This document shows, piece after piece, positions 1 through 64,000 of a stretch of DNA of 64,000 nt. The notes under the pieces were generated by a model that did not search any database, was not told the origin of the DNA, and worked only from the letters and a program-made list of their open reading frames with translations. Source of the DNA: an uncultured Bacteroidales bacterium (GTDB lineage: Bacteria; Bacteroidota; Bacteroidia; Bacteroidales; VadinHA17); the NCBI GenBank assembly GCA_963809855.1, contig CAWELF010000001.1, positions 1,245,980-1,309,979 of the forward strand, read 5' to 3'. The translations under genes were made by a program, and so were the position numbers. Numbering within the stretch: position 1 is the first letter of the stretch; the number at the start of each line of letters is the position of its first letter.

Positions 1-28
1 TGAAATCGGTCTGGAGAAAGGCAGCAAA

Positions 29-613
29 ATGCAATTTATAATAGAAGTTGCACAGCGGCGATTTGGTATGTATGGTCTGGAAAAGACTTCAATGCAGGAA
101 ATAGCAAACGACCTGAAGTTATCAAAGGGATCATTATATTATTACTTCCCCGACAAGGAAAGTCTTTATAAAGCTGTAGTAGAGAAAGAACAGAACGAGT
201 TCCTGGCAAAAATCTCTGAATTATTACTTAAAATTAAAGAACCCGACCGGCTTCTTCTTGAATATTCTAAGACTCGTCTCTCCTATTTCCGCACTTTACT
301 TAATCTGAGCAGAATCAGGATGGAAGCTTTTTCAGGTCTTAAACCGGTATTCAGAGAATCGATCGGAGCTTTTAAGGAAAAGGAGAAGGAAATTGTAAAA
401 GAGATTTTGGTAAAAGGAGAAAAAACCAGGATTTTTGCTTCGATGAATACTGATAAAATGGCATCCCTTTATCTTGACCTCCTGAGAGGTTTGAGAATAT
501 CGGTGGTTAATGAGAAGAAGACCATGTTTATTGAACAGGACGAATATGACCGTTTATTTGATGTCACCGTTACTTTTACAGAAATATTTATTAAAGGACT
601 GAGTATTAAGTAA
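29..613 (+). CDS. TetR/AcrR family transcriptional regulator (may start upstream of window)
   Basis: N-terminal HTH motif GLEKTSMQEIANDLKLSKGSLYYYFPDKESL; frame open from position 2; heads the efflux operon. Confidence 0.92.
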   Translation: MQFIIEVAQRRFGMYGLEKTSMQEIANDLKLSKGSLYYYFPDKESLYKAVVEKEQNEFLAKISELLLKIKEPDRLLLEYSKTRLSYFRTLLNLSRIRMEAFSGLKPVFRESIGAFKEKEKEIVKEILVKGEKTRIFASMNTDKMASLYLDLLRGLRISVVNEKKTMFIEQDEYDRLFDVTVTFTEIFIKGLSIK

Positions 614-674
614 TCTCGACAATAAGGTATAATCAAAAAATAATTATCAATATGTTTAATTTCAGAATAAATTT

Positions 675-1682
675 ATGAAAGAGGAACCAAAGAAAATCAA
701 GCTTAAAGTATACATTCCACTGGTTATTGTAATACTGGCTGTACTAACAGGTGCATGGTACTGGTACAAAGATTATTCAATGTATATTACTTCCGATGAT
801 GCTCATGTGGATGCAGATAATGTTAGTGTGGGTTCAAAAATTATGGGTAGAATATCGGCTATATATGCTAAGGAAGGCGATGCGGTAAAACAGGGCACTT
901 TACTGGCCGTTATTGATAGCTCTGATCTGGTTTCGCAGCGAAACCAGTCGGTATCAATAAGGTCTCAGGCTCTCGCCAACCTAAATCAAACCGAAGTCAA
1001 ATATAGCTCCGATCAGAAGAGCATAAAAGTCCTGGAGATAAACCTTGAAAGGGCTAACGAAGATTTAGCCAGGGCGAAAAATCAATCTGAAGGAGGGGTG
1101 ATGACTGCAGAACAGTTCGACCATATTAAGAAAGCGGGCGAAACTGCGCAGGCACAACTCGAAGCAGCAAAAGCTCAGTTATTGGTTTCAAAATCTATGA
1201 TATCAACCGCATTGGCTTCTGTTGAAACAGCTAATGCACAGATTAATGTTCTCAACACGCAATTAAATAATACGAAACTTTTTGCTCCTGCTGATGGAAT
1301 TATTGCGAAAAAATGGTTGCTCCCAGGTGATGTAGTTCAACCAAGCCAATCGATATTTACATTAACTATAAATAAGAATTTATGGGTTGCTGCATATCTT
1401 GAAGAGACAAAGATTGCTGAGGTTCATACTGGTCAGAATGTAAGAATATCAATAGATGCATTTCCTGATGTCACTTTTTCAGGAAAGGTTTTTCTGATTG
1501 AACCAAGTACCGCGTCTGTATTTTCCCTTATCCCGGCGAATAATGCTGCCGGTAACTTTACAAAGGTTACACAACGAATTCCCATAAGAATTTCTATCGA
1601 CAGCGCAGATAATGGCAAGGAGGTTTCGTCCTTCAATATTTTATCGGGAATGTCGGTTGTTATCAAGATTGTTAAAAAATAG
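675..1682 (+). CDS. emrA: EmrA-like HlyD family efflux membrane fusion protein
   Basis: N-terminal TM, SDDAHVD, lipoyl-like halves flanking a coiled coil, FSLIPANNAAGNFTKVTQRIPIRI signature. Confidence 0.9.
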   Translation: MKEEPKKIKLKVYIPLVIVILAVLTGAWYWYKDYSMYITSDDAHVDADNVSVGSKIMGRISAIYAKEGDAVKQGTLLAVIDSSDLVSQRNQSVSIRSQALANLNQTEVKYSSDQKSIKVLEINLERANEDLARAKNQSEGGVMTAEQFDHIKKAGETAQAQLEAAKAQLLVSKSMISTALASVETANAQINVLNTQLNNTKLFAPADGIIAKKWLLPGDVVQPSQSIFTLTINKNLWVAAYLEETKIAEVHTGQNVRISIDAFPDVTFSGKVFLIEPSTASVFSLIPANNAAGNFTKVTQRIPIRISIDSADNGKEVSSFNILSGMSVVIKIVKK

Positions 1683-1684
1683 GA

Positions 1685-3307
1685 ATGGACAAGAGAAGAA
1701 CACCATCTCACCGCATCCGGGTGTTGGTAAGAAACAGAGACTCTGCCTTTCACCCCCAACATGATTCCTACAAGTGGTTCCTGCTTGCAAATATCATGCT
1801 TGGTACCTTCATGGCTGTTCTTGATGCGACAATAGTTAATGTTGGCCTTCCAAAAATCATGGCTTCTTTTGGGGTTGGCCTTGATAAGATTCAATGGGTA
1901 AGCACTGCGTATATGCTTGCTATGGCTGTAGCTTTACCAACATCCGGCTGGCTGGCTGATAAATTTGGTTATAAGCGTTTGTATTTCCTTGGATTGCTGT
2001 TTTTTACATTGGGGTCAGCATTATGCGGGAGAGCTTCAGATGAAAACATGCTCATATTATCAAGGGTAATTCAGGGATTTGGCGCCGGAACAATACAACC
2101 ATTGGGAATGGCTATTATTACCAGGGAATTTCCTCCACAGCAACGTGGAATAGCTCTTGGCTTCTGGGGAATATCGGCTGCCGCATCGGTTTCTTTTGGG
2201 CCTCTTATCGGAGGATTTCTTATCGACAGGTTCAGCTGGCCGTTAATTTTCGATGTAAATATTCCGTTCGGCATTATAGCAATGCTTTTCACAATTGTTA
2301 TTCAGCAGGAGTATATAAACAAAATGGTAAGAAAATTTGATATGGTAGGTTTTATTTCCGTAACAATATTCCTGCCACTCACTTTATACACACTCTCACA
2401 GGGGAACGCAGCGACCAACTCCGAAGGATGGCATGCCACATTTATCCTGGTGAACGGGGCTATAGCTTTAATTGCCCTTGCGGTTTTTATAACCGCTGAA
2501 CTAACTGTAAAGGAGCCGCTACTCGATTTAAGACTCCTACTTAATCACAATTTTGGTATAGCCAATATTATTCTGGTATTATTTAGCCTGGGTATGTTCG
2601 GCAGTACATTCCTTCTGCCCATCTATCTCCAGAATTCGCTGGGTTATACAGCGCTCCAGGCAGGATCAGTGTTTCTTCCGGTTGGTATTATACAGGGAAT
2701 AACAGCGCCAATCTCCGGAAAGATCTCAGATAAGATTAGTCCCAAACTACCTCTTATAGTCGGTGTATTGCTGTTTTCTTTCAGTTTTTACCTTAACTCT
2801 AATCTTTCGTGGCTTACTGAATTGAAATATATTATGTTGTCCTTATATATCCGGGGATTCGCTATGGGGTTGATGTTTACAGCGCTTTCAACTATTTCAT
2901 TGAGTGAGATACCACGCGAAAAGATGGCCCAGGCCTCCGCGATAACTAATTCAATCCGACAGCTTGGAGGTAGCCTGGGGGTTGCCCTGCTTGCCACCCT
3001 GCTCACTGCCAGGGTAAATTTTCATGTACAGAATTATGGAGGGGCTGTAAAGCAGAATTCAGAGGTTTTTCAAACGACGGTAAATAAAATTAAATATCAT
3101 GTGCAACATGATGCGGGAAGTTCGCCATCCGGCTCAACGAGACAAAGTCAGGCAATGATTCTTTCAAATCTGAATAAACAGGCTTATATTCAGGGCATTA
3201 ACGATGATTTTCTGATTGCTGGTATTTTAACTCTAATTGGAGGAATACCAATATTTTTTCTACATACAAAAAAATCTATAATTCAAAATCTTCCATCAAA
3301 TGAATAA
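1685..3307 (+). CDS. emrB: DHA2 family MFS efflux permease (EmrB/QacA)
   Basis: FMAVLDATIVNVGLP and GWLADKFGYKR motifs, many TM helices; directly downstream of emrA-like gene. Confidence 0.92.
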   Translation: MDKRRTPSHRIRVLVRNRDSAFHPQHDSYKWFLLANIMLGTFMAVLDATIVNVGLPKIMASFGVGLDKIQWVSTAYMLAMAVALPTSGWLADKFGYKRLYFLGLLFFTLGSALCGRASDENMLILSRVIQGFGAGTIQPLGMAIITREFPPQQRGIALGFWGISAAASVSFGPLIGGFLIDRFSWPLIFDVNIPFGIIAMLFTIVIQQEYINKMVRKFDMVGFISVTIFLPLTLYTLSQGNAATNSEGWHATFILVNGAIALIALAVFITAELTVKEPLLDLRLLLNHNFGIANIILVLFSLGMFGSTFLLPIYLQNSLGYTALQAGSVFLPVGIIQGITAPISGKISDKISPKLPLIVGVLLFSFSFYLNSNLSWLTELKYIMLSLYIRGFAMGLMFTALSTISLSEIPREKMAQASAITNSIRQLGGSLGVALLATLLTARVNFHVQNYGGAVKQNSEVFQTTVNKIKYHVQHDAGSSPSGSTRQSQAMILSNLNKQAYIQGINDDFLIAGILTLIGGIPIFFLHTKKSIIQNLPSNE

Positions 3308-4643
3308 AAGAATTACAGGAATATTATTTCTGCTGCCATTGGGGTTGTCTTTCTTAATTAATACTGTCATTAACGGACAGGCAATTGATATGGTGAAACA
3401 AAAATCTTCCACTGATTCACTGCAGTTAAAAAATATTATTGAAACAGTCATAAAAAGTTACCCAACTGTTAAAGCTGCTCAGGAAGCTATAAGTAATGCA
3501 GATGCTAAGATCAGTCTCGCAAGAACCGGATATTATCCTGAAGCAGATGTTACGGCAAATTATTCAAATATTGGTCCTGTTACAAAGCTAACAATCCCAT
3601 CATTGGGGACATTCCAGCTCTACCCCGATAATAATTATTCAGCTGCAATAAATTACAGGCAGGTTTTATATGATTTTGGAAGGACCAGGGAAAATATTGA
3701 ACTTGAGAAAGAAAACAAGGCAATTGGTGAACAGACTCTTGAACAGGTAAAACAAAGGTTATCACTTTTTGCAGTGAACAACTTCTACACGCTGGTCTTC
3801 TTGCAGGCTGCAATAACAATTAAAGAACAACAGATTGAAGCGTTAAATGAACACCTAAAGTTCGTCGAAAAAATGATGGCAACAGGTTCTGCAACTGAAT
3901 ACCAAATACTTACAACTAAGGTAAGCATTTCGACTGTAGAAAGTCAGAAAGTTGATCTGATCGCAGCTCTTGCTTCCCAACAGTCTTCTCTTAATTCATT
4001 ATTAGGAGATAATTATCAGACTAATCCAGTGGTAAAGAACGACCTAACTGTGGATGTTCCTGTAATTCCTTCAGATTCAGCAATTTCTTTTGCTTTTCGC
4101 AACCGTGATGAGGTTCTTATAAATGAGAAAAGGACAACACTTGCTGAACTTCGTTATGATATGACAAAGTTACAGAATAAGCCTGTATTGAATTTTATGG
4201 CTTCCGCTGGTGGCAAGAATGGATATATTCCGGATATGGGTAACGTGGTTGCCAATTATGTCGTAGGAATAGGAATCAAGGTACCATTATATGATGCCTC
4301 AAGAAATAAATACAATCTTTTACAGGCTCAATCAGCAATAACCTCGCTTTCTTATGAATCGGAGTCGGCTAAACGGACAATATCTAATGAAGTTAATGAA
4401 GCCCAGGCATATATGCTCGCGGCCGGCAAAAAGATAGCACAATTTGAGCTTCAGCTCCAAACAGCCTTAAAAGCCTACTCTCTTGCTGAGACAAGTTTTA
4501 AATCGGGAACTATTACAAACCTCGACCTTCTCTATGCCAATACTTCGGTTTCAGAAAGCAGATTAATGCTTCTTAAAGCCAGAATCGATTACGTGGCAAG
4601 CGTTTATAAGCTAAAAGTTGCACTTGGGGAAAGGATCTATTAA
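3300..4643 (+). CDS. tolC: TolC family outer membrane efflux protein
   Basis: Signal peptide, repeated OEP helical pattern (ARTGYYPEADV...LYDFG; IKVPLYD), overlaps emrB stop. Confidence 0.88.
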   Translation: MNKRITGILFLLPLGLSFLINTVINGQAIDMVKQKSSTDSLQLKNIIETVIKSYPTVKAAQEAISNADAKISLARTGYYPEADVTANYSNIGPVTKLTIPSLGTFQLYPDNNYSAAINYRQVLYDFGRTRENIELEKENKAIGEQTLEQVKQRLSLFAVNNFYTLVFLQAAITIKEQQIEALNEHLKFVEKMMATGSATEYQILTTKVSISTVESQKVDLIAALASQQSSLNSLLGDNYQTNPVVKNDLTVDVPVIPSDSAISFAFRNRDEVLINEKRTTLAELRYDMTKLQNKPVLNFMASAGGKNGYIPDMGNVVANYVVGIGIKVPLYDASRNKYNLLQAQSAITSLSYESESAKRTISNEVNEAQAYMLAAGKKIAQFELQLQTALKAYSLAETSFKSGTITNLDLLYANTSVSESRLMLLKARIDYVASVYKLKVALGERIY

Positions 4644-4730
4644 CTCACAGGAAGAAAGACACACGGCACACAACCTACGACTCAAGGAAGAACAGAAGGT
4701 TTTTTGTTCCGTAAGCCGTGCGTCGTGAGT
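4643..4730 (+). terminator. Long imperfect hairpin after tolC (terminator or REP-like)
   Basis: actcac/gtgagt, gacacacggc/gccgtgcgtc and gaacagaa/ttttgttc arms. Confidence 0.45.
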
Positions 4731-4783
4731 CATTCGTTATGAGTCTTTTGCTTTGGCATTAGAGAATAAGAGGAAATTAATAT

Positions 4784-4791
4784 TACTTTTG
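4784..4791 (+). promoter_or_regulatory. Bacteroidota sigma-A -7 box (TAnnTTTG) for DMT-arfB
   Basis: TACTTTTG ~60 nt upstream of ATG 4850. Confidence 0.55.
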
Positions 4792-4849
4792 CTGCCTTAA
4801 AATTATAATTCGGTATTTATATACTGATCATATCAAACTTTTATTGATT

Positions 4850-5752
4850 ATGAACTTCTTTAACAGCCACCTTGGTGAGTTTGCTGCACTGCTAACGGCA
4901 TTGTTCTGGACAGTAACTTCACTATCGTTCGAGGCAGCAGGTCATAGAATTGGCTCTGTTGCAGTAAATATTCTAAGGTTGCTGATCGGATTTGTTTTCC
5001 TCAGTGTATTTAACCTAATTCACCGTGGTTTTATTCTGCCTGTAGATGCAAGTTGGCAAAACTGGATTTGGTTGTCATTATCAGGTTTTGTAGGGTTTGT
5101 TTTTGGCGATCTTTTTCTATTCAAATCATACACTATTATCGGATCGAGATTCTCAATGTTAATTATGACTCTGGTCCCTCCGATTACTGCCTTTTTCAGC
5201 TTTATAATTCTGGGAGAGCGACTCACTTTGTTCCATTATCTCGGTATGACTCTGACATTTACAGGAATAGCCATGGCAATTTTCAGCCGGGGCGCTAAAG
5301 GTGAGAAATTGTCATTAAAACTTGCTCCCAGAGGAATACTTTATGCATTTGGAGGAGCTGTAGGTCAGGCTCTTGGCCTGGTGCTAAGTAAATTCGGTAT
5401 GAAAGATTATGATCCTTTCGCCGCCACCCAGATAAGGATTATTGCCGGAATTATAGGATATACCATTCTCGTGTCGGTACTGATGAGATGGAGCAGCGTA
5501 ATTAAGGCTACGCGAAATAAGGAGGGGATGTTGCTAACAAGTCTCGGAGCATTTTTTGGTCCTTTTCTTGGTGTCTCATTTTCCCTTATCGCAGTAAAAT
5601 ACACCGAAGCAGGTATTGCATCAACAATTATGGCCCTGGTACCGGTATTTATAATTATTCCTGCAGTATTTTTGTTTAAAGAGAAAGTTACTCTTCCTGA
5701 GATGCTGGGTGCAATAGTCAGTGTTGCCGGAGTAGCTCTCTTCTTTGTATAA
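4850..5752 (+). CDS. EamA/DMT family transporter
   Basis: ~10 TM helices as two EamA repeats; ATG at 4850 preferred over TTG 4844. Confidence 0.88.
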   Translation: MNFFNSHLGEFAALLTALFWTVTSLSFEAAGHRIGSVAVNILRLLIGFVFLSVFNLIHRGFILPVDASWQNWIWLSLSGFVGFVFGDLFLFKSYTIIGSRFSMLIMTLVPPITAFFSFIILGERLTLFHYLGMTLTFTGIAMAIFSRGAKGEKLSLKLAPRGILYAFGGAVGQALGLVLSKFGMKDYDPFAATQIRIIAGIIGYTILVSVLMRWSSVIKATRNKEGMLLTSLGAFFGPFLGVSFSLIAVKYTEAGIASTIMALVPVFIIIPAVFLFKEKVTLPEMLGAIVSVAGVALFFV

Positions 5753-5767
5753 AAACTGAAGAAGGTT

Positions 5768-6190
5768 ATGAGTCCTGATGAGTTAAAACAGCGAAACTTT
5801 GAAAGTGAGTTCATTTTCGCGACTTCCCGGAGCGGTGGTCCGGGTGGTCAGAATGTAAATAAAGTGAATACCAAGGTTGAGCTTAGATTCAATGTTTTTA
5901 CTACTCAGCTTCTTACTGATTCGGAAAAAGAGCTGATATTCATAAAGCTTAAGAACAGAATTAATAATGAGAATGAATTGATCCTGGTTTCACAGACTGA
6001 AAGAAACCAGCTGATGAATAAAAATGTAGTTAATGAGAAGTTCTATATACTTATGTCAAAGGCTCTTACAGTTGCTGCAAAGAGAAGGGCTACCAGACCA
6101 ACTCTTTTATCAAAATTCAAACGCCTGAATGAAAAAAAGAATAGAGGTGAAGTAAAGAGACTTCGAAAAGATACAGGCCTTTCAGATTAA
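5768..6190 (+). CDS. arfB: Alternative ribosome rescue peptidyl-tRNA hydrolase ArfB
   Basis: SRSGGPGGQNVNKVNTKV (GGQ), RNQLMN, basic C-terminal tail RRATRPT...KRLNEKK. Confidence 0.95.
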   Translation: MSPDELKQRNFESEFIFATSRSGGPGGQNVNKVNTKVELRFNVFTTQLLTDSEKELIFIKLKNRINNENELILVSQTERNQLMNKNVVNEKFYILMSKALTVAAKRRATRPTLLSKFKRLNEKKNRGEVKRLRKDTGLSD

Positions 6191-6204
6191 ACCGCGGTTC
6201 CCCT

Positions 6205-6238
6205 TTGCGCCGTTGCGCCATTGTGCCGTTGCGCCGTT
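6205..6238. repeat. Intergenic 8-nt tandem repeat (ttgcgccg x4)
   Basis: ttgcgccg ttgcgcca ttgtgccg ttgcgccg tt between convergent arfB and MATE genes. Confidence 0.8.
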
Positions 6239-6240
6239 AA

Positions 6241-7665
6241 TTATACCTCCTTTAGCTTCCACTTTCCTCTTCTGAAGACCAGCCATGCTATAAAGGTCAT
6301 CAAAGATTCTGCAACGACTATTGCTATAAAGACTCCTTCTTCCCTGAATCCCAGTTTAATAGCAAGAAACCAGGCTAGAGGTATTTCGACCATCCAGAAG
6401 GCAAAAATGTTTATTTTGAGTGGTGTAGAGGTATCTCCTGCCCCATTAAATGAATTAACAAGTACCATACCAAGACCATAAGATATAAATCCAATGCTTA
6501 TAATTCTGAGTCCCAATATACCCGATTTGACAACATTCTCATTATCAATAAACAACCTGATAAATGGTTCAGGAAACAAGACCAGGATAAGGCCTATTAA
6601 ACCAAGAAATATCATATTAACCACACCTGTCACCCACACTGATCTTTCAGCTCTTTCCGGTTTTTTTGCACCAAGATTTTGCCCTACAAGAGTTGATGTG
6701 GCATTGCTGACTCCCCAGGATGGCAATATGGTAAAACCGATTATCCTTATTGCAATAGTATAACCTGCAACAACTTCACTTCCAAAGATTGAAATAATTC
6801 TTACGAGGGCTATCCAGCTTGAAGTGCTGATAATACTTTGTCCGATACTGCCAATTGAAAGCTCTAATATCTTGATCATTATGCGAAAATCGATCACAAG
6901 GTGTTTTAAAGAAAGCTGGATCCGTTTCTTTCCATTGAAAAGAAGATAGAACTGAATCAAAACGGCGGTTCCCCTTCCTATTGTTGTAGCCATGGCAGCT
7001 CCGGTCACTCCCATTCTCGGAAACGGGCCCAGACCAAATATGAGACATGGATCCAGAACGATGTTTATTATATTTCCAATCCACAAAACTTTCATGGCTA
7101 CTGCTGCATCACCTGAGCTTCTGAATATAGCATTAATAATAAAGAGCATCATTATAACAATATTGCCACCCAGCATGATCCTGGTATAACCCGACATTTT
7201 GTGTACAATCTGATCTGATGCACCCATTGCTCCAAGCAGGTTGCTGGCAAAAATAACACCAGGAATTGCTATAAGTATTGAAATTGCGAACCCAGTCAGT
7301 ATAGCCTGAATAGCGGCAACTGAAGCAGCATCAGGATTTTTCTCACCAATCCTTCGTGAGACTATTGAAGTTGTTGCTGTACCCAAACCAATTGCAATAG
7401 CATATATTATTGTAATCATCGATTCTGTCAGACCAACAGTAGCCACTGCATCTGCGCCAAGCTTTGAAACGAAGAAAATATCTGCTATAACAAAAACAGA
7501 TTCCATCACCATCTCGAGTATTGCGGGTATGGATAATAGCAAAATTGCCCTGCTCAGTTTACCTTCAGTAAAATCCTGCTCAGTACCTGAAACAGCTTCT
7601 CTAACATCATTAAAAAAGGATTTGAATCTGCTCTTGATTTTTATCTGGAAATTGCCTGAATTCAT
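6241..7665 (-). CDS. MATE family efflux transporter
   Basis: DIFFVSKLGADAVATVG, NIINIVLDPCLIFG..MGVTGAAMAT, VGQNLGAKKPERA motifs. Confidence 0.93.
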   Translation of the reverse strand: MNSGNFQIKIKSRFKSFFNDVREAVSGTEQDFTEGKLSRAILLLSIPAILEMVMESVFVIADIFFVSKLGADAVATVGLTESMITIIYAIAIGLGTATTSIVSRRIGEKNPDAASVAAIQAILTGFAISILIAIPGVIFASNLLGAMGASDQIVHKMSGYTRIMLGGNIVIMMLFIINAIFRSSGDAAVAMKVLWIGNIINIVLDPCLIFGLGPFPRMGVTGAAMATTIGRGTAVLIQFYLLFNGKKRIQLSLKHLVIDFRIMIKILELSIGSIGQSIISTSSWIALVRIISIFGSEVVAGYTIAIRIIGFTILPSWGVSNATSTLVGQNLGAKKPERAERSVWVTGVVNMIFLGLIGLILVLFPEPFIRLFIDNENVVKSGILGLRIISIGFISYGLGMVLVNSFNGAGDTSTPLKINIFAFWMVEIPLAWFLAIKLGFREEGVFIAIVVAESLMTFIAWLVFRRGKWKLKEV

Positions 7666-7672
7666 GCAGATC

Positions 7673-9058
7673 TTACCTGGTTAGCGTATCGGAAACAGAC
7701 TTTAGTTCTTTACTTCTGTTCTTCAGAAAGAGTCCTGTTACTGCAAGGACGAATGAAAGCAAAGCAATCAGGTAGAAGACCTGTCTGTATCCTTTCATGA
7801 CGATATCGTTTGATGCAAGGAGTGTTCCAATGATAGCAGCGCCGGTCATCTGCCCTATGCTTACAAAGATTGTAATTAAGCCTTGTGTCGAAGCTCGTTC
7901 TGACACTGATACTTCGTTCAGCATTATGTAACGCAGGGCAGAACCTGATAATATAGAAAAACCAAGTCCAAGAAATATTTCACCCACATAAAACACCATC
8001 CGGTCGTTGGATACCCTGCTTAAAAAAATAAAACCAATGGAGGCCAGAATTAGTCCGGCTATAATAAGAATTCTGGAGCCGAATTTATCTATAAGTCGCC
8101 CGGAAACCGGTGATCCCAAAGCCGTAGCAATTACAACAGGAAGCAGCATGAAACTGGCGGTTGAAGTTGGCACTCCAAAAGAGGCAATAGCCATAGAGGG
8201 AAGGAAGACAAATGAAGCCTGAAAAATACCAGTTCCTATTGCGATTAATCCCGTCAGACTTATTTGCCTGATTAAGAATAACCTGGGATCAACAACAGGT
8301 GTGACTTCATTCTTCTCAACAAAGATCAATACAAAGAATGCCAAAAGTGCGAAGAGAAGGAAGGGAAGTACTCTTAAAGATAACAGACTTTCGATGAATG
8401 CATTGGCTTTTATCCCGTTTATTCCGAATGCAAAAGTCGAAAGAAGCAAACCTAGAATTGTTATTCCTTTCCAGTCAATTGTTGTCACTTTTGCGACCGG
8501 CACATCAGGAAGAAGTTTATTGCTGAAATATATCAAAGCAGCAGCAATTGGCAGGTTTATATAAAACAAGTCGTTCCACACAAAGAATTTTAAAACTAAA
8601 CCGGCAATTACCGGACCTATAATAAATGCTAATCCAAAAACAGCGCCTATCAAGCCAAGAGCCCTTCCCCTCTTTTCCGGAGGGAAAATATCGCCAACAA
8701 CTGCAGACGCAACAGGAAATATCCCGGACGCACCAAAACCCTGAACAACACGACCAGCTAACAGGATGTCGTAGTTATGAGACAGAGCAACAATAAGTGA
8801 TCCAAACCCAAAAATGATCAGTGAAAGAACATAAATTTTTCTTCTTCCGTACAGATCAGAAAGCTTTGCCATCAGAGATATACCAACAAGATTAGCAAGC
8901 ACATATATTGAAAATATCCACGACATAAGCTGTTCGTCAACGTTAATGGATTTCTCTATTGCCGGAATAGCCGGACCAACTATTGAAATGTCGAGGGCTC
9001 CCATCAAAACACCAACAAACAGTACAGCAAGGATGCGATTATTGTTATTATTAGTCAT
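7673..9058 (-). CDS. MFS drug efflux transporter (DHA2-like)
   Basis: MGALDISIVGPAIP, AKLSDLYGRRK, GRLIDKFGSR motifs. Confidence 0.9.
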   Translation of the reverse strand: MTNNNNNRILAVLFVGVLMGALDISIVGPAIPAIEKSINVDEQLMSWIFSIYVLANLVGISLMAKLSDLYGRRKIYVLSLIIFGFGSLIVALSHNYDILLAGRVVQGFGASGIFPVASAVVGDIFPPEKRGRALGLIGAVFGLAFIIGPVIAGLVLKFFVWNDLFYINLPIAAALIYFSNKLLPDVPVAKVTTIDWKGITILGLLLSTFAFGINGIKANAFIESLLSLRVLPFLLFALLAFFVLIFVEKNEVTPVVDPRLFLIRQISLTGLIAIGTGIFQASFVFLPSMAIASFGVPTSTASFMLLPVVIATALGSPVSGRLIDKFGSRILIIAGLILASIGFIFLSRVSNDRMVFYVGEIFLGLGFSILSGSALRYIMLNEVSVSERASTQGLITIFVSIGQMTGAAIIGTLLASNDIVMKGYRQVFYLIALLSFVLAVTGLFLKNRSKELKSVSDTLTR

Positions 9059-9586
9059 TGTTCAATATTTTATTCTCTCAATAATTTATTTCTTAAAACG
9101 TTTCTGCAGGATAACAGATAGCTGAAAATTAATGTCTGTAAAAGTATCGCAATTTTATCAATTTCAGAATACTAGTGATGAGTTTGATTGCAATAACAAA
9201 TTTTGCCACGAAGTGGCATAATATGAATAACCGTGTGTACAACCAACGGTTGACTCTAAACTGAATTCTACAGCCCGGGTGAGAAAATGATTTAATAAGC
9301 CATTAATAACTGCTTCAGAAAATACATTAAAAAAGTACCAATATTAAGAAAAATTAATATTGATCATGATAATATCATATCTCACTATCATACAACCACA
9401 TAACTAACATCTTAAAGTTATCAAAAACATCGATTGTTAATAAAATACCAAATGTGTTAATATTTCTGATGGTCATATGATACATTGTATTTATAGAATA
9501 TATAATTTCGTCCTAAATATTTTTAGATAACAGTTATTAATTTAAAACAAACTAAAAAGAAAAGGTGAAAAATTTCATCCTCTGTT

Positions 9587-10828
9587 ATGAACGCTAACAA
9601 AAATGAGGCTACGACTTCCAATGGAGAAAGTCGCCTCGTGGGTTGCTCTTCTGATGAAGAGCCTGGCGCGAAGACCACGTTTTTTTCGCAAAACGTAATC
9701 CCAATTAAGTTAGTTAGCAATCGAAGTACGGAGTTTATGAGCCGGTACTTCCCCCTAACAACTATCGATTCCTGGAATGATTGGAAATGGCAACTCCGAA
9801 ATGCCATCACCAGTATCGACGATCTAAAGAAAATCATGAAATTATCTGACAAAGAGGTTCTGGCCATCAACAATCTGAAGGGCCGGCTTCCGCTACGGAT
9901 TACACCGTACTTTGCCTCACTGATCTACGAGAGCAAATTCTCAGATCCGTTGAGACGTAATGTAATCCCTGTGGTAGAAGAGCTGTTGCAACATACAACC
10001 GAACAGTCAGATCCCTTGCACGAGAAGTCATTTTCTCCTGTTAAAGGAATAGTACACAGATATCCCGACAGAGTTCTGTTTACAGTTACTCAAATTTGTT
10101 CAAACTATTGCAGATACTGTACACGGTCGCATTCAGTGGGAAAACTTGATAAGCTTGGAAGGCAGGACTATGAAAAGGCATTTAATTATATATCAAGTCA
10201 TAAAGAGGTACGTGACGTACTTATAAGCGGTGGTGATCCTCTGACTTTGAGCGATGATACGCTTGATTATATTCTTTCTAATATCAGAAGCATTGAGCAT
10301 GTCGAAATAATCAGAATCGGAACAAGAGTACCCGTTGTACTTCCGCAGAGAATTACTGATGGTTTGATTAACGTCCTTAAGAAATATCATCCTTTATTCA
10401 TAAGTCTGCACTTCTCTCATCCTGATGAAATAACTGATGAATGTGCGAAAGCCTGCAATAAACTGGCCGATGGAGGCTTCCCGCTGGGAAGTCAGACCGT
10501 ACTTCTGAAAGGTATAAACGATTCAGTTCCTGTTATGAAGGAACTAATGCATAGGTTGCTGAAAATAAGGGTACGACCATATTACCTTTATCAATGCGAT
10601 TTAATACCCGGATCAGGACACTTCAGAACAACTGTTAAAAAAGGTCTTGAAATAATTAAAGGTCTTAGAGGTTTTACAAGTGGTTACGCAGTACCAACCT
10701 TCGTTATTGACGCTCCCGGTGGAGGGGGAAAAATTCCGCTGCTTCCAAATTATGTTGTAGAACATAATAGTGAGCATATCGTTATGCGTAATTATAAGGG
10801 TGTGTTATGCGAATATCCTGAAAAATAA
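9587..10828 (+). CDS. kamA: KamA family radical SAM/PLP aminomutase (lysine 2,3-aminomutase-like)
   Basis: HRYPDRV, CxxxCxxC (CSNYCRYC), SGGDPL, YYLYQCD, PTFVIDAPGGGGKIP (PLP lysine). Confidence 0.9.
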   Translation: MNANKNEATTSNGESRLVGCSSDEEPGAKTTFFSQNVIPIKLVSNRSTEFMSRYFPLTTIDSWNDWKWQLRNAITSIDDLKKIMKLSDKEVLAINNLKGRLPLRITPYFASLIYESKFSDPLRRNVIPVVEELLQHTTEQSDPLHEKSFSPVKGIVHRYPDRVLFTVTQICSNYCRYCTRSHSVGKLDKLGRQDYEKAFNYISSHKEVRDVLISGGDPLTLSDDTLDYILSNIRSIEHVEIIRIGTRVPVVLPQRITDGLINVLKKYHPLFISLHFSHPDEITDECAKACNKLADGGFPLGSQTVLLKGINDSVPVMKELMHRLLKIRVRPYYLYQCDLIPGSGHFRTTVKKGLEIIKGLRGFTSGYAVPTFVIDAPGGGGKIPLLPNYVVEHNSEHIVMRNYKGVLCEYPEK

Positions 10829-10837
10829 GTCTTATAG

Positions 10838-11806
10838 ATGAAAATTGGATTGACGTTTGATCTCCGGTCATGGTACATTGAGCGTGGTTATTCCATGGAC
10901 GAAACTGCCGAATTTGATAAGCAGGAAACCGTCGACGCGCTTAGTGATTCCTTGAAACTGATGGGACACGATACTGAACCTATCGGAAATACTTTCCAGC
11001 TTATTGAGGCTCTTGCCGCAGGGAAAAGATGGGATCTTGTTTTTAATATAACTGAGGGATTGTACGGCGATGGCAGAGAATCTGTTGTCCCTGCTATCCT
11101 GGATCAATACAAAATACCTTACGTTTTCAGTGGTCCCGTGGTTATGGGATTATCTCTGAACAAACACCTTGCAAAGCTTATAGTATCTGCCTCTGGCGTA
11201 CCGGTTAGTCCGGGCTGTCTTGTCTCAGAACTAAATGAACTGAAAGGACTAAAGCTGGTATATCCGCTTTTTGTCAAACCGGTCTCAGAAGGAACCGGTA
11301 AGGGAATTACAGCAAAGAGTCTGGTCAATTCACCGCAGGAACTAAAAGCAATTGTCGATTGGATACTTACCGAATTTCACCAACCTGCTCTTGTGGAGGA
11401 ATATTTACCGGGACGTGAGTTTACCGTAGGTATAATTGGGTCTGGGGATGAGGCTATTGCAATTGGTGGAATGGAGGTAATCTGCGCTAATAATCTTCCT
11501 TATTCTGTTGAAGTTAAGGAGAATTACCTGGAGTACTGTACATATAAACCTCTTGGCGAGGAAATTGTAGATGAATGCAAATCTGTTGCTCTGAAAGCCT
11601 GGAAAGCCCTTAATGCTGTTGATGCTGGCAGAGTTGATCTGAAAGCCGACCGTAATGGAAGAATTTGCTTTATTGAAGCTAATCCTTTAGCCGGACTGAA
11701 CCCGGTTCATTCCGATCTTCCAATCTTATCCAGAATGTATGGCATTGAATATCAGACTCTGATGGAAATGATTATGAAGGCAACGTTGAAGAGGATTAAG
11801 GGCTAA
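10838..11806 (+). CDS. D-Ala-D-Ala ligase-like ATP-grasp enzyme 1
   Basis: PLFVKPVSEGTGKGI, VEEYLPGREFTV, GRVD, FIEANPLAGL; lacks the canonical Ddl N-terminal GGxSxE motif. Confidence 0.85.
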   Translation: MKIGLTFDLRSWYIERGYSMDETAEFDKQETVDALSDSLKLMGHDTEPIGNTFQLIEALAAGKRWDLVFNITEGLYGDGRESVVPAILDQYKIPYVFSGPVVMGLSLNKHLAKLIVSASGVPVSPGCLVSELNELKGLKLVYPLFVKPVSEGTGKGITAKSLVNSPQELKAIVDWILTEFHQPALVEEYLPGREFTVGIIGSGDEAIAIGGMEVICANNLPYSVEVKENYLEYCTYKPLGEEIVDECKSVALKAWKALNAVDAGRVDLKADRNGRICFIEANPLAGLNPVHSDLPILSRMYGIEYQTLMEMIMKATLKRIKG

Positions 11807-11879
11807 AGTTGAGATTGAGAAGAAGTAGAAATGCTCAAAATGTTGAATCTGTGATGCGAGATATAAAAGGGATCGGACT

Positions 11880-12845
11880 ATGAAAAGATGCTGTATTATA
11901 TATAATGAACCCATGGATGGGGCGCTTGCTGATGAACTTGATGTTCTGGATCAGGTAGGGCATATTGAACAACACCTTAAAGAGCTCGGTATAAGCGTTT
12001 GGAGAAAGGGGATCACGAACAGGTTCATGGAAGAAATAGCTGAACTTGCTGCTGAAAAACCTGATTTTGTATACAATCTTGTTGAATCAATAGATAATAA
12101 AGGAGAGATCAACTATTTTATTCCTGCATTATTGAATATGCATTCGATTCCCTACTCCGGAAATCCACTAGAAGCAATATTTTTAACTACCAACAAAACT
12201 CTTGCAAGTAAGGCAATGCGGGATGCAGGAATTAATAACCCTATTTCCTTCTACCCATCCCAATACAAACAACTTAAACCCGGTAGAAAATATATTGTAA
12301 AACCAATATGGGAAGATGGATCATTAGGTATTACCGGGGATTCTGTTTTTGAATGCAAGCCCGGCTATGAGGAAAAACTGAAAGGTCTTGATGATGCACA
12401 CTGGTTTATTGAAGATTTTATAGATGGCCGGGAGTTCAATATAAGCGTGCTGGCTGGTGCAGATGGTCCGGAAGTTTTGCCTCCGGCAGAAATTGTTTTC
12501 ACGAATTATGATGATACTAAACCCAGAATTGTTGATTTCAAAGCTAAATGGGAAATGGACAGCTTTGAATATATCAATACTGTTCGCGAATTTCCAAAAG
12601 GAAGTATCAGCAAAAAACTGGAGAAAAACTTAAAAGAGACGGCTCTCGCCTGCTGGCATTTGTTTGGATTAAAGGGCTATGCAAGGGTGGATTCAAGAAT
12701 TGACAGTGATGAAAATGTGTTCATAATTGAAGTTAATGCCAATCCCTGCATCTCTCCGGATGGCGGATTCGTTGCAGCAACAAGAGAAGCCGGGTACCCG
12801 TTTAGCGAGGTAATTCAAAGAATAATTAACGATCTAAATATCTGA
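11880..12845 (+). CDS. D-Ala-D-Ala ligase-like ATP-grasp enzyme 2
   Basis: YIVKPIWEDGSLGI, IEDFIDGREFNIS, YARVD, IIEVNANPCIS. Confidence 0.85.
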   Translation: MKRCCIIYNEPMDGALADELDVLDQVGHIEQHLKELGISVWRKGITNRFMEEIAELAAEKPDFVYNLVESIDNKGEINYFIPALLNMHSIPYSGNPLEAIFLTTNKTLASKAMRDAGINNPISFYPSQYKQLKPGRKYIVKPIWEDGSLGITGDSVFECKPGYEEKLKGLDDAHWFIEDFIDGREFNISVLAGADGPEVLPPAEIVFTNYDDTKPRIVDFKAKWEMDSFEYINTVREFPKGSISKKLEKNLKETALACWHLFGLKGYARVDSRIDSDENVFIIEVNANPCISPDGGFVAATREAGYPFSEVIQRIINDLNI

Positions 12846-12881
12846 TTAATCCTGATTTATTAGTATTAATTTCCGACCGCA

Positions 12882-13250
12882 ATGAAAGGCCTTAGTACTA
12901 TATTGCTCCTGGTGATGTCTAATGCATTTATGACTGTCGCATGGTACGGTCACCTTAAACTCAAAACAATGAGCCGTTTTGAAAACATAAGTCTCATTGT
13001 AGTTATTTTATTGAGCTGGGGAATTGCTTTTTTTGAATATTTACTTCAGGTACCGGCAAACAGGATTGGTTTCAAAGAAACAGGAGGACCTTTTTCGCTT
13101 ATAGAATTGAAAGTGATTCAGGAGGTTATATCTATTCTTGTTTTTACCTGCTTTACTCTTCTTGTCTTTAAAAATGAGCAATTCCGGCTAAATCATGTTA
13201 TTGGTTTTGCCTTTCTCATCCTGGCTGTATATTTTATTTTCAAGAAATAA
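12882..13250 (+). CDS. Small DMT-superfamily membrane protein (DUF486-like)
   Basis: SNAFMTVAWYGHLK, SWGIAFFEYLLQVPANRIG, LKVIQEVIS motifs; 4 TM. Confidence 0.85.
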   Translation: MKGLSTILLLVMSNAFMTVAWYGHLKLKTMSRFENISLIVVILLSWGIAFFEYLLQVPANRIGFKETGGPFSLIELKVIQEVISILVFTCFTLLVFKNEQFRLNHVIGFAFLILAVYFIFKK

Positions 13251-13253
13251 TTT

Positions 13254-13703
13254 TTACTTAATCAGGTTCGAATTGAAATATCGGGGGTCACCTGTTACCT
13301 CCTCTCCCAGCCAGTCAGGCCTCACAAATTCCTCATTCTCAGAGCTAAGCTCAACTTCAGCTATGACCAGTCCTTCATTTTTTTCATGAAAAACATCTAC
13401 CTCAAAAGTATGATTGCCAGAGGGAACCAGGTATCTAGTTTTTATTATCTTCCCTGGCAAACAAAGAAGCAGTAATTCCATAGCATCTTTTACGGGAATT
13501 GAAAATTCCCACTCATTCCTTGAAATTGTCTGCCCTTCAATTCGGCTTTTAATGGTGAGGAAAGCTTCCTGCCCGGTAATTCTTATTCGTATTGTTTTGT
13601 TTTTATCTACAGATATATATGCCTGAGTAATTTCTATCTCCTTTACTGACAAATGTCTGAATTCACCTCTAACAAGGAATTTGCGTTCTGTCTCAGTTGC
13701 CAT
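13254..13703 (-). CDS. CYTH domain protein (triphosphate tunnel metalloenzyme)
   Basis: ETERKFLV, RIRI, KTRY, FEVDVF, AEVEL, EVTGDPRYFN. Confidence 0.92.
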   Translation of the reverse strand: MATETERKFLVRGEFRHLSVKEIEITQAYISVDKNKTIRIRITGQEAFLTIKSRIEGQTISRNEWEFSIPVKDAMELLLLCLPGKIIKTRYLVPSGNHTFEVDVFHEKNEGLVIAEVELSSENEEFVRPDWLGEEVTGDPRYFNSNLIK

Positions 13704-13712
13704 TTTTATTTC

Positions 13713-13720
13713 AAAGATAA
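13713..13720 (-). promoter_or_regulatory. -7 box for CYTH gene
   Basis: TATCTTTG on minus strand just upstream of start codon. Confidence 0.55.
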
Positions 13721-13771
13721 TTCAAATTAATCATTGGCTACAATTCTATTGGCCCTCAACCCATTTTTAAA

Positions 13772-13912
13772 TAACTCTGTGAGCCTCTTTGCATTCTCTG
13801 TGTAACTCTGTGTTAGTTCTTCTTTTAAGTTTCACAGAGGAACCGAGTCCCGATGTTTCGGGACGAGCTCGGCGAAGCCAAATCGGAGTAGACACAGAGA
13901 ACCACAGAGTTA
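13772..13912. repeat. Nested palindromic REP/MITE-like element
   Basis: Terminal IR taactctgtg/cacagagtta, three ctctgtg and three cacagag copies, internal hairpin gtcccgatgtttcgggac. Confidence 0.7.
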
Positions 13913-13944
13913 ATTGAACTATTTCTTATCTACCTCTTTTTCAC

Positions 13945-13952
13945 TATTTTTG
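13945..13952 (+). promoter_or_regulatory. -7 box for ung
   Basis: TATTTTTG 30 nt upstream of ATG. Confidence 0.55.
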
Positions 13953-13981
13953 ACGAAACGAGCCATTAAATATTATTCCTC

Positions 13982-14647
13982 ATGGAAGTAAAGATTGAGC
14001 CATCCTGGAAGCAAAAACTGAAGGATGAATTTGAAAAAGAATATTTTATTAATCTGTCATCTTTTGTCAGGGATGAATATGCCAAACATTCGATATACCC
14101 TCCGGGAAGCCTCATTTTCAACTCGTTCAATCAATGCCCTTTTCCAAATGTGAAGGCCGTTATAATTGGTCAGGATCCCTATCATGGTCCAGGACAGGCT
14201 CATGGACTATGTTTTTCTGTAAGAGACGGAGTAGATTTTCCTCCCAGCCTGAAAAATATATTCAAGGAAATTTCACTGGATCTGGGTTTAGCAAGACCAG
14301 CTTCCGGAAACCTGGAAAGATGGGCGCAACAAGGTGTATTGCTTCTTAATGCCACTCTCACTGTTCGTGCTCATCAGGCTGGTTCTCATCAAAAAAAGGG
14401 CTGGGAACAGTTCACGGATAGTGTAATTAAAGTTCTTAATGATGAAAAGGAGAATATCGTGTTTTTCCTCTGGGGTGCTTATGCCCAGAAAAAGGGTGAA
14501 GCTATTGACAGATCAAGGCATCTTGTACTGGAATCCGTACACCCCTCTCCTCTTTCAGCCTCGCGCGGATTTTTCGGCAACAAACATTTCAGCAAATGCA
14601 ATGACTATCTAAAGCAGCATGGTGTTGAGCCCATAGATTGGCAGTAA
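13982..14647 (+). CDS. ung: Uracil-DNA glycosylase (family 1)
   Basis: GQDPYH, FPPSL, GVLLLNATLTV, HPSPLS motifs. Confidence 0.97.
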   Translation: MEVKIEPSWKQKLKDEFEKEYFINLSSFVRDEYAKHSIYPPGSLIFNSFNQCPFPNVKAVIIGQDPYHGPGQAHGLCFSVRDGVDFPPSLKNIFKEISLDLGLARPASGNLERWAQQGVLLLNATLTVRAHQAGSHQKKGWEQFTDSVIKVLNDEKENIVFFLWGAYAQKKGEAIDRSRHLVLESVHPSPLSASRGFFGNKHFSKCNDYLKQHGVEPIDWQ

Positions 14648-14659
14648 AGGCTAGATAAT

Positions 14660-14766
14660 TAGAGGCTGTAGATGCTGTAGAAGCTTTTATGGCCGTTATA
14701 GCCTTTATAGCCTTTATAGCCTCTAAAGCATATACGGCCTATAATGCCTATAATGCCTCTAAAGCC
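14660..14766. repeat. Inverted array of 9-nt repeats between convergent genes (possible bidirectional terminator)
   Basis: tagaggctg/tagatgctg/tagaagct facing tatagcctt/tatagcctt/tatagcctc. Confidence 0.6.
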
Positions 14767-15920
14767 TTCCTAATAGTTTCCTGCAATTCAGTATAGTCCT
14801 CAAAGCCCACTGATAACCTTATCATTCCGGGTTCAGGATACTTTGTTCCCCAAACAGCTTCCACAGGCATAAGTATTGTATGTGGATCGCCCAGAGTTGG
14901 AATAAGCTTTATTTTTTCCGATACCAGTTTTATAAATTTATCCCTGCGACTTCTCTTTTCATTTCCGTCCCTACCGCTAAAATCAAATGTGATCATCGCA
15001 CCGTAACCTTTACCTCCGAATAGATTTTTAGCAATGTTATGCGTGGGATGTGTTTTTAATCCAGGAAACCAGACTCTTTCTATAACAGATTCATTGTCAA
15101 GATAGTCAGCTAGTTTTGAAGCATTATCGCACTGCCGTGAGATCCTCAGCTCAAAAGACTGTATCTGTGTCTGTAATCTGTAGGCATCATCGGGAGATAA
15201 CATATGACCAACAAATTTCCGATATTCAATAGCCGATTTCATAATGTTTTCATCATTGCCGCAAATTACCCCTGCTGTCAGATTGCCATGACCACTAAAA
15301 TACTTGGTGGCGCTGTGGATTACAATGTCAACATTATCTTCCAAAGGTTTATACAACCAGGGCGTTCCAAATGTATTGTCCAGAATTATTTTCGACCCAT
15401 GCTTTTTTGCCAGGAGAGTTATCTCCTTAACATCCGATACAATAAGCATCGGGTTAGAGATCGATTCAATATAAACAAGTTCTGGCTTTAGCTTGAGAAG
15501 CACTTTTTCAAATTCGTCAAGATCATAGGTTCCGTTCTCAGCGCTAAAATAGTGAATATCAAGTCCTCTGCGGGTCTTAAGCACAGTTTCAATGAAAGAG
15601 ATTGTTCCGCCATATATCTCTGTGAAGAATAGCCATGGTCTGGTTTCTTTCCCACGTTGAAATATTGAGAGTGCCGTATCTATTGCAGACATCCCCGATT
15701 GAGTAAGCAGAGCCCATTCACTTTTTTCCAGATTCATGATCTCATTTTCTGCCGACTCTACCGTCGGATTGCGGTAACGCGAATAAATATAATTCTCCGG
15801 CTCCCTCTGATGCTCTGATTCCTTTTTAAAAGCTGCCGCAGTAGTCTCAGCGTCAAAAAGCTCAAAACCTGCATCCCTGTATACAGGCATACGGGAACTA
15901 TTAACCTCTTTCCTTTTCAT
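14748..15920 (-). CDS. PLP-dependent Cys/Met metabolism enzyme (cystathionine gamma-synthase/lyase family)
   Basis: YSRYRNPT, SGMSAI, ESISNP, LDNTF, HSATKYFSGHG (PLP lysine), MIRLSVGFED. Confidence 0.9.
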   Translation of the reverse strand: MKRKEVNSSRMPVYRDAGFELFDAETTAAAFKKESEHQREPENYIYSRYRNPTVESAENEIMNLEKSEWALLTQSGMSAIDTALSIFQRGKETRPWLFFTEIYGGTISFIETVLKTRRGLDIHYFSAENGTYDLDEFEKVLLKLKPELVYIESISNPMLIVSDVKEITLLAKKHGSKIILDNTFGTPWLYKPLEDNVDIVIHSATKYFSGHGNLTAGVICGNDENIMKSAIEYRKFVGHMLSPDDAYRLQTQIQSFELRISRQCDNASKLADYLDNESVIERVWFPGLKTHPTHNIAKNLFGGKGYGAMITFDFSGRDGNEKRSRRDKFIKLVSEKIKLIPTLGDPHTILMPVEAVWGTKYPEPGMIRLSVGFEDYTELQETIRKALEAL

Positions 15921-17220
15921 ACTTATCCTTACTAAATTTTCTGTTTATTAATTTATTGATATTAAGCGGGTTAAAGTTGGAATAAAATATTAACCTGTCA
16001 AGAAATTCTCCTGTTAAAAATAATAAAATTATTACGCCATCTGAGAATGAAGAAGCAGTAATGAGTCTCGCGCTCACCACCAGAAGTAAGGCTATTCTTA
16101 TATACCTTATAATATAATCGTTTCCTGATCTGTTGATTACAAGAGAATAAACCGACCTTGCCAGCTTCAGCGAAGCTATAAACAGAAACGGCAAGAGAGC
16201 GCCTGCAAGCATAGATATGATAAACAACCCGCTCAAAAATGTTTGTCCGCTGTGAAAAAACAATGATGATCTTTTATCTGCAAAGATATATACACTGTCA
16301 ATCGCGATTAACAGTATAAGGCCGGATATACAAGATGCAACTAACAAGCCCGGAGATATTGAATATAAGGCAATTACCGAAAATACTGAATAAAGAATGA
16401 ATAATACAATCTCCCGGCTCAGTGGTGATCTTTTCCAATTCACAACTGCTCTCCAGGCTCTGTTCTTCTTTCCCAGATGAAACAGAGATACTATTCCGGA
16501 GACCAAAATCATTGAAAGAAAAAGCAATCTGTTCGGTATTGTTCCCCTGATGAATGATGAAATAAAAATGGCAACAGATAAGGTAGTTATAAAACTGAAT
16601 AGTAACAGGCTCCATTCTGTCCTGCTTCCATTCTGCTTTTCAATTCCGTCCCGGGGAGCACTATTCACATTTAACTTCTCAGGAATTATTCTTAAAGAAA
16701 GGTTATCGTTTGTTCCCGTAAAATTAATTGCCGGATTAAGTTTTTTATCAGGAAACCAGGAGTATGCTTTTCCTGTTTCCGCCTCCGTAATCTCGCCAAA
16801 AGAGAGTGCACCTGTCGGACACGCAGTGGAACATGAGGGTAAATGCCCATCTTTCAATCTGTTATTACAAAGGTTGCACTTACCAATTATTCTTTTTCCT
16901 GTATCAAATTTCGGTGCATCGTATGGGCAATTCCATTGGCAATATTTACATCCGATACATTTAAAATCATCAACAAGAATGGCTCCGGTAACAGCGTCCG
17001 CTGAGTAGGTTGATGACGGGCATCCTTCCAGGCAAACAGGTGATTCACAATGATTACATGAGAGCGACAGGTCGATTACCGGGAGTCCGGGATATACCTC
17101 CTTATTATAAGTAAGTATTTCTCTGGCATGGAAGGTCCAGCCATTCTCAAGAATACAAGCAGCACTGCAGGTATTGCATGCCACGCATCGGTTGTGATTA
17201 AATATGAAACCCTTACTCAT
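15901..17220 (-). CDS. Fused DmsB-like 4Fe-4S subunit + DmsC-like membrane anchor
   Basis: CVACNTCSAAC, CNHCESPVCLEGCP, CIGCKYCQWNCPY, KCNLC..CSTACP; then EWSLLLF, SLFHLG, SPLSREI and TM helices. Confidence 0.88.
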   Translation of the reverse strand: MSKGFIFNHNRCVACNTCSAACILENGWTFHAREILTYNKEVYPGLPVIDLSLSCNHCESPVCLEGCPSSTYSADAVTGAILVDDFKCIGCKYCQWNCPYDAPKFDTGKRIIGKCNLCNNRLKDGHLPSCSTACPTGALSFGEITEAETGKAYSWFPDKKLNPAINFTGTNDNLSLRIIPEKLNVNSAPRDGIEKQNGSRTEWSLLLFSFITTLSVAIFISSFIRGTIPNRLLFLSMILVSGIVSLFHLGKKNRAWRAVVNWKRSPLSREIVLFILYSVFSVIALYSISPGLLVASCISGLILLIAIDSVYIFADKRSSLFFHSGQTFLSGLFIISMLAGALLPFLFIASLKLARSVYSLVINRSGNDYIIRYIRIALLLVVSARLITASSFSDGVIILLFLTGEFLDRLIFYSNFNPLNINKLINRKFSKDKYEKERG

Positions 17221-17222
17221 GG

Positions 17223-19253
17223 CTAATCAACCCTCTCTACTTCAACCATGTTATCATGAAACGCTGCACCAAAACCCATATCGGTTTCTCTGCTGTCAAT
17301 CAGATGATTGCCTCCTCCACCCTCTTTATACCAGATCCCATTGGGAAGCACTACCGTGCCATCCAGAACCCTGTTTGAGACTTTTGCAGTACTGATTATC
17401 TCACCTATTGTATTATAAACTCTGATTCTACTACCTGAAGAAATATTTCTTTTTCCGGCATCCAAAGGTGAAATTCCGACTGATGGTGGTTCTGACATTT
17501 CTTTAATAATGTTCAGATTCCCGAATTGTGAATGTATTCTGCTCCCCGTATTGGGAGTAAGGAACCTAAGAGGAAAATTAATATCAGACCTCGCTGATGA
17601 ACATGATGTATAATCCGGCAAGGGAGATACTCCCCATCGTGACTGAGCTTCTGATGAGTATAATTCAATTTTTCCTGATGGTGTTTCAAAACGCATATCC
17701 TCGTAGGCAATTTTTTGTAATCCAGGTGCAAGAACTGGTCCGTTTTTCAGATCGTCGAGACTTAATTCCGAATAACCTGCAATTCTCTTTTCCAGCCAGC
17801 CTTCAATGTTTTCATTACCAGGTTCCGGGACCAATTCAGAACTTAACTCAAGGTTTAGTTTTTGAGCCAGATGATAATAGATCTCTGTTTCAGGCATCAC
17901 TTCACCGGGACAATCTATTACTTTTGGTTTGAACTGAACATAGGGTGACCAGTAAGAACCGATGATATCCGACTGTTCAAACATATCTTTTGCAGGAAGA
18001 ATAATATCAGCCTGTAATGCTGTATCAGTCATAAATTGTTCAACAACCACGTTAAACTCTAATCCGGAAAATGCTCTCTGTACACTATTGGTATCAGGTG
18101 ATTGTAACAGAGGATTTCCTCTTTCGATCCATAATGCCCTTATCTCAGGATTTTTGGTATTGAGCATATCTGTCCCAAGCTTTGCCATTGAAATAGTTCT
18201 CCTGAATGGCTGGTCAGACTCAGGGTCAGGATAATACGACAATGGTTCCTTCTGATTATCAAACACATAGCTCTGAAGATTTGCATAATTAAAACCGGCT
18301 CCGGGCTTACCGATATTTCCGGTTATAACTGCAAGTGAAAGGATTGCTCTTATAGTCTGACCACCATTTGTGTGCCTCTGCAACCCATAGCCGGGCAGAA
18401 AAGTTATGGGTCCGCCTTCGCCAATAATATTAGCAAGTTCTGTTATATTTTCGATTGGAATGCCTGTTATCTTTTCTGTTTCTGCAAGAGAAAAGGATAA
18501 TGATTCCCTGAATTCTTCATATCCTTTAACATACTTTTTTATAAAGTTGGTGTCAATGAGATTGTTGGAAATCAGTATCTGTCCAATAGCTAGTGCAAGC
18601 GCAGCATCGGTACCCGGTTTCGGACAATATAATATATCAGCTTTGTCTGCAGTGAGCGTTCTAGAAGGATCAATTACAATTACTTTACTCCCTTTCTCTT
18701 TTGCACGGGCTATAAATGCAATCTCCTGAATATTTGTTTCTGCAGGATTCTTGCCCCATATGATTAAAGTTTTTGCATTTTCCAGATCCCATGGAACATT
18801 ATGTTTTACCTCACCCATAGCAAGCCTTACAGCCTCAAGACCTGCAGGCCAGCAAAGATTACCGTATGTGGTTGTAACACCACCAAATGCCTTCCAGAAT
18901 GAGGCTCCGATGTCATTTGTTAGTCCCGACATTCCACTCCCTCTATACCAGAGTATACTCTGTGAGCCATATTTTCGTTTAACAGAACTAAGTTTATCAC
19001 GGATAAAATCTAACGCTTCGGAAGAAGTTATCTGCCTGAATGTCCCGTCCGGGGATTTAAGCAAAGGGTGAGTAATTCTTTGCGGTGAATAGGTGCGCTC
19101 GAGATATGACAATCCTTTTATACAAGGTCCTTCCGGAGTTGCCAGATTTTCCGGGAAAGGTAATATTCGTCTTATTTTATTGTTCTCAACCTGAACTATA
19201 AAGGAACAGGTACTGTAACAGTTCCTGGGACAGGCTGTTATAAATTCTTTCAT
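17223..19253 (-). CDS. Molybdopterin (bis-MGD) oxidoreductase catalytic subunit, no Tat signal
   Basis: CPRNCYSTC...CIKG FeS motif, WGKNPAET, DPSRTLTA, TDTALQADIILPA, TPSGKIEL, RIHSQF. Confidence 0.9.
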   Translation of the reverse strand: MKEFITACPRNCYSTCSFIVQVENNKIRRILPFPENLATPEGPCIKGLSYLERTYSPQRITHPLLKSPDGTFRQITSSEALDFIRDKLSSVKRKYGSQSILWYRGSGMSGLTNDIGASFWKAFGGVTTTYGNLCWPAGLEAVRLAMGEVKHNVPWDLENAKTLIIWGKNPAETNIQEIAFIARAKEKGSKVIVIDPSRTLTADKADILYCPKPGTDAALALAIGQILISNNLIDTNFIKKYVKGYEEFRESLSFSLAETEKITGIPIENITELANIIGEGGPITFLPGYGLQRHTNGGQTIRAILSLAVITGNIGKPGAGFNYANLQSYVFDNQKEPLSYYPDPESDQPFRRTISMAKLGTDMLNTKNPEIRALWIERGNPLLQSPDTNSVQRAFSGLEFNVVVEQFMTDTALQADIILPAKDMFEQSDIIGSYWSPYVQFKPKVIDCPGEVMPETEIYYHLAQKLNLELSSELVPEPGNENIEGWLEKRIAGYSELSLDDLKNGPVLAPGLQKIAYEDMRFETPSGKIELYSSEAQSRWGVSPLPDYTSCSSARSDINFPLRFLTPNTGSRIHSQFGNLNIIKEMSEPPSVGISPLDAGKRNISSGSRIRVYNTIGEIISTAKVSNRVLDGTVVLPNGIWYKEGGGGNHLIDSRETDMGFGAAFHDNMVEVERVD

Positions 19254-19649
19254 TTATTTCAGGGAAGCATCATATGGATAAACAACCGACATCCCCAGTT
19301 TCTTGTTTTGTAAGTCTAAAATATTTACGTCATACGTGATTTTGACCTGACCGAGATAGGTTTTTCCTGTATAATCAGGTACTGCTGTGGAGAATAACTG
19401 TCCTGACACCTTGGTAGTTATCAAAGCAACAACGTATGCTTTTGGAAACCTGATGTAAGCAGAAGATTCTCCAGCAGGGATGTCTCCCAAAACCCTGATA
19501 GTGTCAGATATATTAACCCTGACATCAATAAAGGCAACGTTGGAGGAGTTCTTGATTCTTATATCAGTTGGTCCTTCCGGTTCATATTTTGTTTTTTTAC
19601 ATGCAAGAACAGACAGGAGAATAATTGAAATAAAGAGGATTTTTTTCAT
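19254..19649 (-). CDS. Hypothetical lipoprotein
   Basis: MKKILFISIILLSVLA-C lipobox followed by KKTKYE. Confidence 0.7.
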   Translation of the reverse strand: MKKILFISIILLSVLACKKTKYEPEGPTDIRIKNSSNVAFIDVRVNISDTIRVLGDIPAGESSAYIRFPKAYVVALITTKVSGQLFSTAVPDYTGKTYLGQVKITYDVNILDLQNKKLGMSVVYPYDASLK

Positions 19650-19714
19650 ACAAGCCAGGATTAGGTGCTTCTGTTAATTATGACCTGAAATATAGGAAAT
19701 AAGTTGCAAACCAG

Positions 19715-20554
19715 CTATATTATGTTGAGACTATTTAGCGGTACCCAGCCAATATTCCCATCAGTAAGTCTGATTTCAAACCAACCTCCTACTTCATCTT
19801 CAATAGATACTTTTGTGCCTTCATGGAGAACGAACAGGTCTGTTCCACTATTATCCGGAGAACTTTTTCCATTGACCTGCGGACTGGATATAATTGCTTT
19901 ATGGCTATCGTATACAAGCATCTTGTTCCTGGAACTCAAGGCATAAGATGAAAGTGACAGAACCACCAAAGAAAAGGCGAGCCAGAATCCCAATACCTTA
20001 TAACGATAATTTGACGAGTATATATAAAGTGACAATGCCAGGAGACAAATGATAAAAGATATCAGGCTGATTCTGGCCCAGGTGTTGGTTGATAATATTA
20101 GCGAAACGAAATTATACCATTTGATGAAGAAGAGTTCGGGTATTTCCTGAAAACGATCGACTATAAGTGTCCTGGCTATCTGAAGGTTATAATTAATGTC
20201 TTCATCAGCAGGATTAAGCAGGTATGCTCGTTCGTAGAAAAGAATGGCTTCTGGTATATTATTAAGCTTAAAGTTTGCATTCCCAATGTTAAAAGCAAGG
20301 TTGGATGAGCGGTAACCAGTATTGTATACCTCGGTCCAAACCTGCAAAGCCTCTTTATAATTACCTGAGGAAAAGAAAATTACCCCTTTATTGAATTTAT
20401 CAGTAGTTGATTCAGACGATCCGGCTCCGATTAGTACCCCCTTTTGCTGGTTAATAGTTTGTGGCAGCTCTGAAACCGATGCCTGTGAAAAAACCTGATT
20501 TGCAGAACAACAGATCAGAAGCAGTGATAATATATATCTTGTTACTGAGTTCAT
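19715..20554 (-). CDS. batE: BatE: TPR + TM + SH3 protein
   Basis: TPR (FNIGNANFKL..AILFYERAYLLNP), two TM, LFVLHEGTKV..GWFEIRL..GWVP SH3; last gene of bat operon. Confidence 0.9.
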   Translation of the reverse strand: MNSVTRYILSLLLICCSANQVFSQASVSELPQTINQQKGVLIGAGSSESTTDKFNKGVIFFSSGNYKEALQVWTEVYNTGYRSSNLAFNIGNANFKLNNIPEAILFYERAYLLNPADEDINYNLQIARTLIVDRFQEIPELFFIKWYNFVSLILSTNTWARISLISFIICLLALSLYIYSSNYRYKVLGFWLAFSLVVLSLSSYALSSRNKMLVYDSHKAIISSPQVNGKSSPDNSGTDLFVLHEGTKVSIEDEVGGWFEIRLTDGNIGWVPLNSLNII

Positions 20555-20557
20555 AAT

Positions 20558-22369
20558 TTAACCTATTGAGTTTTCTACAGACCGTATGAATTGTGAAGCA
20601 CCTTCGTAAATAGTGGCAGCCTCAGTCCCTGATTTTGAAGGTGAATATCTTGCAAATTCGCAGGTATCCAGAATTTCATTCAGACTTTTAATTTTTTCCT
20701 CGGATATTCCTCTTTCTGTCAGAGCAGATATTGCATTTGTTCTGGTAAGGTCAGAAACCGGAATATTCAGTTTATCACTGATATACCCCCATAAAGCATT
20801 AAGTATTTCCTCGTAAAACTTATCAATATCCTCCATTTTCAGACACTCAGCAGCCAGACGCAATCTCTTTCCTGCAACTTTTCCGGCTTTCCGGTTTCTC
20901 ACCAGGGACAGATCTGAGTTACGCCTGATGTGCTCTCTTCTTAAGAACAATATTATAAAGAATACAAACAAAGCAAAAGCGTATAGACTTAAAAATGAGT
21001 GCTTTATAATAATGATGTTTCCTGTTTTGAATATCCTGCCCGGCACCGATTTAATAAACCTGATATCTTTCCCGACATATTTTACATCTTCTTTTGATAC
21101 TCCACCGTATACAGTAATTCCGGAATTCTGTTCAACACCCTTATTAGCATGAATGTGAAATTCCGGGGTTGAAAGTTTTTCATATTTACCTGTTGTTGTA
21201 TTAAAATATGAATACGGTAAAGGAGGTATAGTGAAATCACCATAATGTCTGGGAATGAGAATATAATCAAAGCTTTTTTGTCCTGAAGTACCATTAAGAC
21301 CGTTCTTTATATCGTCAGTAATTTTGGGATCATAAACTTCAATATCAGGCGGTAGCTTAAGAACCGGCGCTGCTGCAATTTTAAGATTACCGTTGCCAGA
21401 TATTATAATTTTAAAGTTAACTGCATCATTTACATTTACAGAATCTTTGCTAAGTGTGGCTTTCAGGTCAAGTTTTCCCACTATCCCTGAAAAGTTCTCA
21501 GGCTGCACTCCTGGCAGAGGTTTTACTTTGATCTTCATTTCCTGACTTGCAATAGCTTTAGGAACATTCTGATATTGAGTAAAAAAATCGCCAAAGAACG
21601 GATCGGACTGACCTGATTTTTGTTGAATAAGAACTGTAATCTGCACAGGGTCGATAGTTACTTCACCGGTAACCTGAGGGAACAAAAGAAATTGCTGAAT
21701 TACACCTGTCCCGTAAACTGTACCATTAACGTTTTCCTGCTGTAATGAGGTCAGAGGCGGTGTAACTAGGTCCGATTTCATGAAACCGTTGAAGGGAGGA
21801 AATTTAACCTCATTTATTCCGGAGATGTTTACTTTTGTGTAAATTTTTACGGTTGCAACAATATATTCTCCAAGGAAAACCTCTTTACGATTAAGGGAGA
21901 GAGTTACGAAAATATCTTCCCGGGATGAGTTTACTCCTGACTCTGTTGCCTTGGAAGTTCCTGATGATGAAGCATTTTGACCTGTAGAACCATTTCCCAC
22001 AACCTCAATATGAAGAGAGTCTGAAGTAAAGGTTTTGCCTTTAATTTTAAAGATTGCAGGTCCAAGTGAATACTTGCCTTCCTTTAGAGCCTGAAGAAAA
22101 TATACGTATGAATAGGAAGTCTCCTGCGACATCTTCCCATTGATAATCTGTGTACTTGAACTGTAAGATGTTTGTGGTCCCATTAATTTGTAAAACCCGG
22201 TAAATAATGGCGCAGAAAACTCTCCTCCACCTGAATTTACTGTAAATGTTATATTAAATTGCTGACCTGCAGTAACTACCGAAGGATAATCAGCATTCAA
22301 TACTACATCCTGACCCGAGACTGTAAGGGATAGAATAATTAAAAACTGATATAAAATTGCCTTCTTCAT
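20558..22369 (-). CDS. batD: BatD oxygen-tolerance protein
   Basis: Signal peptide, SSSTQIINGK, repeated beta domains, C-terminal TM and CEFARYSP. Confidence 0.9.
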   Translation of the reverse strand: MKKAILYQFLIILSLTVSGQDVVLNADYPSVVTAGQQFNITFTVNSGGGEFSAPLFTGFYKLMGPQTSYSSSTQIINGKMSQETSYSYVYFLQALKEGKYSLGPAIFKIKGKTFTSDSLHIEVVGNGSTGQNASSSGTSKATESGVNSSREDIFVTLSLNRKEVFLGEYIVATVKIYTKVNISGINEVKFPPFNGFMKSDLVTPPLTSLQQENVNGTVYGTGVIQQFLLFPQVTGEVTIDPVQITVLIQQKSGQSDPFFGDFFTQYQNVPKAIASQEMKIKVKPLPGVQPENFSGIVGKLDLKATLSKDSVNVNDAVNFKIIISGNGNLKIAAAPVLKLPPDIEVYDPKITDDIKNGLNGTSGQKSFDYILIPRHYGDFTIPPLPYSYFNTTTGKYEKLSTPEFHIHANKGVEQNSGITVYGGVSKEDVKYVGKDIRFIKSVPGRIFKTGNIIIIKHSFLSLYAFALFVFFIILFLRREHIRRNSDLSLVRNRKAGKVAGKRLRLAAECLKMEDIDKFYEEILNALWGYISDKLNIPVSDLTRTNAISALTERGISEEKIKSLNEILDTCEFARYSPSKSGTEAATIYEGASQFIRSVENSIG

Positions 22370-22385
22370 TTTATCTTAATTCAGA

Positions 22386-23162
22386 TTACCAGTTTTTTGC
22401 AGTTCTGACTTTTTCTTTGGAAGCTTTTGCAAGTTTAACTTTTTCCTGCACATTTTTTTCATCATTTGCCAGGGCATTCAGTAATCGTTCAGCATCTTCC
22501 TTTGAAATTCCCTGTTGCTGTTCCTGTTTTTGCTGTTGTTGTTTTTGGTCCTGACTATTATTCTGATCTTTTTGCTGATCCTTTTGCTGGTTTTTATCTT
22601 TTTGGTCTTTCTGATCCTTTTGATCTTTCTTGTCGTCCTTTTTCTGATCCTTATTTTGATTTTGCTGCTGTTTTTGCTGTTCCTGCTGTTTTATGAGCAG
22701 ATCCTGGGCATAGGCGAGATTATATTTTGCCTCTTTATTGTCGGGTCGCAACTTCAATGATTCCTTATATGCATCGATACTTTCCGGGAGTTTATTAGCT
22801 TTCAGAAGTGAATTTCCCAGATTATATAAGCCGTCGGACTTTTTAATTCTGTCTTCATTCATGTTTACGTTTTCCGTAAATTGCTTGCCCGCATCTTCAA
22901 ACTTGTTTTGCTTATAAAGTGCATCACCTGTGTTAAAAACAGCGTCGGGTGACTTTGCATTTTGACCTATTGCTTTGCGGTATAAAACTTCCGATTGAGG
23001 ATAATTGTTTTTATCAAATTCTTTATTCCCCTGCCTGATATACTTTTTGTCGTCCTGTGCATTTAAAGTACAGGTAGAAAATAATAATGCACATATTATC
23101 AGAATGTTGAATAATGAATTTCCTTTAATATCCATATTTCTTACCAGCAATTTATTACACAT
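22386..23162 (-). CDS. batC: BatC TPR protein with Q/K/D-rich linker
   Basis: TPRs (YNLGNSLL, YKESLKLRP), low-complexity QKD linker, ISKEDAERLLNAL. Confidence 0.9.
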   Translation of the reverse strand: MCNKLLVRNMDIKGNSLFNILIICALLFSTCTLNAQDDKKYIRQGNKEFDKNNYPQSEVLYRKAIGQNAKSPDAVFNTGDALYKQNKFEDAGKQFTENVNMNEDRIKKSDGLYNLGNSLLKANKLPESIDAYKESLKLRPDNKEAKYNLAYAQDLLIKQQEQQKQQQNQNKDQKKDDKKDQKDQKDQKDKNQQKDQQKDQNNSQDQKQQQQKQEQQQGISKEDAERLLNALANDEKNVQEKVKLAKASKEKVRTAKNW

Positions 23163-23168
23163 TGAATT

Positions 23169-24209
23169 TCAAATTTTAAATTTAAATATCCTGATGTGAG
23201 CCAGCTTCCTGTTTTTTCTTTCCATAACAAGAAAATCGACCAGCAACAAAAATATAGCAATTATTGCAAAAATCTGGAACTGATCGTTATATTCTGTATA
23301 AACTGAACTTTCCAGCTCCTGCTTTTTCATTCTTTTTATCTCACTGTAAATCTCATCGAGTCCTATGTTAGAGTTACTTGCTCTGACATAATTTCCATTA
23401 GCGCTTATTGCAATTTTTTTCAGGATATCTTCATCCAGTTTTGTAATAACAGTATTACCGTTTGCATCTTTCAGATAATCCCTTCTTCCGTTATTCATTA
23501 CCGGGATAGGCACCCCTTCAGTGGAACCTATTCCTATTGTATGAATAACGATTCCTGCCTTCGAAGCTTCTTCAGCTGCGGCTACAGGATCATCCTCATG
23601 ATTTTCACCATCGGTAATGATAACCATCGCCTTACTTTTTCCTTCACCGGGACTGAATGAGCGAACTCCAAGATCTATTGCTGCACCTATCGCGGTACCT
23701 TGTTTTGGCACCATATCAGGACTAATTGTCGACAGAAACATTTTTGCAGAAACATAATCGGTGGTTATAGGGATCTGTGTGTAAGCATCACCGGCAAAAA
23801 CAATTAATCCGATTTTATCGTTATCAAGATCATCAACCAATCTCGATATTGCCTGCTTTGCCCTTGTCAGTCTGTTAGGTTGAATGTCTTCTGCAAGCAT
23901 TGAGTTACTTACATCGAGAGCTATAATAACCTCAACTCCCTGCTTTTTCACATCTTCGATTTTTGAACCGAATTGTGGCCGTGCGAGCATTATGATAGCT
24001 GCAGATAAAACAACCAGCTGAAGAACAAACTTAATAAGAATTCTTATCTGCGATAGTTCCGGAACAAGCCGTCCCACAAGGTTTTTATCTCCAAGTCTCT
24101 GCAACGCTCTCCTTTTTCTTATCCTATCGATGATATATAAAAGGATAACAACCGGAAGCAGAAGCAACAGGTATAAAAAATTTGGATTCGCAAATCTGAA
24201 CAGTTGCAT
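23169..24209 (-). CDS. batB: BatB VWA domain protein
   Basis: LARPQFG, DVSNSMLAEDIQPNRL MIDAS, ITDGENHE. Confidence 0.92.
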   Translation of the reverse strand: MQLFRFANPNFLYLLLLLPVVILLYIIDRIRKRRALQRLGDKNLVGRLVPELSQIRILIKFVLQLVVLSAAIIMLARPQFGSKIEDVKKQGVEVIIALDVSNSMLAEDIQPNRLTRAKQAISRLVDDLDNDKIGLIVFAGDAYTQIPITTDYVSAKMFLSTISPDMVPKQGTAIGAAIDLGVRSFSPGEGKSKAMVIITDGENHEDDPVAAAEEASKAGIVIHTIGIGSTEGVPIPVMNNGRRDYLKDANGNTVITKLDEDILKKIAISANGNYVRASNSNIGLDEIYSEIKRMKKQELESSVYTEYNDQFQIFAIIAIFLLLVDFLVMERKNRKLAHIRIFKFKI

Positions 24210-24223
24210 TTTTTCTTCAGAGT

Positions 24224-25216
24224 TTATGTTAAATTCCTGAATATCGTGTTTCTGGCCAAAACCTCAAGAACAAGAAGGCAAAAAGCAATTAAAGCCGGGA
24301 TTATGTATTTTTCATCCTTACGGCTAAATTGTTTTACATCAATTTTGGACTTCTCAAGTTTATCAATTTCATTATAAACCTGAGCGAGTTTATCATTGTC
24401 TGTTGCACGGAAATATTTTCCTCCGGTTGTCTGAGCAATTTCCTGCAATATGCCTTCATCTATCTCAACCTGCATATCCTGATATTGAGTTCCATAAGGC
24501 GTTTGAACCGGATAAGGCGCTACTCCCTGGGTACCAACTCCAATTGTGTATACCCTGATTCCAAATGTTTTGGCAATTCCTGCAGCAGTTAATGGTGCAA
24601 TGGCTCCTCTGTTGTTAACTCCATCTGTAAGAAGGATTATAACTTTGCTTTTAGCCTGAGAATCTTTTATTCTGTTAACTGCAGTGGCTAAACCATCGCC
24701 TATTGCCGTTCCATCCTCGATCATACCGCTTTTAATTTCGCGAAGAAGATTAATAAGAACCGCATGGTCTGTTGTAAGCGGGCATTGAGTGAAACTTTCC
24801 CCACTGAATACCACGAGACCAATCCGATCGTATGGTCTTCCGGATATAAATTCAGTAGCGACATTTTTTGCTGCTTCAATTCTGTTAGGTTTGAAATCCT
24901 GTGCAAGCATACTTCCAGAGATATCAACTGTAAGCACTATATCAATACCTTCAGTAGACATATCCTGAAATTTATCTGTTTTCTGGGGACGTGCGAGCAC
25001 GATAATAAGAAGTGCAACTGCAATAGTACGCAAACCAAATAAGATGTGCCGCAGATAATGTCTGAATGTTTTGCCTGTTTTGGCGAAGGGTTGTAAACCC
25101 GGCATTCTAAGCGATGCGGTTGCCTTCTGCTGTTTTAGTACATAAAAGGCAATCATTGCTGGTATCAGCACAAGCAGATACAGAAAGAGAGGATCAGCAA
25201 ATTTTACCCCGTTCAT
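24224..25216 (-). CDS. batA: BatA VWA domain protein
   Basis: LARPQ, DISGSMLAQDFKPNR, GTAIGDGL, LLTDGVNN, TGGKYFRATD. Confidence 0.93.
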   Translation of the reverse strand: MNGVKFADPLFLYLLVLIPAMIAFYVLKQQKATASLRMPGLQPFAKTGKTFRHYLRHILFGLRTIAVALLIIVLARPQKTDKFQDMSTEGIDIVLTVDISGSMLAQDFKPNRIEAAKNVATEFISGRPYDRIGLVVFSGESFTQCPLTTDHAVLINLLREIKSGMIEDGTAIGDGLATAVNRIKDSQAKSKVIILLTDGVNNRGAIAPLTAAGIAKTFGIRVYTIGVGTQGVAPYPVQTPYGTQYQDMQVEIDEGILQEIAQTTGGKYFRATDNDKLAQVYNEIDKLEKSKIDVKQFSRKDEKYIIPALIAFCLLVLEVLARNTIFRNLT

Positions 25217-26193
25217 ATTACTTCCTCCACTGCTTTTGGTTTTTCATCCAAACTGCCTGATGAGGCTTCCGTTTCTTTTGTAGCAAGAACAAAATCCCAG
25301 GAATTCTGAAAATGAGATTCATTCTCAGTGGGTTCCGGTTTATATTTTGCAAATTTTACCAGATCTGCTCCTGTAAGAACAGTCTTAAGCTGAGTATAGG
25401 AAGCATCCTTTTTGAATCCTGTCTTTACCAGAGCCTCTAAAGTTTCAGACGTTGTTAATTCCAATGAGAAAACACGGAAACGGTTCTCAAGGTATTGTCT
25501 TAATATCTCGGTAAGCCTTGTATAATAAAGCTTAATTTCGCCATTCTGCCACAGTTTTTCATCTCTAAGTTTCTCAAGCTCCCGAAAAGCAATAATGTGT
25601 GCCGGATCGGGGTTGATAACGACCTCGATCCCTTTTTCAGTTTTTTTACGATTCCGTATATACCTTATAATAGCCCATATCAGAACTCCAACCACTGCAA
25701 CCAACAGAAGCCATGGAAGGATTTCGCCCAGTGTAACAGGCGCTCTGTAGGGTTTAATAATATCAAATATTTTTGCAGTAGTATCAGCAGGGGCAATTTT
25801 GACTCTCATCACCTCAAGCGGAGAATAATCTGAGAAAAAGCGTTTTATTCCACTTTCACTTTTTAACTCGGCGATAACTGGAGGAACCTGGTAAAAACCT
25901 GAATCAAAAGATGATACCAGATATTTTTGAACGATCTTAATCCTTCCTTCCTTATTTATTGAACTATCCACAACCGGGCCCGAAAGAATTTCTATCTTTT
26001 TAAAAAGGGTGTCTTTAAAAAACGGGATTGTAAGATTGAGGCCTCCCGGCTGATCAACAGTAATTGAAAAATGTGTTTGATCACCTATATAGATTCGTGT
26101 GGTATCGAATGCTGCGGTTACCTTTACATCCTGACAATATGAGGAAGCAATAAAAGAAATAATTAGAAATATTGAAAAGAATAATCGCCTCAT
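25213..26193 (-). CDS. Conserved bat-operon membrane protein (DUF4381-like)
   Basis: Signal peptide, SFDSG, single TM, ELTTSE, ADLVKFAK; sits between DUF58 and batA. Confidence 0.8.
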   Translation of the reverse strand: MRRLFFSIFLIISFIASSYCQDVKVTAAFDTTRIYIGDQTHFSITVDQPGGLNLTIPFFKDTLFKKIEILSGPVVDSSINKEGRIKIVQKYLVSSFDSGFYQVPPVIAELKSESGIKRFFSDYSPLEVMRVKIAPADTTAKIFDIIKPYRAPVTLGEILPWLLLVAVVGVLIWAIIRYIRNRKKTEKGIEVVINPDPAHIIAFRELEKLRDEKLWQNGEIKLYYTRLTEILRQYLENRFRVFSLELTTSETLEALVKTGFKKDASYTQLKTVLTGADLVKFAKYKPEPTENESHFQNSWDFVLATKETEASSGSLDEKPKAVEEVI

Positions 26194-26198
26194 AAGTA

Positions 26199-27062
26199 TT
26201 ATCTGTTTTCAAATAATTTTTTAAGCGGTTTAACATAATCAAGGTTTGTGCTTAATTCTGCTGAATCGACGCCACATCTCCTGAATATAGTTTTTATATG
26301 ATCAATATGTTCGATCCACCACTTTTCATAAGCGTCCCTGGTTGATTTGGATGAGGTATCAATCCATTTCTCAGCTCCGGTTTCCGAGTCGGTGACTTTT
26401 ACCAGACCTATATTTGGAATTGCTTTTTCAACTGGATCAAAAACGTTCAAAGCTACAATATCATGTTTATTTGAAGCGATTCTAAGCGCTTCTTCAAAAT
26501 CAGGAACTAGAAAATCAGATATTATAAATGTAGTACATCTTTTCTTAATCGCATTTGTAAGGAAGCGTAAGGGCTCATCCAGATTTGTCTTTGTGCTTTT
26601 TGATTTAAAATCAAGCAGTTCCCGTATGATCCTCAGAATATGCGTCCTACCTTTTTGAGGTGGAATGAATTTTTCAACTTTATCGGAGAAAAATATCACG
26701 CCAATTTTGTCGTTATTAAAAATTGCTGAAAATGAAAGAACAGCAGAAACTTCTATCATGATGTCCTTTTTAAAACTGACAGAAGTACCAAAATTGCCAG
26801 AGCCGCTTACATCAATAAGAATCATCACGGTAAGCTCCCTTTCCTCTTCAAACACTTTGATAAATGGATGATTAAAACGCGCTGTTACGTTCCAGTCAAT
26901 ATTCCTGATGTCGTCGCCATACTGATATTCTCTCACTTCACTGAAAGCTATACCACGTCCCTTGAAAGCACTATGATACTCCCCGGCAAAAATATGTTTA
27001 CTTAACCCCCGGGTTTTAATTTCAATTCTCCTTACTTTCTTTAATAATTCAGCTGCTTCCAC
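26199..27062 (-). CDS. DUF58 domain protein (MoxR partner)
   Basis: GEYHSAFKGRGIAFSEVREYQYGDDIRNIDWNVTAR. Confidence 0.93.
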   Translation of the reverse strand: MEAAELLKKVRRIEIKTRGLSKHIFAGEYHSAFKGRGIAFSEVREYQYGDDIRNIDWNVTARFNHPFIKVFEEERELTVMILIDVSGSGNFGTSVSFKKDIMIEVSAVLSFSAIFNNDKIGVIFFSDKVEKFIPPQKGRTHILRIIRELLDFKSKSTKTNLDEPLRFLTNAIKKRCTTFIISDFLVPDFEEALRIASNKHDIVALNVFDPVEKAIPNIGLVKVTDSETGAEKWIDTSSKSTRDAYEKWWIEHIDHIKTIFRRCGVDSAELSTNLDYVKPLKKLFENR

Positions 27063-27073
27063 TTCGCAAAAAG

Positions 27074-27478
27074 TTACTTAGAAGGTTCAATAACAATAAC
27101 GAATGACCATTTCTCATCCCTGATCTCAACCATGTAGTCTTTTCCATCCCTCTTTTCAATCCATTTATTTGTGTCTGATTTTTTGTAGATGGCGTCGAAC
27201 TCTTTAACTTTTTCTCCTTTTAAACTATAATCACAAACTGATCGAATTGTTGTACAGATAGAATCACGATTTAAAAAGAACAAAAGGGTCTGACCGTTTC
27301 CAGAGTCAGAATACTTTAAATAATTATACTTACTGTTTATCACCTTTTCCGAACTCATATCCTGGCGATTCTCCTTCATATATTTTTTAATACCGTTGTA
27401 GTTATATCCAATAAGGTTCTGTCCAAAAGAACAGATCGATAACAGAAACAGAATCGTAGCTAACGAATAAATCTTCAT
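27074..27478 (-). CDS. Hypothetical exported protein
   Basis: ATG 27478 gives MKIYSLATILFLLSICSFG-Q signal peptide and avoids overlap with moxR. Confidence 0.65.
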   Translation of the reverse strand: MKIYSLATILFLLSICSFGQNLIGYNYNGIKKYMKENRQDMSSEKVINSKYNYLKYSDSGNGQTLLFFLNRDSICTTIRSVCDYSLKGEKVKEFDAIYKKSDTNKWIEKRDGKDYMVEIRDEKWSFVIVIEPSK

Positions 27479-27488
27479 CCCGCCAAAA

Positions 27489-28484
27489 CTAGGGAACTTC
27501 AACAACATTTAATATCTCTGCGATTATGTGATCCTGATTTATATTTTCAGCTTCCGCCTCATATGTGAGTCCTATTCTGTGTCTCATTACATCTGAACAG
27601 ACTGTTCTTACATCTTCAGGAATAACATATCCCCTTCTCTTAATGAATGCAAAAGCTTTTGCTGCCAGTGACAAATTTATCGATGCCCTTGGCGAAGCGC
27701 CATAGGAGATCATATTTGTAAATTGAGGAAGGCCATATTTTTCAGGGTTACGACTCGCAAAGACTATCTTCAGAATATAATTTTCAATCTTCTCGTCCAT
27801 ATATACCTCACGCACTACATTTCGGGCCCTGGTAATATCTTCAGTTTTGATAACTGAACTGGTTTTAGGAAAGTCTTTTGCAAGATTCTCTCTTACAATA
27901 AGTTTCTCCTCATCCATTGTTGGATAATCGATAAGAACTTTCATCATGAACCGGTCTATCTGAGCTTCAGGAAGCGGATAAGTGCCTTCCTGTTCGATAG
28001 GGTTCTGGGTAGCAAGCACCAAAAATGGTTCGTCGAGTTTAAATGTGTTTTCACCGATAGTTACCTGTCGTTCCTGCATGGCTTCGAGTAAGGCACTCTG
28101 AACCTTTGCCGGCGATCTGTTAATCTCATCAGCAAGAATAAAGTTTGCGAAAATCGGACCTTTTTTCACAATGAATTCTTCTTTCTTCTGACTATAAATC
28201 ATTGTTCCGATAAGGTCAGCCGGTAGCAGATCAGGAGTAAACTGGATCCTGCTGAACTTTGCATCGATAATAGATGCAAGCGATTTAATTGCTAGAGTTT
28301 TAGCAAGTCCGGGAACCCCTTCCAGAAGAATATGTCCATTTGCAAGAAGGCCAATCATAAGACTATCAACCAGATGCTTCTGGCCGATTATTACCTTATT
28401 CATCTCCATCCTGATAATGTCAACGAAAGCGCTTTCTTTTTCGATTTTTTCATTCAGAATTCTGATATCAGCAGTTTGCTCCAT
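27489..28484 (-). CDS. moxR: MoxR family AAA+ ATPase
   Basis: LLEGVPGLAKT, RIQFTPDLLPAD, LADEINRSPAKVQSALLEAMQE, NPIEQEGTYPLPEAQ. Confidence 0.96.
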   Translation of the reverse strand: MEQTADIRILNEKIEKESAFVDIIRMEMNKVIIGQKHLVDSLMIGLLANGHILLEGVPGLAKTLAIKSLASIIDAKFSRIQFTPDLLPADLIGTMIYSQKKEEFIVKKGPIFANFILADEINRSPAKVQSALLEAMQERQVTIGENTFKLDEPFLVLATQNPIEQEGTYPLPEAQIDRFMMKVLIDYPTMDEEKLIVRENLAKDFPKTSSVIKTEDITRARNVVREVYMDEKIENYILKIVFASRNPEKYGLPQFTNMISYGASPRASINLSLAAKAFAFIKRRGYVIPEDVRTVCSDVMRHRIGLTYEAEAENINQDHIIAEILNVVEVP

Positions 28485-28503
28485 AGCTTAAAAATTTAAG
28501 TCG

Positions 28504-28511
28504 CAAAGATA
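28504..28511 (-). promoter_or_regulatory. -7 box for moxR-bat operon
   Basis: TATCTTTG on minus strand 20 nt upstream of ATG. Confidence 0.6.
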
Positions 28512-28603
28512 ATTAATAGTGAAAGAATATTCATTAGCGAATACCCTGTAAAAATTTACATACAAAAGAAGCAGTAGAAATTCTAAAGTGGTGTTAAGGA
28601 GAG

Positions 28604-29788
28604 TTAAAGTTTTGTTAAAGGTACAAATGGGTTCCATGGAAACTGACTCCGGAACAAACTCCGGATAATAATCACAACTACTAAAGGCAGTATGGCAATA
28701 TTAAATTCCTGTGGTAAAAAATAGTGCAGTACCAGAAAAGCTGAAGAAATATAAAACACTATTCTGAACCATATAACTCCGGTTTTTTTCAGTAGAAGCG
28801 ATCCCAGACAAAAAAGCAGAAATGGATTCAGCCATATAATATTAAGGTTCCATTTCATCTGCTGATGATCTGTAAAAAAACCGAAGAAGATCATTAGAGT
28901 AGCCAATATGGAGAAAACTGAGAATATTAGTATATCCATCAGATTAATAACAGATTGCTTCTTAATAATACCCGGAAGTATTATTATCAGAATCATCAAA
29001 ACAGTAAATATTGAAACAGGGGATATTAAAAACCCTGGACGCAATACCGGTGATTCAAAATTCAGAATTATTACCGGATTTTGAAGCAGAGGAATCATTT
29101 TGCCATTCCGGTTTACAACTGCTTCCGAAAGTTCTTTCTGCATTTCAAGAGGTAAAAACATCCTGTCTCTGAATGAAGCCTTTTTATCGCTTGTCGATCC
29201 CATTATCAGATCAATTCCGAATTGCAGCCATGGAAATGGAGCCTGATACTTTGCTACCATTTTTCTGAATGTTGGAAGTTCGCCGGTTTCAGCCGGAGGA
29301 TACAACAATTTATTCCCAACGGATTTTTCAAAAATATCTCTTATCCTCGTTGAACAATCATCATAGAAAAAGTCGTACCTGTATTTTGCATTCTCCGGTT
29401 TTAAATTTTCATTTATCAGCGATACCAGCTTTTCTGTCTCAGCAACTGTAAGGTTCATTTTTTGAGAGTGAACATACCTTTTCTCATACAGATATTCACC
29501 GACAAAACTCTGAAGTGATTGTTCTATAACCATATAATCCAACCTCCCTTTTGCAAATTTCCACGTAAAATTTGGAGTGTCGAAATCAAAAACGCCCCAG
29601 TTGTATACCTTATCAATGTTATTGCCGGGAATTACTACCCTCACAGCACTATGCCCATAGATTGAATAAGTATCAGTGCCAACTCCACATGTTAAGAGAT
29701 ATACTGAGGTGTCTGAAACCTGCTGTGAATAAAGAATCGGAAAGCAAGTAACAAGAAGAAAGGAGATAACTAATAATATCTTTTTCAT
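28604..29788 (-). CDS. DUF4105 domain membrane protein (Lnb-like lipoprotein N-acyltransferase)
   Basis: YGHSAVRV, YNWGVFDF, YRYDFFYDDCSTRIRD, FLP motifs, C-terminal TM helices. Confidence 0.8.
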   Translation of the reverse strand: MKKILLVISFLLVTCFPILYSQQVSDTSVYLLTCGVGTDTYSIYGHSAVRVVIPGNNIDKVYNWGVFDFDTPNFTWKFAKGRLDYMVIEQSLQSFVGEYLYEKRYVHSQKMNLTVAETEKLVSLINENLKPENAKYRYDFFYDDCSTRIRDIFEKSVGNKLLYPPAETGELPTFRKMVAKYQAPFPWLQFGIDLIMGSTSDKKASFRDRMFLPLEMQKELSEAVVNRNGKMIPLLQNPVIILNFESPVLRPGFLISPVSIFTVLMILIIILPGIIKKQSVINLMDILIFSVFSILATLMIFFGFFTDHQQMKWNLNIIWLNPFLLFCLGSLLLKKTGVIWFRIVFYISSAFLVLHYFLPQEFNIAILPLVVVIIIRSLFRSQFPWNPFVPLTKL

Positions 29789-29852
29789 TGAAATTCTCTT
29801 TCTGTAAACGTAAGAGAATTTCAGGAGAATAAAAAACCCGAAAAGGATCTAC

Positions 29853-30062
29853 TGTCATAACACGAGAGGGAGATCCCTCTCCCGCTGAAGCGGGATCGTG
29901 ATGATAATTCATATAAAGGAAATGAGTGGGGAAGAAGTGGCGATTCACTGAAAAATATCGCGAAAGGACAAAAAATGTAACGAATCGCCACTTCTTCCCC
30001 ACTCTATGACACCCCAAAACAATGTCATCCTGAGTCCGCTGATAGGCGGACGAAGGATCCCC
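29853..30062. repeat. Composite REP/REPIN-like palindrome cluster
   Basis: Perfect 23-bp IR 29924-29946/29982-30004, flanked by two GC-rich hairpin modules. Confidence 0.75.
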
Positions 30063-30194
30063 AAATCGCTTGTTACAAGACTATTTTTGAGACCAACTAC
30101 TCAATTTATATTTTAACTACATTGCAGAGGATATTGGTCTGCGTAAAGTCAGTTTATTCAAATTAGTATATTAAATTAAAATATCATACAGAAA

Positions 30195-31292
30195 ATGAAA
30201 AAGATAGGGTTTTTTTACATTGTTGTTCTTATGCTGTGTACTTTAGATGTTGCAGCCCAGAGATCACCCCGCACTATTGTAACTATCAAAGATGATCAGT
30301 TCTATATTAATGGGAAACCCACTTATGAGAAGAGGTACTGGAAGGGCTATAAAATCGAGGGATTACTGTTAAATTCAAGAATGGTGCAGGGAGTTTTTGA
30401 TGATGAAAATCCGGAGACTGTAAAAAACTGGATATACCCCGATACTAAGAAATGGGATGCAGACAGAAACACAGATGAATTCGTTCAAAACATCGAGAAA
30501 TGGCATAGCTATGGACTACTATCTTTTACACTAAACCTCCAGGGTGGCAGTCCATATGGCTACTCATCTGGTCAACCATGGATCAATAGTGCATTCAAAG
30601 AAGATGGCTCTCTAAAAGCTCCATATCTTGCCCGTCTTGAGAGAATTCTGAATAAAGCTGATGAATCAGGGATGGTACCTATCCTTGGATTATTTTATTT
30701 TGGTCAGGATGAACGCCTTAAAGATGAAAAAGCAGTCATAGCCGCGGTTAATAACATAGTTGACTGGCTCCTGGAGAAGAACTACAGAAACATTCTGATA
30801 GAAATAGATAACGAATGTAATATTAGTAATTATGATCATGAAATACTGAAGTCTCAAAGAGTTCACGAACTGATTGATTTGGTAAAGGCAAAGAGCAGGA
30901 ATGGATTCCGGTTTTATGTCGGAACAAGTTACGGTGGCGGCTTTATTCCACTCTCAAATGTTGTTAAATCATCTGATTTTATTCTAATCCACGGAAATGG
31001 TGTTTCCGATCCTGATGCTATCTCAAATATGGTAATTAAGACAAGAAAGGTTGAGGGTTACACCATAAAGCCAATACTGTTTAATGAAGACGACCATTTT
31101 AATTTCGATAACGATAAGAACAATTTTACATCGGCTATAAAGAATTATGCATCATGGGGATATTTCGATTACAGGATGAAGGATGAAACATTTAAAGATG
31201 GTTATCAGAGTGTTCCTGTTGACTGGGGAATAAATTCTGTCCGAAAAATTCAGTTTTTCAATCTGGTAAAAGAGATTACAGGTACAAAATAG
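30195..31292 (+). CDS. Secreted TIM-barrel glycoside hydrolase-like protein (clan GH-A-like)
   Basis: Signal peptide, FYINGKP, EIDNEC (putative acid/base), ILFNEDD (putative nucleophile), SWGYF. Confidence 0.55.
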   Translation: MKKIGFFYIVVLMLCTLDVAAQRSPRTIVTIKDDQFYINGKPTYEKRYWKGYKIEGLLLNSRMVQGVFDDENPETVKNWIYPDTKKWDADRNTDEFVQNIEKWHSYGLLSFTLNLQGGSPYGYSSGQPWINSAFKEDGSLKAPYLARLERILNKADESGMVPILGLFYFGQDERLKDEKAVIAAVNNIVDWLLEKNYRNILIEIDNECNISNYDHEILKSQRVHELIDLVKAKSRNGFRFYVGTSYGGGFIPLSNVVKSSDFILIHGNGVSDPDAISNMVIKTRKVEGYTIKPILFNEDDHFNFDNDKNNFTSAIKNYASWGYFDYRMKDETFKDGYQSVPVDWGINSVRKIQFFNLVKEITGTK

Positions 31293-31358
31293 CAAATCCG
31301 GATTTTGATTCTGGTAAGAAGGAGTTAAATTTGCCGGCTGATTTATTAAAAAAGAGAA

Positions 31359-32006
31359 ATGGGAAACTTTGATCTTCTACGTGTATTAAAATATCTCCCC
31401 GGAATAATTTTGGGGCTAACTGTTCATGAATTCTGTCATGCATGGGTTGCGCATTTGTGCGGTGATTCTACTTCTAAAGATCAGGGAAGGGTAACATTGA
31501 ATCCATTAAAGCATATTGATCTGTTGGGATTTATTATGCTCATCTTTGCCGGATTCGGATGGGCAAAACCGGTACAGTTTGATGAGAATAACTTAAAAAA
31601 TCCGAAATATGATGTAATTAAAATTGCTTTGGCAGGACCATTATCGAACGCTGTGATTGCCATGTTACTTTCGGTAATATTTTCTGTTATCACCTCATTC
31701 TTACCCACATATCAGAGTTCGGGTATGCAGATAATGTCTGAAGTTTTCCTTTATGCTATCTATATTAACTGGGGTCTTTTTATCTTTAATCTTATACCCC
31801 TACCTCCACTCGACGGGTCACATCTTCTATTTTACCAATTAAGGAGGTTCCCTGCTGTTTATGATGCATTATATAAGTATGGGTCTTTTCTTCTGTTTGG
31901 ACTTATTATCGCAACGATGCTCACAAAAATAAATTTTCTTCCAATCTGGCCGGCTATTCAATTTTTTGGACAAGGTTTTCTTTCATTGGTAGGCTACCAT
32001 GGATAG
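31359..32006 (+). CDS. Site-2 protease (peptidase M50)
   Basis: HEFCH zinc motif, GWAKPV, LAGPLSN, FNLIPLPPLDG; TAAATTTG box at 31326-31333. Confidence 0.93.
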   Translation: MGNFDLLRVLKYLPGIILGLTVHEFCHAWVAHLCGDSTSKDQGRVTLNPLKHIDLLGFIMLIFAGFGWAKPVQFDENNLKNPKYDVIKIALAGPLSNAVIAMLLSVIFSVITSFLPTYQSSGMQIMSEVFLYAIYINWGLFIFNLIPLPPLDGSHLLFYQLRRFPAVYDALYKYGSFLLFGLIIATMLTKINFLPIWPAIQFFGQGFLSLVGYHG

Positions 32007-32054
32007 GGATTAATAATTACGTTGGTTATATATTACTAATATCTATACAAACGC

Positions 32055-32088
32055 AAAAAAGGATTAGTTTCAAAGCTAATCCTTTTCT
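32055..32088. terminator. Bidirectional intrinsic terminator
   Basis: aaaaaaggattag-tttcaaag-ctaatccttttct between convergent M50 gene and tRNA. Confidence 0.75.
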
Positions 32089-32097
32089 TATTTCAAG

Positions 32098-32171
32098 TGA
32101 TTCCGGAGCGGCTCGAACGCTCGACCCACAGCTTAGAAGGCTGTTGCTCTATCCAACTGAGCTACGGAACC
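32098..32171 (-). tRNA. tRNA-Arg (anticodon TCT)
   Basis: Minus strand GGTTCCGTAGCTCAGTTGGATAGAGCAACAGCCTTCTAAGCTGTGGGTCGAGCGTTCGAGCCGCTCCGGAATCA folds as a cloverleaf; CCA not encoded; TATTTTTG box at 32184-32191. Confidence 0.96.
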
Positions 32172-32250
32172 ATTTACCGGCTGCAAAAATACATTTTTTT
32201 TCAGTTTCTACAACCTGAATTTGATATTGGCAGTGTCAAAAAAATAAAAA

Positions 32251-34035
32251 TCAACTTAATATGATGTTTTTCATATAGTTAACCAGACCTTTCTGATCAA
32301 TTATCTGCTTTAGCTTTTCAGGAAGAGGTTCGAAGGTATATTTTTTTGACCCGACAGATATCTCTCCATTTTCAAAATCAACATCAACCTGATCACCAGT
32401 CTTATAGCCTTCTACTGCCTCTCTGTGAACAAGAAGTAAAAGACCCTGATTGATAGAAGAACGGTAGAATATCCTGTTCACCGATTTTACAATAATAATT
32501 TTAATTCCGGCGTACGAAAGTCCAACCGAGGGGTGTTCCCGTGAACTTCCGCATCCAAAATTCTCACCGGCCATAATTATGTCTCCGTTTTTAACATTCC
32601 TGCTGAAAAATGGATCAAAATCTTCGAAAAGATGAGGCATTATTGCAACAGGATCACTACTGAGTATATTATAAGTGTACTTCCCTGCAAACATCTGATC
32701 TGTATTCAGGTTATCTATGTCTGCATAATTCCATACTACTCCATTTTTTCTGTTTTCACCGGGTTGGATACTGGGAGTAATGCTTTGGGCAATCTTAAAG
32801 GGAAGATTCTTTCGGCATGGGACTTTTCCAGGATCGGTAATAACACCTTCAAGTGCGGAAAGTGCAACTGTTGCAGGAGATGCCAGATAAATTTGCGCTT
32901 CCGTATTTCCCATTCTGCCGAGAAAGTTCCTGTTAGCTGTGGAAATAACTGTGTGACCGTTTGCTGGAATTCCCTGCCCGGTACCCAGACAAGGTCCGCA
33001 TGAAGGAGAGAGAACTTTTGCTCCTGCCTTTAGTAAGATTGATAATATACCTTCATCAATTGCCTGAAGCAAGATCTTATCAGATGCCGGAACAATATGA
33101 AGCTGAAAACCTTCTTTAATACTTTTTCCCTTCAATATTTCCGAGGCTATTCTTAAATCCTCTATTCTTCCGTTTGTGCAGGTTCCGATTAGTCCTTCAT
33201 GAACGATGGTACCTGCAGCTTCAGCAACAGTTTTTATATTGTCAACATTGTGAGGAGCTGCAACTACAGGCAGTACTTCATTCAGATCGATAAATATTTC
33301 ACTAAAATACGTCGCATCATTATCGGCCCATACTCCTTCTGTCTTTTCATTGTAAAACTTATCGAGTATTTCATCGGGGGGGAAAACTGCATTCTTTGCG
33401 CCCATTTCAGAAGCAAGGTTTGCTATTGTCATTCGATCCGAAATACCCAGTGTTCTGACTCCTTTCCCATGAAATTCTACAGACATATAATTAGCGCCAT
33501 CAGATCCCAGCATACCAATAATCCAAAGAGCCAGATCTTTAGCAGAAACGTCGCCTTTCAATTTTCCTGTTAATTCTATCTTAATTGATTCAGGAACCCT
33601 GAACCACGTTTCACCACGTTTCCAGATTCCCGCCGATTCGGTCCGGTCGATTCCTGTTGCCAGCGTGTTGAAAGCTCCTGAAGTACATGTATGGCTGTCG
33701 CTGCCAACTATCAACATTCCCGGATGTGTATGGTACGACATAATCTGATGGCATATACCTCTGCCTGAGTCATAAAATTTAATAATTCCCTGTTGCTTTA
33801 CAATATCTCTGATCTCCTGATACTGAGTTGCCATCTTTGCATCACATGGAGGAGCATTATGATCAAGAACTACAATCATTTGATCGGGGTCTGCAACACT
33901 CTTCCCTCCCATTTTCTGAAATGTCTTATAAATGCTTGCAGTGTTGTCGTGAGTAAGAATCAGATCGGGCCGGGCAAAAACAATTGCACCGGCTGGCGCT
34001 TTGAAGATCTTTTCGGCAAATGTTTTTGGGGTCAT
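32251..34035 (-). CDS. Aconitase-family hydratase, fused large+small subunit (homoaconitase/3-isopropylmalate dehydratase-like)
   Basis: LDHN, GICHQ, DSHT, GTCTNGR, SCGPC, NRNFLGRMG; swivel domain NTDQMFAGKYTY, FGCGSSREH. Confidence 0.88.
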   Translation of the reverse strand: MTPKTFAEKIFKAPAGAIVFARPDLILTHDNTASIYKTFQKMGGKSVADPDQMIVVLDHNAPPCDAKMATQYQEIRDIVKQQGIIKFYDSGRGICHQIMSYHTHPGMLIVGSDSHTCTSGAFNTLATGIDRTESAGIWKRGETWFRVPESIKIELTGKLKGDVSAKDLALWIIGMLGSDGANYMSVEFHGKGVRTLGISDRMTIANLASEMGAKNAVFPPDEILDKFYNEKTEGVWADNDATYFSEIFIDLNEVLPVVAAPHNVDNIKTVAEAAGTIVHEGLIGTCTNGRIEDLRIASEILKGKSIKEGFQLHIVPASDKILLQAIDEGILSILLKAGAKVLSPSCGPCLGTGQGIPANGHTVISTANRNFLGRMGNTEAQIYLASPATVALSALEGVITDPGKVPCRKNLPFKIAQSITPSIQPGENRKNGVVWNYADIDNLNTDQMFAGKYTYNILSSDPVAIMPHLFEDFDPFFSRNVKNGDIIMAGENFGCGSSREHPSVGLSYAGIKIIIVKSVNRIFYRSSINQGLLLLVHREAVEGYKTGDQVDVDFENGEISVGSKKYTFEPLPEKLKQIIDQKGLVNYMKNIILS

Positions 34036-34069
34036 ATTATCTTTAATTTATAAGCTTATATTTATTGAA

Positions 34070-34105
34070 GGGCACAATGGGCACAAAGGGCGCAAAGGGC
34101 TCAAA
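34070..34105. repeat. Intergenic 9-nt tandem repeat (gggcrcaaw x4)
   Basis: gggcacaat gggcacaaa gggcgcaaa gggctcaaa. Confidence 0.75.
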
Positions 34106-34118
34106 AGCAAGATTAGAA

Positions 34119-35927
34119 TTAACCAAGTAATCCGCCTCGCTGGTAAAGCTCAAACTGAACATCTGAGAAGGGTTGAGCTGTAAAGGATTTGCCTGAGTTC
34201 AGATTTGTTATTTCTCCGGTTTTAAGGTTGATTTTTATCTGATCTCCGTTTTTCATTTCATTTTCCGGAAAGGATTCTGAAGTAATTATTGGAAACGCGG
34301 CATTTATAGCATTCCTTTCATAAATTGCCCCAAATGACTGAGCAATTATGACCTGAATTCCAAGTGAAATGAAACAGTCAACAGCCTGTTGTCTTGAGCT
34401 TCCACTTCCAAAATTCTTTCCGGTTACAACAATATCTCCTGATTCTGCTTTTTTCGAAAAATCTTCAAATCCCTTTAAATTATCGAACGTGAATTGCCCC
34501 ATCTCCTTAAGATCTGTAACTGAAAGATACCGGTTATGGAATATCATATCAGTATCAATGTTGTCTTTATCTATTATCCATATTTTTCCAGTAATAATGC
34601 TTTGTCGTTTAGCAATGCTTTTCTTCTGGATATAGCTTACACTCTTTTCAGGTAACTTATCGGGTTTTAAGAATAAAGCAGGTTTTTCTGGTATCTTGCC
34701 TGGTGTTGTAATATATCCGGCTATTGCAGAAGCAGCAACCACCTCAGGAGAAGCAAGATAGACGCTTCCTTTTCCCTGTTTTCCAGGGAAATTCCGATTT
34801 CCGGAGCTAATAGTTACCTCACCCTGTCCGTTTTGTCCAACCTGTCCAGCAGCACAGCCTGCGCATCCGGCATTCGAAACAAGAGCGCCGGCGTTTTTAA
34901 AAATCTTAATTAATCCTTCCTCAAGGCATTGTTTCCAGATTGCGTCGGTAGCGGGAACAATTTTCAGAACCACTCCCTGGGCTATTACACGATTATTCAG
35001 AATTGTGGCAGCTTTCCTCATATCGCTAATTCTTCCGTTGGTGCAACTTCCGATGAAGGCAGAATCTATTTTCGTGCCTTCAACATCTGCAACATCCACA
35101 GTGTCGTGAGGTTCACCAGGTCTGGAAACCCTCGGTCCGAATTTCGTTACATCAATATTGAATGTTTTTTCATAATTGGCATCATAATCGGCTTTAATGG
35201 TTCTAAAGGGTGTTTTGGCACGCGAGGAACAATATTCGATAACAGATTCTGAGGGTTGGAAAAGAATAATTATCGCTCCCATTTCAGTAGCCATAGACGA
35301 GATTGTGATTCTGTCATCAAGTGTAAATGAATCTACTGCTTTACCATATAACTCAACAGAGTATCCAAGCAACAAGTTCGCTCCAAAAATTTCCAGCAGG
35401 TTAAGAGCAACGTCTTTTGAACTCACATCTGAAGGAATACTACCTTCAAAGTTTATTTTAACTGAATGAGGTACTTTAAACCATACTTTTCCCTTGTTCC
35501 AGGCAGCAGCAATATCCATATCACCCATACCCTGTCCGAATGCGCCAACAGCGCCCAGAACATTGGCATGTGAGTCAGTAGATACGACCGTAGTGCCCGG
35601 AAAAACAATGCCTTGATCAATTAAGATATGTGTTCCTATACCTGAATCGATATCATACACTTTTATTCCATGTTCACGGGCAAAAAGCCGGCAAATATGT
35701 TGATTAACAGCATATTTCTGATCAGAACCTGTTGGATTACAGTCGAATGTAAAGTAAGTTTTTGAGTTCTCAGCAATTGTCAATCCAAAGTCATTCAGAT
35801 TTTTTACAACACTTGCGCCACCAAAGTCTCGCGCTGCCCTGACATCAATTTCGATATCCACAATATCGCCAGGTTGCACCTTTTCGCGGGTAGAATGTGC
35901 CGATAATATTTTCTCCAGCAAAGTCAT
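34119..35927 (-). CDS. Second fused LeuC-LeuD-like aconitase-family hydratase
   Basis: DSHAN, GSCTNGR, GCAGC, NRNFPGKQG, NIDTDMIF, FGSGSSRQQA. Confidence 0.88.
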   Translation of the reverse strand: MTLLEKILSAHSTREKVQPGDIVDIEIDVRAARDFGGASVVKNLNDFGLTIAENSKTYFTFDCNPTGSDQKYAVNQHICRLFAREHGIKVYDIDSGIGTHILIDQGIVFPGTTVVSTDSHANVLGAVGAFGQGMGDMDIAAAWNKGKVWFKVPHSVKINFEGSIPSDVSSKDVALNLLEIFGANLLLGYSVELYGKAVDSFTLDDRITISSMATEMGAIIILFQPSESVIEYCSSRAKTPFRTIKADYDANYEKTFNIDVTKFGPRVSRPGEPHDTVDVADVEGTKIDSAFIGSCTNGRISDMRKAATILNNRVIAQGVVLKIVPATDAIWKQCLEEGLIKIFKNAGALVSNAGCAGCAAGQVGQNGQGEVTISSGNRNFPGKQGKGSVYLASPEVVAASAIAGYITTPGKIPEKPALFLKPDKLPEKSVSYIQKKSIAKRQSIITGKIWIIDKDNIDTDMIFHNRYLSVTDLKEMGQFTFDNLKGFEDFSKKAESGDIVVTGKNFGSGSSRQQAVDCFISLGIQVIIAQSFGAIYERNAINAAFPIITSESFPENEMKNGDQIKINLKTGEITNLNSGKSFTAQPFSDVQFELYQRGGLLG

Positions 35928-35985
35928 TGTAGTATTTGTAAATGTCAGCTTTCCTCAGAAAATATAAAACGGATAATTTTAGTTA

Positions 35986-36834
35986 TTATTTGAATTGTGC
36001 ACGATATTCGCGAGGTGCTAAACCCTCATTTTTCCGGAATTGCTTATTGAAGTTAGAGATACTTGCAAAACCACATTCACTGGCAATATCATTGACAAGG
36101 TATTCTGTTTCTCTCAGGAGGTATCCTGCTTTATTAGTTCTTACACGATTAAGGTACTCAACGAAGCAAACTCCGGAGTTCTTCTTAAAATACCTGCTGA
36201 AGGCAATTGGATTCATCCGGGCAATTTTGGAGATCTTTTCGAGCGATATGTCTTTAAAATAGTTGTCCTTAATATATGAATAAACATCAGTCATTCTTTT
36301 ATTTCCTCTTTCATCAAATGCAAGCTTATAGTTTTCTGAACAGAGATTTGCTTTTTTATCCGACATGCACATTATTTTGACAATATTAAAGAAACCGATC
36401 ATCTTATCAATCCCTTTATTATTAATCATGTGCAGGAAAAACTCTTCAGCTTTTTTAGCATCCTCAACCGAAAAGGCAATTCCTCTCTCGGCGTTTTTAA
36501 GCAGCTCCTTTAAACAATGCATTTCATGTTGGGCAAGAAGTCCTTCCCCAAGTGATGTAAGTTTAAAATGAAGCGCAACACCTGCTTTTTCAGAAGGAGC
36601 ATTATCGGGCCTGTAGTAATTCCAACAGTGAGGTATATTGGCTCCTATTAATACCATATCGTACTGGTCGAATAGCTCAACACTGTCGCCAATGATACGA
36701 GTACCATTACTTTTAATATTCAGAACTACCTCGTATTCAGGATGGAAGTGCCATATACCTCCCGAATCATTGATATAAGCAGCTCTGAATCCGCCAGAAT
36801 CATCGTATAAAATATCTTCATGTTCAGCTATCAT
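35986..36834 (-). CDS. AraC family transcriptional regulator (cupin + HTH)
   Basis: WHFHPEYE, G.NIPHCW, FSRYFKK, IASECGFASISNFNKQF; ATG 36834 preferred because a TAAATTTG box lies at 36869-36876. Confidence 0.92.
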   Translation of the reverse strand: MIAEHEDILYDDSGGFRAAYINDSGGIWHFHPEYEVVLNIKSNGTRIIGDSVELFDQYDMVLIGANIPHCWNYYRPDNAPSEKAGVALHFKLTSLGEGLLAQHEMHCLKELLKNAERGIAFSVEDAKKAEEFFLHMINNKGIDKMIGFFNIVKIMCMSDKKANLCSENYKLAFDERGNKRMTDVYSYIKDNYFKDISLEKISKIARMNPIAFSRYFKKNSGVCFVEYLNRVRTNKAGYLLRETEYLVNDIASECGFASISNFNKQFRKNEGLAPREYRAQFK

Positions 36835-36928
36835 AACAGATGCGCAACTATTTAAAAACCTGTACAATCAAATTTAAGTCTATTTTGGCAATTTATTAAA
36901 AGACCCTGCTACATATTTTAAAGAATAA

Positions 36929-36960
36929 TTTGATAATTCACTATTTAATGTGTAAATTTG
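36929..36960 (+). promoter_or_regulatory. Full Bacteroidota promoter (-33 TTTG, -7 TAAATTTG, 20-nt spacer) with no recognisable gene behind it
   Basis: TTTG 36929-36932; TAAATTTG 36953-36960. Confidence 0.6.
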
Positions 36961-36965
36961 CTTCC

Positions 36966-37178
36966 ATGCTCATAAGTATAATTAGAGGAGATGAGCAAGG
37001 GTAGGAAGTGAAAATCAACAGGATTGTATTGCAGACATTGACTTTCACATCAGGAACCTTAGGAATAGCGCCAGCTTACCATGGTTCCATCCTTTTATCA
37101 GACAGTAGACACGGGGATTATCTCAGAAATAAAACCCGTTATATCGATTTTCATAACTGCCCTTTCTCCTCTTTTTTT
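36966..37178 (+). ncRNA. Candidate structured small RNA
   Basis: Own promoter; three consecutive 5'-3' end helices (about 25 bp); ends in a T-run. Confidence 0.35.
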
Positions 37179-37402
37179 ATTCTTTTCTAATCCTGCAAAT
37201 AAGACCTGAAAAAATATCGTGCTGCTATATGAAATATTATGGGTATGTGTAATCAAGTGCGAGATACAATTGATTTTCAACCAGCTTATTTATTAGTATT
37301 AAAAGTCATGATTGCCGATACTAATAAATTAGATTATCTTTGAGCGCTTTCAGAAAAGGGGATATCTGAAAGCTAATTTATTAATTAGCTGAATAGAGTG
37401 CA

Positions 37403-38125
37403 ATGAAGACCTATATCAGAAGAAGGGAAAAGAACAAAGAACTTGTAGTATTTTATGGTGGCTGGGGTACCGACGAAAACGTATTTACTCCCCTTTGCAA
37501 TGACGAATTTGATTTTATCCTTTTTTATAATTATTCAGCTGACGAAGCGCTTGTATTACCTGAAATGAAGACCTATGAAAAAATTACACTCATAGGTTGG
37601 TCACTTGGAGTCTGGGCCGCTGAATATCTGTCATCCAAAACAGGAATTAAGCCTGATGTCACAATTGCAGTGAACGGAACACCGATGCCGGCCGATGATC
37701 AATATGGCATTCCTCTCAACGTATTTGAAGGAACACTGAATAACATTACGGATGAGAACATAGAGAAATTCTATCTTAGAATGTTCGGAGATAAAAAAAC
37801 TTATCAGACAAACATCGATCGTGTCCCTCACCGAACTCTTAAATCGCTTCATGATGAACTTCGATGGTTATATAACCGGATAATGGAGCAAAAAGAACCC
37901 GGGTTCAAATGGGATTACGCTGTTACGAGCAAGATAGACAGGGTATTTCCTTCAAGAAACCTTGATGGATATTGGGAAAAAGAAAAGAACACAAAACATA
38001 TAATTTTACAACTACCCCACTACTTTTTCCATAAGTGGGACTCTTTTACGGATTTTATTTCTTTCGTCGAAAACTATTCTGCAAAAAAACCGGGGAAAAC
38101 GGCCCGAAAAGTTAAAGGTCTTTGA
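37403..38125 (+). CDS. bioG: DUF452/BioG-family alpha/beta hydrolase (pimeloyl-ACP methyl ester esterase-like)
   Basis: VFYGGWG, GWSLGVWAA nucleophile elbow, AVNGTPMPADDQYGIP, DRVFP, PHY; TATCTTTG box at 37335-37342. Confidence 0.75.
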   Translation: MKTYIRRREKNKELVVFYGGWGTDENVFTPLCNDEFDFILFYNYSADEALVLPEMKTYEKITLIGWSLGVWAAEYLSSKTGIKPDVTIAVNGTPMPADDQYGIPLNVFEGTLNNITDENIEKFYLRMFGDKKTYQTNIDRVPHRTLKSLHDELRWLYNRIMEQKEPGFKWDYAVTSKIDRVFPSRNLDGYWEKEKNTKHIILQLPHYFFHKWDSFTDFISFVENYSAKKPGKTARKVKGL

Positions 38126-39449
38126 TAAGGATATTTGAATCAGATTTGGCTATCAGCTTATCAAATTTTTCCAGCATCCCTATAACCTTTTCATAATCCT
38201 TATTTTTAATCACCATGACTTGTTCTATACCTTTTTTGTCGAGACGGGAAAACACGTAACTAACAGTTAATCTGTTTATATCCATCGCTGGCTGATAAAG
38301 TCTTTCTTTATCCTCATTTACATGAATCATCGACACAAGATTCACACTGCTAAGATCCTGAAGTATGTCTCGTGCCAGTCTTATTGGAATCTTAAGTGTA
38401 GTAGCGATATACGCTGCACTGATTGGTTTTAATCCAAGGGAAAAGTTCCGAATAATCATATGCATAATCATGATTACCAGTGCGCGCTTCTGATAATTAC
38501 TAATATTTAAAGCCTCATATTCAAATTCGTAGCGGGAAATATTCTGATTTGCGAAAGTAAGTTCGGCTCCCAGTAAAACAACTGTCCAGCTACTTTGAAT
38601 CCAGATTATAAATAAAGGAACAGCTGCAAAACTGCCATAAATAGCATTCAACTTTGTAATTCCAAACTGAATGTCTATATATAACCATTGTAAAAACTGG
38701 AGAATTGTACCCGCGATTATACCTGAAATTATAGCAGGCATAAGCTTAACTTTGGCATTGGGCATCACAATGAAAAGTATTGAAAGTGAAATCCAGCTCA
38801 ATAAATATGGAGAAAACCTGAAAAGTAGACTTATAATAGGTTTAAAGAACTCAAGGATGGGAGCTCTGGAGATATAATCAGTAAGTTCAGTACTTATAAA
38901 AACAGTAAGACTACTTGAAAGTATTATTAAAACCGGAGCAATAAGCATTATTGTAATGTAATCGGTTAATTTCCGGTACCAGGGCCGGGCAAATCTGATT
39001 TGCCAAATGGTGTTGAATGAATTTTCAATGTGGTTAAGCAACGACATTACAGACCAGACGAGAACTACAATCCCCACCCCGGCAATGTAACCGCCCCTCG
39101 TCTCCTTTAAGGCATTTCTTGCATTTTGAAGCAACCAGTTCAAAACCTCCTGATGTGCCTGAAATTTTTCAGTTATCAACTGTTCCAGATTCTGGTCGAG
39201 GCTGAAACCTTTAGCAATTGCAAATGCGATTGCTGCAATGGGAACAACTGCCAGTATCGAATAAAAGGTAAGCGCTGACGCGCGAAGTTGCACTTTATCG
39301 TTTGAAAAACCTCTTGTAGCTAGAACAACAATTCTTATCTGTTTGAATAAGAATACTTTCCACTTCGATATTTCAGTAAGTGGCGTATGCCAGATTGCAT
39401 GATTAAAGCGTTTAATCAGATCCACTCCCCATTTAACAGGATTAGCCAT
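38112..39449 (-). CDS. YihY/virulence factor BrkB family membrane protein with C-terminal HTH
   Basis: ASALTFYSILAVVP, IENSFNTIW, YGSFAAVPLFIIW..SWTVVLLGAE; start at ATG 39449 (MANPV). Confidence 0.9.
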   Translation of the reverse strand: MANPVKWGVDLIKRFNHAIWHTPLTEISKWKVFLFKQIRIVVLATRGFSNDKVQLRASALTFYSILAVVPIAAIAFAIAKGFSLDQNLEQLITEKFQAHQEVLNWLLQNARNALKETRGGYIAGVGIVVLVWSVMSLLNHIENSFNTIWQIRFARPWYRKLTDYITIMLIAPVLIILSSSLTVFISTELTDYISRAPILEFFKPIISLLFRFSPYLLSWISLSILFIVMPNAKVKLMPAIISGIIAGTILQFLQWLYIDIQFGITKLNAIYGSFAAVPLFIIWIQSSWTVVLLGAELTFANQNISRYEFEYEALNISNYQKRALVIMIMHMIIRNFSLGLKPISAAYIATTLKIPIRLARDILQDLSSVNLVSMIHVNEDKERLYQPAMDINRLTVSYVFSRLDKKGIEQVMVIKNKDYEKVIGMLEKFDKLIAKSDSNILIKDL

Positions 39450-39574
39450 AACACTTAATTTAATAATAAACCAAAAACAACCGAAAGTACTCCAAAACTC
39501 AAATATAAGAAATCTCAAAGGGTGAATAATCGCGATAGACAAAAAATAACTAATTTCACTCTTAAAATATAATT

Positions 39575-40273
39575 ATGGATGTCAAAATTCTGGAATTTGC
39601 CGAAGGCGCCAGGAAAGCTGAAGGATTGGCTGTGATAATTGATGTTTTTCGTGCTTTTTCTGTAGCATGCTATGCTTTCGATGGAGGGGCATACAAATTG
39701 ATTGCAACTCAAACACCCGCCGACGCATTCTCTCTTAAAAAGACCTACAAAAACTCACTGCTCATAGGCGAAAGGGATGAGAAAAAAATTGAAGGTTTCG
39801 ACCTTGGTAACAGTCCTACCGAAATATTAAAAACCAATGTTGAAGGAAAAATAATAATTCAGACTACGACTTCCGGAACAAAAGGATTAACTAGCGCTAA
39901 AAACGCTGATATGATTATCACCGGTAGTCTTGTAAATTTAAGTGCAATTGTGCACTACATAAAATCCCTGAATCCAAAACTAGTCTCTCTGGTTGCTATG
40001 GGATACAGGGCAACACAATCTGCAGAAGAAGACATTTTATGTGCTGAATTAATATCGGATGGACTTAAAAACAAAATCGATATTTCTGATAAAAAGATTG
40101 CCAGCCTTCAGTATTCATCAGGCAAACGTTTCTTTGATTCAAAGAACATTGACTTTTCCCCTCCCTCAGATTTCTTTCTTTGTACAATGGTCAACAGGTT
40201 TGGCTTTGTGCTTAAAGCCATTGAGCGGATTGATGGCAATGTGGAACTTATCCGGATTGATATCCTGACATAA
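39575..40273 (+). CDS. comB: 2-phosphosulfolactate phosphatase family protein
   Basis: AVIIDVFRAFS, GER..GFDLGNSP, TTSGT, ED..CA motifs. Confidence 0.85.
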   Translation: MDVKILEFAEGARKAEGLAVIIDVFRAFSVACYAFDGGAYKLIATQTPADAFSLKKTYKNSLLIGERDEKKIEGFDLGNSPTEILKTNVEGKIIIQTTTSGTKGLTSAKNADMIITGSLVNLSAIVHYIKSLNPKLVSLVAMGYRATQSAEEDILCAELISDGLKNKIDISDKKIASLQYSSGKRFFDSKNIDFSPPSDFFLCTMVNRFGFVLKAIERIDGNVELIRIDILT

Positions 40274-40375
40274 TTTTGAACAAATAAAGCCGGGTATTAT
40301 CTTTGCGAATGGACTTAAATTAATTTAATTATATGTCACTTCGCAGTTTGAAATCATGATCAGTCTGCTGCTCAA

Positions 40376-41311
40376 TTAAAAAATAGGGAGAACATCTTTT
40401 CTTCCGTGAATTTCCCTGTAAGTGCAAAACATACTAAGCTTGTAGAAGCCAAACAATCTGAGAGAGATGTTCCCCGATTCAAGCCTTATCTCCATCCGGT
40501 CGCGGTAGCGTATGAACAGTCCGGCAAGTATCCTTGTTAACCTGAAAAACTTAAGAAAGTTATATACTCTGAGAATCTTTACTGTCTTCGAAAAAGCTTT
40601 TTTGTCTGTTACATTATCAAGAAGTTTGCTAAGGTTCTCTATTCCATACTTTGTCTTGGTAAGAAATTCTTTATTCGATTCCAGACCCTCGTGCATCAAA
40701 CCATTATCTATATGCAAAACACCAATTCCTGCTTTTTTTAGCTGGTAACCCATCAAAGTGTCTTCATGACCATATTGCTTGAGTTCTTCATTGAATCGGA
40801 TCTTTGAAAAGATAGTTTTATCAAAAATTACATTAAATGTCGAGAAGCTGGCATGAGGATGTTTATTCCTTTCCACAGCTTTTTTCTGTTCTCTTCGTAT
40901 CCCGTATTTCCACCTGAGGAGTTTATCCGGATCTCCGGGAGGACTTTCATGATATAACATTCCTCCACAGATTACTCGTGCAGATTTAAGCACCTTAAGC
41001 CACGCCAGCATATAAACTTCTGCTGTACCGGTCAACATCGTATCCGCATCGATAAATATAAGATAATCACCTGAAGCTTCCAGTGCAAGTCTGTTTCTTA
41101 TAGCTGCCCTCCCTATGTTTTTTTCAGAAATTACCAGTCTTACTCCTGGTCCCTCAAGTGACAGATATTTCTCCCTGTATTCTAAAGTTGAACCATCGTC
41201 TCCAATTAATATTTCGCAGAACTCCGGAACCTTTCCCATCGCACTTTTCATACTATGAACAAGTGCAACTATATCATAGTCACAAACAGGAATAAGCAAG
41301 GAGATTTTCAT
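40376..41311 (-). CDS. Glycosyltransferase family 2
   Basis: ISLLIP, DDGS, NIGRAAIRN, FIDAD, YGHED. Confidence 0.9.
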   Translation of the reverse strand: MKISLLIPVCDYDIVALVHSMKSAMGKVPEFCEILIGDDGSTLEYREKYLSLEGPGVRLVISEKNIGRAAIRNRLALEASGDYLIFIDADTMLTGTAEVYMLAWLKVLKSARVICGGMLYHESPPGDPDKLLRWKYGIRREQKKAVERNKHPHASFSTFNVIFDKTIFSKIRFNEELKQYGHEDTLMGYQLKKAGIGVLHIDNGLMHEGLESNKEFLTKTKYGIENLSKLLDNVTDKKAFSKTVKILRVYNFLKFFRLTRILAGLFIRYRDRMEIRLESGNISLRLFGFYKLSMFCTYREIHGRKDVLPIF

Positions 41312-41432
41312 TTTTCTTCAATGGTTTGTTAATCAAAAATACAATAATTTTAATTAATATATAGTTCTCATTCTTTGGCAAAGAAATTGCATTAACTAAA
41401 TTTGCAAATGTGTTTAAAAATCTGACATATAA

Positions 41433-42851
41433 ATGACAAAGACAATTCTTGCTTTATTCCTGGCATTGATCCCTTTATATTCACTTAGTCAGCAAAAAAG
41501 TGGTTACCAGATTGACGTTACCATTAATGGTTTACAGGATTCTACTCTGTTCCTTGCCTATCATCTGGGTGATAAACAGTATATTAAGGATACAATAAAG
41601 CTTAGCAGCACCGGCCATGGGAAATTTTCAGGGAAGGAGACCCTTCCTCAGGGCATTTACATGGTAGTACTCCCCGGTAGAAAATATTTTGAAATATTGA
41701 TCTCAACTGGCCAGTTCTTTGCACTTGACTGTTCATATACAGATTACTTTAATACTCTGAAATTCATTGGTTCAGAAGAAAATTCAGCATTTGTTGAATA
41801 TCAGAAAAAGTGGATGAGCCTGCAACAGCAAGCGGGTGCTCTCGCAAAAAGAATTCAGGATAACAAACAAAACAATGACTCATTGGCAATTCTGAACCCG
41901 CAGCAAAAGATTCAGGAAGATAATATGAAGGCATATCTTACGAGTGTGGTAAAGATGAATAATGGGAATCTGCTTGCCACCCTGGTAAAGGCTTTACTTC
42001 CTATCGAAGTACCTGAATTTAAGGTACCTGCCGGTGTTCAAAATCCCGATTCCGTAAAATGGGTACACAACTACAATTACAATAAAGATCATTTTTTTGA
42101 CAATGTAAGTCTGACAGATGAGAGACTTGTTCGGACGCCAATATTATATGCCAGGCTCAATACTTTCTTTACAAATGTTGTAATTCAGGCTCCTGACTCA
42201 ATTAACAGGGAAATTGATAAAATCATTAAAAAGTGCCAGGGCAACTACAAAGTATTTCAATTCGTTGCTGTATATCTCTTTAACCATTTCAGAGAAAGTG
42301 AAATTATGGGTCATGATGCTGTTATGGTTAAGCTTGCCGATGATATATATCTCTCAGGGAAAGCAGATTGGGTTACTAAAGAGTTTAAAGATGACCTTCG
42401 GAAACAGATCGATCTTATCCGTCCGAATCTGATAGGAAAGAAAGGGGAAGATCTTATTATGGATTCCTATAAGGGCATTTTTGTTTCGTTATATGATATT
42501 CAGAAGGAATTCACAATTCTTTATTTCTGGGAGCCCGACTGCGGACACTGCCAGGTAGAAACACCAAAGTTAAGAGACTATTACGAGAAGGCTAAAAATG
42601 AAGGTGTTGAAGTATTTGCCGTATGCACCACAGCCGATAAAGCTAAATGGTCTAAATATATAGAAGACAATAAGCTTACCTGGATAAATGGATGGGATCC
42701 AAAAAGAGCCTCGCACTTTGATTATTATTACAATGTGCAATCGACCCCAACGGTTTATATCCTTGATAAAAACAAAAAAATTATTGCCAAAAAGCTGGCT
42801 GTAGAAGACATTGGGTCTTATCTGGATAATTATAGAAAGAGCGTCAGGTAA
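41433..42851 (+). CDS. Exported thioredoxin-like/TlpA-type redoxin with N-terminal DUF domains
   Basis: Signal peptide; C-terminal FWEPDCGHC (CxxC), YNVQSTPTVYILD; TAAATTTG box at 41397-41404. Confidence 0.85.
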   Translation: MTKTILALFLALIPLYSLSQQKSGYQIDVTINGLQDSTLFLAYHLGDKQYIKDTIKLSSTGHGKFSGKETLPQGIYMVVLPGRKYFEILISTGQFFALDCSYTDYFNTLKFIGSEENSAFVEYQKKWMSLQQQAGALAKRIQDNKQNNDSLAILNPQQKIQEDNMKAYLTSVVKMNNGNLLATLVKALLPIEVPEFKVPAGVQNPDSVKWVHNYNYNKDHFFDNVSLTDERLVRTPILYARLNTFFTNVVIQAPDSINREIDKIIKKCQGNYKVFQFVAVYLFNHFRESEIMGHDAVMVKLADDIYLSGKADWVTKEFKDDLRKQIDLIRPNLIGKKGEDLIMDSYKGIFVSLYDIQKEFTILYFWEPDCGHCQVETPKLRDYYEKAKNEGVEVFAVCTTADKAKWSKYIEDNKLTWINGWDPKRASHFDYYYNVQSTPTVYILDKNKKIIAKKLAVEDIGSYLDNYRKSVR

Positions 42852-43854
42852 TCTTTCCCAGGCGGTTTACCAGATCATAAATAGAACCAAAATCGAAAGA
42901 TGAATCATCAGTTATCAGCTGCCAATTTGAATTATCAGCAGATGGTAGTATGATATAAGGTATAGATTTTACTGTTGAAACATAATATCCTGCCCTGTTA
43001 ACTGCTTTTTCTGTCCAGTGCCTTAATACCCCTTCTCCCTCGAGATAAATACTCTTCAACTCCTTGTTAAGGAAAGTAAAAGTACCATTCCCGGAATTGA
43101 ATTTCACTGTCTCCGAATCAAACAGGGTATTGAATGCACCCGTAATCATGAGATCCTCAGGAGCACCTTCAACTAAACTACTATTGTTTACCAACCAGAT
43201 TTTATCTGATTGATTTATTGCCATATTCAACTCGTGGGTAGAAAATATTATTGTCTTAGATTCTGTTAACGAGAGTGTTCGCATTAATTGAAGAATCTCA
43301 TATTTGCTGCCAATATCAAGAAATGCCAATGGCTCGTCCATAATCATGATTCCCGTATCCTGCGCCAGTATTCGTGCTATCATGGCTCTTTGTCGTTCGC
43401 CATCAGACAGTTCAGATATCAACCTGTTGGAGAAGCCCGACATACTTGTCATTGAAAGAGCATTCAAAATAATATCATGATTTTCTCTGTCTATCGTCCC
43501 AATCCAGTTTGTATGGGGAAATCGACCAAGTGCAACCAGCTCATATACAGTCATATTACTGACTTTAACGATTTCCGTAGAGATATAACCTACTTTCTGA
43601 GCCAGCCCTAGCCTTGAATATTCCTGAAGTTTTTTCCCTTTAAGATAAATACCTCCTCCCAATGCTGGTTGTAATCCGGCGAGCGTTCTTAGCAGGGTAC
43701 TCTTTCCTATTCCGTTTCTTCCGATTACTGCAATCAATTCTCCTGTTCGTGCAGTTGCAGAAAGTGGCGGAAGAAGGATATTCTTATTTCTCCCGGACTC
43801 ATATCCGATCTCTAAAGAACGAAGTGATAATATTTCGGATGAGTCGTTGTTCAT
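42844..43854 (-). CDS. btuD: Cobalamin/siderophore ABC transporter ATP-binding protein
   Basis: GRNGIGKST, LSDGERQR, MDEP..LD; in riboswitch-led operon. Confidence 0.85.
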   Translation of the reverse strand: MNNDSSEILSLRSLEIGYESGRNKNILLPPLSATARTGELIAVIGRNGIGKSTLLRTLAGLQPALGGGIYLKGKKLQEYSRLGLAQKVGYISTEIVKVSNMTVYELVALGRFPHTNWIGTIDRENHDIILNALSMTSMSGFSNRLISELSDGERQRAMIARILAQDTGIMIMDEPLAFLDIGSKYEILQLMRTLSLTESKTIIFSTHELNMAINQSDKIWLVNNSSLVEGAPEDLMITGAFNTLFDSETVKFNSGNGTFTFLNKELKSIYLEGEGVLRHWTEKAVNRAGYYVSTVKSIPYIILPSADNSNWQLITDDSSFDFGSIYDLVNRLGKIT

Positions 43855-43856
43855 TT

Positions 43857-44921
43857 TTATAATCCTGAATATCTCCTGTTGTGAAAAATAACCCAGATAA
43901 CAACAGGTATTCCAATAAGTGAAGTAACTGCATTTATTGGCAGTATCCTTTCAGTACCCGGAAGCTGGGAAATAACATCGCTTATAAGCATAACCAAACC
44001 TCCTGTCAGAATTGTACCTGGAATCAGAATCTTATGGTCCGATGTCCCAAAAAGAATCCGGGAAATATGAGGCACCGCTATTCCAATAAAACCTATCGGA
44101 CCGCAAAAAGCTGTTACACTTCCCGCCAATATACTCGTGCTTGTAAAGATTAAGATCCTGGAAACCTTAATATTCAATCCAATACTTGCTGCATAGTTCT
44201 CACCAAGCAATAAGGCATTAAGCATTTTTGAAGCAATCAGCGTGACAATTATTCCAATTGAAACCGATATCAAAAGGACTTTAAGTTGTCCTGATGTGAG
44301 GTTGCCAAGACTACCCATTGTCCAGACCACATACGCTTTCAGCAGAGATTCATTACTAAAATATTGCATTATTGTAACGAAAGCTGAAATACCACTCGAA
44401 AGCATAATTCCAATAATAAGAATCGTCATAATATCTTTCACCCGTGCCGATATAATCATTATCAGAATCATTACACTCCCCGCCCCGATCCAGGCTGAAG
44501 CTACCAGTACCCAATTACCTAATCCTTTTAAACCTTCTGGTGATACTGATGCAGAAAATCCAAGTATAACAAAAGCGACTCCAAGACTGGCTCCGGAACT
44601 TACACCCAGTACATCGGGACCGGCCATTGGGTTTCTGAATATTGTTTGCATCTGTAATCCACTCAACGATAATGCCATACCTACTACAAGAGCTGTAATT
44701 GCTTTTGGTAATCTGAATTTAAGTATGATCGTTGAAATGTTGTTGTCTGCATTTATAAAAATGGCTTTTAAGATCTCCGAAGCCTTTATGCTGACTGAGC
44801 CAAAAAACAGATCAACAAGGAAAAACGAAAAAATGAGAATTACGAGTCCGATAAAAATCAGATTTTTCCTCCTTGCAGAGTCCGGTACCTTTATTGTTTC
44901 GGGTTCTAAGTCTTTCCCCAT
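43857..44921 (-). CDS. btuC: FecCD/BtuC family ABC permease
   Basis: RLPKA, QTIFRNPMAGPDVLGVSSGA, GPIGFIGIAVPH. Confidence 0.88.
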   Translation of the reverse strand: MGKDLEPETIKVPDSARRKNLIFIGLVILIFSFFLVDLFFGSVSIKASEILKAIFINADNNISTIILKFRLPKAITALVVGMALSLSGLQMQTIFRNPMAGPDVLGVSSGASLGVAFVILGFSASVSPEGLKGLGNWVLVASAWIGAGSVMILIMIISARVKDIMTILIIGIMLSSGISAFVTIMQYFSNESLLKAYVVWTMGSLGNLTSGQLKVLLISVSIGIIVTLIASKMLNALLLGENYAASIGLNIKVSRILIFTSTSILAGSVTAFCGPIGFIGIAVPHISRILFGTSDHKILIPGTILTGGLVMLISDVISQLPGTERILPINAVTSLIGIPVVIWVIFHNRRYSGL

Positions 44922-44931
44922 ACATTATTGA

Positions 44932-46083
44932 TTAATAAATCTTTCTGTAATAATAAAGGACAGTATCCTTAAATAGTTCAGGATGAAGAATTGATGCGAT
45001 ATCTTTCAGCATCTGATGCGGGTAAACCGAACCAGATTCCCAGTAATCATTCCCACCCTTAATTGTGATTCTTTTGTTATTGTTATATAAATTACCTGCT
45101 TTAAAACATGGGAGTTCTGATAAACGTGTATCTATAATTGAGATTTCTTCTTTGGTCTTTGCAGTGCCTATATTAAGCCAATAATCTGCAGTTAAAGCTT
45201 TTAAATATACATTCTCTATTCCGTATGGCATCGAAAGAGATGATTCCGTATCTTTCCAGAGGTAATCTCCTCCGGCATCTGTAATCAGGTTACTTATATA
45301 AGAATTTCCCGGAGAAATATACCATGCATCTTTAAAAGGAAGGCCCAACAGAACTTTAGGCTTGAACGATATGTTATCGAGTATGAAAGATTTCAACTTA
45401 GCATATTTTTCTGCTTCGTCTTTGAATATACTGTCAGCAAGAGTCTCCCTACAGTAAAGAGCGCCAAACAGTTTTAGCCATTCTGCCTTGCCAAGCGGAT
45501 CTGTTTCAAGATAGTCGGCATCAAACATTACTTTTATGCCAAGCTCTTTTACTTTGTTTACATAACTCACTGATTCACTTCCTATTCCATACATCATTAT
45601 AAGATCAGGCGACATCTTAAGGATTAACTCACTATTCAGGCTTGCTTCGTATCCTACATCTTCTATCAAGCCAGTTTCAACATTCCGGAGAAGCTTATCA
45701 GAATAAATTAAGCCAGTACCTGAGAATCCTGAAATAGATTCCTCCTCTCCTAATGCTGATATCATAGCAAGATGTGTTGCCGACATGCAAACAATCTTCT
45801 TCAAAGGAACAAAAATAACTTCCGATGAATCCAGACCTGCGGGCAATGGGGTCCCGCGTTTAATAAGGAGGTAGACCTGGTTTATATTTGTGGCTCCCTG
45901 CCATGGATTAATTATCGTAACCCTGGTTAAACTATCGGTTAGCTGTATCGTTAATCTTTCTGCTTTTTGTATTTGTCCTCCGTTTTCAGTGATGGAATTG
46001 ACTGAATTGTTTACCTTCCTGCCTGTACACGACAAAGACAGAACAATAGAAATGAGAAGTACAAGATGTAGTAAAGCCTTCAT
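44932..46083 (-). CDS. btuF: Cobalamin ABC substrate-binding lipoprotein
   Basis: Lipobox SLSC, VPLKKIVCMS, YLETDPLGKAEW, NDYWESG. Confidence 0.85.
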   Translation of the reverse strand: MKALLHLVLLISIVLSLSCTGRKVNNSVNSITENGGQIQKAERLTIQLTDSLTRVTIINPWQGATNINQVYLLIKRGTPLPAGLDSSEVIFVPLKKIVCMSATHLAMISALGEEESISGFSGTGLIYSDKLLRNVETGLIEDVGYEASLNSELILKMSPDLIMMYGIGSESVSYVNKVKELGIKVMFDADYLETDPLGKAEWLKLFGALYCRETLADSIFKDEAEKYAKLKSFILDNISFKPKVLLGLPFKDAWYISPGNSYISNLITDAGGDYLWKDTESSLSMPYGIENVYLKALTADYWLNIGTAKTKEEISIIDTRLSELPCFKAGNLYNNNKRITIKGGNDYWESGSVYPHQMLKDIASILHPELFKDTVLYYYRKIY

Positions 46084-46086
46084 TTG

Positions 46087-48030
46087 CTATTTAATAAAAT
46101 GGAGGAAAACCGACAGGGAATAGGTTCTGCCAGGTTGTGGAAAATACGCAATTGTCTCGTAGGAAACATTAAATACATTTTCAATTTTAAATCTGACGTC
46201 AATATAATTCTCTTTAATGTTGAATTTTATTCCACCAGTAACGTTATTCCTGGTATATCCTTCCAGAAACCCCGTATTATCAGCGGTTGTAAAGGTACGA
46301 CCGGTGAAATTGGTACCAACAATTGCATACAAATTTCTATAACCAACTCGTAATGTGCCATTTAACTGATTCTTTGGAATGTAAATCAATTGTTTATCGG
46401 TTATCTCAGAAGTTACGTTATTCAGTTCTCTCGCGACAGTATAGGAATACCCTGCATTCATATCCACTAACATGCTGTTAAACATATATTTTGCAGACAG
46501 TATCGATTCAAAACCAGATGAGTTTACACTTCCTATATTATCTGCAACCCAAAAATAAGAATCACCGGGACGCCATTGTATCATATCCCGAATATGGTTA
46601 TTAAAATAATTAAGCTCCGATCTCAGTGTAACATTCTGAAAGACATTGTGATCAAGCTTATATCCTATTTCGTAAGAATAAGCATACTCATTTTTCAGAT
46701 TGGGATTTCCGCCCGGGTTCCAGAAGAGGTCATTCAGTGACGGAACTTTCGAGTTTCTTGAAAAATTCAATTTAAGATAATGCTCCTCTCCTTTTATAAT
46801 CCTGTATTCAAATCCCGCTGAATAATCAGGAACTAGTAATGACCTCTCATCGAGTGTTTCCCTTAATAAAACTACAGCGCCAAATCTTTTACCTTTCTTT
46901 CTTTCAGCCGAGAGCGTGAGAGAGGCATTATTGCGACGGATTTTATTGCTGTAATTATTTGATTCAACGTTATTTAATTCATTATCCAGAACAACTTTAA
47001 ATCGTGTGTACTCTCTTATCTGGATAGTCAATCCCCCCTTAAGAACCAGAGTATTAACTGTATTTTTTGAATCTATAGAATACAATTTACTGGTATAGTC
47101 AAGATTAGTATTCATCCAGGCAGTGGATGTGAAGTACTCTACTTTTCCCTTTACAAAATCGTAGTTAACCAGACTCCTGAATGATTCATCAGTTTGCTTT
47201 TCACCAGCATAACCGTAGAGAGTTGAGCCGGGGAGATTCCTTGAAGCCGACTCATACCAGAACCTGGCTGATAGCACATTACCGGAGTTCCTGAAATATA
47301 GTTCCTGCATAAATCCCTCTTGATTTAACTGATTATTTTCTCTTCTTTTAAGTTGGGGTACTGGTGAGGAGACAGTATCAGAATACGAAAAATCGTTCTT
47401 TGATGAATTAAAATATCCTTTGGTAACTGATTGGAAATGTTCACTACCAGTGGCCACTTTCAAAAATTCAGAGTATCTACCATAGCTTCCTGTGCCTGTA
47501 CCCGCGTCAAGAAGTGTCTGAGTTTTCCACTTTGGCTCATTCTCAAGATTTATTATTCCGCCTATGGCACCATTTCCGAGATCCATCGAACTACCTCCAA
47601 AACTGATCATTACATTATCAATCAGTCCCGAAGGGATAAGAGAAAAGTCGGTTTGACCTAACATTGGATCATTAATATTGATACCATTCCAGGTCACTTT
47701 GGTATGGCCGGCTAATGTTCCTCTGAATGATGAAGTTGCTGTTCCTCCCGATCCATAATTTTTAATATAAAGGCTCGTGTTTTCATCAAGTATATCAGTA
47801 AGAAGTGAGAGTGAATAATCCTTAACTCTCAAAGAATCGATGTCGTAGAACTTATATCCTGGTTGTGAGGAACTTATCTGCTTCCTGGAAATTATCACCT
47901 CCTGAATTTTAATTGTATCGTCAGTGACGTGATTTTGTCCGTACAACGGAAATGATGAACTACTTAAGATTAAAATAAATCCTGGTACTAAAAGATGCTG
48001 CCTGAATGTCTTCCTGTTAGTGTTCTCCAT
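46087..48030 (-). CDS. btuB: TonB-dependent cobalamin receptor
   Basis: Plug (IKNYGSGG..SFRG, WNGININ), GNPNLKNE, C-terminal PGRTYSLSV; follows the cobalamin riboswitch. Confidence 0.88.
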   Translation of the reverse strand: MENTNRKTFRQHLLVPGFILILSSSSFPLYGQNHVTDDTIKIQEVIISRKQISSSQPGYKFYDIDSLRVKDYSLSLLTDILDENTSLYIKNYGSGGTATSSFRGTLAGHTKVTWNGININDPMLGQTDFSLIPSGLIDNVMISFGGSSMDLGNGAIGGIINLENEPKWKTQTLLDAGTGTGSYGRYSEFLKVATGSEHFQSVTKGYFNSSKNDFSYSDTVSSPVPQLKRRENNQLNQEGFMQELYFRNSGNVLSARFWYESASRNLPGSTLYGYAGEKQTDESFRSLVNYDFVKGKVEYFTSTAWMNTNLDYTSKLYSIDSKNTVNTLVLKGGLTIQIREYTRFKVVLDNELNNVESNNYSNKIRRNNASLTLSAERKKGKRFGAVVLLRETLDERSLLVPDYSAGFEYRIIKGEEHYLKLNFSRNSKVPSLNDLFWNPGGNPNLKNEYAYSYEIGYKLDHNVFQNVTLRSELNYFNNHIRDMIQWRPGDSYFWVADNIGSVNSSGFESILSAKYMFNSMLVDMNAGYSYTVARELNNVTSEITDKQLIYIPKNQLNGTLRVGYRNLYAIVGTNFTGRTFTTADNTGFLEGYTRNNVTGGIKFNIKENYIDVRFKIENVFNVSYETIAYFPQPGRTYSLSVFLHFIK

Positions 48031-48141
48031 AATAATATTTATCAATTTATCCGATAATTATTATTCCTGGCTGACAGAAGATTGAGTAGGGAATCAGAAA
48101 ATGATCCTTGCTTTTCTTCCCGAAAGCTTTGAATAATATTT

Positions 48142-48340
48142 TGTATGGCAGGTCTTCTGACTTATCCCGGTCTTTTGAAGCCTTCCCATCCCGATTAACC
48201 GGAACAGTGGCAGGTAGTTCAAAAAACCATCATCCCGTAAAAGACGGGATCAGGCATCACAGCAGCGGGTACTGTTGCGGATTCAAACCGCATTCCCTTT
48301 TCATCGCAATGATTTTATCTCATTGCAACACCAAAACATT
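48142..48340 (-). ncRNA. Cobalamin (AdoCbl) riboswitch
   Basis: Minus strand: tggtg...aaaagggaatgcggtttgaatccgcaacagtacccgctgctgtg...gccactg...gggaagg...aagtcagaagacctgcc. Confidence 0.95.
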
Positions 48341-48341
48341 A

Positions 48342-48349
48342 CAAATATA
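48342..48349 (-). promoter_or_regulatory. -7 box for riboswitch-btu transcript
   Basis: TATATTTG immediately upstream of the riboswitch. Confidence 0.65.
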
Positions 48350-48499
48350 CATGTTATTTTGATGAGAGGGTTTAAGATCACTTCACAGATATTAACATTT
48401 ATCAACAATGTTGTAAATATCTAATTCACAATATATTAACAAAACATAATATTAAAATGAAGGATAGCGGTGGATGGAAAAACCTGTTTTTTATATAGC

Positions 48500-49534
48500 C
48501 TAAATCGTTCCGCAGGAATTTCTGACAATGAGTTCAGGTGATATGTTTACCTGTCGTTTAAATTTTCCTTTTCCTGAATTTTTTATCTCCGACCAAATCA
48601 TGTTCGCAACTTTTGTCGACATACCGGATAGTGGTTTCCGGAGGCAGGTTACCGGGGAAAACATCAGGTCAAATCCTGTTCCCTCCTCCATTGAGATTAT
48701 TGCTACGTCCTGTGGAACTCTCAATTTCTTTAACCTTAGCATGGTCATTACCGGATATACAAGGTCTGCGTTCATTATTATCATTACATCTGCCCGGTAA
48801 GGAGGTCGGAGGAATCGGTCGAACTGATCAAAATTGACACCTTCATCAGTCAGTGGTTTACGCATCTCAACAACTACTGGTCTGTTTACAGAGGGTTTTT
48901 GAGCAAGAGCGTCAATAATATCCTGAACTGCTTCAGCATTAGCTTGTTTACATTTCAGATCATTTACAATAAGAATATTTGAATAGCCAAGTTTATCAAT
49001 GTGTTTTGCAATAAGAGCAGCTCCTGCAACAGTATCGGTGCATACCGTATTCAAACGCAGGCTCTTTACTGGTCTTTCAAGTACAACAAATGGGTAATCG
49101 GTAGTTTTAAGTCCGCGAATAGTATTTTCATCAGCTGCATCACCCAAAAGGATAAGACCGCTGTAAAACTTTTTAAAAGCTCCTACCAGTCTGTCATATC
49201 TTTGATCATCAGGGTCTTTAGTAACAATGGAGAATCCTACTCCAATACTAAGAAATGCTCTTTGTAGGAATGGGGTTATCTGAATAACGAAAGGATCATT
49301 CAAAGAAGGAACAATCATCCCCAGTACTCCCGGCTTTTCTTCAACAGGAGAGCTTTCACTTTTTTCATGCATTGATTCGAAGTAGCCCATTTGTTTCGCA
49401 AGATGGAGCACCTTCTCCTGGGTATCTTTACGAATACCCTGCTGGTCAGCTTTATTATTTAATACCAGTGAGACTAACGTACCCGAAACTCCAAGTCTCG
49501 CAGCCAAATCTTTATTCTTAAATTTTTTTCCCAT
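48500..49534 (-). CDS. LacI family transcriptional regulator
   Basis: KDLAARLGVSGTLVSLVLNNK HTH, RVPQDVAIIS, PELIVRNSC. Confidence 0.9.
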   Translation of the reverse strand: MGKKFKNKDLAARLGVSGTLVSLVLNNKADQQGIRKDTQEKVLHLAKQMGYFESMHEKSESSPVEEKPGVLGMIVPSLNDPFVIQITPFLQRAFLSIGVGFSIVTKDPDDQRYDRLVGAFKKFYSGLILLGDAADENTIRGLKTTDYPFVVLERPVKSLRLNTVCTDTVAGAALIAKHIDKLGYSNILIVNDLKCKQANAEAVQDIIDALAQKPSVNRPVVVEMRKPLTDEGVNFDQFDRFLRPPYRADVMIIMNADLVYPVMTMLRLKKLRVPQDVAIISMEEGTGFDLMFSPVTCLRKPLSGMSTKVANMIWSEIKNSGKGKFKRQVNISPELIVRNSCGTI

Positions 49535-49611
49535 TTCCCCATTTTATTGGAATAATTAAATTTAGTTCTTTTTTTGAATGAGAAAATGCAATTAAGATTA
49601 TTTAACAAAAT

Positions 49612-49643
49612 AAAAAAGGCATTGCATCAGCAATACCTTTTTT
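49612..49643 (-). terminator. Intrinsic terminator of pyrG-yidC
   Basis: Minus strand aaaaaaggtattgc-tgat-gcaatgcc-tttttt. Confidence 0.8.
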
Positions 49644-49665
49644 AATGTAATTATCAACTAATTAA

Positions 49666-51642
49666 CTATTTTTTCGGAGGGTTGATTCCACGTTGTTTTG
49701 CAGCTGCCTCAAGCCGTTGCTGCCACTTAGATTTCTTGACAGGCTTCTTCTTGTTTTCCTCAAGTTTGGCAAGAACAGCTTCTGCATTTACAAATCTTTT
49801 CGATATTAAGTTCTGTCCGAATGTTATCATATTCGCCAGAAAGTAATAGTATGTCAAACCTGCAGAGAAGTTATTGAGTATAAGCATAAACATGATTGGC
49901 ATCATATACATCATCAGCTTCATTCCCGGCTGATCAGATCCCGGTGTCGAGCCTGTCATTCTCATTGTGAGCAAGGTTGATGCAGTCATGAGCAGCGTGA
50001 AAAGGCTCACATGATCTCCATACATCGGGATCATGAATGGAAGCTTAAGTATTGAATCGTAGGTCGACAAATCGGTTGCCCAAAGAAAATGTTCCTGTCT
50101 TAATTCAATTGAAACAGGAAAGAACCTGAACATTGCAAAAAGGATAGGCATCTGCAGCAACATTGGAAGACAACCACCCATCGGGTTCACTCCTGCCCTC
50201 TTGTATAGATCCATCGTTGCCTGCTGCTTTTTCATAGCATCCTCTTTCTTTGGAAATTTCTTTCCAAGTTCTTCAACCTGAGGTTTCAAAATTTGCATCT
50301 TAGCAGTGCTCTGGTAAGATTTCAGGGTAAGAGGAAATAATACAATTTTGATGATCAGAGTAAGAATAAGAATTATTAAGCCGTAATTAACAATATATTT
50401 ATTAAGCCAGTTGAAAATAGGAATAATAGCAAACCTGTTAATCCAGCCGATTATATTTTTTCCGAGGAAGACCAGCTTCTCGAGTTCGAGTCCCTCTTTT
50501 TTAAGGATTTTAAAACTATTTGGTCCGTAATACAACTTCATGCTGATAGCATTCGAAGATGAGAGATTGTAAGGAACACCGATCTCAGAAGTGTTATAAC
50601 GGGTATACTTTGGAGAAGCTATAGTTCGGGTGGCTGAAAGCGAGCCATTCAGAAAGAAGTCGTTTGATATGATAACAGATGAAAAGAACTGATCCTGAAA
50701 TGCAACCCAGCTGAGTTTTGTTGTCACATCAACCTTTTCTACTTCTTTACTCTGTCTTTGCTTCAGGTAGGTAACATCATCCTGATAATATTTATAGGTA
50801 ATGTCTGAGTAATTCTCTTCATTCTGTCTTCCCTTTTCCTGCTGAGGCATATACATTTTCCAGTCGAGTGTAATGCTGTTCTGATTTGCAGCAATAATCC
50901 CTTCCATCGAGTTAAAGGTTACATTAAAGCCAACGCTGTATTTATCGGGAGCCAGTGTATACTTATATTCAATGTACTTATCATCAGCGGCATATAGTCT
51001 CAGACTTACGGTTTCTGCCTGCTTACCTACAACATACGTTTTTTGATCGCTTACCGGTTTAAAATAAAGATTATTCGTTTGTACTGCCTTATTATCAGTA
51101 GTAAAGAAGTTAAACCCAAATACTGTTGAGTCGCCGGAAAACATCACCAAAGGCAGACCATCGAAGGTTTTATAATCTTTCAATCTGGCAGAATAAACCC
51201 TGCCGCCTTTGAGCGAAATCTTAAGTTCTACCTTATTATTTTCGAGGGTAATAAAATCATTTTCGCCAGTGGCTGCATTTGAAAAAATGCCGTACTGGTT
51301 TACATCTGTTTGTACAACAGGAAGATTATTTGCTGTATTTACTGTATGTTCAGTATTTGGTTTCTGAGCGCTTATGGTATCTTCCTTCTGAACTCCGGTA
51401 AAGCCTCCCAATTTCAGGTTAAGTTCATTTAGTTTTGCCAGGGCAACAGGCTGGGTTGGTTTGAATTTCAACGCGTTAATATACTCTGCCCGTGCTGCTT
51501 CCAAATCTCCTTTGGCATAAAATTGTTCTGCAGACACTACAGCTTTCTCATAACCTTTATTCAAACGACTGTTATTATAGATACCAGCTCCAATGAAGAT
51601 TGCAAAAATCAGAATTATACCAGTTATTGTATTTCTATCCAT
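49666..51642 (-). CDS. yidC: Membrane protein insertase YidC
   Basis: MDRNTITG, NYGLIILILTLIIKIVLFPL, GVNPMGGCLPMLLQMPIL, FLWATDLS, AGLTYYY. Confidence 0.96.
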   Translation of the reverse strand: MDRNTITGIILIFAIFIGAGIYNNSRLNKGYEKAVVSAEQFYAKGDLEAARAEYINALKFKPTQPVALAKLNELNLKLGGFTGVQKEDTISAQKPNTEHTVNTANNLPVVQTDVNQYGIFSNAATGENDFITLENNKVELKISLKGGRVYSARLKDYKTFDGLPLVMFSGDSTVFGFNFFTTDNKAVQTNNLYFKPVSDQKTYVVGKQAETVSLRLYAADDKYIEYKYTLAPDKYSVGFNVTFNSMEGIIAANQNSITLDWKMYMPQQEKGRQNEENYSDITYKYYQDDVTYLKQRQSKEVEKVDVTTKLSWVAFQDQFFSSVIISNDFFLNGSLSATRTIASPKYTRYNTSEIGVPYNLSSSNAISMKLYYGPNSFKILKKEGLELEKLVFLGKNIIGWINRFAIIPIFNWLNKYIVNYGLIILILTLIIKIVLFPLTLKSYQSTAKMQILKPQVEELGKKFPKKEDAMKKQQATMDLYKRAGVNPMGGCLPMLLQMPILFAMFRFFPVSIELRQEHFLWATDLSTYDSILKLPFMIPMYGDHVSLFTLLMTASTLLTMRMTGSTPGSDQPGMKLMMYMMPIMFMLILNNFSAGLTYYYFLANMITFGQNLISKRFVNAEAVLAKLEENKKKPVKKSKWQQRLEAAAKQRGINPPKK

Positions 51643-51668
51643 TATTTAATTTTGATTAGTTGATGTTG

Positions 51669-51724
51669 AGACGCAATGCATTGCGTCTTTAATGTCTATA
51701 TTATATTGATAAGCAATGCATTGC
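51669..51724. repeat. Perfect 20-bp palindrome (REP-like) plus partial copy
   Basis: agacgcaatgcattgcgtct at 51669-51688; gcaatgcattgc at 51713-51724. Confidence 0.75.
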
Positions 51725-51728
51725 AGAC

Positions 51729-53354
<1,626 letters not shown>

Positions 53355-53370
53355 TCAGAACCTATATTTA

Positions 53371-55269
53371 TTACTCATCAAAACCTGATTGGTCGATCAT
53401 TTTGACCTTTTCCTCAAGCGTCTTAATAAGCTTCTTGGCGCTGTCAATTTTTTCCTCTACCTCTTTAATCATAGTATCGGCTTTTGTTGATTTTGCAAAG
53501 AAACCAATATTATTTTCCCACAACACGATATCACTTTCCAACTGTTTAATCTTGGTAAAGAACTTATCCCTTTCGTTTTGTACTTTTCGAGTAGCCTTAG
53601 GATTTGTCTTAAGACTATCGAGTTTTGTTTTATATTTCAGGATACTCTTATCTTCATCACCTATTTTCAGCTTATCAAATTCTTTGTTAAGTGCGTTTCT
53701 GTATTTAGTTGTAATCTCATCTTTCATATTAAAAGGAACAAAACCAATATCTGTCCACCTTCTCTGAATATCCTTAAGATGTTCAAAGGCAGCCTGTACA
53801 TCTGCTCCCGGTACAAACTTTTCAAGCTCGTCGATTATAGCCAGTTTTGCTTTGAGATTATCTTCGTAGGATGTATCCAGTTCCGCGAAGAACTGAGTTT
53901 TTCTGTTGAAGAAATGGTCGCATGCTTTGCGGAATCTCTTCCAGCATTTTTCAGATTGCTTACGTGGAACAGGACCAACTTCCTTCCACTCTTTCTGCAG
54001 CTTTATCAACGCGTCGGAAGTGGATTTCCAGTCAGTGCTTTCCTGAAGCGCTTCAGCCTGCATGCACAATTCTGTCTTTAACTGCAGATTGGTAAGCTGA
54101 ATCTCTTTGTTATCCGAATAGAAACTTCTTTTCTTTTCAAAAAATGCATCGCATGCATCACGAAATCTCTGATATACTTTATTATTCTGCTTTTTAGGGG
54201 CAAATCCGATAGTTCTCCACATCTTTTGCAGTTCAACAACCTTATCTGCCCTTTCATCAAAATCTTTGAAATTCTTAAATTCCAACAAATTGATAGCCTC
54301 TACTTCCTCACATAAAGCAATCTTAGCTTCAAGATTTTTACGTTGTTCCTCTTTCTGCTTTTCGAAATACTCATGATGGCTTTTATTAATCTGAGAAGTA
54401 GCTTCTTTAAACCTTTCCCAAATATCATTTTTCGATTCAGGAGGAACCGGTCCAATCTCCCTCCACTGATCGTGAAAGTCCTGCAAAAATCTGAATGCAT
54501 TTACAGGGTTTGGTTCAAGAAGAAGTGCTTCAGCTTTTTCGCATAAAGAGATCTTCGATTCCAGGTTTTTCTTAAGATCGAGGTCTCTTAATTCTTTATT
54601 GATTTTTATATAATCATAGAAAATCTCAACATAATGATGATAATTTTCCCATAGATCTTTGAGTGAAGATTGCGGAACAACACCTGTGGTGTGCCATTCA
54701 TTCTGCAGTAAACGAAAATCATGAAAAGTTTTGTTTATCGACTCTTCACGATTAACCAGTTCCTTAATCTTGTCGATTATCTCATACTTTTTCTTAAGAT
54801 TCTCATATTTTTCAGCTTCCTGAATCTTATTAAAATCGGTTTTTTTCTCTTTGAACTTTTCCAGCAGCTGTTTTACTCTTGCATCATCTGAGTCTACCCA
54901 GGCCCTGTAATCTTCTATTTTTCCTCCGTCCTCGAGAAATTTGGCCTTTCTTTCATCGGCTTCCTGCTTCAGTTTTTTATAAAAGAGAAGTTTTATCCTA
55001 TCAACATCGTCCCGTATTTCTGCAGGAGCACGATTTTCAACTATAAGACTCAATGTCTCAACCAGTTCGTGTTTCGAATACGACGAATAATCAACTGGTG
55101 GAAGTTCTATTTCAGTAAAATCAGTTTCGTCTTTAGGCAGGAGTTCTTCCTTCTCAGCTTCAAGTACTTGCGCGTTTTCTGCTTGTGTGGCATCCTCAGT
55201 TTCGGCAGCATTATCATTTGCCCCAAATTGTTCTTCATGAACAGAGTCATCCGGATTTTTCTTGGTCAT
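53371..55269 (-). CDS. DUF349 domain protein
   Basis: Repeated K..LCE.AE.L...LQ..W..IG.VP...W.RF..ACD.FF units; acidic N-terminus. Confidence 0.9.
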   Translation of the reverse strand: MTKKNPDDSVHEEQFGANDNAAETEDATQAENAQVLEAEKEELLPKDETDFTEIELPPVDYSSYSKHELVETLSLIVENRAPAEIRDDVDRIKLLFYKKLKQEADERKAKFLEDGGKIEDYRAWVDSDDARVKQLLEKFKEKKTDFNKIQEAEKYENLKKKYEIIDKIKELVNREESINKTFHDFRLLQNEWHTTGVVPQSSLKDLWENYHHYVEIFYDYIKINKELRDLDLKKNLESKISLCEKAEALLLEPNPVNAFRFLQDFHDQWREIGPVPPESKNDIWERFKEATSQINKSHHEYFEKQKEEQRKNLEAKIALCEEVEAINLLEFKNFKDFDERADKVVELQKMWRTIGFAPKKQNNKVYQRFRDACDAFFEKKRSFYSDNKEIQLTNLQLKTELCMQAEALQESTDWKSTSDALIKLQKEWKEVGPVPRKQSEKCWKRFRKACDHFFNRKTQFFAELDTSYEDNLKAKLAIIDELEKFVPGADVQAAFEHLKDIQRRWTDIGFVPFNMKDEITTKYRNALNKEFDKLKIGDEDKSILKYKTKLDSLKTNPKATRKVQNERDKFFTKIKQLESDIVLWENNIGFFAKSTKADTMIKEVEEKIDSAKKLIKTLEEKVKMIDQSGFDE

Positions 55270-55566
55270 AATCAATCCTTTTATATTTCAGCTCTTTATC
55301 AGTATTTTACACCACGGCTTCCCATGGAATTTTCAGAGTACGAAAATATTGAAATATTTATTAAAACTCAAAGAATTAGCATAAATAAATGTAAGAATCA
55401 GCGTTTAAGAATATGTGACGAAAATAGTCGATAATTCAGAAAGCAGATAAATTCGGTTTATATGATTACCACTTAAGTAGTTTTAAAATATTAATAATAT
55501 ATTTGGTTATAATTTAAATGGTTTTAATAAATCGACAATTTCTCAATATCAATTATACATATTTAT

Positions 55567-55746
55567 ATGAAAAACAGGGATATTATAGTATTCGCAGTTA
55601 TTTTAGTTTATGCAGCTGTCAGGTTATATATGAAATATGGTAGAAAGGAGAAAAGTGATTCGACTTCAGCTACAAAGACGGATTCTGACACAAAGTTCTT
55701 TTCATCCTCAAAAGAAGATGAGTATGAACCTTATTCAAAAAAATGA
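55567..55746 (+). CDS. 59-aa single-TM small protein (not in ORF track)
   Basis: MKNRDIIVFAVILVYAAVRLYMKYGRKEKSDSTSATKTDSDTKFFSSSKEDEYEPYSKK; fills the gap up to the convergent HlyD gene. Confidence 0.6.
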   Translation: MKNRDIIVFAVILVYAAVRLYMKYGRKEKSDSTSATKTDSDTKFFSSSKEDEYEPYSKK

Positions 55747-55753
55747 TTGTAAT

Positions 55754-57043
55754 TTACCTTTTGTTTTTTGAAACCAAATAACGGAAAGGGTTAACAATCT
55801 TCTGGATAAGGCGTAGATCTTCGCTGATGATTTCTGCTGTGCCAACCATATTTTGGGTGAATTCAAGCTTCTTTCCATACAAAGTGTTCAAACCATCCGG
55901 CAGGTCAATTTCAATTATGTAAGCATCACCTGTTGGAACAAGGGATTTCGATTTCACCACTCCCCTAACCATCCCGTATTCAAGATATGGATAACCACTT
56001 AGCTTGATATTCACTAATTGTCCGGGTTTAACTTTGCCCGATCGTTGCATTTTAAGATTGATTCTTCCCAGGTAACTGCCTGCATCAATCGGCACAATGC
56101 TTAGCACAGGTTCATCTTTTATTACAGACTGATTAATGCTCCAGAATCTTGTGAATGAGACAGTTCCATCAATAGGAGATATTAAAAGATAATTGTTTTC
56201 CCATATTTTAATCTGGGCTTTCAGGTTCATAAACGATTCTCCCAGAATTGCCACATACTTTTCTTTTTCCTGATTCCTGTTAATTCTATAATCCACAAGT
56301 AATTGCCTCTTTTCAGCAAGCTCTATCAACTTTGAGGAATGATCCAGTCGAACCTGCTGTAATTCGATGTTAAGGCGTATTAGTGATTGATGAGATTTTT
56401 CAAGTTCACTTTCGGGGATGACCTTATTCGCATAGAGAGAAGAATCGCGCTTGTATTTTCTTTCTTCAAGATTCCTGTTCTCTGAATTTAATTTCTCTTT
56501 TATAACCAGCCTGTTTATATATTCCTGGATTCCATTTATTTCATCATTAAGTGAATTGATCTTGTTCCCATAAAAATCATTCAAAGTATTGCTGTTCAGA
56601 TCTGATAAATTCTTTAGAAATGTCGAATAGAAACCCTGAAGTTCCCCAAGCTCAGAAAATACTGGAAGCGATCGTGCCTGAAGCAGCTCGGGTCTGCTGA
56701 TTGTATCAATGGTTCGTTTAAGTGATTCAATCTCGGTCATTGAAGCAGTTGTCTCCATTACAGCAATTAACTGACCTGCAGCAACATGCTCCCTTTCCTT
56801 TGCATAAAGATTTTTTATACGTCCGGAAATCTTCGTCACAAGGGTTACCGGAGGATTAACTGTTGTTATTTCAACTGGCGCAGGAATTGTATCGGGATAT
56901 CTGATCAACCATGCAAAAAAGATAAAAACAACAAAAACTGAAAACATTATGGTGGTCCCCCATCGGAGGATCTTTCTGGGAGGTCTTCCCATAATCTCGC
57001 GAACAGGATCGGAATATAATATTTCAGGTTTGCTGTCTTTCAC
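55754..57043 (-). CDS. HlyD family membrane fusion protein of peptide exporter
   Basis: GTG start; TM, coiled coil, LISPIDGTV, SGKVKPGQLVNIKLSGYPYLEYG. Confidence 0.9.
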   Translation of the reverse strand: MKDSKPEILYSDPVREIMGRPPRKILRWGTTIMFSVFVVFIFFAWLIRYPDTIPAPVEITTVNPPVTLVTKISGRIKNLYAKEREHVAAGQLIAVMETTASMTEIESLKRTIDTISRPELLQARSLPVFSELGELQGFYSTFLKNLSDLNSNTLNDFYGNKINSLNDEINGIQEYINRLVIKEKLNSENRNLEERKYKRDSSLYANKVIPESELEKSHQSLIRLNIELQQVRLDHSSKLIELAEKRQLLVDYRINRNQEKEKYVAILGESFMNLKAQIKIWENNYLLISPIDGTVSFTRFWSINQSVIKDEPVLSIVPIDAGSYLGRINLKMQRSGKVKPGQLVNIKLSGYPYLEYGMVRGVVKSKSLVPTGDAYIIEIDLPDGLNTLYGKKLEFTQNMVGTAEIISEDLRLIQKIVNPFRYLVSKNKR

Positions 57044-57052
57044 AGGTTTATT

Positions 57053-59239
57053 TTAATTGCCAAGTTCAAGTTGATTTTTTACCAGGTTATAGTATGCACC
57101 TTTATTTGAGATAAGCGATTCATGATTACCGGATTCGATTATCCTTCCGTTATCAAGCACCACTATCTTATCTGCATCTCTCACAGTGCTCAGGCGGTGA
57201 GCAACAACAATTACAGTCTTCCCGATATAAAATCCTGAAAGGTTTTCAATTATAGCTTTTTCATTATTGGCATCAAGAGAGTTTGTAGCTTCATCGAAAA
57301 TAATTATACTGGGATTTTTATATATCACCCTGGCAATCAGCAGTCGCTGCTTCTGCCCCTGGCTCAAACCATGACCGTTAGCGCCAATTTTAGTGTTATA
57401 CCCCAGAGGAAGAGACTCAATAAAACCCCTGATGTTGGCAATTTCCGCAGCATTGACCAGCTTTTCCTCATTAATTTCTTCAGTTCCCGGTGCAATGTTA
57501 TAAGCTATTGTATTCTGGAAAAGAAAACCGTCCTGCATAACCGCTCCTACTTTTTCGCGCCAGATTTTAAGGCTCAGATTGTTTAAGCGTGTGTCACCGA
57601 TAAGTATTTCTCCGCTTACAGGTTCATAAAAGCCAAGAAGCATCTTGAGCAGTGTCGTTTTTCCGCTTCCACTGGTACCAACTATCGCGGTGATTTTATT
57701 TTCTTCAATAAACAGGTCCACATCCTTCAGGGCAAATGGCGATCGTGGTCCTTCGTACTGAAACGACAGGTTGTTTATATAAATGTCTTTATTGTCAGGG
57801 AGTTTGCGCACCTTCATCTCCTGGTTAGGTTCTTCCTCCTCCATTTCATGAATTTCAGCGAGTCTGTCGAGGCTCATTTTTGCGTCCTGTGACATTCTGA
57901 AGAATCCAATAATCTGATTTACAGGCACATTAAGCTGACCAATAATAAACTGGACGGCCAGCATCATACCAAGTGTCATATTACCATTGAGAACTGCGGT
58001 AGCTGCAGTGATGGTAATGAGGATGTTAGTTACTTCATTAATAAATGTTGCACCTGCTGATTGATACTGTATTATACCAAGTCCCTTTACCTTTAATCCA
58101 AACAAAGTTGCCTGCAGCTTTTCCCAATCCCATCTGGTACTAAGTTCACTTTGAGTTAACTTTATCTCCTGCATACCATTTACAATGTTTATCAACTTAT
58201 TATTTGATGCAGACATCTGTTTAAAACGTTGATGATCGAGCCTTGCCCTTGACTTCATAAACAAAGAAACCCAAATGATATACAGAACGGAACCAGCTAT
58301 GAATAATGCCAGAATTTTCAGGCTGAAAATTGCCAGGACAATTCCAAAAACAACCATATTGAAGAAGGAAAACAGAATGCTCAGACTTGTTGAAGTAAGA
58401 AATTCTTCAATTCTGTTGTTGTCGTCGATTCGCTGAAGTATATCGCCAGTAAGTTTCGTATCAAAAAAAGCAACCGGAAGCGACATTAGTTTCTGCAGAA
58501 ACCCGGATATTACGGCAACATTTACCCTCGATCCGATATGCAAAAGAAGCCATCCTCTGATAAATTCAACCGACATTCTTCCTATCACAAGCGCCAGCTG
58601 TGCGAAGAGGATGAGATAAATAAATCCTATATCATTATTATTCAAGCCAATATCAATAATGGCCTGAGTAAGAAAAGGGATTACAAGCTGAATACAGCTT
58701 CCCAAAAGCAAACCGAGAATTAGTTGAAACAGGTATTTTCTGTACAGTCGAAAATACTTATATAAAAAATTGAAGCCTTTAGACTTCACGTGCTCTGCCT
58801 CGTTTTCAAATAAAGCAGGTGTCGGTTCAATTATAAGAACAAGTCCTGCTGGTTTACCATCTGTTTTTGTTGCAGCCCAATTCCTTACGAACTCATCGGT
58901 ATTGTACTTTATAAGTCCAATAGCCGGGTCTGCAACCCAGATTTTCCCGTTCTTTATTTTATAAACGACAACAAAGTGTTTTTGCCGCCAATGCACAATG
59001 CAGGGAAGTGGTACATTGTCGTTCAGCATGTCAAAAGGAATCTTAACCCCTAAAGTTCTGAAACCTAATGAATCTGCAGCTTCAGACAAGCCAAGGAAGG
59101 AGACACCTTCCCTTGTTATATAACATTTTTTTCTAAGTGATTCAATTGAAAAGCTCATTTTGTAAAACTCTGCAACCATTTTCAGGCAGGCAGGTCCGCA
59201 ATCCATCGCATCGGGTTGATTTACAAAAGGGAAGGACAT
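57053..59239 (-). CDS. Peptidase C39-containing ABC transporter (PCAT, double-glycine peptide exporter)
   Basis: QPDAMDCGPACL (catalytic Cys), HWRQKHFVVV (His), ADPAIG; TMD; GTSGSGKTT, LSQGQKQR, FDEATNSLD. Confidence 0.95.
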   Translation of the reverse strand: MSFPFVNQPDAMDCGPACLKMVAEFYKMSFSIESLRKKCYITREGVSFLGLSEAADSLGFRTLGVKIPFDMLNDNVPLPCIVHWRQKHFVVVYKIKNGKIWVADPAIGLIKYNTDEFVRNWAATKTDGKPAGLVLIIEPTPALFENEAEHVKSKGFNFLYKYFRLYRKYLFQLILGLLLGSCIQLVIPFLTQAIIDIGLNNNDIGFIYLILFAQLALVIGRMSVEFIRGWLLLHIGSRVNVAVISGFLQKLMSLPVAFFDTKLTGDILQRIDDNNRIEEFLTSTSLSILFSFFNMVVFGIVLAIFSLKILALFIAGSVLYIIWVSLFMKSRARLDHQRFKQMSASNNKLINIVNGMQEIKLTQSELSTRWDWEKLQATLFGLKVKGLGIIQYQSAGATFINEVTNILITITAATAVLNGNMTLGMMLAVQFIIGQLNVPVNQIIGFFRMSQDAKMSLDRLAEIHEMEEEEPNQEMKVRKLPDNKDIYINNLSFQYEGPRSPFALKDVDLFIEENKITAIVGTSGSGKTTLLKMLLGFYEPVSGEILIGDTRLNNLSLKIWREKVGAVMQDGFLFQNTIAYNIAPGTEEINEEKLVNAAEIANIRGFIESLPLGYNTKIGANGHGLSQGQKQRLLIARVIYKNPSIIIFDEATNSLDANNEKAIIENLSGFYIGKTVIVVAHRLSTVRDADKIVVLDNGRIIESGNHESLISNKGAYYNLVKNQLELGN

Positions 59240-59365
59240 TTGTAGAAGCAGAAAATTGATTTATAACTAAAGTAAAGATATTTATATTTTGATTAGGATT
59301 ATAGTCTTATTAGGATAAAAACTGAACCATCTGGTCATTAACCTGATTTTAGGTTTTGGAAATAT

Positions 59366-59373
59366 TATATTTG
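59366..59373 (+). promoter_or_regulatory. -7 box for ECF sigma gene
   Basis: TATATTTG 21 nt upstream of ATG. Confidence 0.55.
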
Positions 59374-59394
59374 TCAACTGATACTTAACAATTA

Positions 59395-59967
59395 ATGGGT
59401 TTCTTTAAAAATGTATCTGATAAAAGCATAATAGATGGCGTACGCAATCAGGACGACAAAATTCTGAATTGGCTGTATGACAATTATTTACCCCAGGTCA
59501 GAAGTTATGTATTCAATAATAGCGGAACTGCTGAGGATGTTTCGGATGTATTTCAGGATGCAATTATTGCACTTTATACACAGATAACTGAAGATGACCT
59601 GAATCTTAGAGGAGATCTGAAAGGATATTTTTATGGCGTTGCAAAAAACATCTGGAACGTTAAGTTAAGGAAGGAAAGAAGAACCACTGAACTGGAATTT
59701 GACCCTGTCGATGCAGAAGACTCTGACCAAATGAATTATCTTGTACTTGAGGGCGCCATTAACAGAGCATTTTTGAAACTCCAACCTGATGAGCAGATGG
59801 TATTAAAAATGTTTTCAGAGGGCAAATCATACGAAGAAATTGCTCTAAAAATGGATTATAAAAATGAGACCTATGCAAGAAGAAAAAAATACTTGTGTAA
59901 AGAAATACTGCTCGATATCCTTAAGGAAGATCCTGAATATCAGGATCATTTTCGTTTAATGAACTGA
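59395..59967 (+). CDS. ECF-type RNA polymerase sigma-70 factor
   Basis: Region 2 (LYDNY..V..GTAEDVSDVFQDAIIALY, YFYGVAKNIW) and region 4 (EGKSYEEIALKMDY..YARRKKYLC). Confidence 0.9.
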   Translation: MGFFKNVSDKSIIDGVRNQDDKILNWLYDNYLPQVRSYVFNNSGTAEDVSDVFQDAIIALYTQITEDDLNLRGDLKGYFYGVAKNIWNVKLRKERRTTELEFDPVDAEDSDQMNYLVLEGAINRAFLKLQPDEQMVLKMFSEGKSYEEIALKMDYKNETYARRKKYLCKEILLDILKEDPEYQDHFRLMN

Positions 59968-62900
59968 ATTGTCAGAAAGCTGACAAGAATAACAATTAGC
60001 AGTGAGCCCCCGGCTATTAAATATTTTGAAAAATACAGAGGTTCATTATTGCCATAGATTACAAGCGTTGACCAGTAATAGGGATGAGATCTTAGCTGAT
60101 CAATATTTTTCAAATATGTGATTCTTGCTTTTCTAAGCGCTCCACTCTTCGATTTACCCCATTTCAGATTCTGATAAAATAATTTAACGATATCAGTTCC
60201 TGATTTGTCTTCAATCTCCCACATCGACATTACGACTGACTGACTGCCAGAGTATATAAATCCCCTGGCAAGACTAAGAATTCCCTCACCTGAGTCCATC
60301 AGGCCTGTTCCTGTATTGCAGGAACTCAATACAACCATTTTTGCTTTCAGAGGAATTCCGTAAACCTCGTAGGTCTTCAGATAACCATCATTTAATGTAT
60401 CATTTTTATGGCTGAAAATCAATGTGGAACGCATTGGATCCTTAATGTTGATCAATGTATGCATTGCCAGATGAATGATATCAAACTTACCGGATTCTGC
60501 TTTGTAATTTGATTCACTTGCCTCGTCATTTTCGTAGAGTTTTCCTCTTGTAATCTCCGAAACATATTCAGCCTCCTGCCTTGCAAAAGGAAGGTCCTGA
60601 AGCAAACCGCCATCAGCTTGCCTGCTCAACAATACTTTCTGGATATCAATAGGTTCAGGGTAATTCGGAGCAAATGCAATAAGCTTTTTACCAAAATTAA
60701 AAGTCTTCCTCTCAGATTCTGCCATAAACGTGGCGGAATATGTATAGGATATATCATAATCTTTCATCAGATAATTAATATCACGATAAAAAATATTGCT
60801 GTCAGAGCTGATGGAAGTCGGGATTGTTTCAAATGGAATATACGCCAGAAGGTTATCAGGAGAAATTATCAGCTTGTCGGAAATCAGATATGGTAACATT
60901 GGAGCTATGAGAGTATTATACAATTTAAACCCGATTGTCTGGAAATTCCCAAATGCCGCCCGGGCATCTATGTCTGGTGAAGGAATTGAAAGCAGTTTCC
61001 GGAATTGATTAATTTCAGAATAGAATGATGTATCTATTTTTATCGAAATAAGTTTCTGATATTTCCTGTTCGCAATGAAAACATACAACAAGGTATCAGA
61101 TGAAACATAATTAATATAATTTCCAGTTCGTCCGATAATTGATTGAATATCACTAAGTTTAGCAACCTGGGTGTTAAATTTATTTGAGTAGTAATCAGGA
61201 TATTTTTTCTCGAATATTACAATTAATGAATCTCTGCTTTTCACTGCACCAATCAGGCTTTCCTTCCAGTCTTCAATAAGAGAAGAATCAGGTTTATCAA
61301 CTGCCTGCTCTTCAGTGATTCTCGCATTTAGCATATTAATCTCCCTCTGGAGTTGTTGCTCCATATCTGAAATGTTGGCAGGAATATGAAATTTTGAAGC
61401 CTTTAATTCGCGTGAGGAAGAAAGTAAACTTGCTGCTTTGCTCTTTTCTGAATAGGTAAAAGCCTTTTCCAGATAAACTTTGTCTGACGTTTTGTTATAA
61501 AGGAGATTAAAATCGCCGATCGCACTCAGGTAAGAATTTCTGTAGTTCTCCCCCAAAATTAATCTTGAATCCTCCTCTGTCAGATTAATACGTACCCTTT
61601 CGACAAGTGTAACAATAAATTCTGAAGTACTTGATGCCGCCATAAGGAACTTATCATCAGATGTTTGCAAATACAATTCCCATAAGATCCTATATTTAGC
61701 CTTAAAAACACTGAGAGTCCTCCTGTCGATTTTAACTGAATCTATTGAAGGGTTATCAAATGTTTTTGAGAGCTGATTATTTTTATTCTTATTGAAAAGC
61801 ATGGATTGAATTATTTCAAGCGCTTTCATGGAATTGCCTGCTTTGGCAAGCGAAAGGGAATAGCCAATATAAACAGATGTTTTAAATAATGGGTCCTGAT
61901 TGTTTTTATCAAGATAAGTAATGCATTCTTCAAAGCATTCAATCGACTTTTGATAATCGAGCATATATTCTCGCAGATAGTCGGCATAATTGTTAAGCAC
62001 CCAGTAATAAATATGCAATCCCTCTCCTTCAGTAGATGAAGCTTTTTTAAGTGCATTTAGCAGAAGTGATTCTCCTTTTATTTTATTTCCTGAGTTGCCC
62101 AGGAAAATGGAGTAACTGTTTATCATGTTATATGCGAGGGATGAATTGGTAGAAAGGGCTTTTGCAATTCCTTTCTCATAATATTTGATAGCAGTCTCAG
62201 GCAATCCCAGGTTTGAATAGGTAACTGCCATGCTATTCATTAAGTTTATATAGTCATTATTAAGATCGAGACGGTTAGTATTGTATATTGATTCAGATTT
62301 ATCAAGATAAATTCTGGCTTTCGAAAAATCTGCCAGCCTTACATAACTAACACCCAGGTTATTATATAGATTAAAAGCATTTTCGGGAGTAGCTACCTCG
62401 GAATAATTGCTTAGTATTGACAGGGCAGTATTAGAATAAGCTATTGCCTTTTCATAATCCTGCAGTTCAATGTAAGCAGCAATAAGTGAGGAATAGATAT
62501 TTATCAGGAAAGGATCAGATTCTCCGGATAAACTCTTCGTAACCTCAAGGGATTTTAGGGTATATTCCTCAAGTTTTCTAAGATCTCCTGTTTCCAAATA
62601 TGCAAGACCCAGGTTGTAGAGGGTTTTAGCGTACCTGCCGTCTTTATCTTTATTCTCATCTCTGATATCAAGAGATAATTTTAAATAATATATCGCTTTA
62701 TCAGGATTTCTTATCAGTTTGTAGTATACTCCAATATAATAATAGGAATCGGCTAATATTTTTCTGTCAGGATTTGTCCTGGATATTTTCTGAACAATTT
62801 TATCTACAATGAATTTGCCCTTTCTAAAATCATTCTTTGAAAGTAAATTAAGAAGTGACAGGTTTAACTGATTGATTTCTTCGGAGTATTTACTTCCGAA

Positions 62901-63044
62901 ATTTTCAGAAGTCTGAACTGATTCACTATTTGACTTTTCGCCTGAATATAAGAAAGAGTTACCTGACCGGGAAGATATATTAATCCACCCGCTGAGTAAT
63001 AAAAGTCCGAAAACCTTAAATGAAATCCCCCCTGATCTTATCAT
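59946..63044 (-). CDS. TPR-CHAT (caspase-like) protein with N-terminal signal and C-terminal TM anchor
   Basis: TPRs (YYYIGVYY, LYNLGLAY, YNNLGVSY), IISPDNLLAYIPFE, IIHLAMH, VVLSSCNTG, SLARGFIYSG, SMWEIED, HPYYWS, C-terminal hydrophobic helix + KRK. Confidence 0.92.
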   Translation of the reverse strand: MIRSGGISFKVFGLLLLSGWINISSRSGNSFLYSGEKSNSESVQTSENFGSKYSEEINQLNLSLLNLLSKNDFRKGKFIVDKIVQKISRTNPDRKILADSYYYIGVYYKLIRNPDKAIYYLKLSLDIRDENKDKDGRYAKTLYNLGLAYLETGDLRKLEEYTLKSLEVTKSLSGESDPFLINIYSSLIAAYIELQDYEKAIAYSNTALSILSNYSEVATPENAFNLYNNLGVSYVRLADFSKARIYLDKSESIYNTNRLDLNNDYINLMNSMAVTYSNLGLPETAIKYYEKGIAKALSTNSSLAYNMINSYSIFLGNSGNKIKGESLLLNALKKASSTEGEGLHIYYWVLNNYADYLREYMLDYQKSIECFEECITYLDKNNQDPLFKTSVYIGYSLSLAKAGNSMKALEIIQSMLFNKNKNNQLSKTFDNPSIDSVKIDRRTLSVFKAKYRILWELYLQTSDDKFLMAASSTSEFIVTLVERVRINLTEEDSRLILGENYRNSYLSAIGDFNLLYNKTSDKVYLEKAFTYSEKSKAASLLSSSRELKASKFHIPANISDMEQQLQREINMLNARITEEQAVDKPDSSLIEDWKESLIGAVKSRDSLIVIFEKKYPDYYSNKFNTQVAKLSDIQSIIGRTGNYINYVSSDTLLYVFIANRKYQKLISIKIDTSFYSEINQFRKLLSIPSPDIDARAAFGNFQTIGFKLYNTLIAPMLPYLISDKLIISPDNLLAYIPFETIPTSISSDSNIFYRDINYLMKDYDISYTYSATFMAESERKTFNFGKKLIAFAPNYPEPIDIQKVLLSRQADGGLLQDLPFARQEAEYVSEITRGKLYENDEASESNYKAESGKFDIIHLAMHTLINIKDPMRSTLIFSHKNDTLNDGYLKTYEVYGIPLKAKMVVLSSCNTGTGLMDSGEGILSLARGFIYSGSQSVVMSMWEIEDKSGTDIVKLFYQNLKWGKSKSGALRKARITYLKNIDQLRSHPYYWSTLVIYGNNEPLYFSKYLIAGGSLLIVILVSFLTIQFIKRK

Positions 63045-63195
63045 TTATACCACCAATTTCTGACCCAATAACGTGCTTTATTACAAAGATTAAAAATTTT
63101 GATCCCAAATCTAGTTCATTTTAGTCAAAAAATGGTCTTTGTATATATCTGATTATGTGCGTTTTAGAAAATATTTTAAAAATAGTTCATTTTTT

Positions 63196-63246
63196 CGTGT
63201 CACAAATCGGCATCTACCGACACGTAGCAATATAAAAGGACACGTA
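63196..63246 (+). promoter_or_regulatory. Candidate ECF promoter / repeated GACACG motif upstream of peptide gene
   Basis: cgtgtc at 63196, gacacgta at 63219 and 63239; gtcaca-N18-cgta spacing. Confidence 0.35.
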
Positions 63247-63276
63247 ATTATTTAAAAACCACATAAAATTAAAGCT

Positions 63277-63408
63277 ATGAAAACTCAGACTTTCGAAATG
63301 ACAAAAGACATTTTCAGTACGTTTGCATTGGTTAATGAAGAGATGATAAAAGTTCGTGGCGGAAGTGAACCAGAAGTACACCCAACTCCTCCTCCTGTAG
63401 TAATCTGA
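63277..63408 (+). CDS. 43-aa double-glycine leader peptide precursor (not in ORF track)
   Basis: MKTQTFEMTKDIFSTFALVNEEMIKVRGG-SEPEVHPTPPPVVI; L-x-x-E-E-M-x-x-V-x-GG leader pattern; A-rich translation start; PCAT 4 kb away. Confidence 0.85.
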   Translation: MKTQTFEMTKDIFSTFALVNEEMIKVRGGSEPEVHPTPPPVVI

Positions 63409-63412
63409 TCAA

Positions 63413-63447
63413 AAAATTACTCTTGTTTTATCGAAAACAGGAATTTT
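63413..63447 (+). terminator. Hairpin/terminator after peptide gene
   Basis: aaaatt..cttgtttt-atcg-aaaacagg-aatttt. Confidence 0.55.
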
Positions 63448-63623
63448 AAAGTTTGATTTAATATTTGACTTCAGGCATTATTGACTTAATTTATTGTCGA
63501 TTTATTGATGTAACTTCAGAGCATTATACACTGTTAAGGTATATTGCTGTAATAGAGCAGATTACCATAATACCAGGTAGTTATGTGTTTGAATGGCGAT
63601 TCAAAAATATTATAAAGTAATTT

Positions 63624-64000
63624 ATGAAAACAAATGATTTTTCATATCTCATTGAACGGTACAATGCCGGAGATATGAGTGAAAATGAAAAAATAAGGTT
63701 CGAGAAAGAACTTGAGGGGAATAAAAAACTTCAATATGAAGTAAATCTGAGCAGGAAGACTGACGAGATTCTTAAAAATCAGTCTGTTGTTTCCCTAAGA
63801 AGAAAACTACAGGAAATTGAGAGCAGAAGGACAGTAAATGTTCCTGTCAGAACCAGAAAGCTACCTGTATATATCAGATATGCAGCTATTGCTGCTATAT
63901 TGATAGCTGTGGGGAGCATTACTCTCTTTACCGGGAGAAACATGACCGGTGATGAAATTATCGATCGATATTATAAAGCTTATGAACCACCAACAGTTTC
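63624..64000 (+). CDS. Anti-sigma-like membrane protein, truncated by window end (not in ORF track)
   Basis: MKTNDFSYLIERYNAGDMSENEKIRFEKELEGNKKLQYEV... helical N-terminus, basic stretch, TM RYAAIAAILIAVGSITLF, then exported part; frame open to the end of the window. Confidence 0.75.
   Translation, partial: MKTNDFSYLIERYNAGDMSENEKIRFEKELEGNKKLQYEVNLSRKTDEILKNQSVVSLRRKLQEIESRRTVNVPVRTRKLPVYIRYAAIAAILIAVGSITLFTGRNMTGDEIIDRYYKAYEPPTV

Follow-up and report, generated by a model that had tools for sequence, protein, structure and literature searches.

In the DegS/RseA/RseP system, a peptide activates a site-1 protease. A second described system is DdvA/DdvS of Myxococcus, where DdvA is a periplasmic TPR-CHAT protein fused to an anti-sigma factor, according to PMC11506125. 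The locus studied here occupies one end of a 64,000-nt stretch of DNA from an uncultured Bacteroidales bacterium (the window), and its sigma/anti-sigma/CHAT module resembles a split form of DdvA/DdvS, with separate genes in our locus and a fusion in DdvA. The original prediction had drawn on Csx29/Csx30 as a precedent, a comparison that we have replaced: Csx29/Csx30 is cytoplasmic, whereas DdvA/DdvS joins a periplasmic TPR-CHAT protein to an anti-sigma factor and is closer. In our assessment, there is about an even chance that the locus is a peptide-activated site-1 protease circuit. Such a circuit would be like DegS/RseA/RseP in mechanism, except that the cell would make and export the ligand itself and that the protease would be of the CHAT type.

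Open reading frames and profile searches confirmed the six contiguous genes that had been reported, each at the coordinates given below and with catalytic residues intact; the whole locus is present as a single copy in the 4.56-Mb genome. The ECF-type sigma factor (190 aa; 59395..59967, + strand) matched Sigma70_r2 (30.8 bits, cut-off 24) and TIGR02937 (60.7 bits, cut-off 42.9), with a Sigma70_r4_2 match below its cut-off. Its gene and that of the PCAT diverge from a 155-nt spacer; towards the CHAT gene it is convergent, overlapping the 3' end of the latter by 22 nt. The putative anti-sigma factor is a single-pass membrane protein of 248 aa, whose full ORF starts at 63624 on the + strand, runs through the window end at 64000 and finishes at 64370 in window numbering. 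Although no Pfam anti-sigma domain was detected in this protein, the proposal that it behaves as the anti-sigma of this sigma factor is supported, because its homologues lie directly 3' of a sigma homologue in 29/29 phylum-level loci. In the AF2 model (pLDDT 82.8), a helical N-domain assigned to the cytoplasm is followed by a TM segment (~84-102), a disordered linker (pLDDT below 50 at residues 126-132), and a periplasmic TPR domain (135-247); profile searches likewise matched TPR families. Within the linker, Arg127 was invariant in 23/23 aligned sequences and Ser128 nearly so, and 22 of the 30 homologues aligned at phylum level also had Arg in the column of Arg127.

The third member of the module is a TPR-CHAT caspase-like protease of 1032 aa (59946..63044, - strand; CHAT E 7e-54 plus TPR families), with His858, His862, and Cys909 invariant in 27/27 sequences. 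Its AF2 model (pLDDT 81.9) showed a signal-like helix at 7-17, TPRs at 51-420, a scaffold at 441-622, the CHAT domain at ~640-1000, and a TM helix at 1007-1031 that is followed by a basic tail; the CHAT domain ends ~6 residues before the TM helix. The best fold matches were separase, DdvA, and the Craspase TPR-CHAT protein (E ~1e-13), sharing only 10-13% identity with our protein. We propose that the protease is exported and C-terminally membrane-anchored, where export is suggested by the signal-like N-terminus, by homologues and by the DdvA precedent; in the protein encoded in the window itself, the hydrophobic stretch at the N-terminus fell below the TM threshold used.

The pairing of this protease with the anti-sigma factor, as claimed in the original prediction, was supported by a predicted complex. 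Modelled from custom alignments, the CHAT protein and the anti-sigma ectodomain scored 0.70, 0.71, and 0.70 in three runs vs. 0.01 for the best of 3 controls, a score that may in part be lifted by likeness to solved relatives (separase-substrate, Craspase-Csx30, DdvA), although identity to the fold matches is low (10-13%). The score mark used was reached by 58/80 solved complexes and by 2/110 mismatched pairs; the partner pLDDT was 84, and at least 70% of contacts were common to the runs. In the modelled complex, the TPR ectodomain docks on the CHAT domain (with CHAT residues 862-863 and 943-949 and anti-sigma residues 123-129 among those at the interface), placing linker residues Arg127-Ser128 at the catalytic His862. 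The model points to the CHAT protein as a candidate site-1 protease, and we consider it fairly probable that it acts on the anti-sigma factor. The genome also encodes an RseP-like M50 protease of 447 aa.

Between these genes lies a double-glycine precursor of 43 aa (63277..63408, + strand), in which a 29-residue leader ending in Gly-Gly precedes a 14-residue acidic, Cys-free core with 5 Pro. An orthologous ORF was found in the same place in 18/18 other loci of the genus. The likely exporter comprises a PCAT of 728 aa (57053..59239, - strand) and a HlyD-family periplasmic adaptor of 429 aa (55754..57043, - strand), whose gene follows that of the PCAT by 9 nt in the same orientation. The PCAT combines a C39 peptidase, a six-helix ABC membrane domain, and an ATPase (Pfam Peptidase_C39 E 4e-36, ABC_membrane E 8e-28, ABC_tran E 6e-31), and it is the product of the only C39 gene of the genome; Gln8, Cys14, His88, and Asp104 were kept in 18/18 aligned sequences, its own copy included. 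The adaptor has one N-terminal TM segment and matched PF13437 (E 2e-07) as well as TIGR01843 (E 1e-19, below its cut-off). Within the locus we found no immunity gene, no response regulator, and no outer-membrane channel or importer for the peptide.

A promoter had been claimed at 63196-63276, and that stretch does hold a conserved promoter-like motif. The motif (63190..63226, + strand) consists of two blocks 5' of the peptide gene, a T-run with a -35-like element at 63190-63206 and a -10-like element at 63217-63226. It was conserved without gaps in 19/19 genus loci and was unique in a whole-genome PWM scan (51.1 bits vs. 7.7 bits for the next best site). Related two-block motifs precede peptide genes in three other families (L059, L060, L065), while in 39 loci no such motif was found 5' of the sigma gene. 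It is reasonably likely that the promoter depends on this sigma factor, an assignment made by exclusion. A terminator-like hairpin was detected 3' of the kinase gene, and the interval from the peptide gene to the anti-sigma gene was free of any; on sequence grounds, the peptide, anti-sigma, and kinase genes are predicted to be one operon behind the motif.

The original prediction stated that neither a RiPP-modifying enzyme nor a histidine kinase was in view. The first part holds, as modifying enzymes of an ordinary RiPP cluster were looked for downstream of the locus and none were found; the second is true inside the window only, since the next gene (64452-65213 in window numbering, past the window end) encodes a HisKA/HATPase histidine kinase of 253 aa. 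The radical-SAM gene found 3.9 kb further on is QueE-like. The kinase has no TM segment and no sensor domain. That lack would fit an arrangement in which the anti-sigma-like protein senses the peptide through its small TPR ectodomain and signals to the kinase or directly to the sigma factor, leaving the CHAT protein a role elsewhere (e.g., peptide maturation or degradation, or receptor turnover). The operon of peptide, TPR membrane protein, and kinase, with the kinase gene present in 16/18 genus loci and the same three genes in many named Bacteroidales loci, points in this direction too, as do the two anti-sigma paralogues of some genomes, one by the sigma gene and one by the peptide gene (L059, L188, L201). 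Nonetheless, we regard this arrangement as unlikely. Several peptide loci that are otherwise complete have no kinase gene (L053-L056, L060, L184), the locus offers no response regulator, and the modelled complex puts the anti-sigma linker in the active-site region of CHAT. Furthermore, no two peptide cores are the same, yet the anti-sigma TPR domain is well conserved, with a mean identity of 56%; in the CHAT protein, by contrast, the TPR region varies most (36% mean identity).

To evaluate whether these genes belong together, we compared loci within the genus, the order, and the phylum. CHAT orthologues (E 1e-190 or better) were detected in 21/24 other genomes of the genus. The sigma, CHAT, and anti-sigma genes were each present in all 18 genus loci fetched, and the PCAT gene with an adjoining HlyD gene in 17, the contig of the 18th ending there. 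Outside the genus, full gene sets were found at L053, L054, L055, L056, L060, and L065; the sets at L057 and L062 were cut by contig ends, and at L058 and L059 the PCAT lay 13 and 9 kb away. These out-of-genus loci (L053-L060, L062, L065) represent 9 further family codes with differing gene orders. As an independent set, we used named Bacteroidales CHAT loci, counting peptides where at least 700 nt were available upstream of CHAT (60 loci). An ORF with a GG leader lay within 1.1 kb upstream of CHAT in 47 of the 60, divergently from CHAT in 46. Among named loci flanked by 8 kb or more on each side, a hand count gave a PCAT, in varying gene order, in 27/33 of those with a peptide vs. 0/3 of those without; of the six peptide loci lacking one, five genomes were checked, and each of the five encodes a full-length C39 PCAT at another place.

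An ordinary peptide/PCAT export cluster could have come to lie beside an unrelated sigma/anti-sigma/CHAT module by chance, and both modules do exist apart elsewhere. When close homologues of the PCAT were taken from other orders and classes of the phylum, the triad was found in 0/40 of the loci around them, and the peptides beside those non-linked homologues are long and Cys-rich. We give this explanation hardly any weight, considering that the linkage of peptide, PCAT, CHAT, and sigma recurs in 10 or more family codes within the order despite rearranged gene order, that the named set shows it as well, that peptide type tracks CHAT presence, and that the CHAT and anti-sigma genes enclose the peptide gene. 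The genes of the locus very probably form one functional unit. All 18 CHAT-linked PCATs examined fell in one clade of 22 rows in our tree, and to judge from their sequences they look like the product of a single origin. The carriers of the peptide module that we found, Bacteroidales from the environment, all belong to one order. With carriers in one order and PCATs of apparent single origin, part of the co-occurrence is inheritance.

Throughout the phylum, the sigma factor is found together with the single-pass TPR anti-sigma and the exported, tail-anchored TPR-CHAT protease. The original prediction had envisaged a peptide-CHAT-sigma loop in Bacteroidota; the linkage stands in Bacteroidales, but the peptide as a general trigger does not, considering that triads without a peptide are widespread (L051, L067, 13/60 named loci, and phylum-level loci). 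The peptide is thus an add-on of one order, and CHAT activation needs no such ligand in general. Since the peptide-less triads must sense some other cue, the peptide could be an output: the triad would respond to another envelope or external cue and then induce a peptide whose target is the envelope or other cells (e.g., an effector, a peptide of the matrix or for adhesion, or a signal for a different receptor). The conserved motif 5' of the peptide gene makes the peptide at least a target, and the studied GG-leader peptides of Bacteroidetes are reportedly toxins (bacteroidetocins, PMC6671954). We consider an output role rather unlikely. The 20 cores compared, 14-18 aa with 2-5 Pro and no Cys, are acidic and unlike the long peptides beside other PCATs, and GG peptides outside the genus are likewise short and acidic, most of them rich in Pro. 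No two of the 20 cores are identical, but they share a conserved C-terminal end, which is typical of signals, and the locus holds no immunity gene. Moreover, the predicted co-transcription of anti-sigma with the peptide, and a peptide gene that stays beside CHAT even where the PCAT sits elsewhere, fit a ligand-receptor pair better.

A peptide that binds the protease might also hold it off, as a securin-like pseudo-substrate or inhibitor, with the sigma factor freed when peptide export or supply falls. TPR-CHAT relatives are checked by bound peptides, separase-securin structures were among the top fold matches, and the peptide and protease genes are always adjacent. This appears improbable to us: if the sigma factor drives the peptide operon, the result would be simple negative feedback, which is possible but needs no dedicated exporter and adaptor, and outside the genus a by-eye comparison of the peptide cores with the anti-sigma linker showed no likeness. 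That the peptide is an activating ligand has, in our estimate, slightly less than an even chance.

If the peptide does activate the protease, the PCAT would cut the 43-aa precursor after Gly-Gly and, together with the HlyD adaptor, export the unmodified 14-residue core. The peptide would reach the periplasm and bind a TPR surface, the first candidate being the TPR at the N-terminus of the CHAT protein, which evolves fast, and binding would switch on the membrane-proximal CHAT domain. A site-1 cut in the anti-sigma linker, probably after Arg127, could then be followed by the RseP-like M50 protease, which would complete sigma release. The freed sigma factor would read a single promoter, that 5' of the peptide gene, yielding more peptide (positive feedback), new anti-sigma (reset), and the sensor-less histidine kinase (output). 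Seen this way, the locus looks like an as yet undescribed system by which a bacterium senses a signal that it has itself secreted.

The window (G000:C1:1245980-1309979) was extended by the 18 kb that follow it (fetched as L002); positions beyond 64000 continue the window numbering. The ORF list and family scans bore out all genes named in the original prediction. Specifically, an HlyD-family adaptor gene (55754-57043, minus strand) lies 9 nt past the gene for a C39 peptidase-containing ABC transporter, or PCAT (57053-59239, minus strand), which carries the C39, ABC membrane and ATPase domains in one chain. Divergent from the PCAT gene, 155 nt apart, is the gene for an ECF-type sigma factor of 190 aa (59395-59967, plus strand), which converges on the gene for a TPR-CHAT protein of 1032 aa (59946-63044, minus strand) with a 22-nt overlap at their ends. 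A double-glycine (GG) precursor of 43 aa is encoded divergently from the CHAT gene (63277-63408, plus strand), and the gene for a putative single-pass anti-sigma factor of 248 aa (63624-64370, plus strand) runs past the window end. The prediction had also seen no histidine kinase and no RiPP-modifying enzyme. The former holds inside the window but not just beyond it, where the next gene after the anti-sigma factor encodes a 253-aa HisKA/HATPase protein (64452-65213, or L002:1452-2213). The latter stands: neither the 9 kb downstream nor the window upstream yielded a modifying enzyme, the one radical-SAM gene present is QueE-like and not a peptide maturase, and the peptide core is Cys-free. With no such enzyme near the precursor, the locus is therefore not a RiPP cluster.

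A terminator-like hairpin was found only after the kinase gene (L002:2260-2290), and 3' of this operon lie a PorE/OmpA-like gene on the opposite strand and then housekeeping genes, including the QueE-like one. Every component of the locus is single-copy in the 4.56-Mb genome. The neighbours on the other side (49666-55275) are ordinary, with a YidC-like insertase and a CTP-synthase-like gene (by eye from translations) and a DUF349 protein (Pfam). A 59-aa ORF with one hydrophobic segment and no family match (55567-55746, plus strand) converges on the end of the HlyD gene. The G+C content is 0.32-0.41 over 48000-64000, with no sharp break at the locus in the composition profile of that stretch alone.

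The same set of genes is kept across the window's genus. CHAT orthologues (E 1e-190 or better) were present in 21 of the 24 other genus genomes; two of the remaining three have weaker, paralogue-like CHAT matches and one has none. Among the 18 genus loci that we fetched, sigma, CHAT and anti-sigma genes were found in 18/18, as was a peptide ORF located between CHAT and anti-sigma (duplicated in tandem in one locus), PCAT and HlyD in 17/18 (one contig ends), and the kinase in 16/18 (one locus lacks it, one contig ends).

The sigma factor scored above the cut-offs for Sigma70_r2 (30.8 vs 24 bits) and TIGR02937 (60.7 vs 42.9) and under that for Sigma70_r4_2 (19.9 vs 25.7); at 190 aa, it is assigned to the ECF type (group 4), in which sigma-70 is reduced to regions 2 and 4. 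Family scores for its presumed partner were weak, as no Pfam anti-sigma family matched the N-terminus of the 248-aa protein and NF052375 gave E 0.008, far under its cut-off. In the window's genus the two genes are not adjacent; homologous pairs are adjacent in 29/29 phylum-level and 8 order-level loci. For the phylum-level check we used the best 29 loci outside the window, and in each of these a sigma homologue lies directly upstream of the anti-sigma homologue, which identifies the 248-aa protein as the sigma factor's partner better than the family scores do. The anti-sigma profile matched 171/401 sampled phylum genomes, often several times per genome, and 13 of the 29 best loci had a CHAT-profile match within a 1.5-kb flank, ten of them scoring at least 220. 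These gene neighbourhoods show a sigma/anti-sigma/CHAT module that would usually run without a PCAT or peptide.

The AlphaFold2 (AF2) model of the 248-aa protein (pLDDT 82.8) has three N-terminal helices before the transmembrane (TM) segment, and the first 80 residues of the translation hold neither Cys nor His. The model places a TM helix at 82-102 and hydropathy one hydrophobic segment at 84-102, and a TM segment at the hydropathy threshold was found once in 28/29 of the homologues examined (one has two, one none). Outside the membrane, the model shows a confident TPR ectodomain (135-247) after a linker (126-132) where pLDDT drops below 50. Within this disordered linker, Arg127 is invariant and Ser128 nearly so in 23 aligned homologues; at the phylum level the Arg occupies the aligned column in 22/30 homologues, four more have Arg two positions on, and three have Met.

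Copy number and length of the anti-sigma factor vary between loci. Three loci (L059, L188, L201) have two paralogues, one directly after the sigma gene and one, with the kinase, after the peptide gene; the window's genus keeps only the peptide-linked copy. Homologues of ~500 aa, twice the usual length, occur in L176, L200, L209 and L210 (Prolixibacter and Prolixibacteraceae records), and the ectodomain of that branch is therefore larger.

With regard to the CHAT protein, PF12770 matched with 183.6 bits, preceded by TPR repeats, and His858, His862 and Cys909 were invariant in 27/27 sequences, nine of them from other families. The AF2 model (pLDDT 81.9, pTM 0.75) has a short N-terminal helix (7-17), a disordered stretch (21-50), TPR repeats (51-420), a helical scaffold (441-622), the catalytic domain (about 640-1000) and a TM helix (1007-1031). 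All 26 homologues examined begin with a charged and then hydrophobic, signal-like stretch and end in a hydrophobic helix with basic residues; the hydropathy threshold flags the N-terminal stretch in 20/26 of them, and not in the window's own protein. Since the CHAT domain ends just before the TM helix in the model, the catalytic domain would sit right at the inner membrane, on its outer side. The best solved-structure matches of the model were human and yeast separase, DdvA (8rw5, 8rot) and the TPR-CHAT of Craspase (Csx29 chains 7zoq, 8d9f, 7y8t), with E about 1e-13 and 10-13% identity. With a putative His862-Cys909 dyad behind the repeats, the protein is predicted to be a TPR-CHAT protease of the separase/Csx29/DdvA type.

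The original prediction had this protease cut the anti-sigma factor, and binding between the two was predicted when CHAT 155-1003 and the anti-sigma ectodomain (103-248) were modelled together, each with its alignment. Three runs scored 0.70, 0.71 and 0.70, vs 0.01 for the best of 3 controls, with a partner pLDDT of 84 and at least 70% of contacts shared between runs. The mark was reached by 58/80 solved complexes and 2/110 mismatched pairs, counts that are rough for predictions with own alignments. In the modelled interface, anti-sigma residues 123-129, which comprise the linker at Arg127-Ser128, contact CHAT 862-863 (the catalytic His) and 943-949, a stretch that includes the invariant Asp946. 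Loops of the anti-sigma TPR (165-168, 197-204, 232-235) contact CHAT 688-695, 750-754 and 980-987. On both sides, the interface falls in stretches that are among the best conserved of the respective protein. The model thus supports binding of CHAT to the anti-sigma factor, with the provision that likeness to solved, substrate-bound relatives may add to the score. An invariant Arg-Ser in a disordered juxtamembrane linker, modelled in a substrate-like pose at a putative membrane-proximal protease, is as a site-1 cleavage model predicts, and the genome holds an RseP-like M50 protease that would complete the release.

On the export side, the C39 domain of the PCAT matched PF03412 (E 4e-36, 124 bits vs a cut-off of 22), and PF00664 and PF00005 were both above their cut-offs. 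Gln8, Cys14, His88 and Asp104 are kept in 18/18 aligned genus sequences, the window's own included; from their positions, we take Cys14 and His88 to be the catalytic residues. The precursor gene lies 4 kb from the PCAT gene in the same locus. Leaders of the double-glycine kind carry hydrophobic residues at -4, -7 and -12, and all three positions are hydrophobic in this precursor. The cores of 20 genus peptides are all different, with 14-18 residues, 2-5 Pro, 1-3 acidic residues and no Cys. Mean pairwise identity among these peptides was 59% over the last 20 leader residues and 59% over the last six core residues, vs 21% over the first six. Peptides that vary at the start of the core while leader and C-terminal end stay alike look like a processed signal and not like a random ORF.

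Two further features were noted at the peptide gene. It is duplicated, mostly in tandem, in L036, L060/L184, L174, L176, L177 and L210, the last of which has two identical copies, each beside a long anti-sigma paralogue. In many genus loci a hairpin lies 12-20 nt past the peptide stop (63409-63463 in the window), with z from 0.6 to -4.0 vs shuffles; it may act as a leaky terminator and so fix how much peptide transcript is made relative to that of the anti-sigma factor.

To what extent the peptide travels with the protease can be judged from loci outside the genus. In 201 genomes drawn evenly from the order, C39 domains were present in 89 and CHAT domains in at least 111. We annotated 15 order loci with genus-orthologue profiles, chosen for having both domains on one contig or, for C39 genes, chosen blind. 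Complete sets of PCAT, HlyD, CHAT, sigma and anti-sigma, in a different gene order each time, were found in six (L053, L054, L055, L056, L060, L065); two more (L057, L062) are consistent with the full set and cut by contig ends, and in L058 and L059 the PCAT lies 13 kb and 9 kb, respectively, from the triad of sigma, anti-sigma and CHAT. These linked loci cover nine further family codes. A PCAT without the triad was found in four loci (L061, L063, L064, L066), and the triad without a PCAT in two (L051, L067). GG peptides of linked loci are short, acidic and mostly Pro-rich; those of the unlinked L066 are three classical hydrophobic, bacteriocin-like peptides. In one genome (G135) the complete system occurs twice, as paralogues (L053 and L054) that each have a PCAT, HlyD, CHAT, sigma and anti-sigma gene and a very Pro-rich peptide of their own, which suggests parallel, mutually insulated channels. 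In the peptide-less triad of L051, a 400-aa secreted protein (L051:6802-8004) lies between the sigma and CHAT genes, which is the peptide's place elsewhere; its tail resembles, by eye, a type IX secretion sorting domain.

The linked loci that were found all belong to one order. Close PCAT homologues (42-57% identity) were present in 45/401 sampled phylum genomes, and we inspected 40 such loci (L069-L108) from other orders and classes, plus a few of the same order. The original prediction had looked to co-occurrence of peptide, exporter, protease, sigma and anti-sigma across Bacteroidota; the linkage does recur, rearranged, across the order, but the triad was found at 0/40 of these phylum PCAT loci. 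GG peptides there are long and Cys-rich, at times in arrays of more than ten (as in L084 of genome G411). Bacteroidetocins are reported to be GG-leader toxins of Bacteroidota (PMC6671954), and share with our locus the GG leader, the C39 PCAT, an HlyD-type adaptor and the phylum. The Cys-rich peptides of triad-less PCAT loci are probably bacteriocin-like cargo, a class apart from the short acidic peptides.

A CHAT-alignment scan of species-representative genomes gave a further 80 named loci, by their titles mostly Bacteroidales/Bacteroidia MAGs, together with Lentimicrobium and Prolixibacteraceae records and three cultured, non-pathogenic isolates that carry CHAT (Prolixibacter bellariivorans ATCC BAA-1284, Sunxiuqinia dokdonensis DH1 and Labilibaculum manganireducens). 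A short ORF with a GG leader lies within 1.1 kb upstream of CHAT in 47 of the 60 loci with at least 700 nt of upstream sequence, and 46 of these ORFs are divergent. By hand count, among loci flanked by at least 8 kb on either side, a PCAT is present in 27/33 of those with a peptide and in 0/3 of those without one. Six genomes have a PCAT-less peptide locus, and all five that were checked have a full-length C39 PCAT elsewhere. On these counts, the peptide gene is linked most tightly to the CHAT and anti-sigma genes, and the exporter is usually, not always, nearby; since the 80 rows include many close relatives of the window's genus, the fractions describe the clade and are not independent trials.

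A tree of 62 PCATs (FastTree only, SH-like support) placed all 18 CHAT-linked PCATs in one clade of 22 rows (support 91, unstarred), with four unlinked members inside it. The CHAT-link label changes 3 times on this tree, vs a shuffled mean of 15.9, and 0/500 shuffles were as low. From the tree, the link between PCAT and CHAT looks like one old event, kept with few losses, which argues for a function; by the same token, a single origin means that the linked loci are not independent observations. A PCAT HMM score above 1000 was considered as a marker of the linked group and rejected, since triad-less phylum PCATs score alike.

The 230 nt upstream of the peptide gene in 19 genus loci contain one ungapped, strongly conserved stretch with a T-run, a nine-base block and a second block eleven bases on. 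In the window this promoter-like motif lies at 63190-63226 (plus strand), about 50 nt before the peptide start codon. A position weight matrix (PWM) from the 19 sites scored the window site at 51.1 bits and the next best site in the genome at 7.7 bits (training sites, 33-58 bits); it was used in place of a loose two-block regular expression, which proved unspecific (246 matches in the genome, 45 in 647 kb of loci). Upstream of the peptide genes in three other families, one of them without a kinase in view, there are two-block motifs built in the same way. Upstream of sigma genes the motif was found in 0/10 order-level loci, with 2 stray matches among 29 at the phylum level; this leaves the operon of peptide, anti-sigma and kinase as the only visible target of whatever reads the motif. 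We infer that the sigma factor reads the peptide promoter because it is the only conserved transcription factor of the locus. For the kinase, the only matches were to HisKA and, weakly, to HATPase, and it shows neither a sensor domain nor a TM segment; it may be an output of the circuit. It is also kept in many named loci, and is absent from several complete peptide loci.

The main rival reading places the peptide at the output of this switch and not at its input; in its favour are the promoter-like motif in front of the peptide gene and the triads elsewhere in the phylum that lack a peptide. What points to the proposed step from peptide to CHAT protease is linkage, the signal-like variation of the peptides and the fast-evolving N-terminal TPR of CHAT. 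Across 17 genus loci this TPR part is the fastest-evolving of the system, with a mean identity of 36% vs 59% for the catalytic domain (anti-sigma TPR 56%, PCAT 78%). Partial Mantel tests of core distance against protein parts in these 17 loci, with PCAT distance controlled, discriminated no receptor: almost every part correlated, the cytoplasmic half of the anti-sigma factor included. A role of the peptide as a mimic of the anti-sigma linker was considered and dropped, since the two are somewhat alike in this genome alone and not in other families. The chain from CHAT through the anti-sigma factor to the sigma factor is, in turn, the one to which conservation, topology and the modelled complex would point.

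Several known systems were compared with the locus. DdvA, the fused Myxococcus precedent, is a single-chain anti-sigma factor with a periplasmic TPR-CHAT, for which signal-induced self-cleavage of the linker and then RseP are proposed (PMC11506125). According to the same paper, its signal is unknown, a CHAT-made site-1 cut is not validatable until the signal is found, and fused forms are found only in Myxococcota and one Comamonas (PMC11506125). DdvA shares with the arrangement proposed for the locus an ECF sigma held by a single-pass anti-sigma factor, a periplasmic TPR-CHAT of the separase/craspase type with a His-Cys dyad, a flexible juxtamembrane linker near the active site and the proposed order of a CHAT site-1 cut followed by RseP (PMC11506125). 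It differs in being one polypeptide that would self-cut in trans within a dimer, whereas the locus has two separate membrane proteins, of which the anti-sigma factor keeps only a small TPR ectodomain and shows no zinc-binding CHCC anti-sigma domain such as DdvA has (PMC11506125). DdvA controls a CBASS/CRISPR defence island, whereas our locus has the peptide operon as its only visible target and encodes its own candidate ligand (PMC11506125). We rejected the locus as a DdvA-type member, given separate genes (59946-63044, minus strand, and 63624-64370, plus strand) and no CHCC domain; with protease and anti-sigma in two genes, it would work like DdvA without being a member.

Craspase consists of Cas7-11 with the TPR-CHAT Csx29, which cuts Csx30, the holder of an ECF sigma. 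The likeness lies in a TPR-CHAT that cuts a sigma-binding regulator on an allosteric trigger, with Csx29 chains among the top fold matches of our putative protease; however, Craspase is cytoplasmic, RNA-guided and bound to the CRISPR effector, whereas the locus protease carries export and anchor signals. No cas gene or CRISPR array was found in the locus, where every ORF has another assignment, and PADLOC gave no match for CHAT, sigma, anti-sigma or kinase. With no Cas7-11/gRAMP, array or PADLOC match and with those export and anchor signals, a type III-E Craspase was rejected.

In Escherichia coli, DegS is a periplasmic, membrane-anchored site-1 protease that is activated by the C-terminal end of a peptide and cuts RseA, after which RseP finishes the release of sigma-E. 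The mechanism proposed here is alike, and an RseP-like gene is present. However, DegS is a PDZ serine protease and ours a clan-CD-type CHAT enzyme with TPR repeats, and the ligands of DegS are ends of misfolded outer-membrane proteins (stress), whereas the candidate ligand here is a dedicated, exported gene product.

Streptococcal ComC and BlpC are exported by ComAB and BlpAB and sensed by ComD and BlpH. They share with the locus a short unmodified GG-leader peptide, a C39 PCAT with an accessory protein, mature peptides that vary while the leader is conserved, and a peptide gene under positive feedback, as is proposed for our locus. Unlike the Com/Blp receptor, a membrane histidine kinase with a response regulator in a monoderm cell, the kinase here has no membrane or sensor part, the cell is diderm, no regulator is adjacent, and the genes conserved alongside encode a protease and a sigma/anti-sigma pair. 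Com/Blp-type quorum sensing was therefore rejected on the kinase without a TM segment and on the response regulator, which was not found in the locus. RRNPP receptors (Rap, NprR, PlcR, PrgX) are cytoplasmic TPR proteins whose peptides are exported by Sec and re-imported by Opp, and whose outputs are DNA binding or phosphatase activity. Here too, TPR repeats would receive short linear self-made peptides, and Rap and NprR chains are among the sequence matches of the CHAT TPR part, a generic TPR likeness. An RRNPP system was rejected because both TPR proteins carry export or membrane signals and no HTH or phosphatase domain was found in them.

In our reading, the locus is a split DdvA-like proteolytic switch, coupled in one Bacteroidota order to a self-made exported peptide. 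Known kinds are joined here, namely regulated anti-sigma proteolysis, TPR-CHAT proteases and GG-peptide export. The sigma/TPR-anti-sigma/CHAT triad appears uncharacterised in the literature that we searched, in which coverage of subscription journals is thin: the split form was not found there, nor was any GG peptide linked to a CHAT protease or a sigma/anti-sigma pair, as the GG-peptide work concerned bacteriocins and streptococci. The papers found there on CHAT together with ECF and anti-sigma factors dealt with DdvA or CRISPR, and the one on TPR-CHAT and sigma factors in Bacteroidetes with Craspase. In an ECF classification (PMC7826278), the word "CHAT" is absent from the main text; its supplementary genomic-context tables could hold such a group.

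That the peptide founds a new class of cell-cell or self signalling in bacteria, an unmodified GG autoinducer sensed outside the cytoplasm by a caspase-like TPR-CHAT protease that cuts an anti-sigma factor, is a tentative reading, which we hold to be possible and somewhat short of probable. GG-peptide signalling is known from Gram-positive bacteria. Because protease and presumed substrate are separate here, with a candidate ligand encoded beside them, both cleavage, with Arg127-Ser128 as the predicted site, and its trigger become testable with a synthetic peptide. For TPR-CHAT anti-sigma proteases, whose triggers have yet to be found, the locus thereby puts forward a defined candidate ligand together with a predicted cut site, and the underlying triad is very common in the phylum, as the spread of the anti-sigma family indicates. 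If the reading is true, environmental Bacteroidales, including the cultured Prolixibacter, Sunxiuqinia and Labilibaculum, would have quorum sensing by regulated proteolysis. In that case, the triads without a peptide would make up a family of proteolytic signal transducers, spread through the phylum and as yet undescribed, and the first genetically encoded ligand of any such triad would come from this locus.

Follow-up and report, generated by a model that had tools for sequence, protein, structure and literature searches.

TPR-CHAT proteases such as separase, Craspase and DdvA are switched by partners, with separase being kept inactive by an extended securin chain. In Myxococcus xanthus, DdvA, the one envelope example among them, is a transmembrane anti-sigma factor with a periplasmic TPR-CHAT domain, and its signal is unknown (PMC11506125). 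This domain has been proposed to act as site-1 protease on the juxtamembrane linker while its active site was called incomplete, and the regulon of DdvS/DdvA is a CBASS/CRISPR island (PMC11506125). A periplasmic site-1 protease is also found in the DegS/RseA/sigma-E system of E. coli, where a PDZ sensor reads the C-termini of misfolded porins. Peptide pheromones with a double-glycine leader, such as ComC/CSP with ComAB, BlpC and plantaricin A, are textbook knowledge in Gram-positives, while hardly any are known to act as signals in Gram-negative phyla. C39-ABC transporters (PCAT) have been described as export route for double-glycine peptides (PMC6363468). Additionally, TPR proteins are known as peptide receptors of the RRNPP type (Rap, NprR, PlcR, PrgX, Rgg), and a link between TPR and pheromones is mentioned in PMC10352776. 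No description of a system combining CHAT, ECF sigma and a double-glycine peptide in Bacteroidota was found in the literature searched, and such peptide signalling has probably not yet been described in this phylum, as far as that literature goes. Matches to 'chat' in PMC10352776 were author names and were rejected.

The window, i.e. the whole stretch of 64,000 nucleotides analysed here, stems from an uncultured Bacteroidales bacterium and carries a small precursor peptide gene between the genes of a TPR-CHAT protease and a transmembrane TPR anti-sigma-like protein. This trio is adjoined by genes of an ECF sigma factor and a C39-ABC exporter. The features are as follows:

55754..57043, minus strand: HlyD-family membrane fusion protein, 429 aa; TIGR01843 at 1e-19 (below cut-off), PF13437
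57053..59239, minus strand: Peptidase-C39 ABC exporter (PCAT), 728 aa; PF03412 at 4e-36, PF00664, PF00005
59395..59967, plus strand: ECF-type sigma-70 factor, 190 aa; TIGR02937 at 1.2e-16, PF04542, PF08281
59946..63044, minus strand: TPR-CHAT protease, 1032 aa; PF12770 at 7e-54 plus TPR families
63198..63224, plus strand: bipartite promoter-like motif TGTCAC-N15-GACACG, preceded by an A/T-rich tract, 53 nt before the ATG
63277..63408, plus strand: precursor peptide gene, 43 codons plus stop, translated as MKTQTFEMTKDIFSTFALVNEEMIKVRGG followed by SEPEVHPTPPPVVI
63277-63363, plus strand: leader part of the precursor gene, 29 aa with VRGG end
63364-63405, plus strand: core part of the precursor gene, 14 aa, SEPEVHPTPPPVVI
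63421..63442, plus strand: weak hairpin just after the stop codon, CUUGUUUU-AUCG-AAAACAGG
63624..64000, plus strand: 5' part of the gene of the transmembrane anti-sigma-like protein, 248 aa, continuing 370 bases past the window

In our reading, the peptide encoded here is exported without modification and acts as the signal gating a switch of protease, anti-sigma and ECF sigma factor, which would be a split form of DdvA/DdvS. This reading is given a probability of roughly 0.55, as no step, be it export, cleavage, binding or proteolysis, goes beyond inference.

The 43-codon ORF is a genuine conserved gene, its translation itself not having been measured; a search for RNA sequencing runs returned none, which speaks neither for nor against expression. 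An earlier note, made from the sequence alone, had claimed a 43-aa ORF missing from the ORF track, a 29-aa double-glycine leader with hydrophobic residues at positions -12, -7 and -4, and a Pro-rich core that is acidic, non-amphipathic and free of Cys. Apart from the remark on the ORF track, all of this held: the ORF is present with the claimed translation and is shorter than usual gene-calling cut-offs, the three hydrophobic positions are occupied, with the usual acidic residues at -8/-9 present as well, and the core is composed as described. Substrates of PCATs generally carry hydrophobic residues at -4, -7 and -12 together with an acidic residue near -8. Counted back from the double glycine, the leader displays G-1, G-2, V-4, M-7, E-8, E-9 and L-12 and thus satisfies this position rule, and with 29 residues and its VRGG end it also fits the definition of a double-glycine leader (about 15-30 aa ending in GG, GA or GS). 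The 14 residues of the core include five Pro, two Glu and one His, while Cys and Lys/Arg are absent. Searches of the precursor peptide against Pfam and NCBIfam, curated GG-leader models included, gave no family at E<=1, and an Rfam search of the peptide region of the window gave no match.

Among 24 further genomes from the same genus, 21 contain a homologue of the precursor, with reading frame, length and motifs kept. In an alignment of 23 rows, L18, M23, G28, G29 and P39 are invariant, the double glycine thus being present in 23/23 sequences, and V26 and E22 of the leader are conserved to at least 90%. A profile search retrieved 684 database proteins at E<=0.001, all of them unnamed and without Pfam domain. 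The leader end [VIL][RK]GG was found in 121/121 homologues, and the core pattern common to homologues reads [DE]..[DE]P[IV][IV]..xxPP[IV][KI][IL]-COOH, without Cys and without any conserved Ser or Thr. In some related loci, two tandem precursor copies are present. The search for paralogous ORFs proposed in the earlier note returned a single copy only in the own genome (BLAST and leader regex), while homologues elsewhere often occur together with CHAT genes. Another 37 matches of the leader regex in this genome were rejected as pieces of ordinary proteins or chance matches. When 400 other genomes of the phylum were searched with the precursor profile, one weak match covering only the leader part was obtained; the peptide family is therefore likely confined largely to one order, as far as the profile detects.

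With regard to export, the exporter's C39 domain is encoded 4 kb from the precursor gene and is the only one in the genome; likewise, there is one CHAT gene and one such peptide, all at this locus. The exporter matches TIGR01193 at 1.3e-122, below the family cut-off, and motifs DCGPAC and HFVVV are visible in its sequence, which we take to contain the catalytic Cys and His (not aligned). The conserved locus of the genus comprises genes for a DUF349 protein, HlyD, ABC, sigma, CHAT, anti-sigma, a small histidine kinase and an OmpA/TPR protein, and no modifying enzyme was found among them. This full gene set is kept in 16/20 genus loci, with three more being cut by contig ends. Ten extra ORFs from related loci matched HisKA, LytTR, a thioredoxin-like family below threshold, or nothing. 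Related loci also carry small HisKA kinases and LytTR proteins. For 20 loci belonging to different families of the order, the fetched stretches were counted for neighbouring genes: 16 contained CHAT, 12 anti-sigma-like, 10 sigma and 10 C39-ABC genes. The module is spread across many families of one Bacteroidota order, with CHAT and sigma sharing only 22-35% identity in these other-family loci. In the 4/20 contexts without CHAT gene, one of which ends at a contig edge, the peptides are not Pro-rich. Like the Gram-positive pheromones, the product of this gene would be linear and unmodified, would depend on a GG leader and a C39-ABC transporter for cutting and export, and would control its own locus. 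In contrast, the receptors of those pheromones are membrane histidine kinases of Firmicutes, while a TPR-CHAT receptor (predicted), an ECF sigma output and a Gram-negative Bacteroidota host apply here. As an outer-membrane exit duct was not found in the locus, cell-to-cell signalling is not established.

The TPR-CHAT protein displays a signal-like N-terminus, a TPR superhelix (residues 49-416), a helical region (441-637), the CHAT domain (641-1000) and a transmembrane helix (1007-1031) with a basic tail; superhelix, CHAT domain and transmembrane helix are reproduced in an AF2 model with pLDDT 82.3. The C-terminal helix with basic tail is shared by all 24 relatives listed, and from this end and the signal-like N-terminus the TPR-CHAT module is predicted to face the periplasm. 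Residues His858, His862 and Cys909 are invariant in 25/25 CHAT sequences, the alignment leaving out L024 and L025 (CHAT gene in two frames) as well as L039 and L040 (contig-end cuts). From this conservation, the domain is inferred to be a likely active caspase-like His/Cys protease, while proteolysis has not been shown. A PDB sequence search with the CHAT and anti-sigma proteins returned generic TPR proteins only; Foldseek placed separase, Craspase Csx29 and DdvA among the best matches of the TPR-CHAT model.

Resemblance to DdvS/DdvA concerns the combination of an ECF sigma factor, a single-pass anti-sigma-like protein and a TPR-CHAT module of the separase/craspase type, predicted here to be periplasmic, and DdvA chains 8rw5 and 8rot were matched with E-values of 8.5e-12 and 1.7e-11. 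In contrast to DdvA, however, the TPR-CHAT part stands alone as a protein anchored through its own C-terminus, while the anti-sigma-like protein has no more than a small TPR domain; the two are encoded by unfused genes on opposite strands in each of the 16 complete genus loci. Moreover, the His/Cys residues are invariant here while the active site of DdvA was called incomplete, and a dedicated exported peptide (in our reading) with exporter is encoded in the locus while the DdvA signal is unknown. With the type III-E Craspase, the locus would share a ligand-switched TPR-CHAT protease and an ECF-type sigma output, and Csx29 chains are among the best structural matches (7zoq_A 4.8e-13, 7y84_C 8.6e-13). 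Craspase, however, is cytoplasmic and switched by target-RNA-bound Cas7-11, whereas the protease described here is predicted to face the periplasm and its candidate ligand is a peptide; no Cas7-11 is evident nearby, with no ORF above 1032 aa in window positions 40000-64000 and about 20 kb beyond.

Complex prediction with precursor and TPR-CHAT protein gave ipSAE values of 0.63, 0.64 and 0.64, compared to 0.01 for the best of three controls; the ipSAE mark is reached by 58/80 solved complexes and by 2/110 mismatched pairs. Contacts overlap by at least 47% between runs, with a partner pLDDT of at least 40. Confident contacts involve only peptide residues 30-43, i.e. no residue of the leader, and on the CHAT side groove residues 65-317 plus 359, 441 and 445. 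The predicted groove contains conserved Asn residues (144, 229, 267, 270, 306, 309), and residue 140, placed beside the peptide C-terminus in the prediction, is Lys or Arg in 17/17 genus sequences. Mean conservation of the interface residues equals that of the remaining TPR region (0.52 vs 0.52). The partner pLDDT is low (40-42), the custom alignments are shallow, and no scrambled or non-cognate core was run as control; the score may in part reflect a general likeness to the many solved TPR-peptide complexes. Occupation of the TPR groove by the core is hence a model prediction without binding data.

A core/TPR co-variation test, as suggested in the earlier note, was carried out on 13 of 21 genus loci, namely those with a regex-found peptide and all proteins complete. 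In partial Mantel analysis, the core correlated with the CHAT TPR region (r 0.44, p 0.0075) and with the periplasmic domain of the anti-sigma-like protein (r 0.49, p 0.0005), while the values for C39 (-0.30) and ABC (-0.17) gave no such signal for the exporter. Partial Mantel tests are liberal for related sequences and multiple testing was not corrected for; nevertheless, the core likely diverges in step with the periplasmic TPR parts and not with the exporter. Complex prediction and co-divergence both support the earlier idea of a TPR-groove ligand. A short unmodified linear peptide that switches a regulator from within a TPR groove would resemble the RRNPP systems. These, however, are cytoplasmic, respond to re-imported peptides and have neither a protease domain nor a sigma/anti-sigma pair, and the TPR protein here does not qualify as RRNPP member, carrying a CHAT protease domain and membrane segments while no HTH family was matched in it.

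On the output side, the anti-sigma-like protein consists of an N-terminal helical domain, a transmembrane helix (84-102), a disordered linker and a periplasmic TPR domain (135-247). Arg127, invariant in 29/29 anti-sigma-like sequences, is situated in the linker between helix and TPR domain, where pLDDT is below 50. No Cys/His zinc motif is visible in residues 1-80, in which its N-terminal domain differs from the zinc-binding (CHCC) anti-sigma domain of the DdvA type. The match to NF052375 is weak (E 0.0017, 18.4 bits versus a cut-off of 100), and the anti-sigma assignment is inferred from this match and from gene adjacency, binding of a sigma factor not having been shown. In six related loci, the sigma gene is immediately followed by a homologue of the anti-sigma-like gene, and in this genus and several other families the peptide gene is found directly upstream of the anti-sigma-like gene. 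In contrast to the anti-sigma match, the ECF sigma factor exceeds its family cut-off (TIGR02937, 60.7 bits versus 42.9).

Upstream of the precursor gene, the promoter-like motif forms a conserved block in 20 orthologous upstream regions, is not of housekeeping type, and matches its pattern nowhere else in the 4.56-Mb genome. In other families, peptide genes are preceded by related G[GT]T[CT]AC...ACATATA motifs. Within the genus, the motif is absent before the sigma gene, which carries a different, TAnnTTTG-type motif. In one of nine distant loci, GGTTACCTTTTT precedes both sigma and peptide genes, and a second one of these nine has a similar -35 element. Positions 63198-63224 may hence represent an ECF-type promoter, a candidate inferred from sequence, and its link to this particular ECF sigma factor is an inference only.

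Anti-sigma protein, ECF sigma factor and promoter motif were left out of the earlier note, and with them its signalling idea becomes a concrete circuit. In this scheme, the C39-ABC/HlyD exporter would cut the precursor after Gly29 and export SEPEVHPTPPPVVI unmodified. In the periplasm, the anchored TPR-CHAT protein is predicted to hold the core, in extended form and with the peptide's C-terminus first, within the concave groove formed by its TPR superhelix, and occupancy of the groove would switch the caspase-like His/Cys protease. The most likely substrate would be the single-pass anti-sigma, putatively cut in its disordered juxtamembrane linker with the invariant Arg127. Cleavage may then free the ECF sigma factor for transcription of the peptide/anti-sigma/histidine-kinase operon from the 63198-63224 promoter, and the outcome would be a self-inducing loop with built-in negative feedback. 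The whole would amount to a DdvA/DdvS switch in split form, for which the locus itself encodes the ligand. It would share with DegS/RseA/sigma-E the anchored periplasmic site-1 protease, the sensing of a peptide C-terminus, the cutting of a single-pass anti-sigma and the freeing of an ECF sigma factor, while DegS is a serine protease with PDZ domain and the protease here is caspase-like, with a TPR superhelix as sensor and a dedicated gene product as ligand. The earlier claim of an unmodified signalling peptide is accordingly supported but not proven; that the peptide is translated, cleaved, left unmodified, bound and active as a signal is still inferred.

Several other explanations have to be weighed against this reading. 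The core could act as a securin-like inhibitor, holding the CHAT protease off from within the TPR groove as pseudosubstrate or lock and thus serving as negative homeostatic regulator. This makes the same groove-binding prediction as the main reading, is in line with separase-securin complexes being among the best structural matches of the TPR-CHAT model, and agrees with gene order, from which the peptide gene appears co-transcribed with the anti-sigma gene, another negative element. The predicted contacts, however, end at residue 445, away from the active site around 858-909, and we regard this alternative as unlikely. As to whether the peptide activates or inhibits the protease, the evidence favours neither side, since discriminating data are lacking. 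The peptide could also be a ligand of the anti-sigma's own periplasmic TPR domain instead of the CHAT TPR. This domain shows the highest partial correlation with the core, and its gene lies directly downstream of the peptide gene in this genus and several families. In loci L076, L077, L080 and L082, however, the peptide gene adjoins the CHAT gene and not the anti-sigma-like gene, and the CHAT groove prediction, the one pairing modelled, passed its controls, which makes this assignment very doubtful.

Alternatively, the peptide may be an antimicrobial effector similar to class II bacteriocins, with the sigma/anti-sigma/CHAT module regulating merely its production. A double-glycine leader together with C39-ABC/HlyD is indeed the classical bacteriocin export route (PMC6363468), and tandem precursor copies would fit as well. 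Against this, the core is short (14-17 aa), acidic, non-amphipathic and Cys-free, its length and end motifs vary little among 121 sequences while variable cores are usual for toxins, and it is predicted in the TPR groove of its own neighbour. Furthermore, the conserved locus contains no immunity-like small membrane protein and no bacteriocin family model matched at E<=1, so that this explanation has very little in its favour. The same low rank is given to a modified RiPP, the core of which, e.g. its prolines or the Asp/Glu-Pro unit, would be altered before or after export by an enzyme encoded elsewhere. An enzyme encoded at another locus remains possible even where no linked one is found, and the conserved Pro and acidic residues are possible modification sites; neither the conserved genus locus nor the ten extra ORFs of related loci include a clear modifying enzyme, however, and the core offers no Cys and no conserved Ser/Thr.

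Returning to the signalling reading, a bolder version would see in this locus the first peptide-ligand-gated caspase-like protease switch together with peptide-based cell-to-cell signalling in Gram-negative Bacteroidota, in which an unmodified Pro-rich 14-17-mer in an Asn-lined groove licenses cleavage of the Arg127 linker and the ECF sigma factor amplifies the peptide. We consider this version tentative and would not yet bet on it. If true, fast co-divergence of core and TPR groove would yield strain-specific 'pherotypes', and a hint would be given at the type of signal to seek in DdvA-type switches. The locus supplies a chemically simple, encoded candidate ligand along with the groove predicted to receive it, a putative cleavage site and a promoter that may serve as read-out. 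Hence, the question of what switches an envelope CHAT protease and ECF sigma factor becomes testable with a synthetic 14-mer. As the module is spread over many families of the order, it may thus represent a common, unrecognised communication or envelope-sensing system in environmental Bacteroidales.

A minor observation concerns the hairpin downstream of the precursor gene, which the earlier note had also claimed. It is present but weak: the centroid structure of 63421-63442 has -7.5 kcal/mol with a z of -1.1, which alone is not significant, and a terminator scan made no call at this position. The hairpin might serve as partial terminator before the anti-sigma gene. In 14/20 orthologous loci, a hairpin at this site was outdone by at most 4 of 30 shuffles, and the structure is thus likely conserved.

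The 43-codon open reading frame at 63277..63408 on the forward strand, put forward in the earlier note as a double-glycine precursor, is indeed present and translates as a leader, MKTQTFEMTKDIFSTFALVNEEMIKVRGG, followed by the core SEPEVHPTPPPVVI. The hydrophobic leader residues claimed there also held (V-4, M-7 and L-12, counted back from the double glycine), and E-8 and E-9 accompany them. With regard to the 14-residue core, which contains five prolines, the claim of a Cys-free, acidic sequence was confirmed in that Cys is absent and two Glu are present, one His being the sole basic residue. The proposed downstream hairpin exists as well, CUUGUUUU-AUCG-AAAACAGG at 63421-63442 just past the stop codon, but it is weak: taken alone it is not significant (z -1.1) and a terminator scan gave no call. 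In 14 of 20 orthologous loci, however many differences they show, a hairpin at the same place outdid all but at most 4 of its 30 shuffles.

The peptide gene is real. Homologues were obtained by six-frame search in 21 of the 24 other genomes of the same genus, and 16 genomes of other families yielded just two very weak matches (E 0.18 and 0.52). L18, M23, G28, G29 and P39 are invariant in the 23-row peptide alignment. A peptide profile retrieved 684 proteins at E<=0.001 from a large protein collection, of which the 120 inspected are 43-87 aa long, lack a Pfam domain and are either nameless or called 'hypothetical protein'. All 121 sequences, including the window's own, share the leader pattern ...F.L[ST]NEEMIxV[RK]GG. 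Their cores are 14-17 residues long, with a C-terminal extension in one case; they start acidic, mostly as [DE]P[IV][IV], and have PP[IV][KI][IL] at the C-terminal end. Searches of the peptide against Pfam and NCBIfam gave no match at E<=1. The genome holds one copy of such a peptide; some relatives carry tandem pairs of peptide genes with near-identical cores (L014:1501-1641 and 1692-1817, L070:9945-10299, L083:9589-10148).

The peptide gene is linked to genes for an exporter, a sigma factor, a caspase-like protein and a putative anti-sigma factor:

55754-57043, minus strand: HlyD-family adaptor
57053-59239, minus strand: C39-peptidase ABC exporter (PF03412, 4e-36)
59395-59967, plus strand: ECF-type sigma factor
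59946-63044, minus strand: TPR-CHAT protein, 1032 aa (PF12770, 7e-54)
63277..63408, plus strand: peptide gene, next after the TPR-CHAT gene
after the peptide gene: anti-sigma gene, truncated by the window's end (full product in the genome, 248 aa)
after the anti-sigma gene: 253-aa open reading frame, residues 1-151 matching HisKA (its L021 orthologue matches HisKA plus HATPase_c)

The genome has a single CHAT gene and a single C39 domain, both at this locus. Among 20 fetched genus loci, 16 are complete, with genes for a DUF349 protein, HlyD, C39-ABC, sigma, CHAT, peptide, anti-sigma, kinase and an OmpA/TPR protein; contig ends truncate a further three, and one (L038) is divergent. The latter holds a second, divergent same-strand pair (L038:9937-12972), in which a peptide with the core DDPGMPPTPPVLPKL lies directly upstream of a CHAT gene with 27% identity to that of the window. 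Identity to the window's proteins across the genus loci is 75-86% for the exporter, 38-60% for CHAT and 39-61% for the anti-sigma protein. Since synteny inside one genus proves little, the peptide profile was searched across the order, where 29 of 401 genomes, spread over 21 of 236 genera, matched; outside the order a single genome of 400 did so, weakly. Of twenty order contexts fetched, 16 contained CHAT, 12 an anti-sigma-like gene, 10 a sigma gene and 10 a C39-ABC gene (>50% identity), even though CHAT and sigma are just 22-35% identical to the window's proteins. The cores of these contexts, too, are acidic and rich in Pro, and many include long stretches of polyproline. The four contexts without a CHAT gene have a core that is not Pro-rich or are themselves located at a contig end.

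As a side observation, loci of other families carry stand-alone DNA-binding LytTR proteins, one or two in number and 117-126 aa long (L070, L071, L083), and a small HisKA kinase (L070, L071), encoded after the peptide and adjoining anti-sigma-like genes (L070:11133-12730, L071:10940-12120, L083:10972-11349). The window's genus keeps the small kinase just past the window's end and lacks the adjoining LytTR gene; 13 LytTR proteins are found elsewhere in the window's genome.

The AlphaFold model of TPR-CHAT (pLDDT 82.3, pTM 0.77) comprises a TPR superhelix (49-416), a helical region (441-637), the CHAT domain (641-1000) and a TM helix (1007-1031). Structurally it is closest to separase (9hn0_B, 1.4e-13), to Csx29, the protease of Craspase (7zoq_A, 7y84_C), and to the anti-sigma factor DdvA (8rw5, 8.5e-12). 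All 25 CHAT sequences compared keep His858, His862 and Cys909. The C-terminus of all 24 relatives examined is a hydrophobic helix with a basic tail, and the N-terminus of most is signal-like. From sequence and model we infer an active protease on the periplasmic side, a topology that is predicted and an activity that is inferred. The CHAT gene of two relatives within the genus is spread over two adjacent frames (L024:10463-13343, L025:10444-13225), owing either to a frameshift or to a sequencing error; both were excluded from the alignments.

The family match of the anti-sigma protein is weak (NF052375, E 0.0017). The protein has a transmembrane helix (84-102) and a C-terminal TPR domain. In L070, L071, L076, L077, L080 and L083 an anti-sigma-like gene lies directly 3' of the sigma gene, which is the usual place of an anti-sigma gene, and some loci hold a second such copy beside the peptide. 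Arg127, Trp207 and Tyr208 are invariant in 29 aligned sequences, and the model places Arg127 within a linker (126-132, pLDDT <50) that joins the TM helix to the TPR domain (135-247), which is well folded. For DdvA, cleavage within the equivalent linker was proposed by its authors (PMC11506125). Cleavage at the Arg127 linker is, by this analogy, a possibility; it remains a guess without cleavage data.

The earlier note had also suggested that the core is a TPR-groove ligand, and modelling supports this. Complexes of CHAT residues 50-1005 with the full precursor, predicted from our own alignments, scored 0.63, 0.64 and 0.64 versus 0.01 for the best of three controls, passing a mark attained in 58 of 80 solved complexes and, among mismatched pairs, in 2 of 110; runs had at least 47% of contacts in common and a partner pLDDT of at least 40. 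On the peptide side, confident contacts are confined to residues 30-43, which coincide exactly with the predicted mature core; on the protease side they involve periodically spaced residues 65-317, plus 359, 441 and 445, along the TPR groove, with the C-terminal peptide residues 41-42 against protease residues 106-147. The groove contains conserved asparagines (144, 229, 267, 270, 306, 309) and, in all 17 genus sequences, Lys or Arg at position 140; variation is seen at the remaining contact positions. Caveats are the low confidence of the peptide itself and the use of own alignments. Because many TPR-peptide complexes have already been solved, the pass is read as likeness of the core to a groove ligand; binding is merely predicted, without binding data. 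The proposed check for core/TPR co-variation returned a distance correlation. Over 13 genus loci, controlling for a neighbouring unrelated gene, the partial r of core distance was 0.44 for the CHAT TPR region (permutation p 0.0075), 0.44 for the CHAT middle region (p 0.004) and 0.49 for the periplasmic domain of the anti-sigma protein (p 0.0005). Neither the C39 domain (-0.30) nor the ABC part (-0.17) showed such a correlation. As such tests are liberal for related sequences, this is treated as a hint.

In the reading we lean towards, with a probability of roughly 0.55, the C39-ABC/HlyD pair would cut the precursor after Gly29 and export the core, which, unmodified, would occupy the TPR groove of the periplasmic CHAT protease; the protease would then cleave the anti-sigma linker, and the freed ECF sigma factor would transcribe the genes for peptide, anti-sigma protein and kinase. 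Of this, the analysis demonstrates that the peptide gene is real, that the genes are linked, which domains their products have and that the catalytic residues are conserved. Topology and groove binding are model predictions here, whereas export, precursor cleavage, proteolysis and signalling are inferred. Its value lies in a testable candidate ligand for an envelope CHAT protease.

Among other explanations, the core might play an inhibitory, securin-like role, which we judge unlikely. Even less credence is given to the peptide being a bacteriocin or effector, or to the core binding the TPR domain of the anti-sigma protein rather than that of CHAT. Equally remote is modification of the core by an unlinked enzyme: no modifying enzyme is among the genes of the conserved locus, and ten more open reading frames of related loci gave HisKA, LytTR, a sub-threshold thioredoxin-like match or nothing.

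Returning to the exported-peptide reading, its transcriptional step concerns a block, AAAATAaTTgATTTTTTcgTGTCACAAAA-N11-cGACATGTA, common to 20 orthologous upstream regions about 50-80 nt before the ATG. The pattern TGTCAC-N14-17-GACA[CT]G occurs once in the genome, at 63198-63224, and a related motif, G[GT]T[CT]AC(C)TTTTT ... ACATATA, precedes peptide genes of other families. The sigma gene and the exporter operon have TAnnTTTG-type motifs instead, the type of the housekeeping -7 element in Bacteroidota. L078 has the same GGTTACCTTTTT motif before both sigma and peptide genes, L073 has a similar -35 element, and 7 of 9 distant loci have nothing common between the two upstream regions; reading of the peptide promoter by the neighbouring ECF sigma factor is therefore an inference.

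The nearest described system is the sigma/anti-sigma switch DdvS/DdvA of Myxococcus xanthus, from which the window's locus differs in being divided between two proteins, in its conserved catalytic residues and in its dedicated, putatively exported peptide with exporter. It resembles DegS/RseA, where a site-1 protease reads a C-terminal peptide, and Gram-positive double-glycine pheromones and RRNPP receptors, with a linear peptide in a TPR groove. It is a member of none of these, because it lacks defining features of each. Full-text literature searches brought up no description of a system of this kind from Bacteroidota.

Some further observations were made. The exporter/sigma intergenic region (59240-59394) contains two strongly conserved blocks, AGTAAAGATATTTATATTTT and GGAAATnnTATATTTG, probably divergent housekeeping-type promoters. 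Upstream of polyproline-type double-glycine peptide genes of other families, the Rfam cis-regulatory motif DUF805b (RF02914) was detected in 5 of 5 such loci, at a distance of about 20 nt from the peptide open reading frame and with 43.6-49.7 bits (gathering score 35.6):

L044:1630-1664, minus strand: DUF805b
L047:1654-1690, minus strand: DUF805b
L050:1406-1440, plus strand: DUF805b
L052:1658-1692, minus strand: DUF805b
L060:1659-1694, minus strand: DUF805b

The window's peptide gene lacks it upstream. DUF805b, an orphan RNA motif, may thus far be a part of the 5' leader in polyproline-type peptide genes. Outside the window, the first ~297 kb of genome contig C1 (G000 C1:1-297000) have about 54-64% G+C versus about 39% for the rest, and the change is abrupt, near 295-300 kb. 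The likely cause is a chimeric join or a contaminant, in keeping with the contamination estimate of 5.17%, and a very large foreign island is conceivable.
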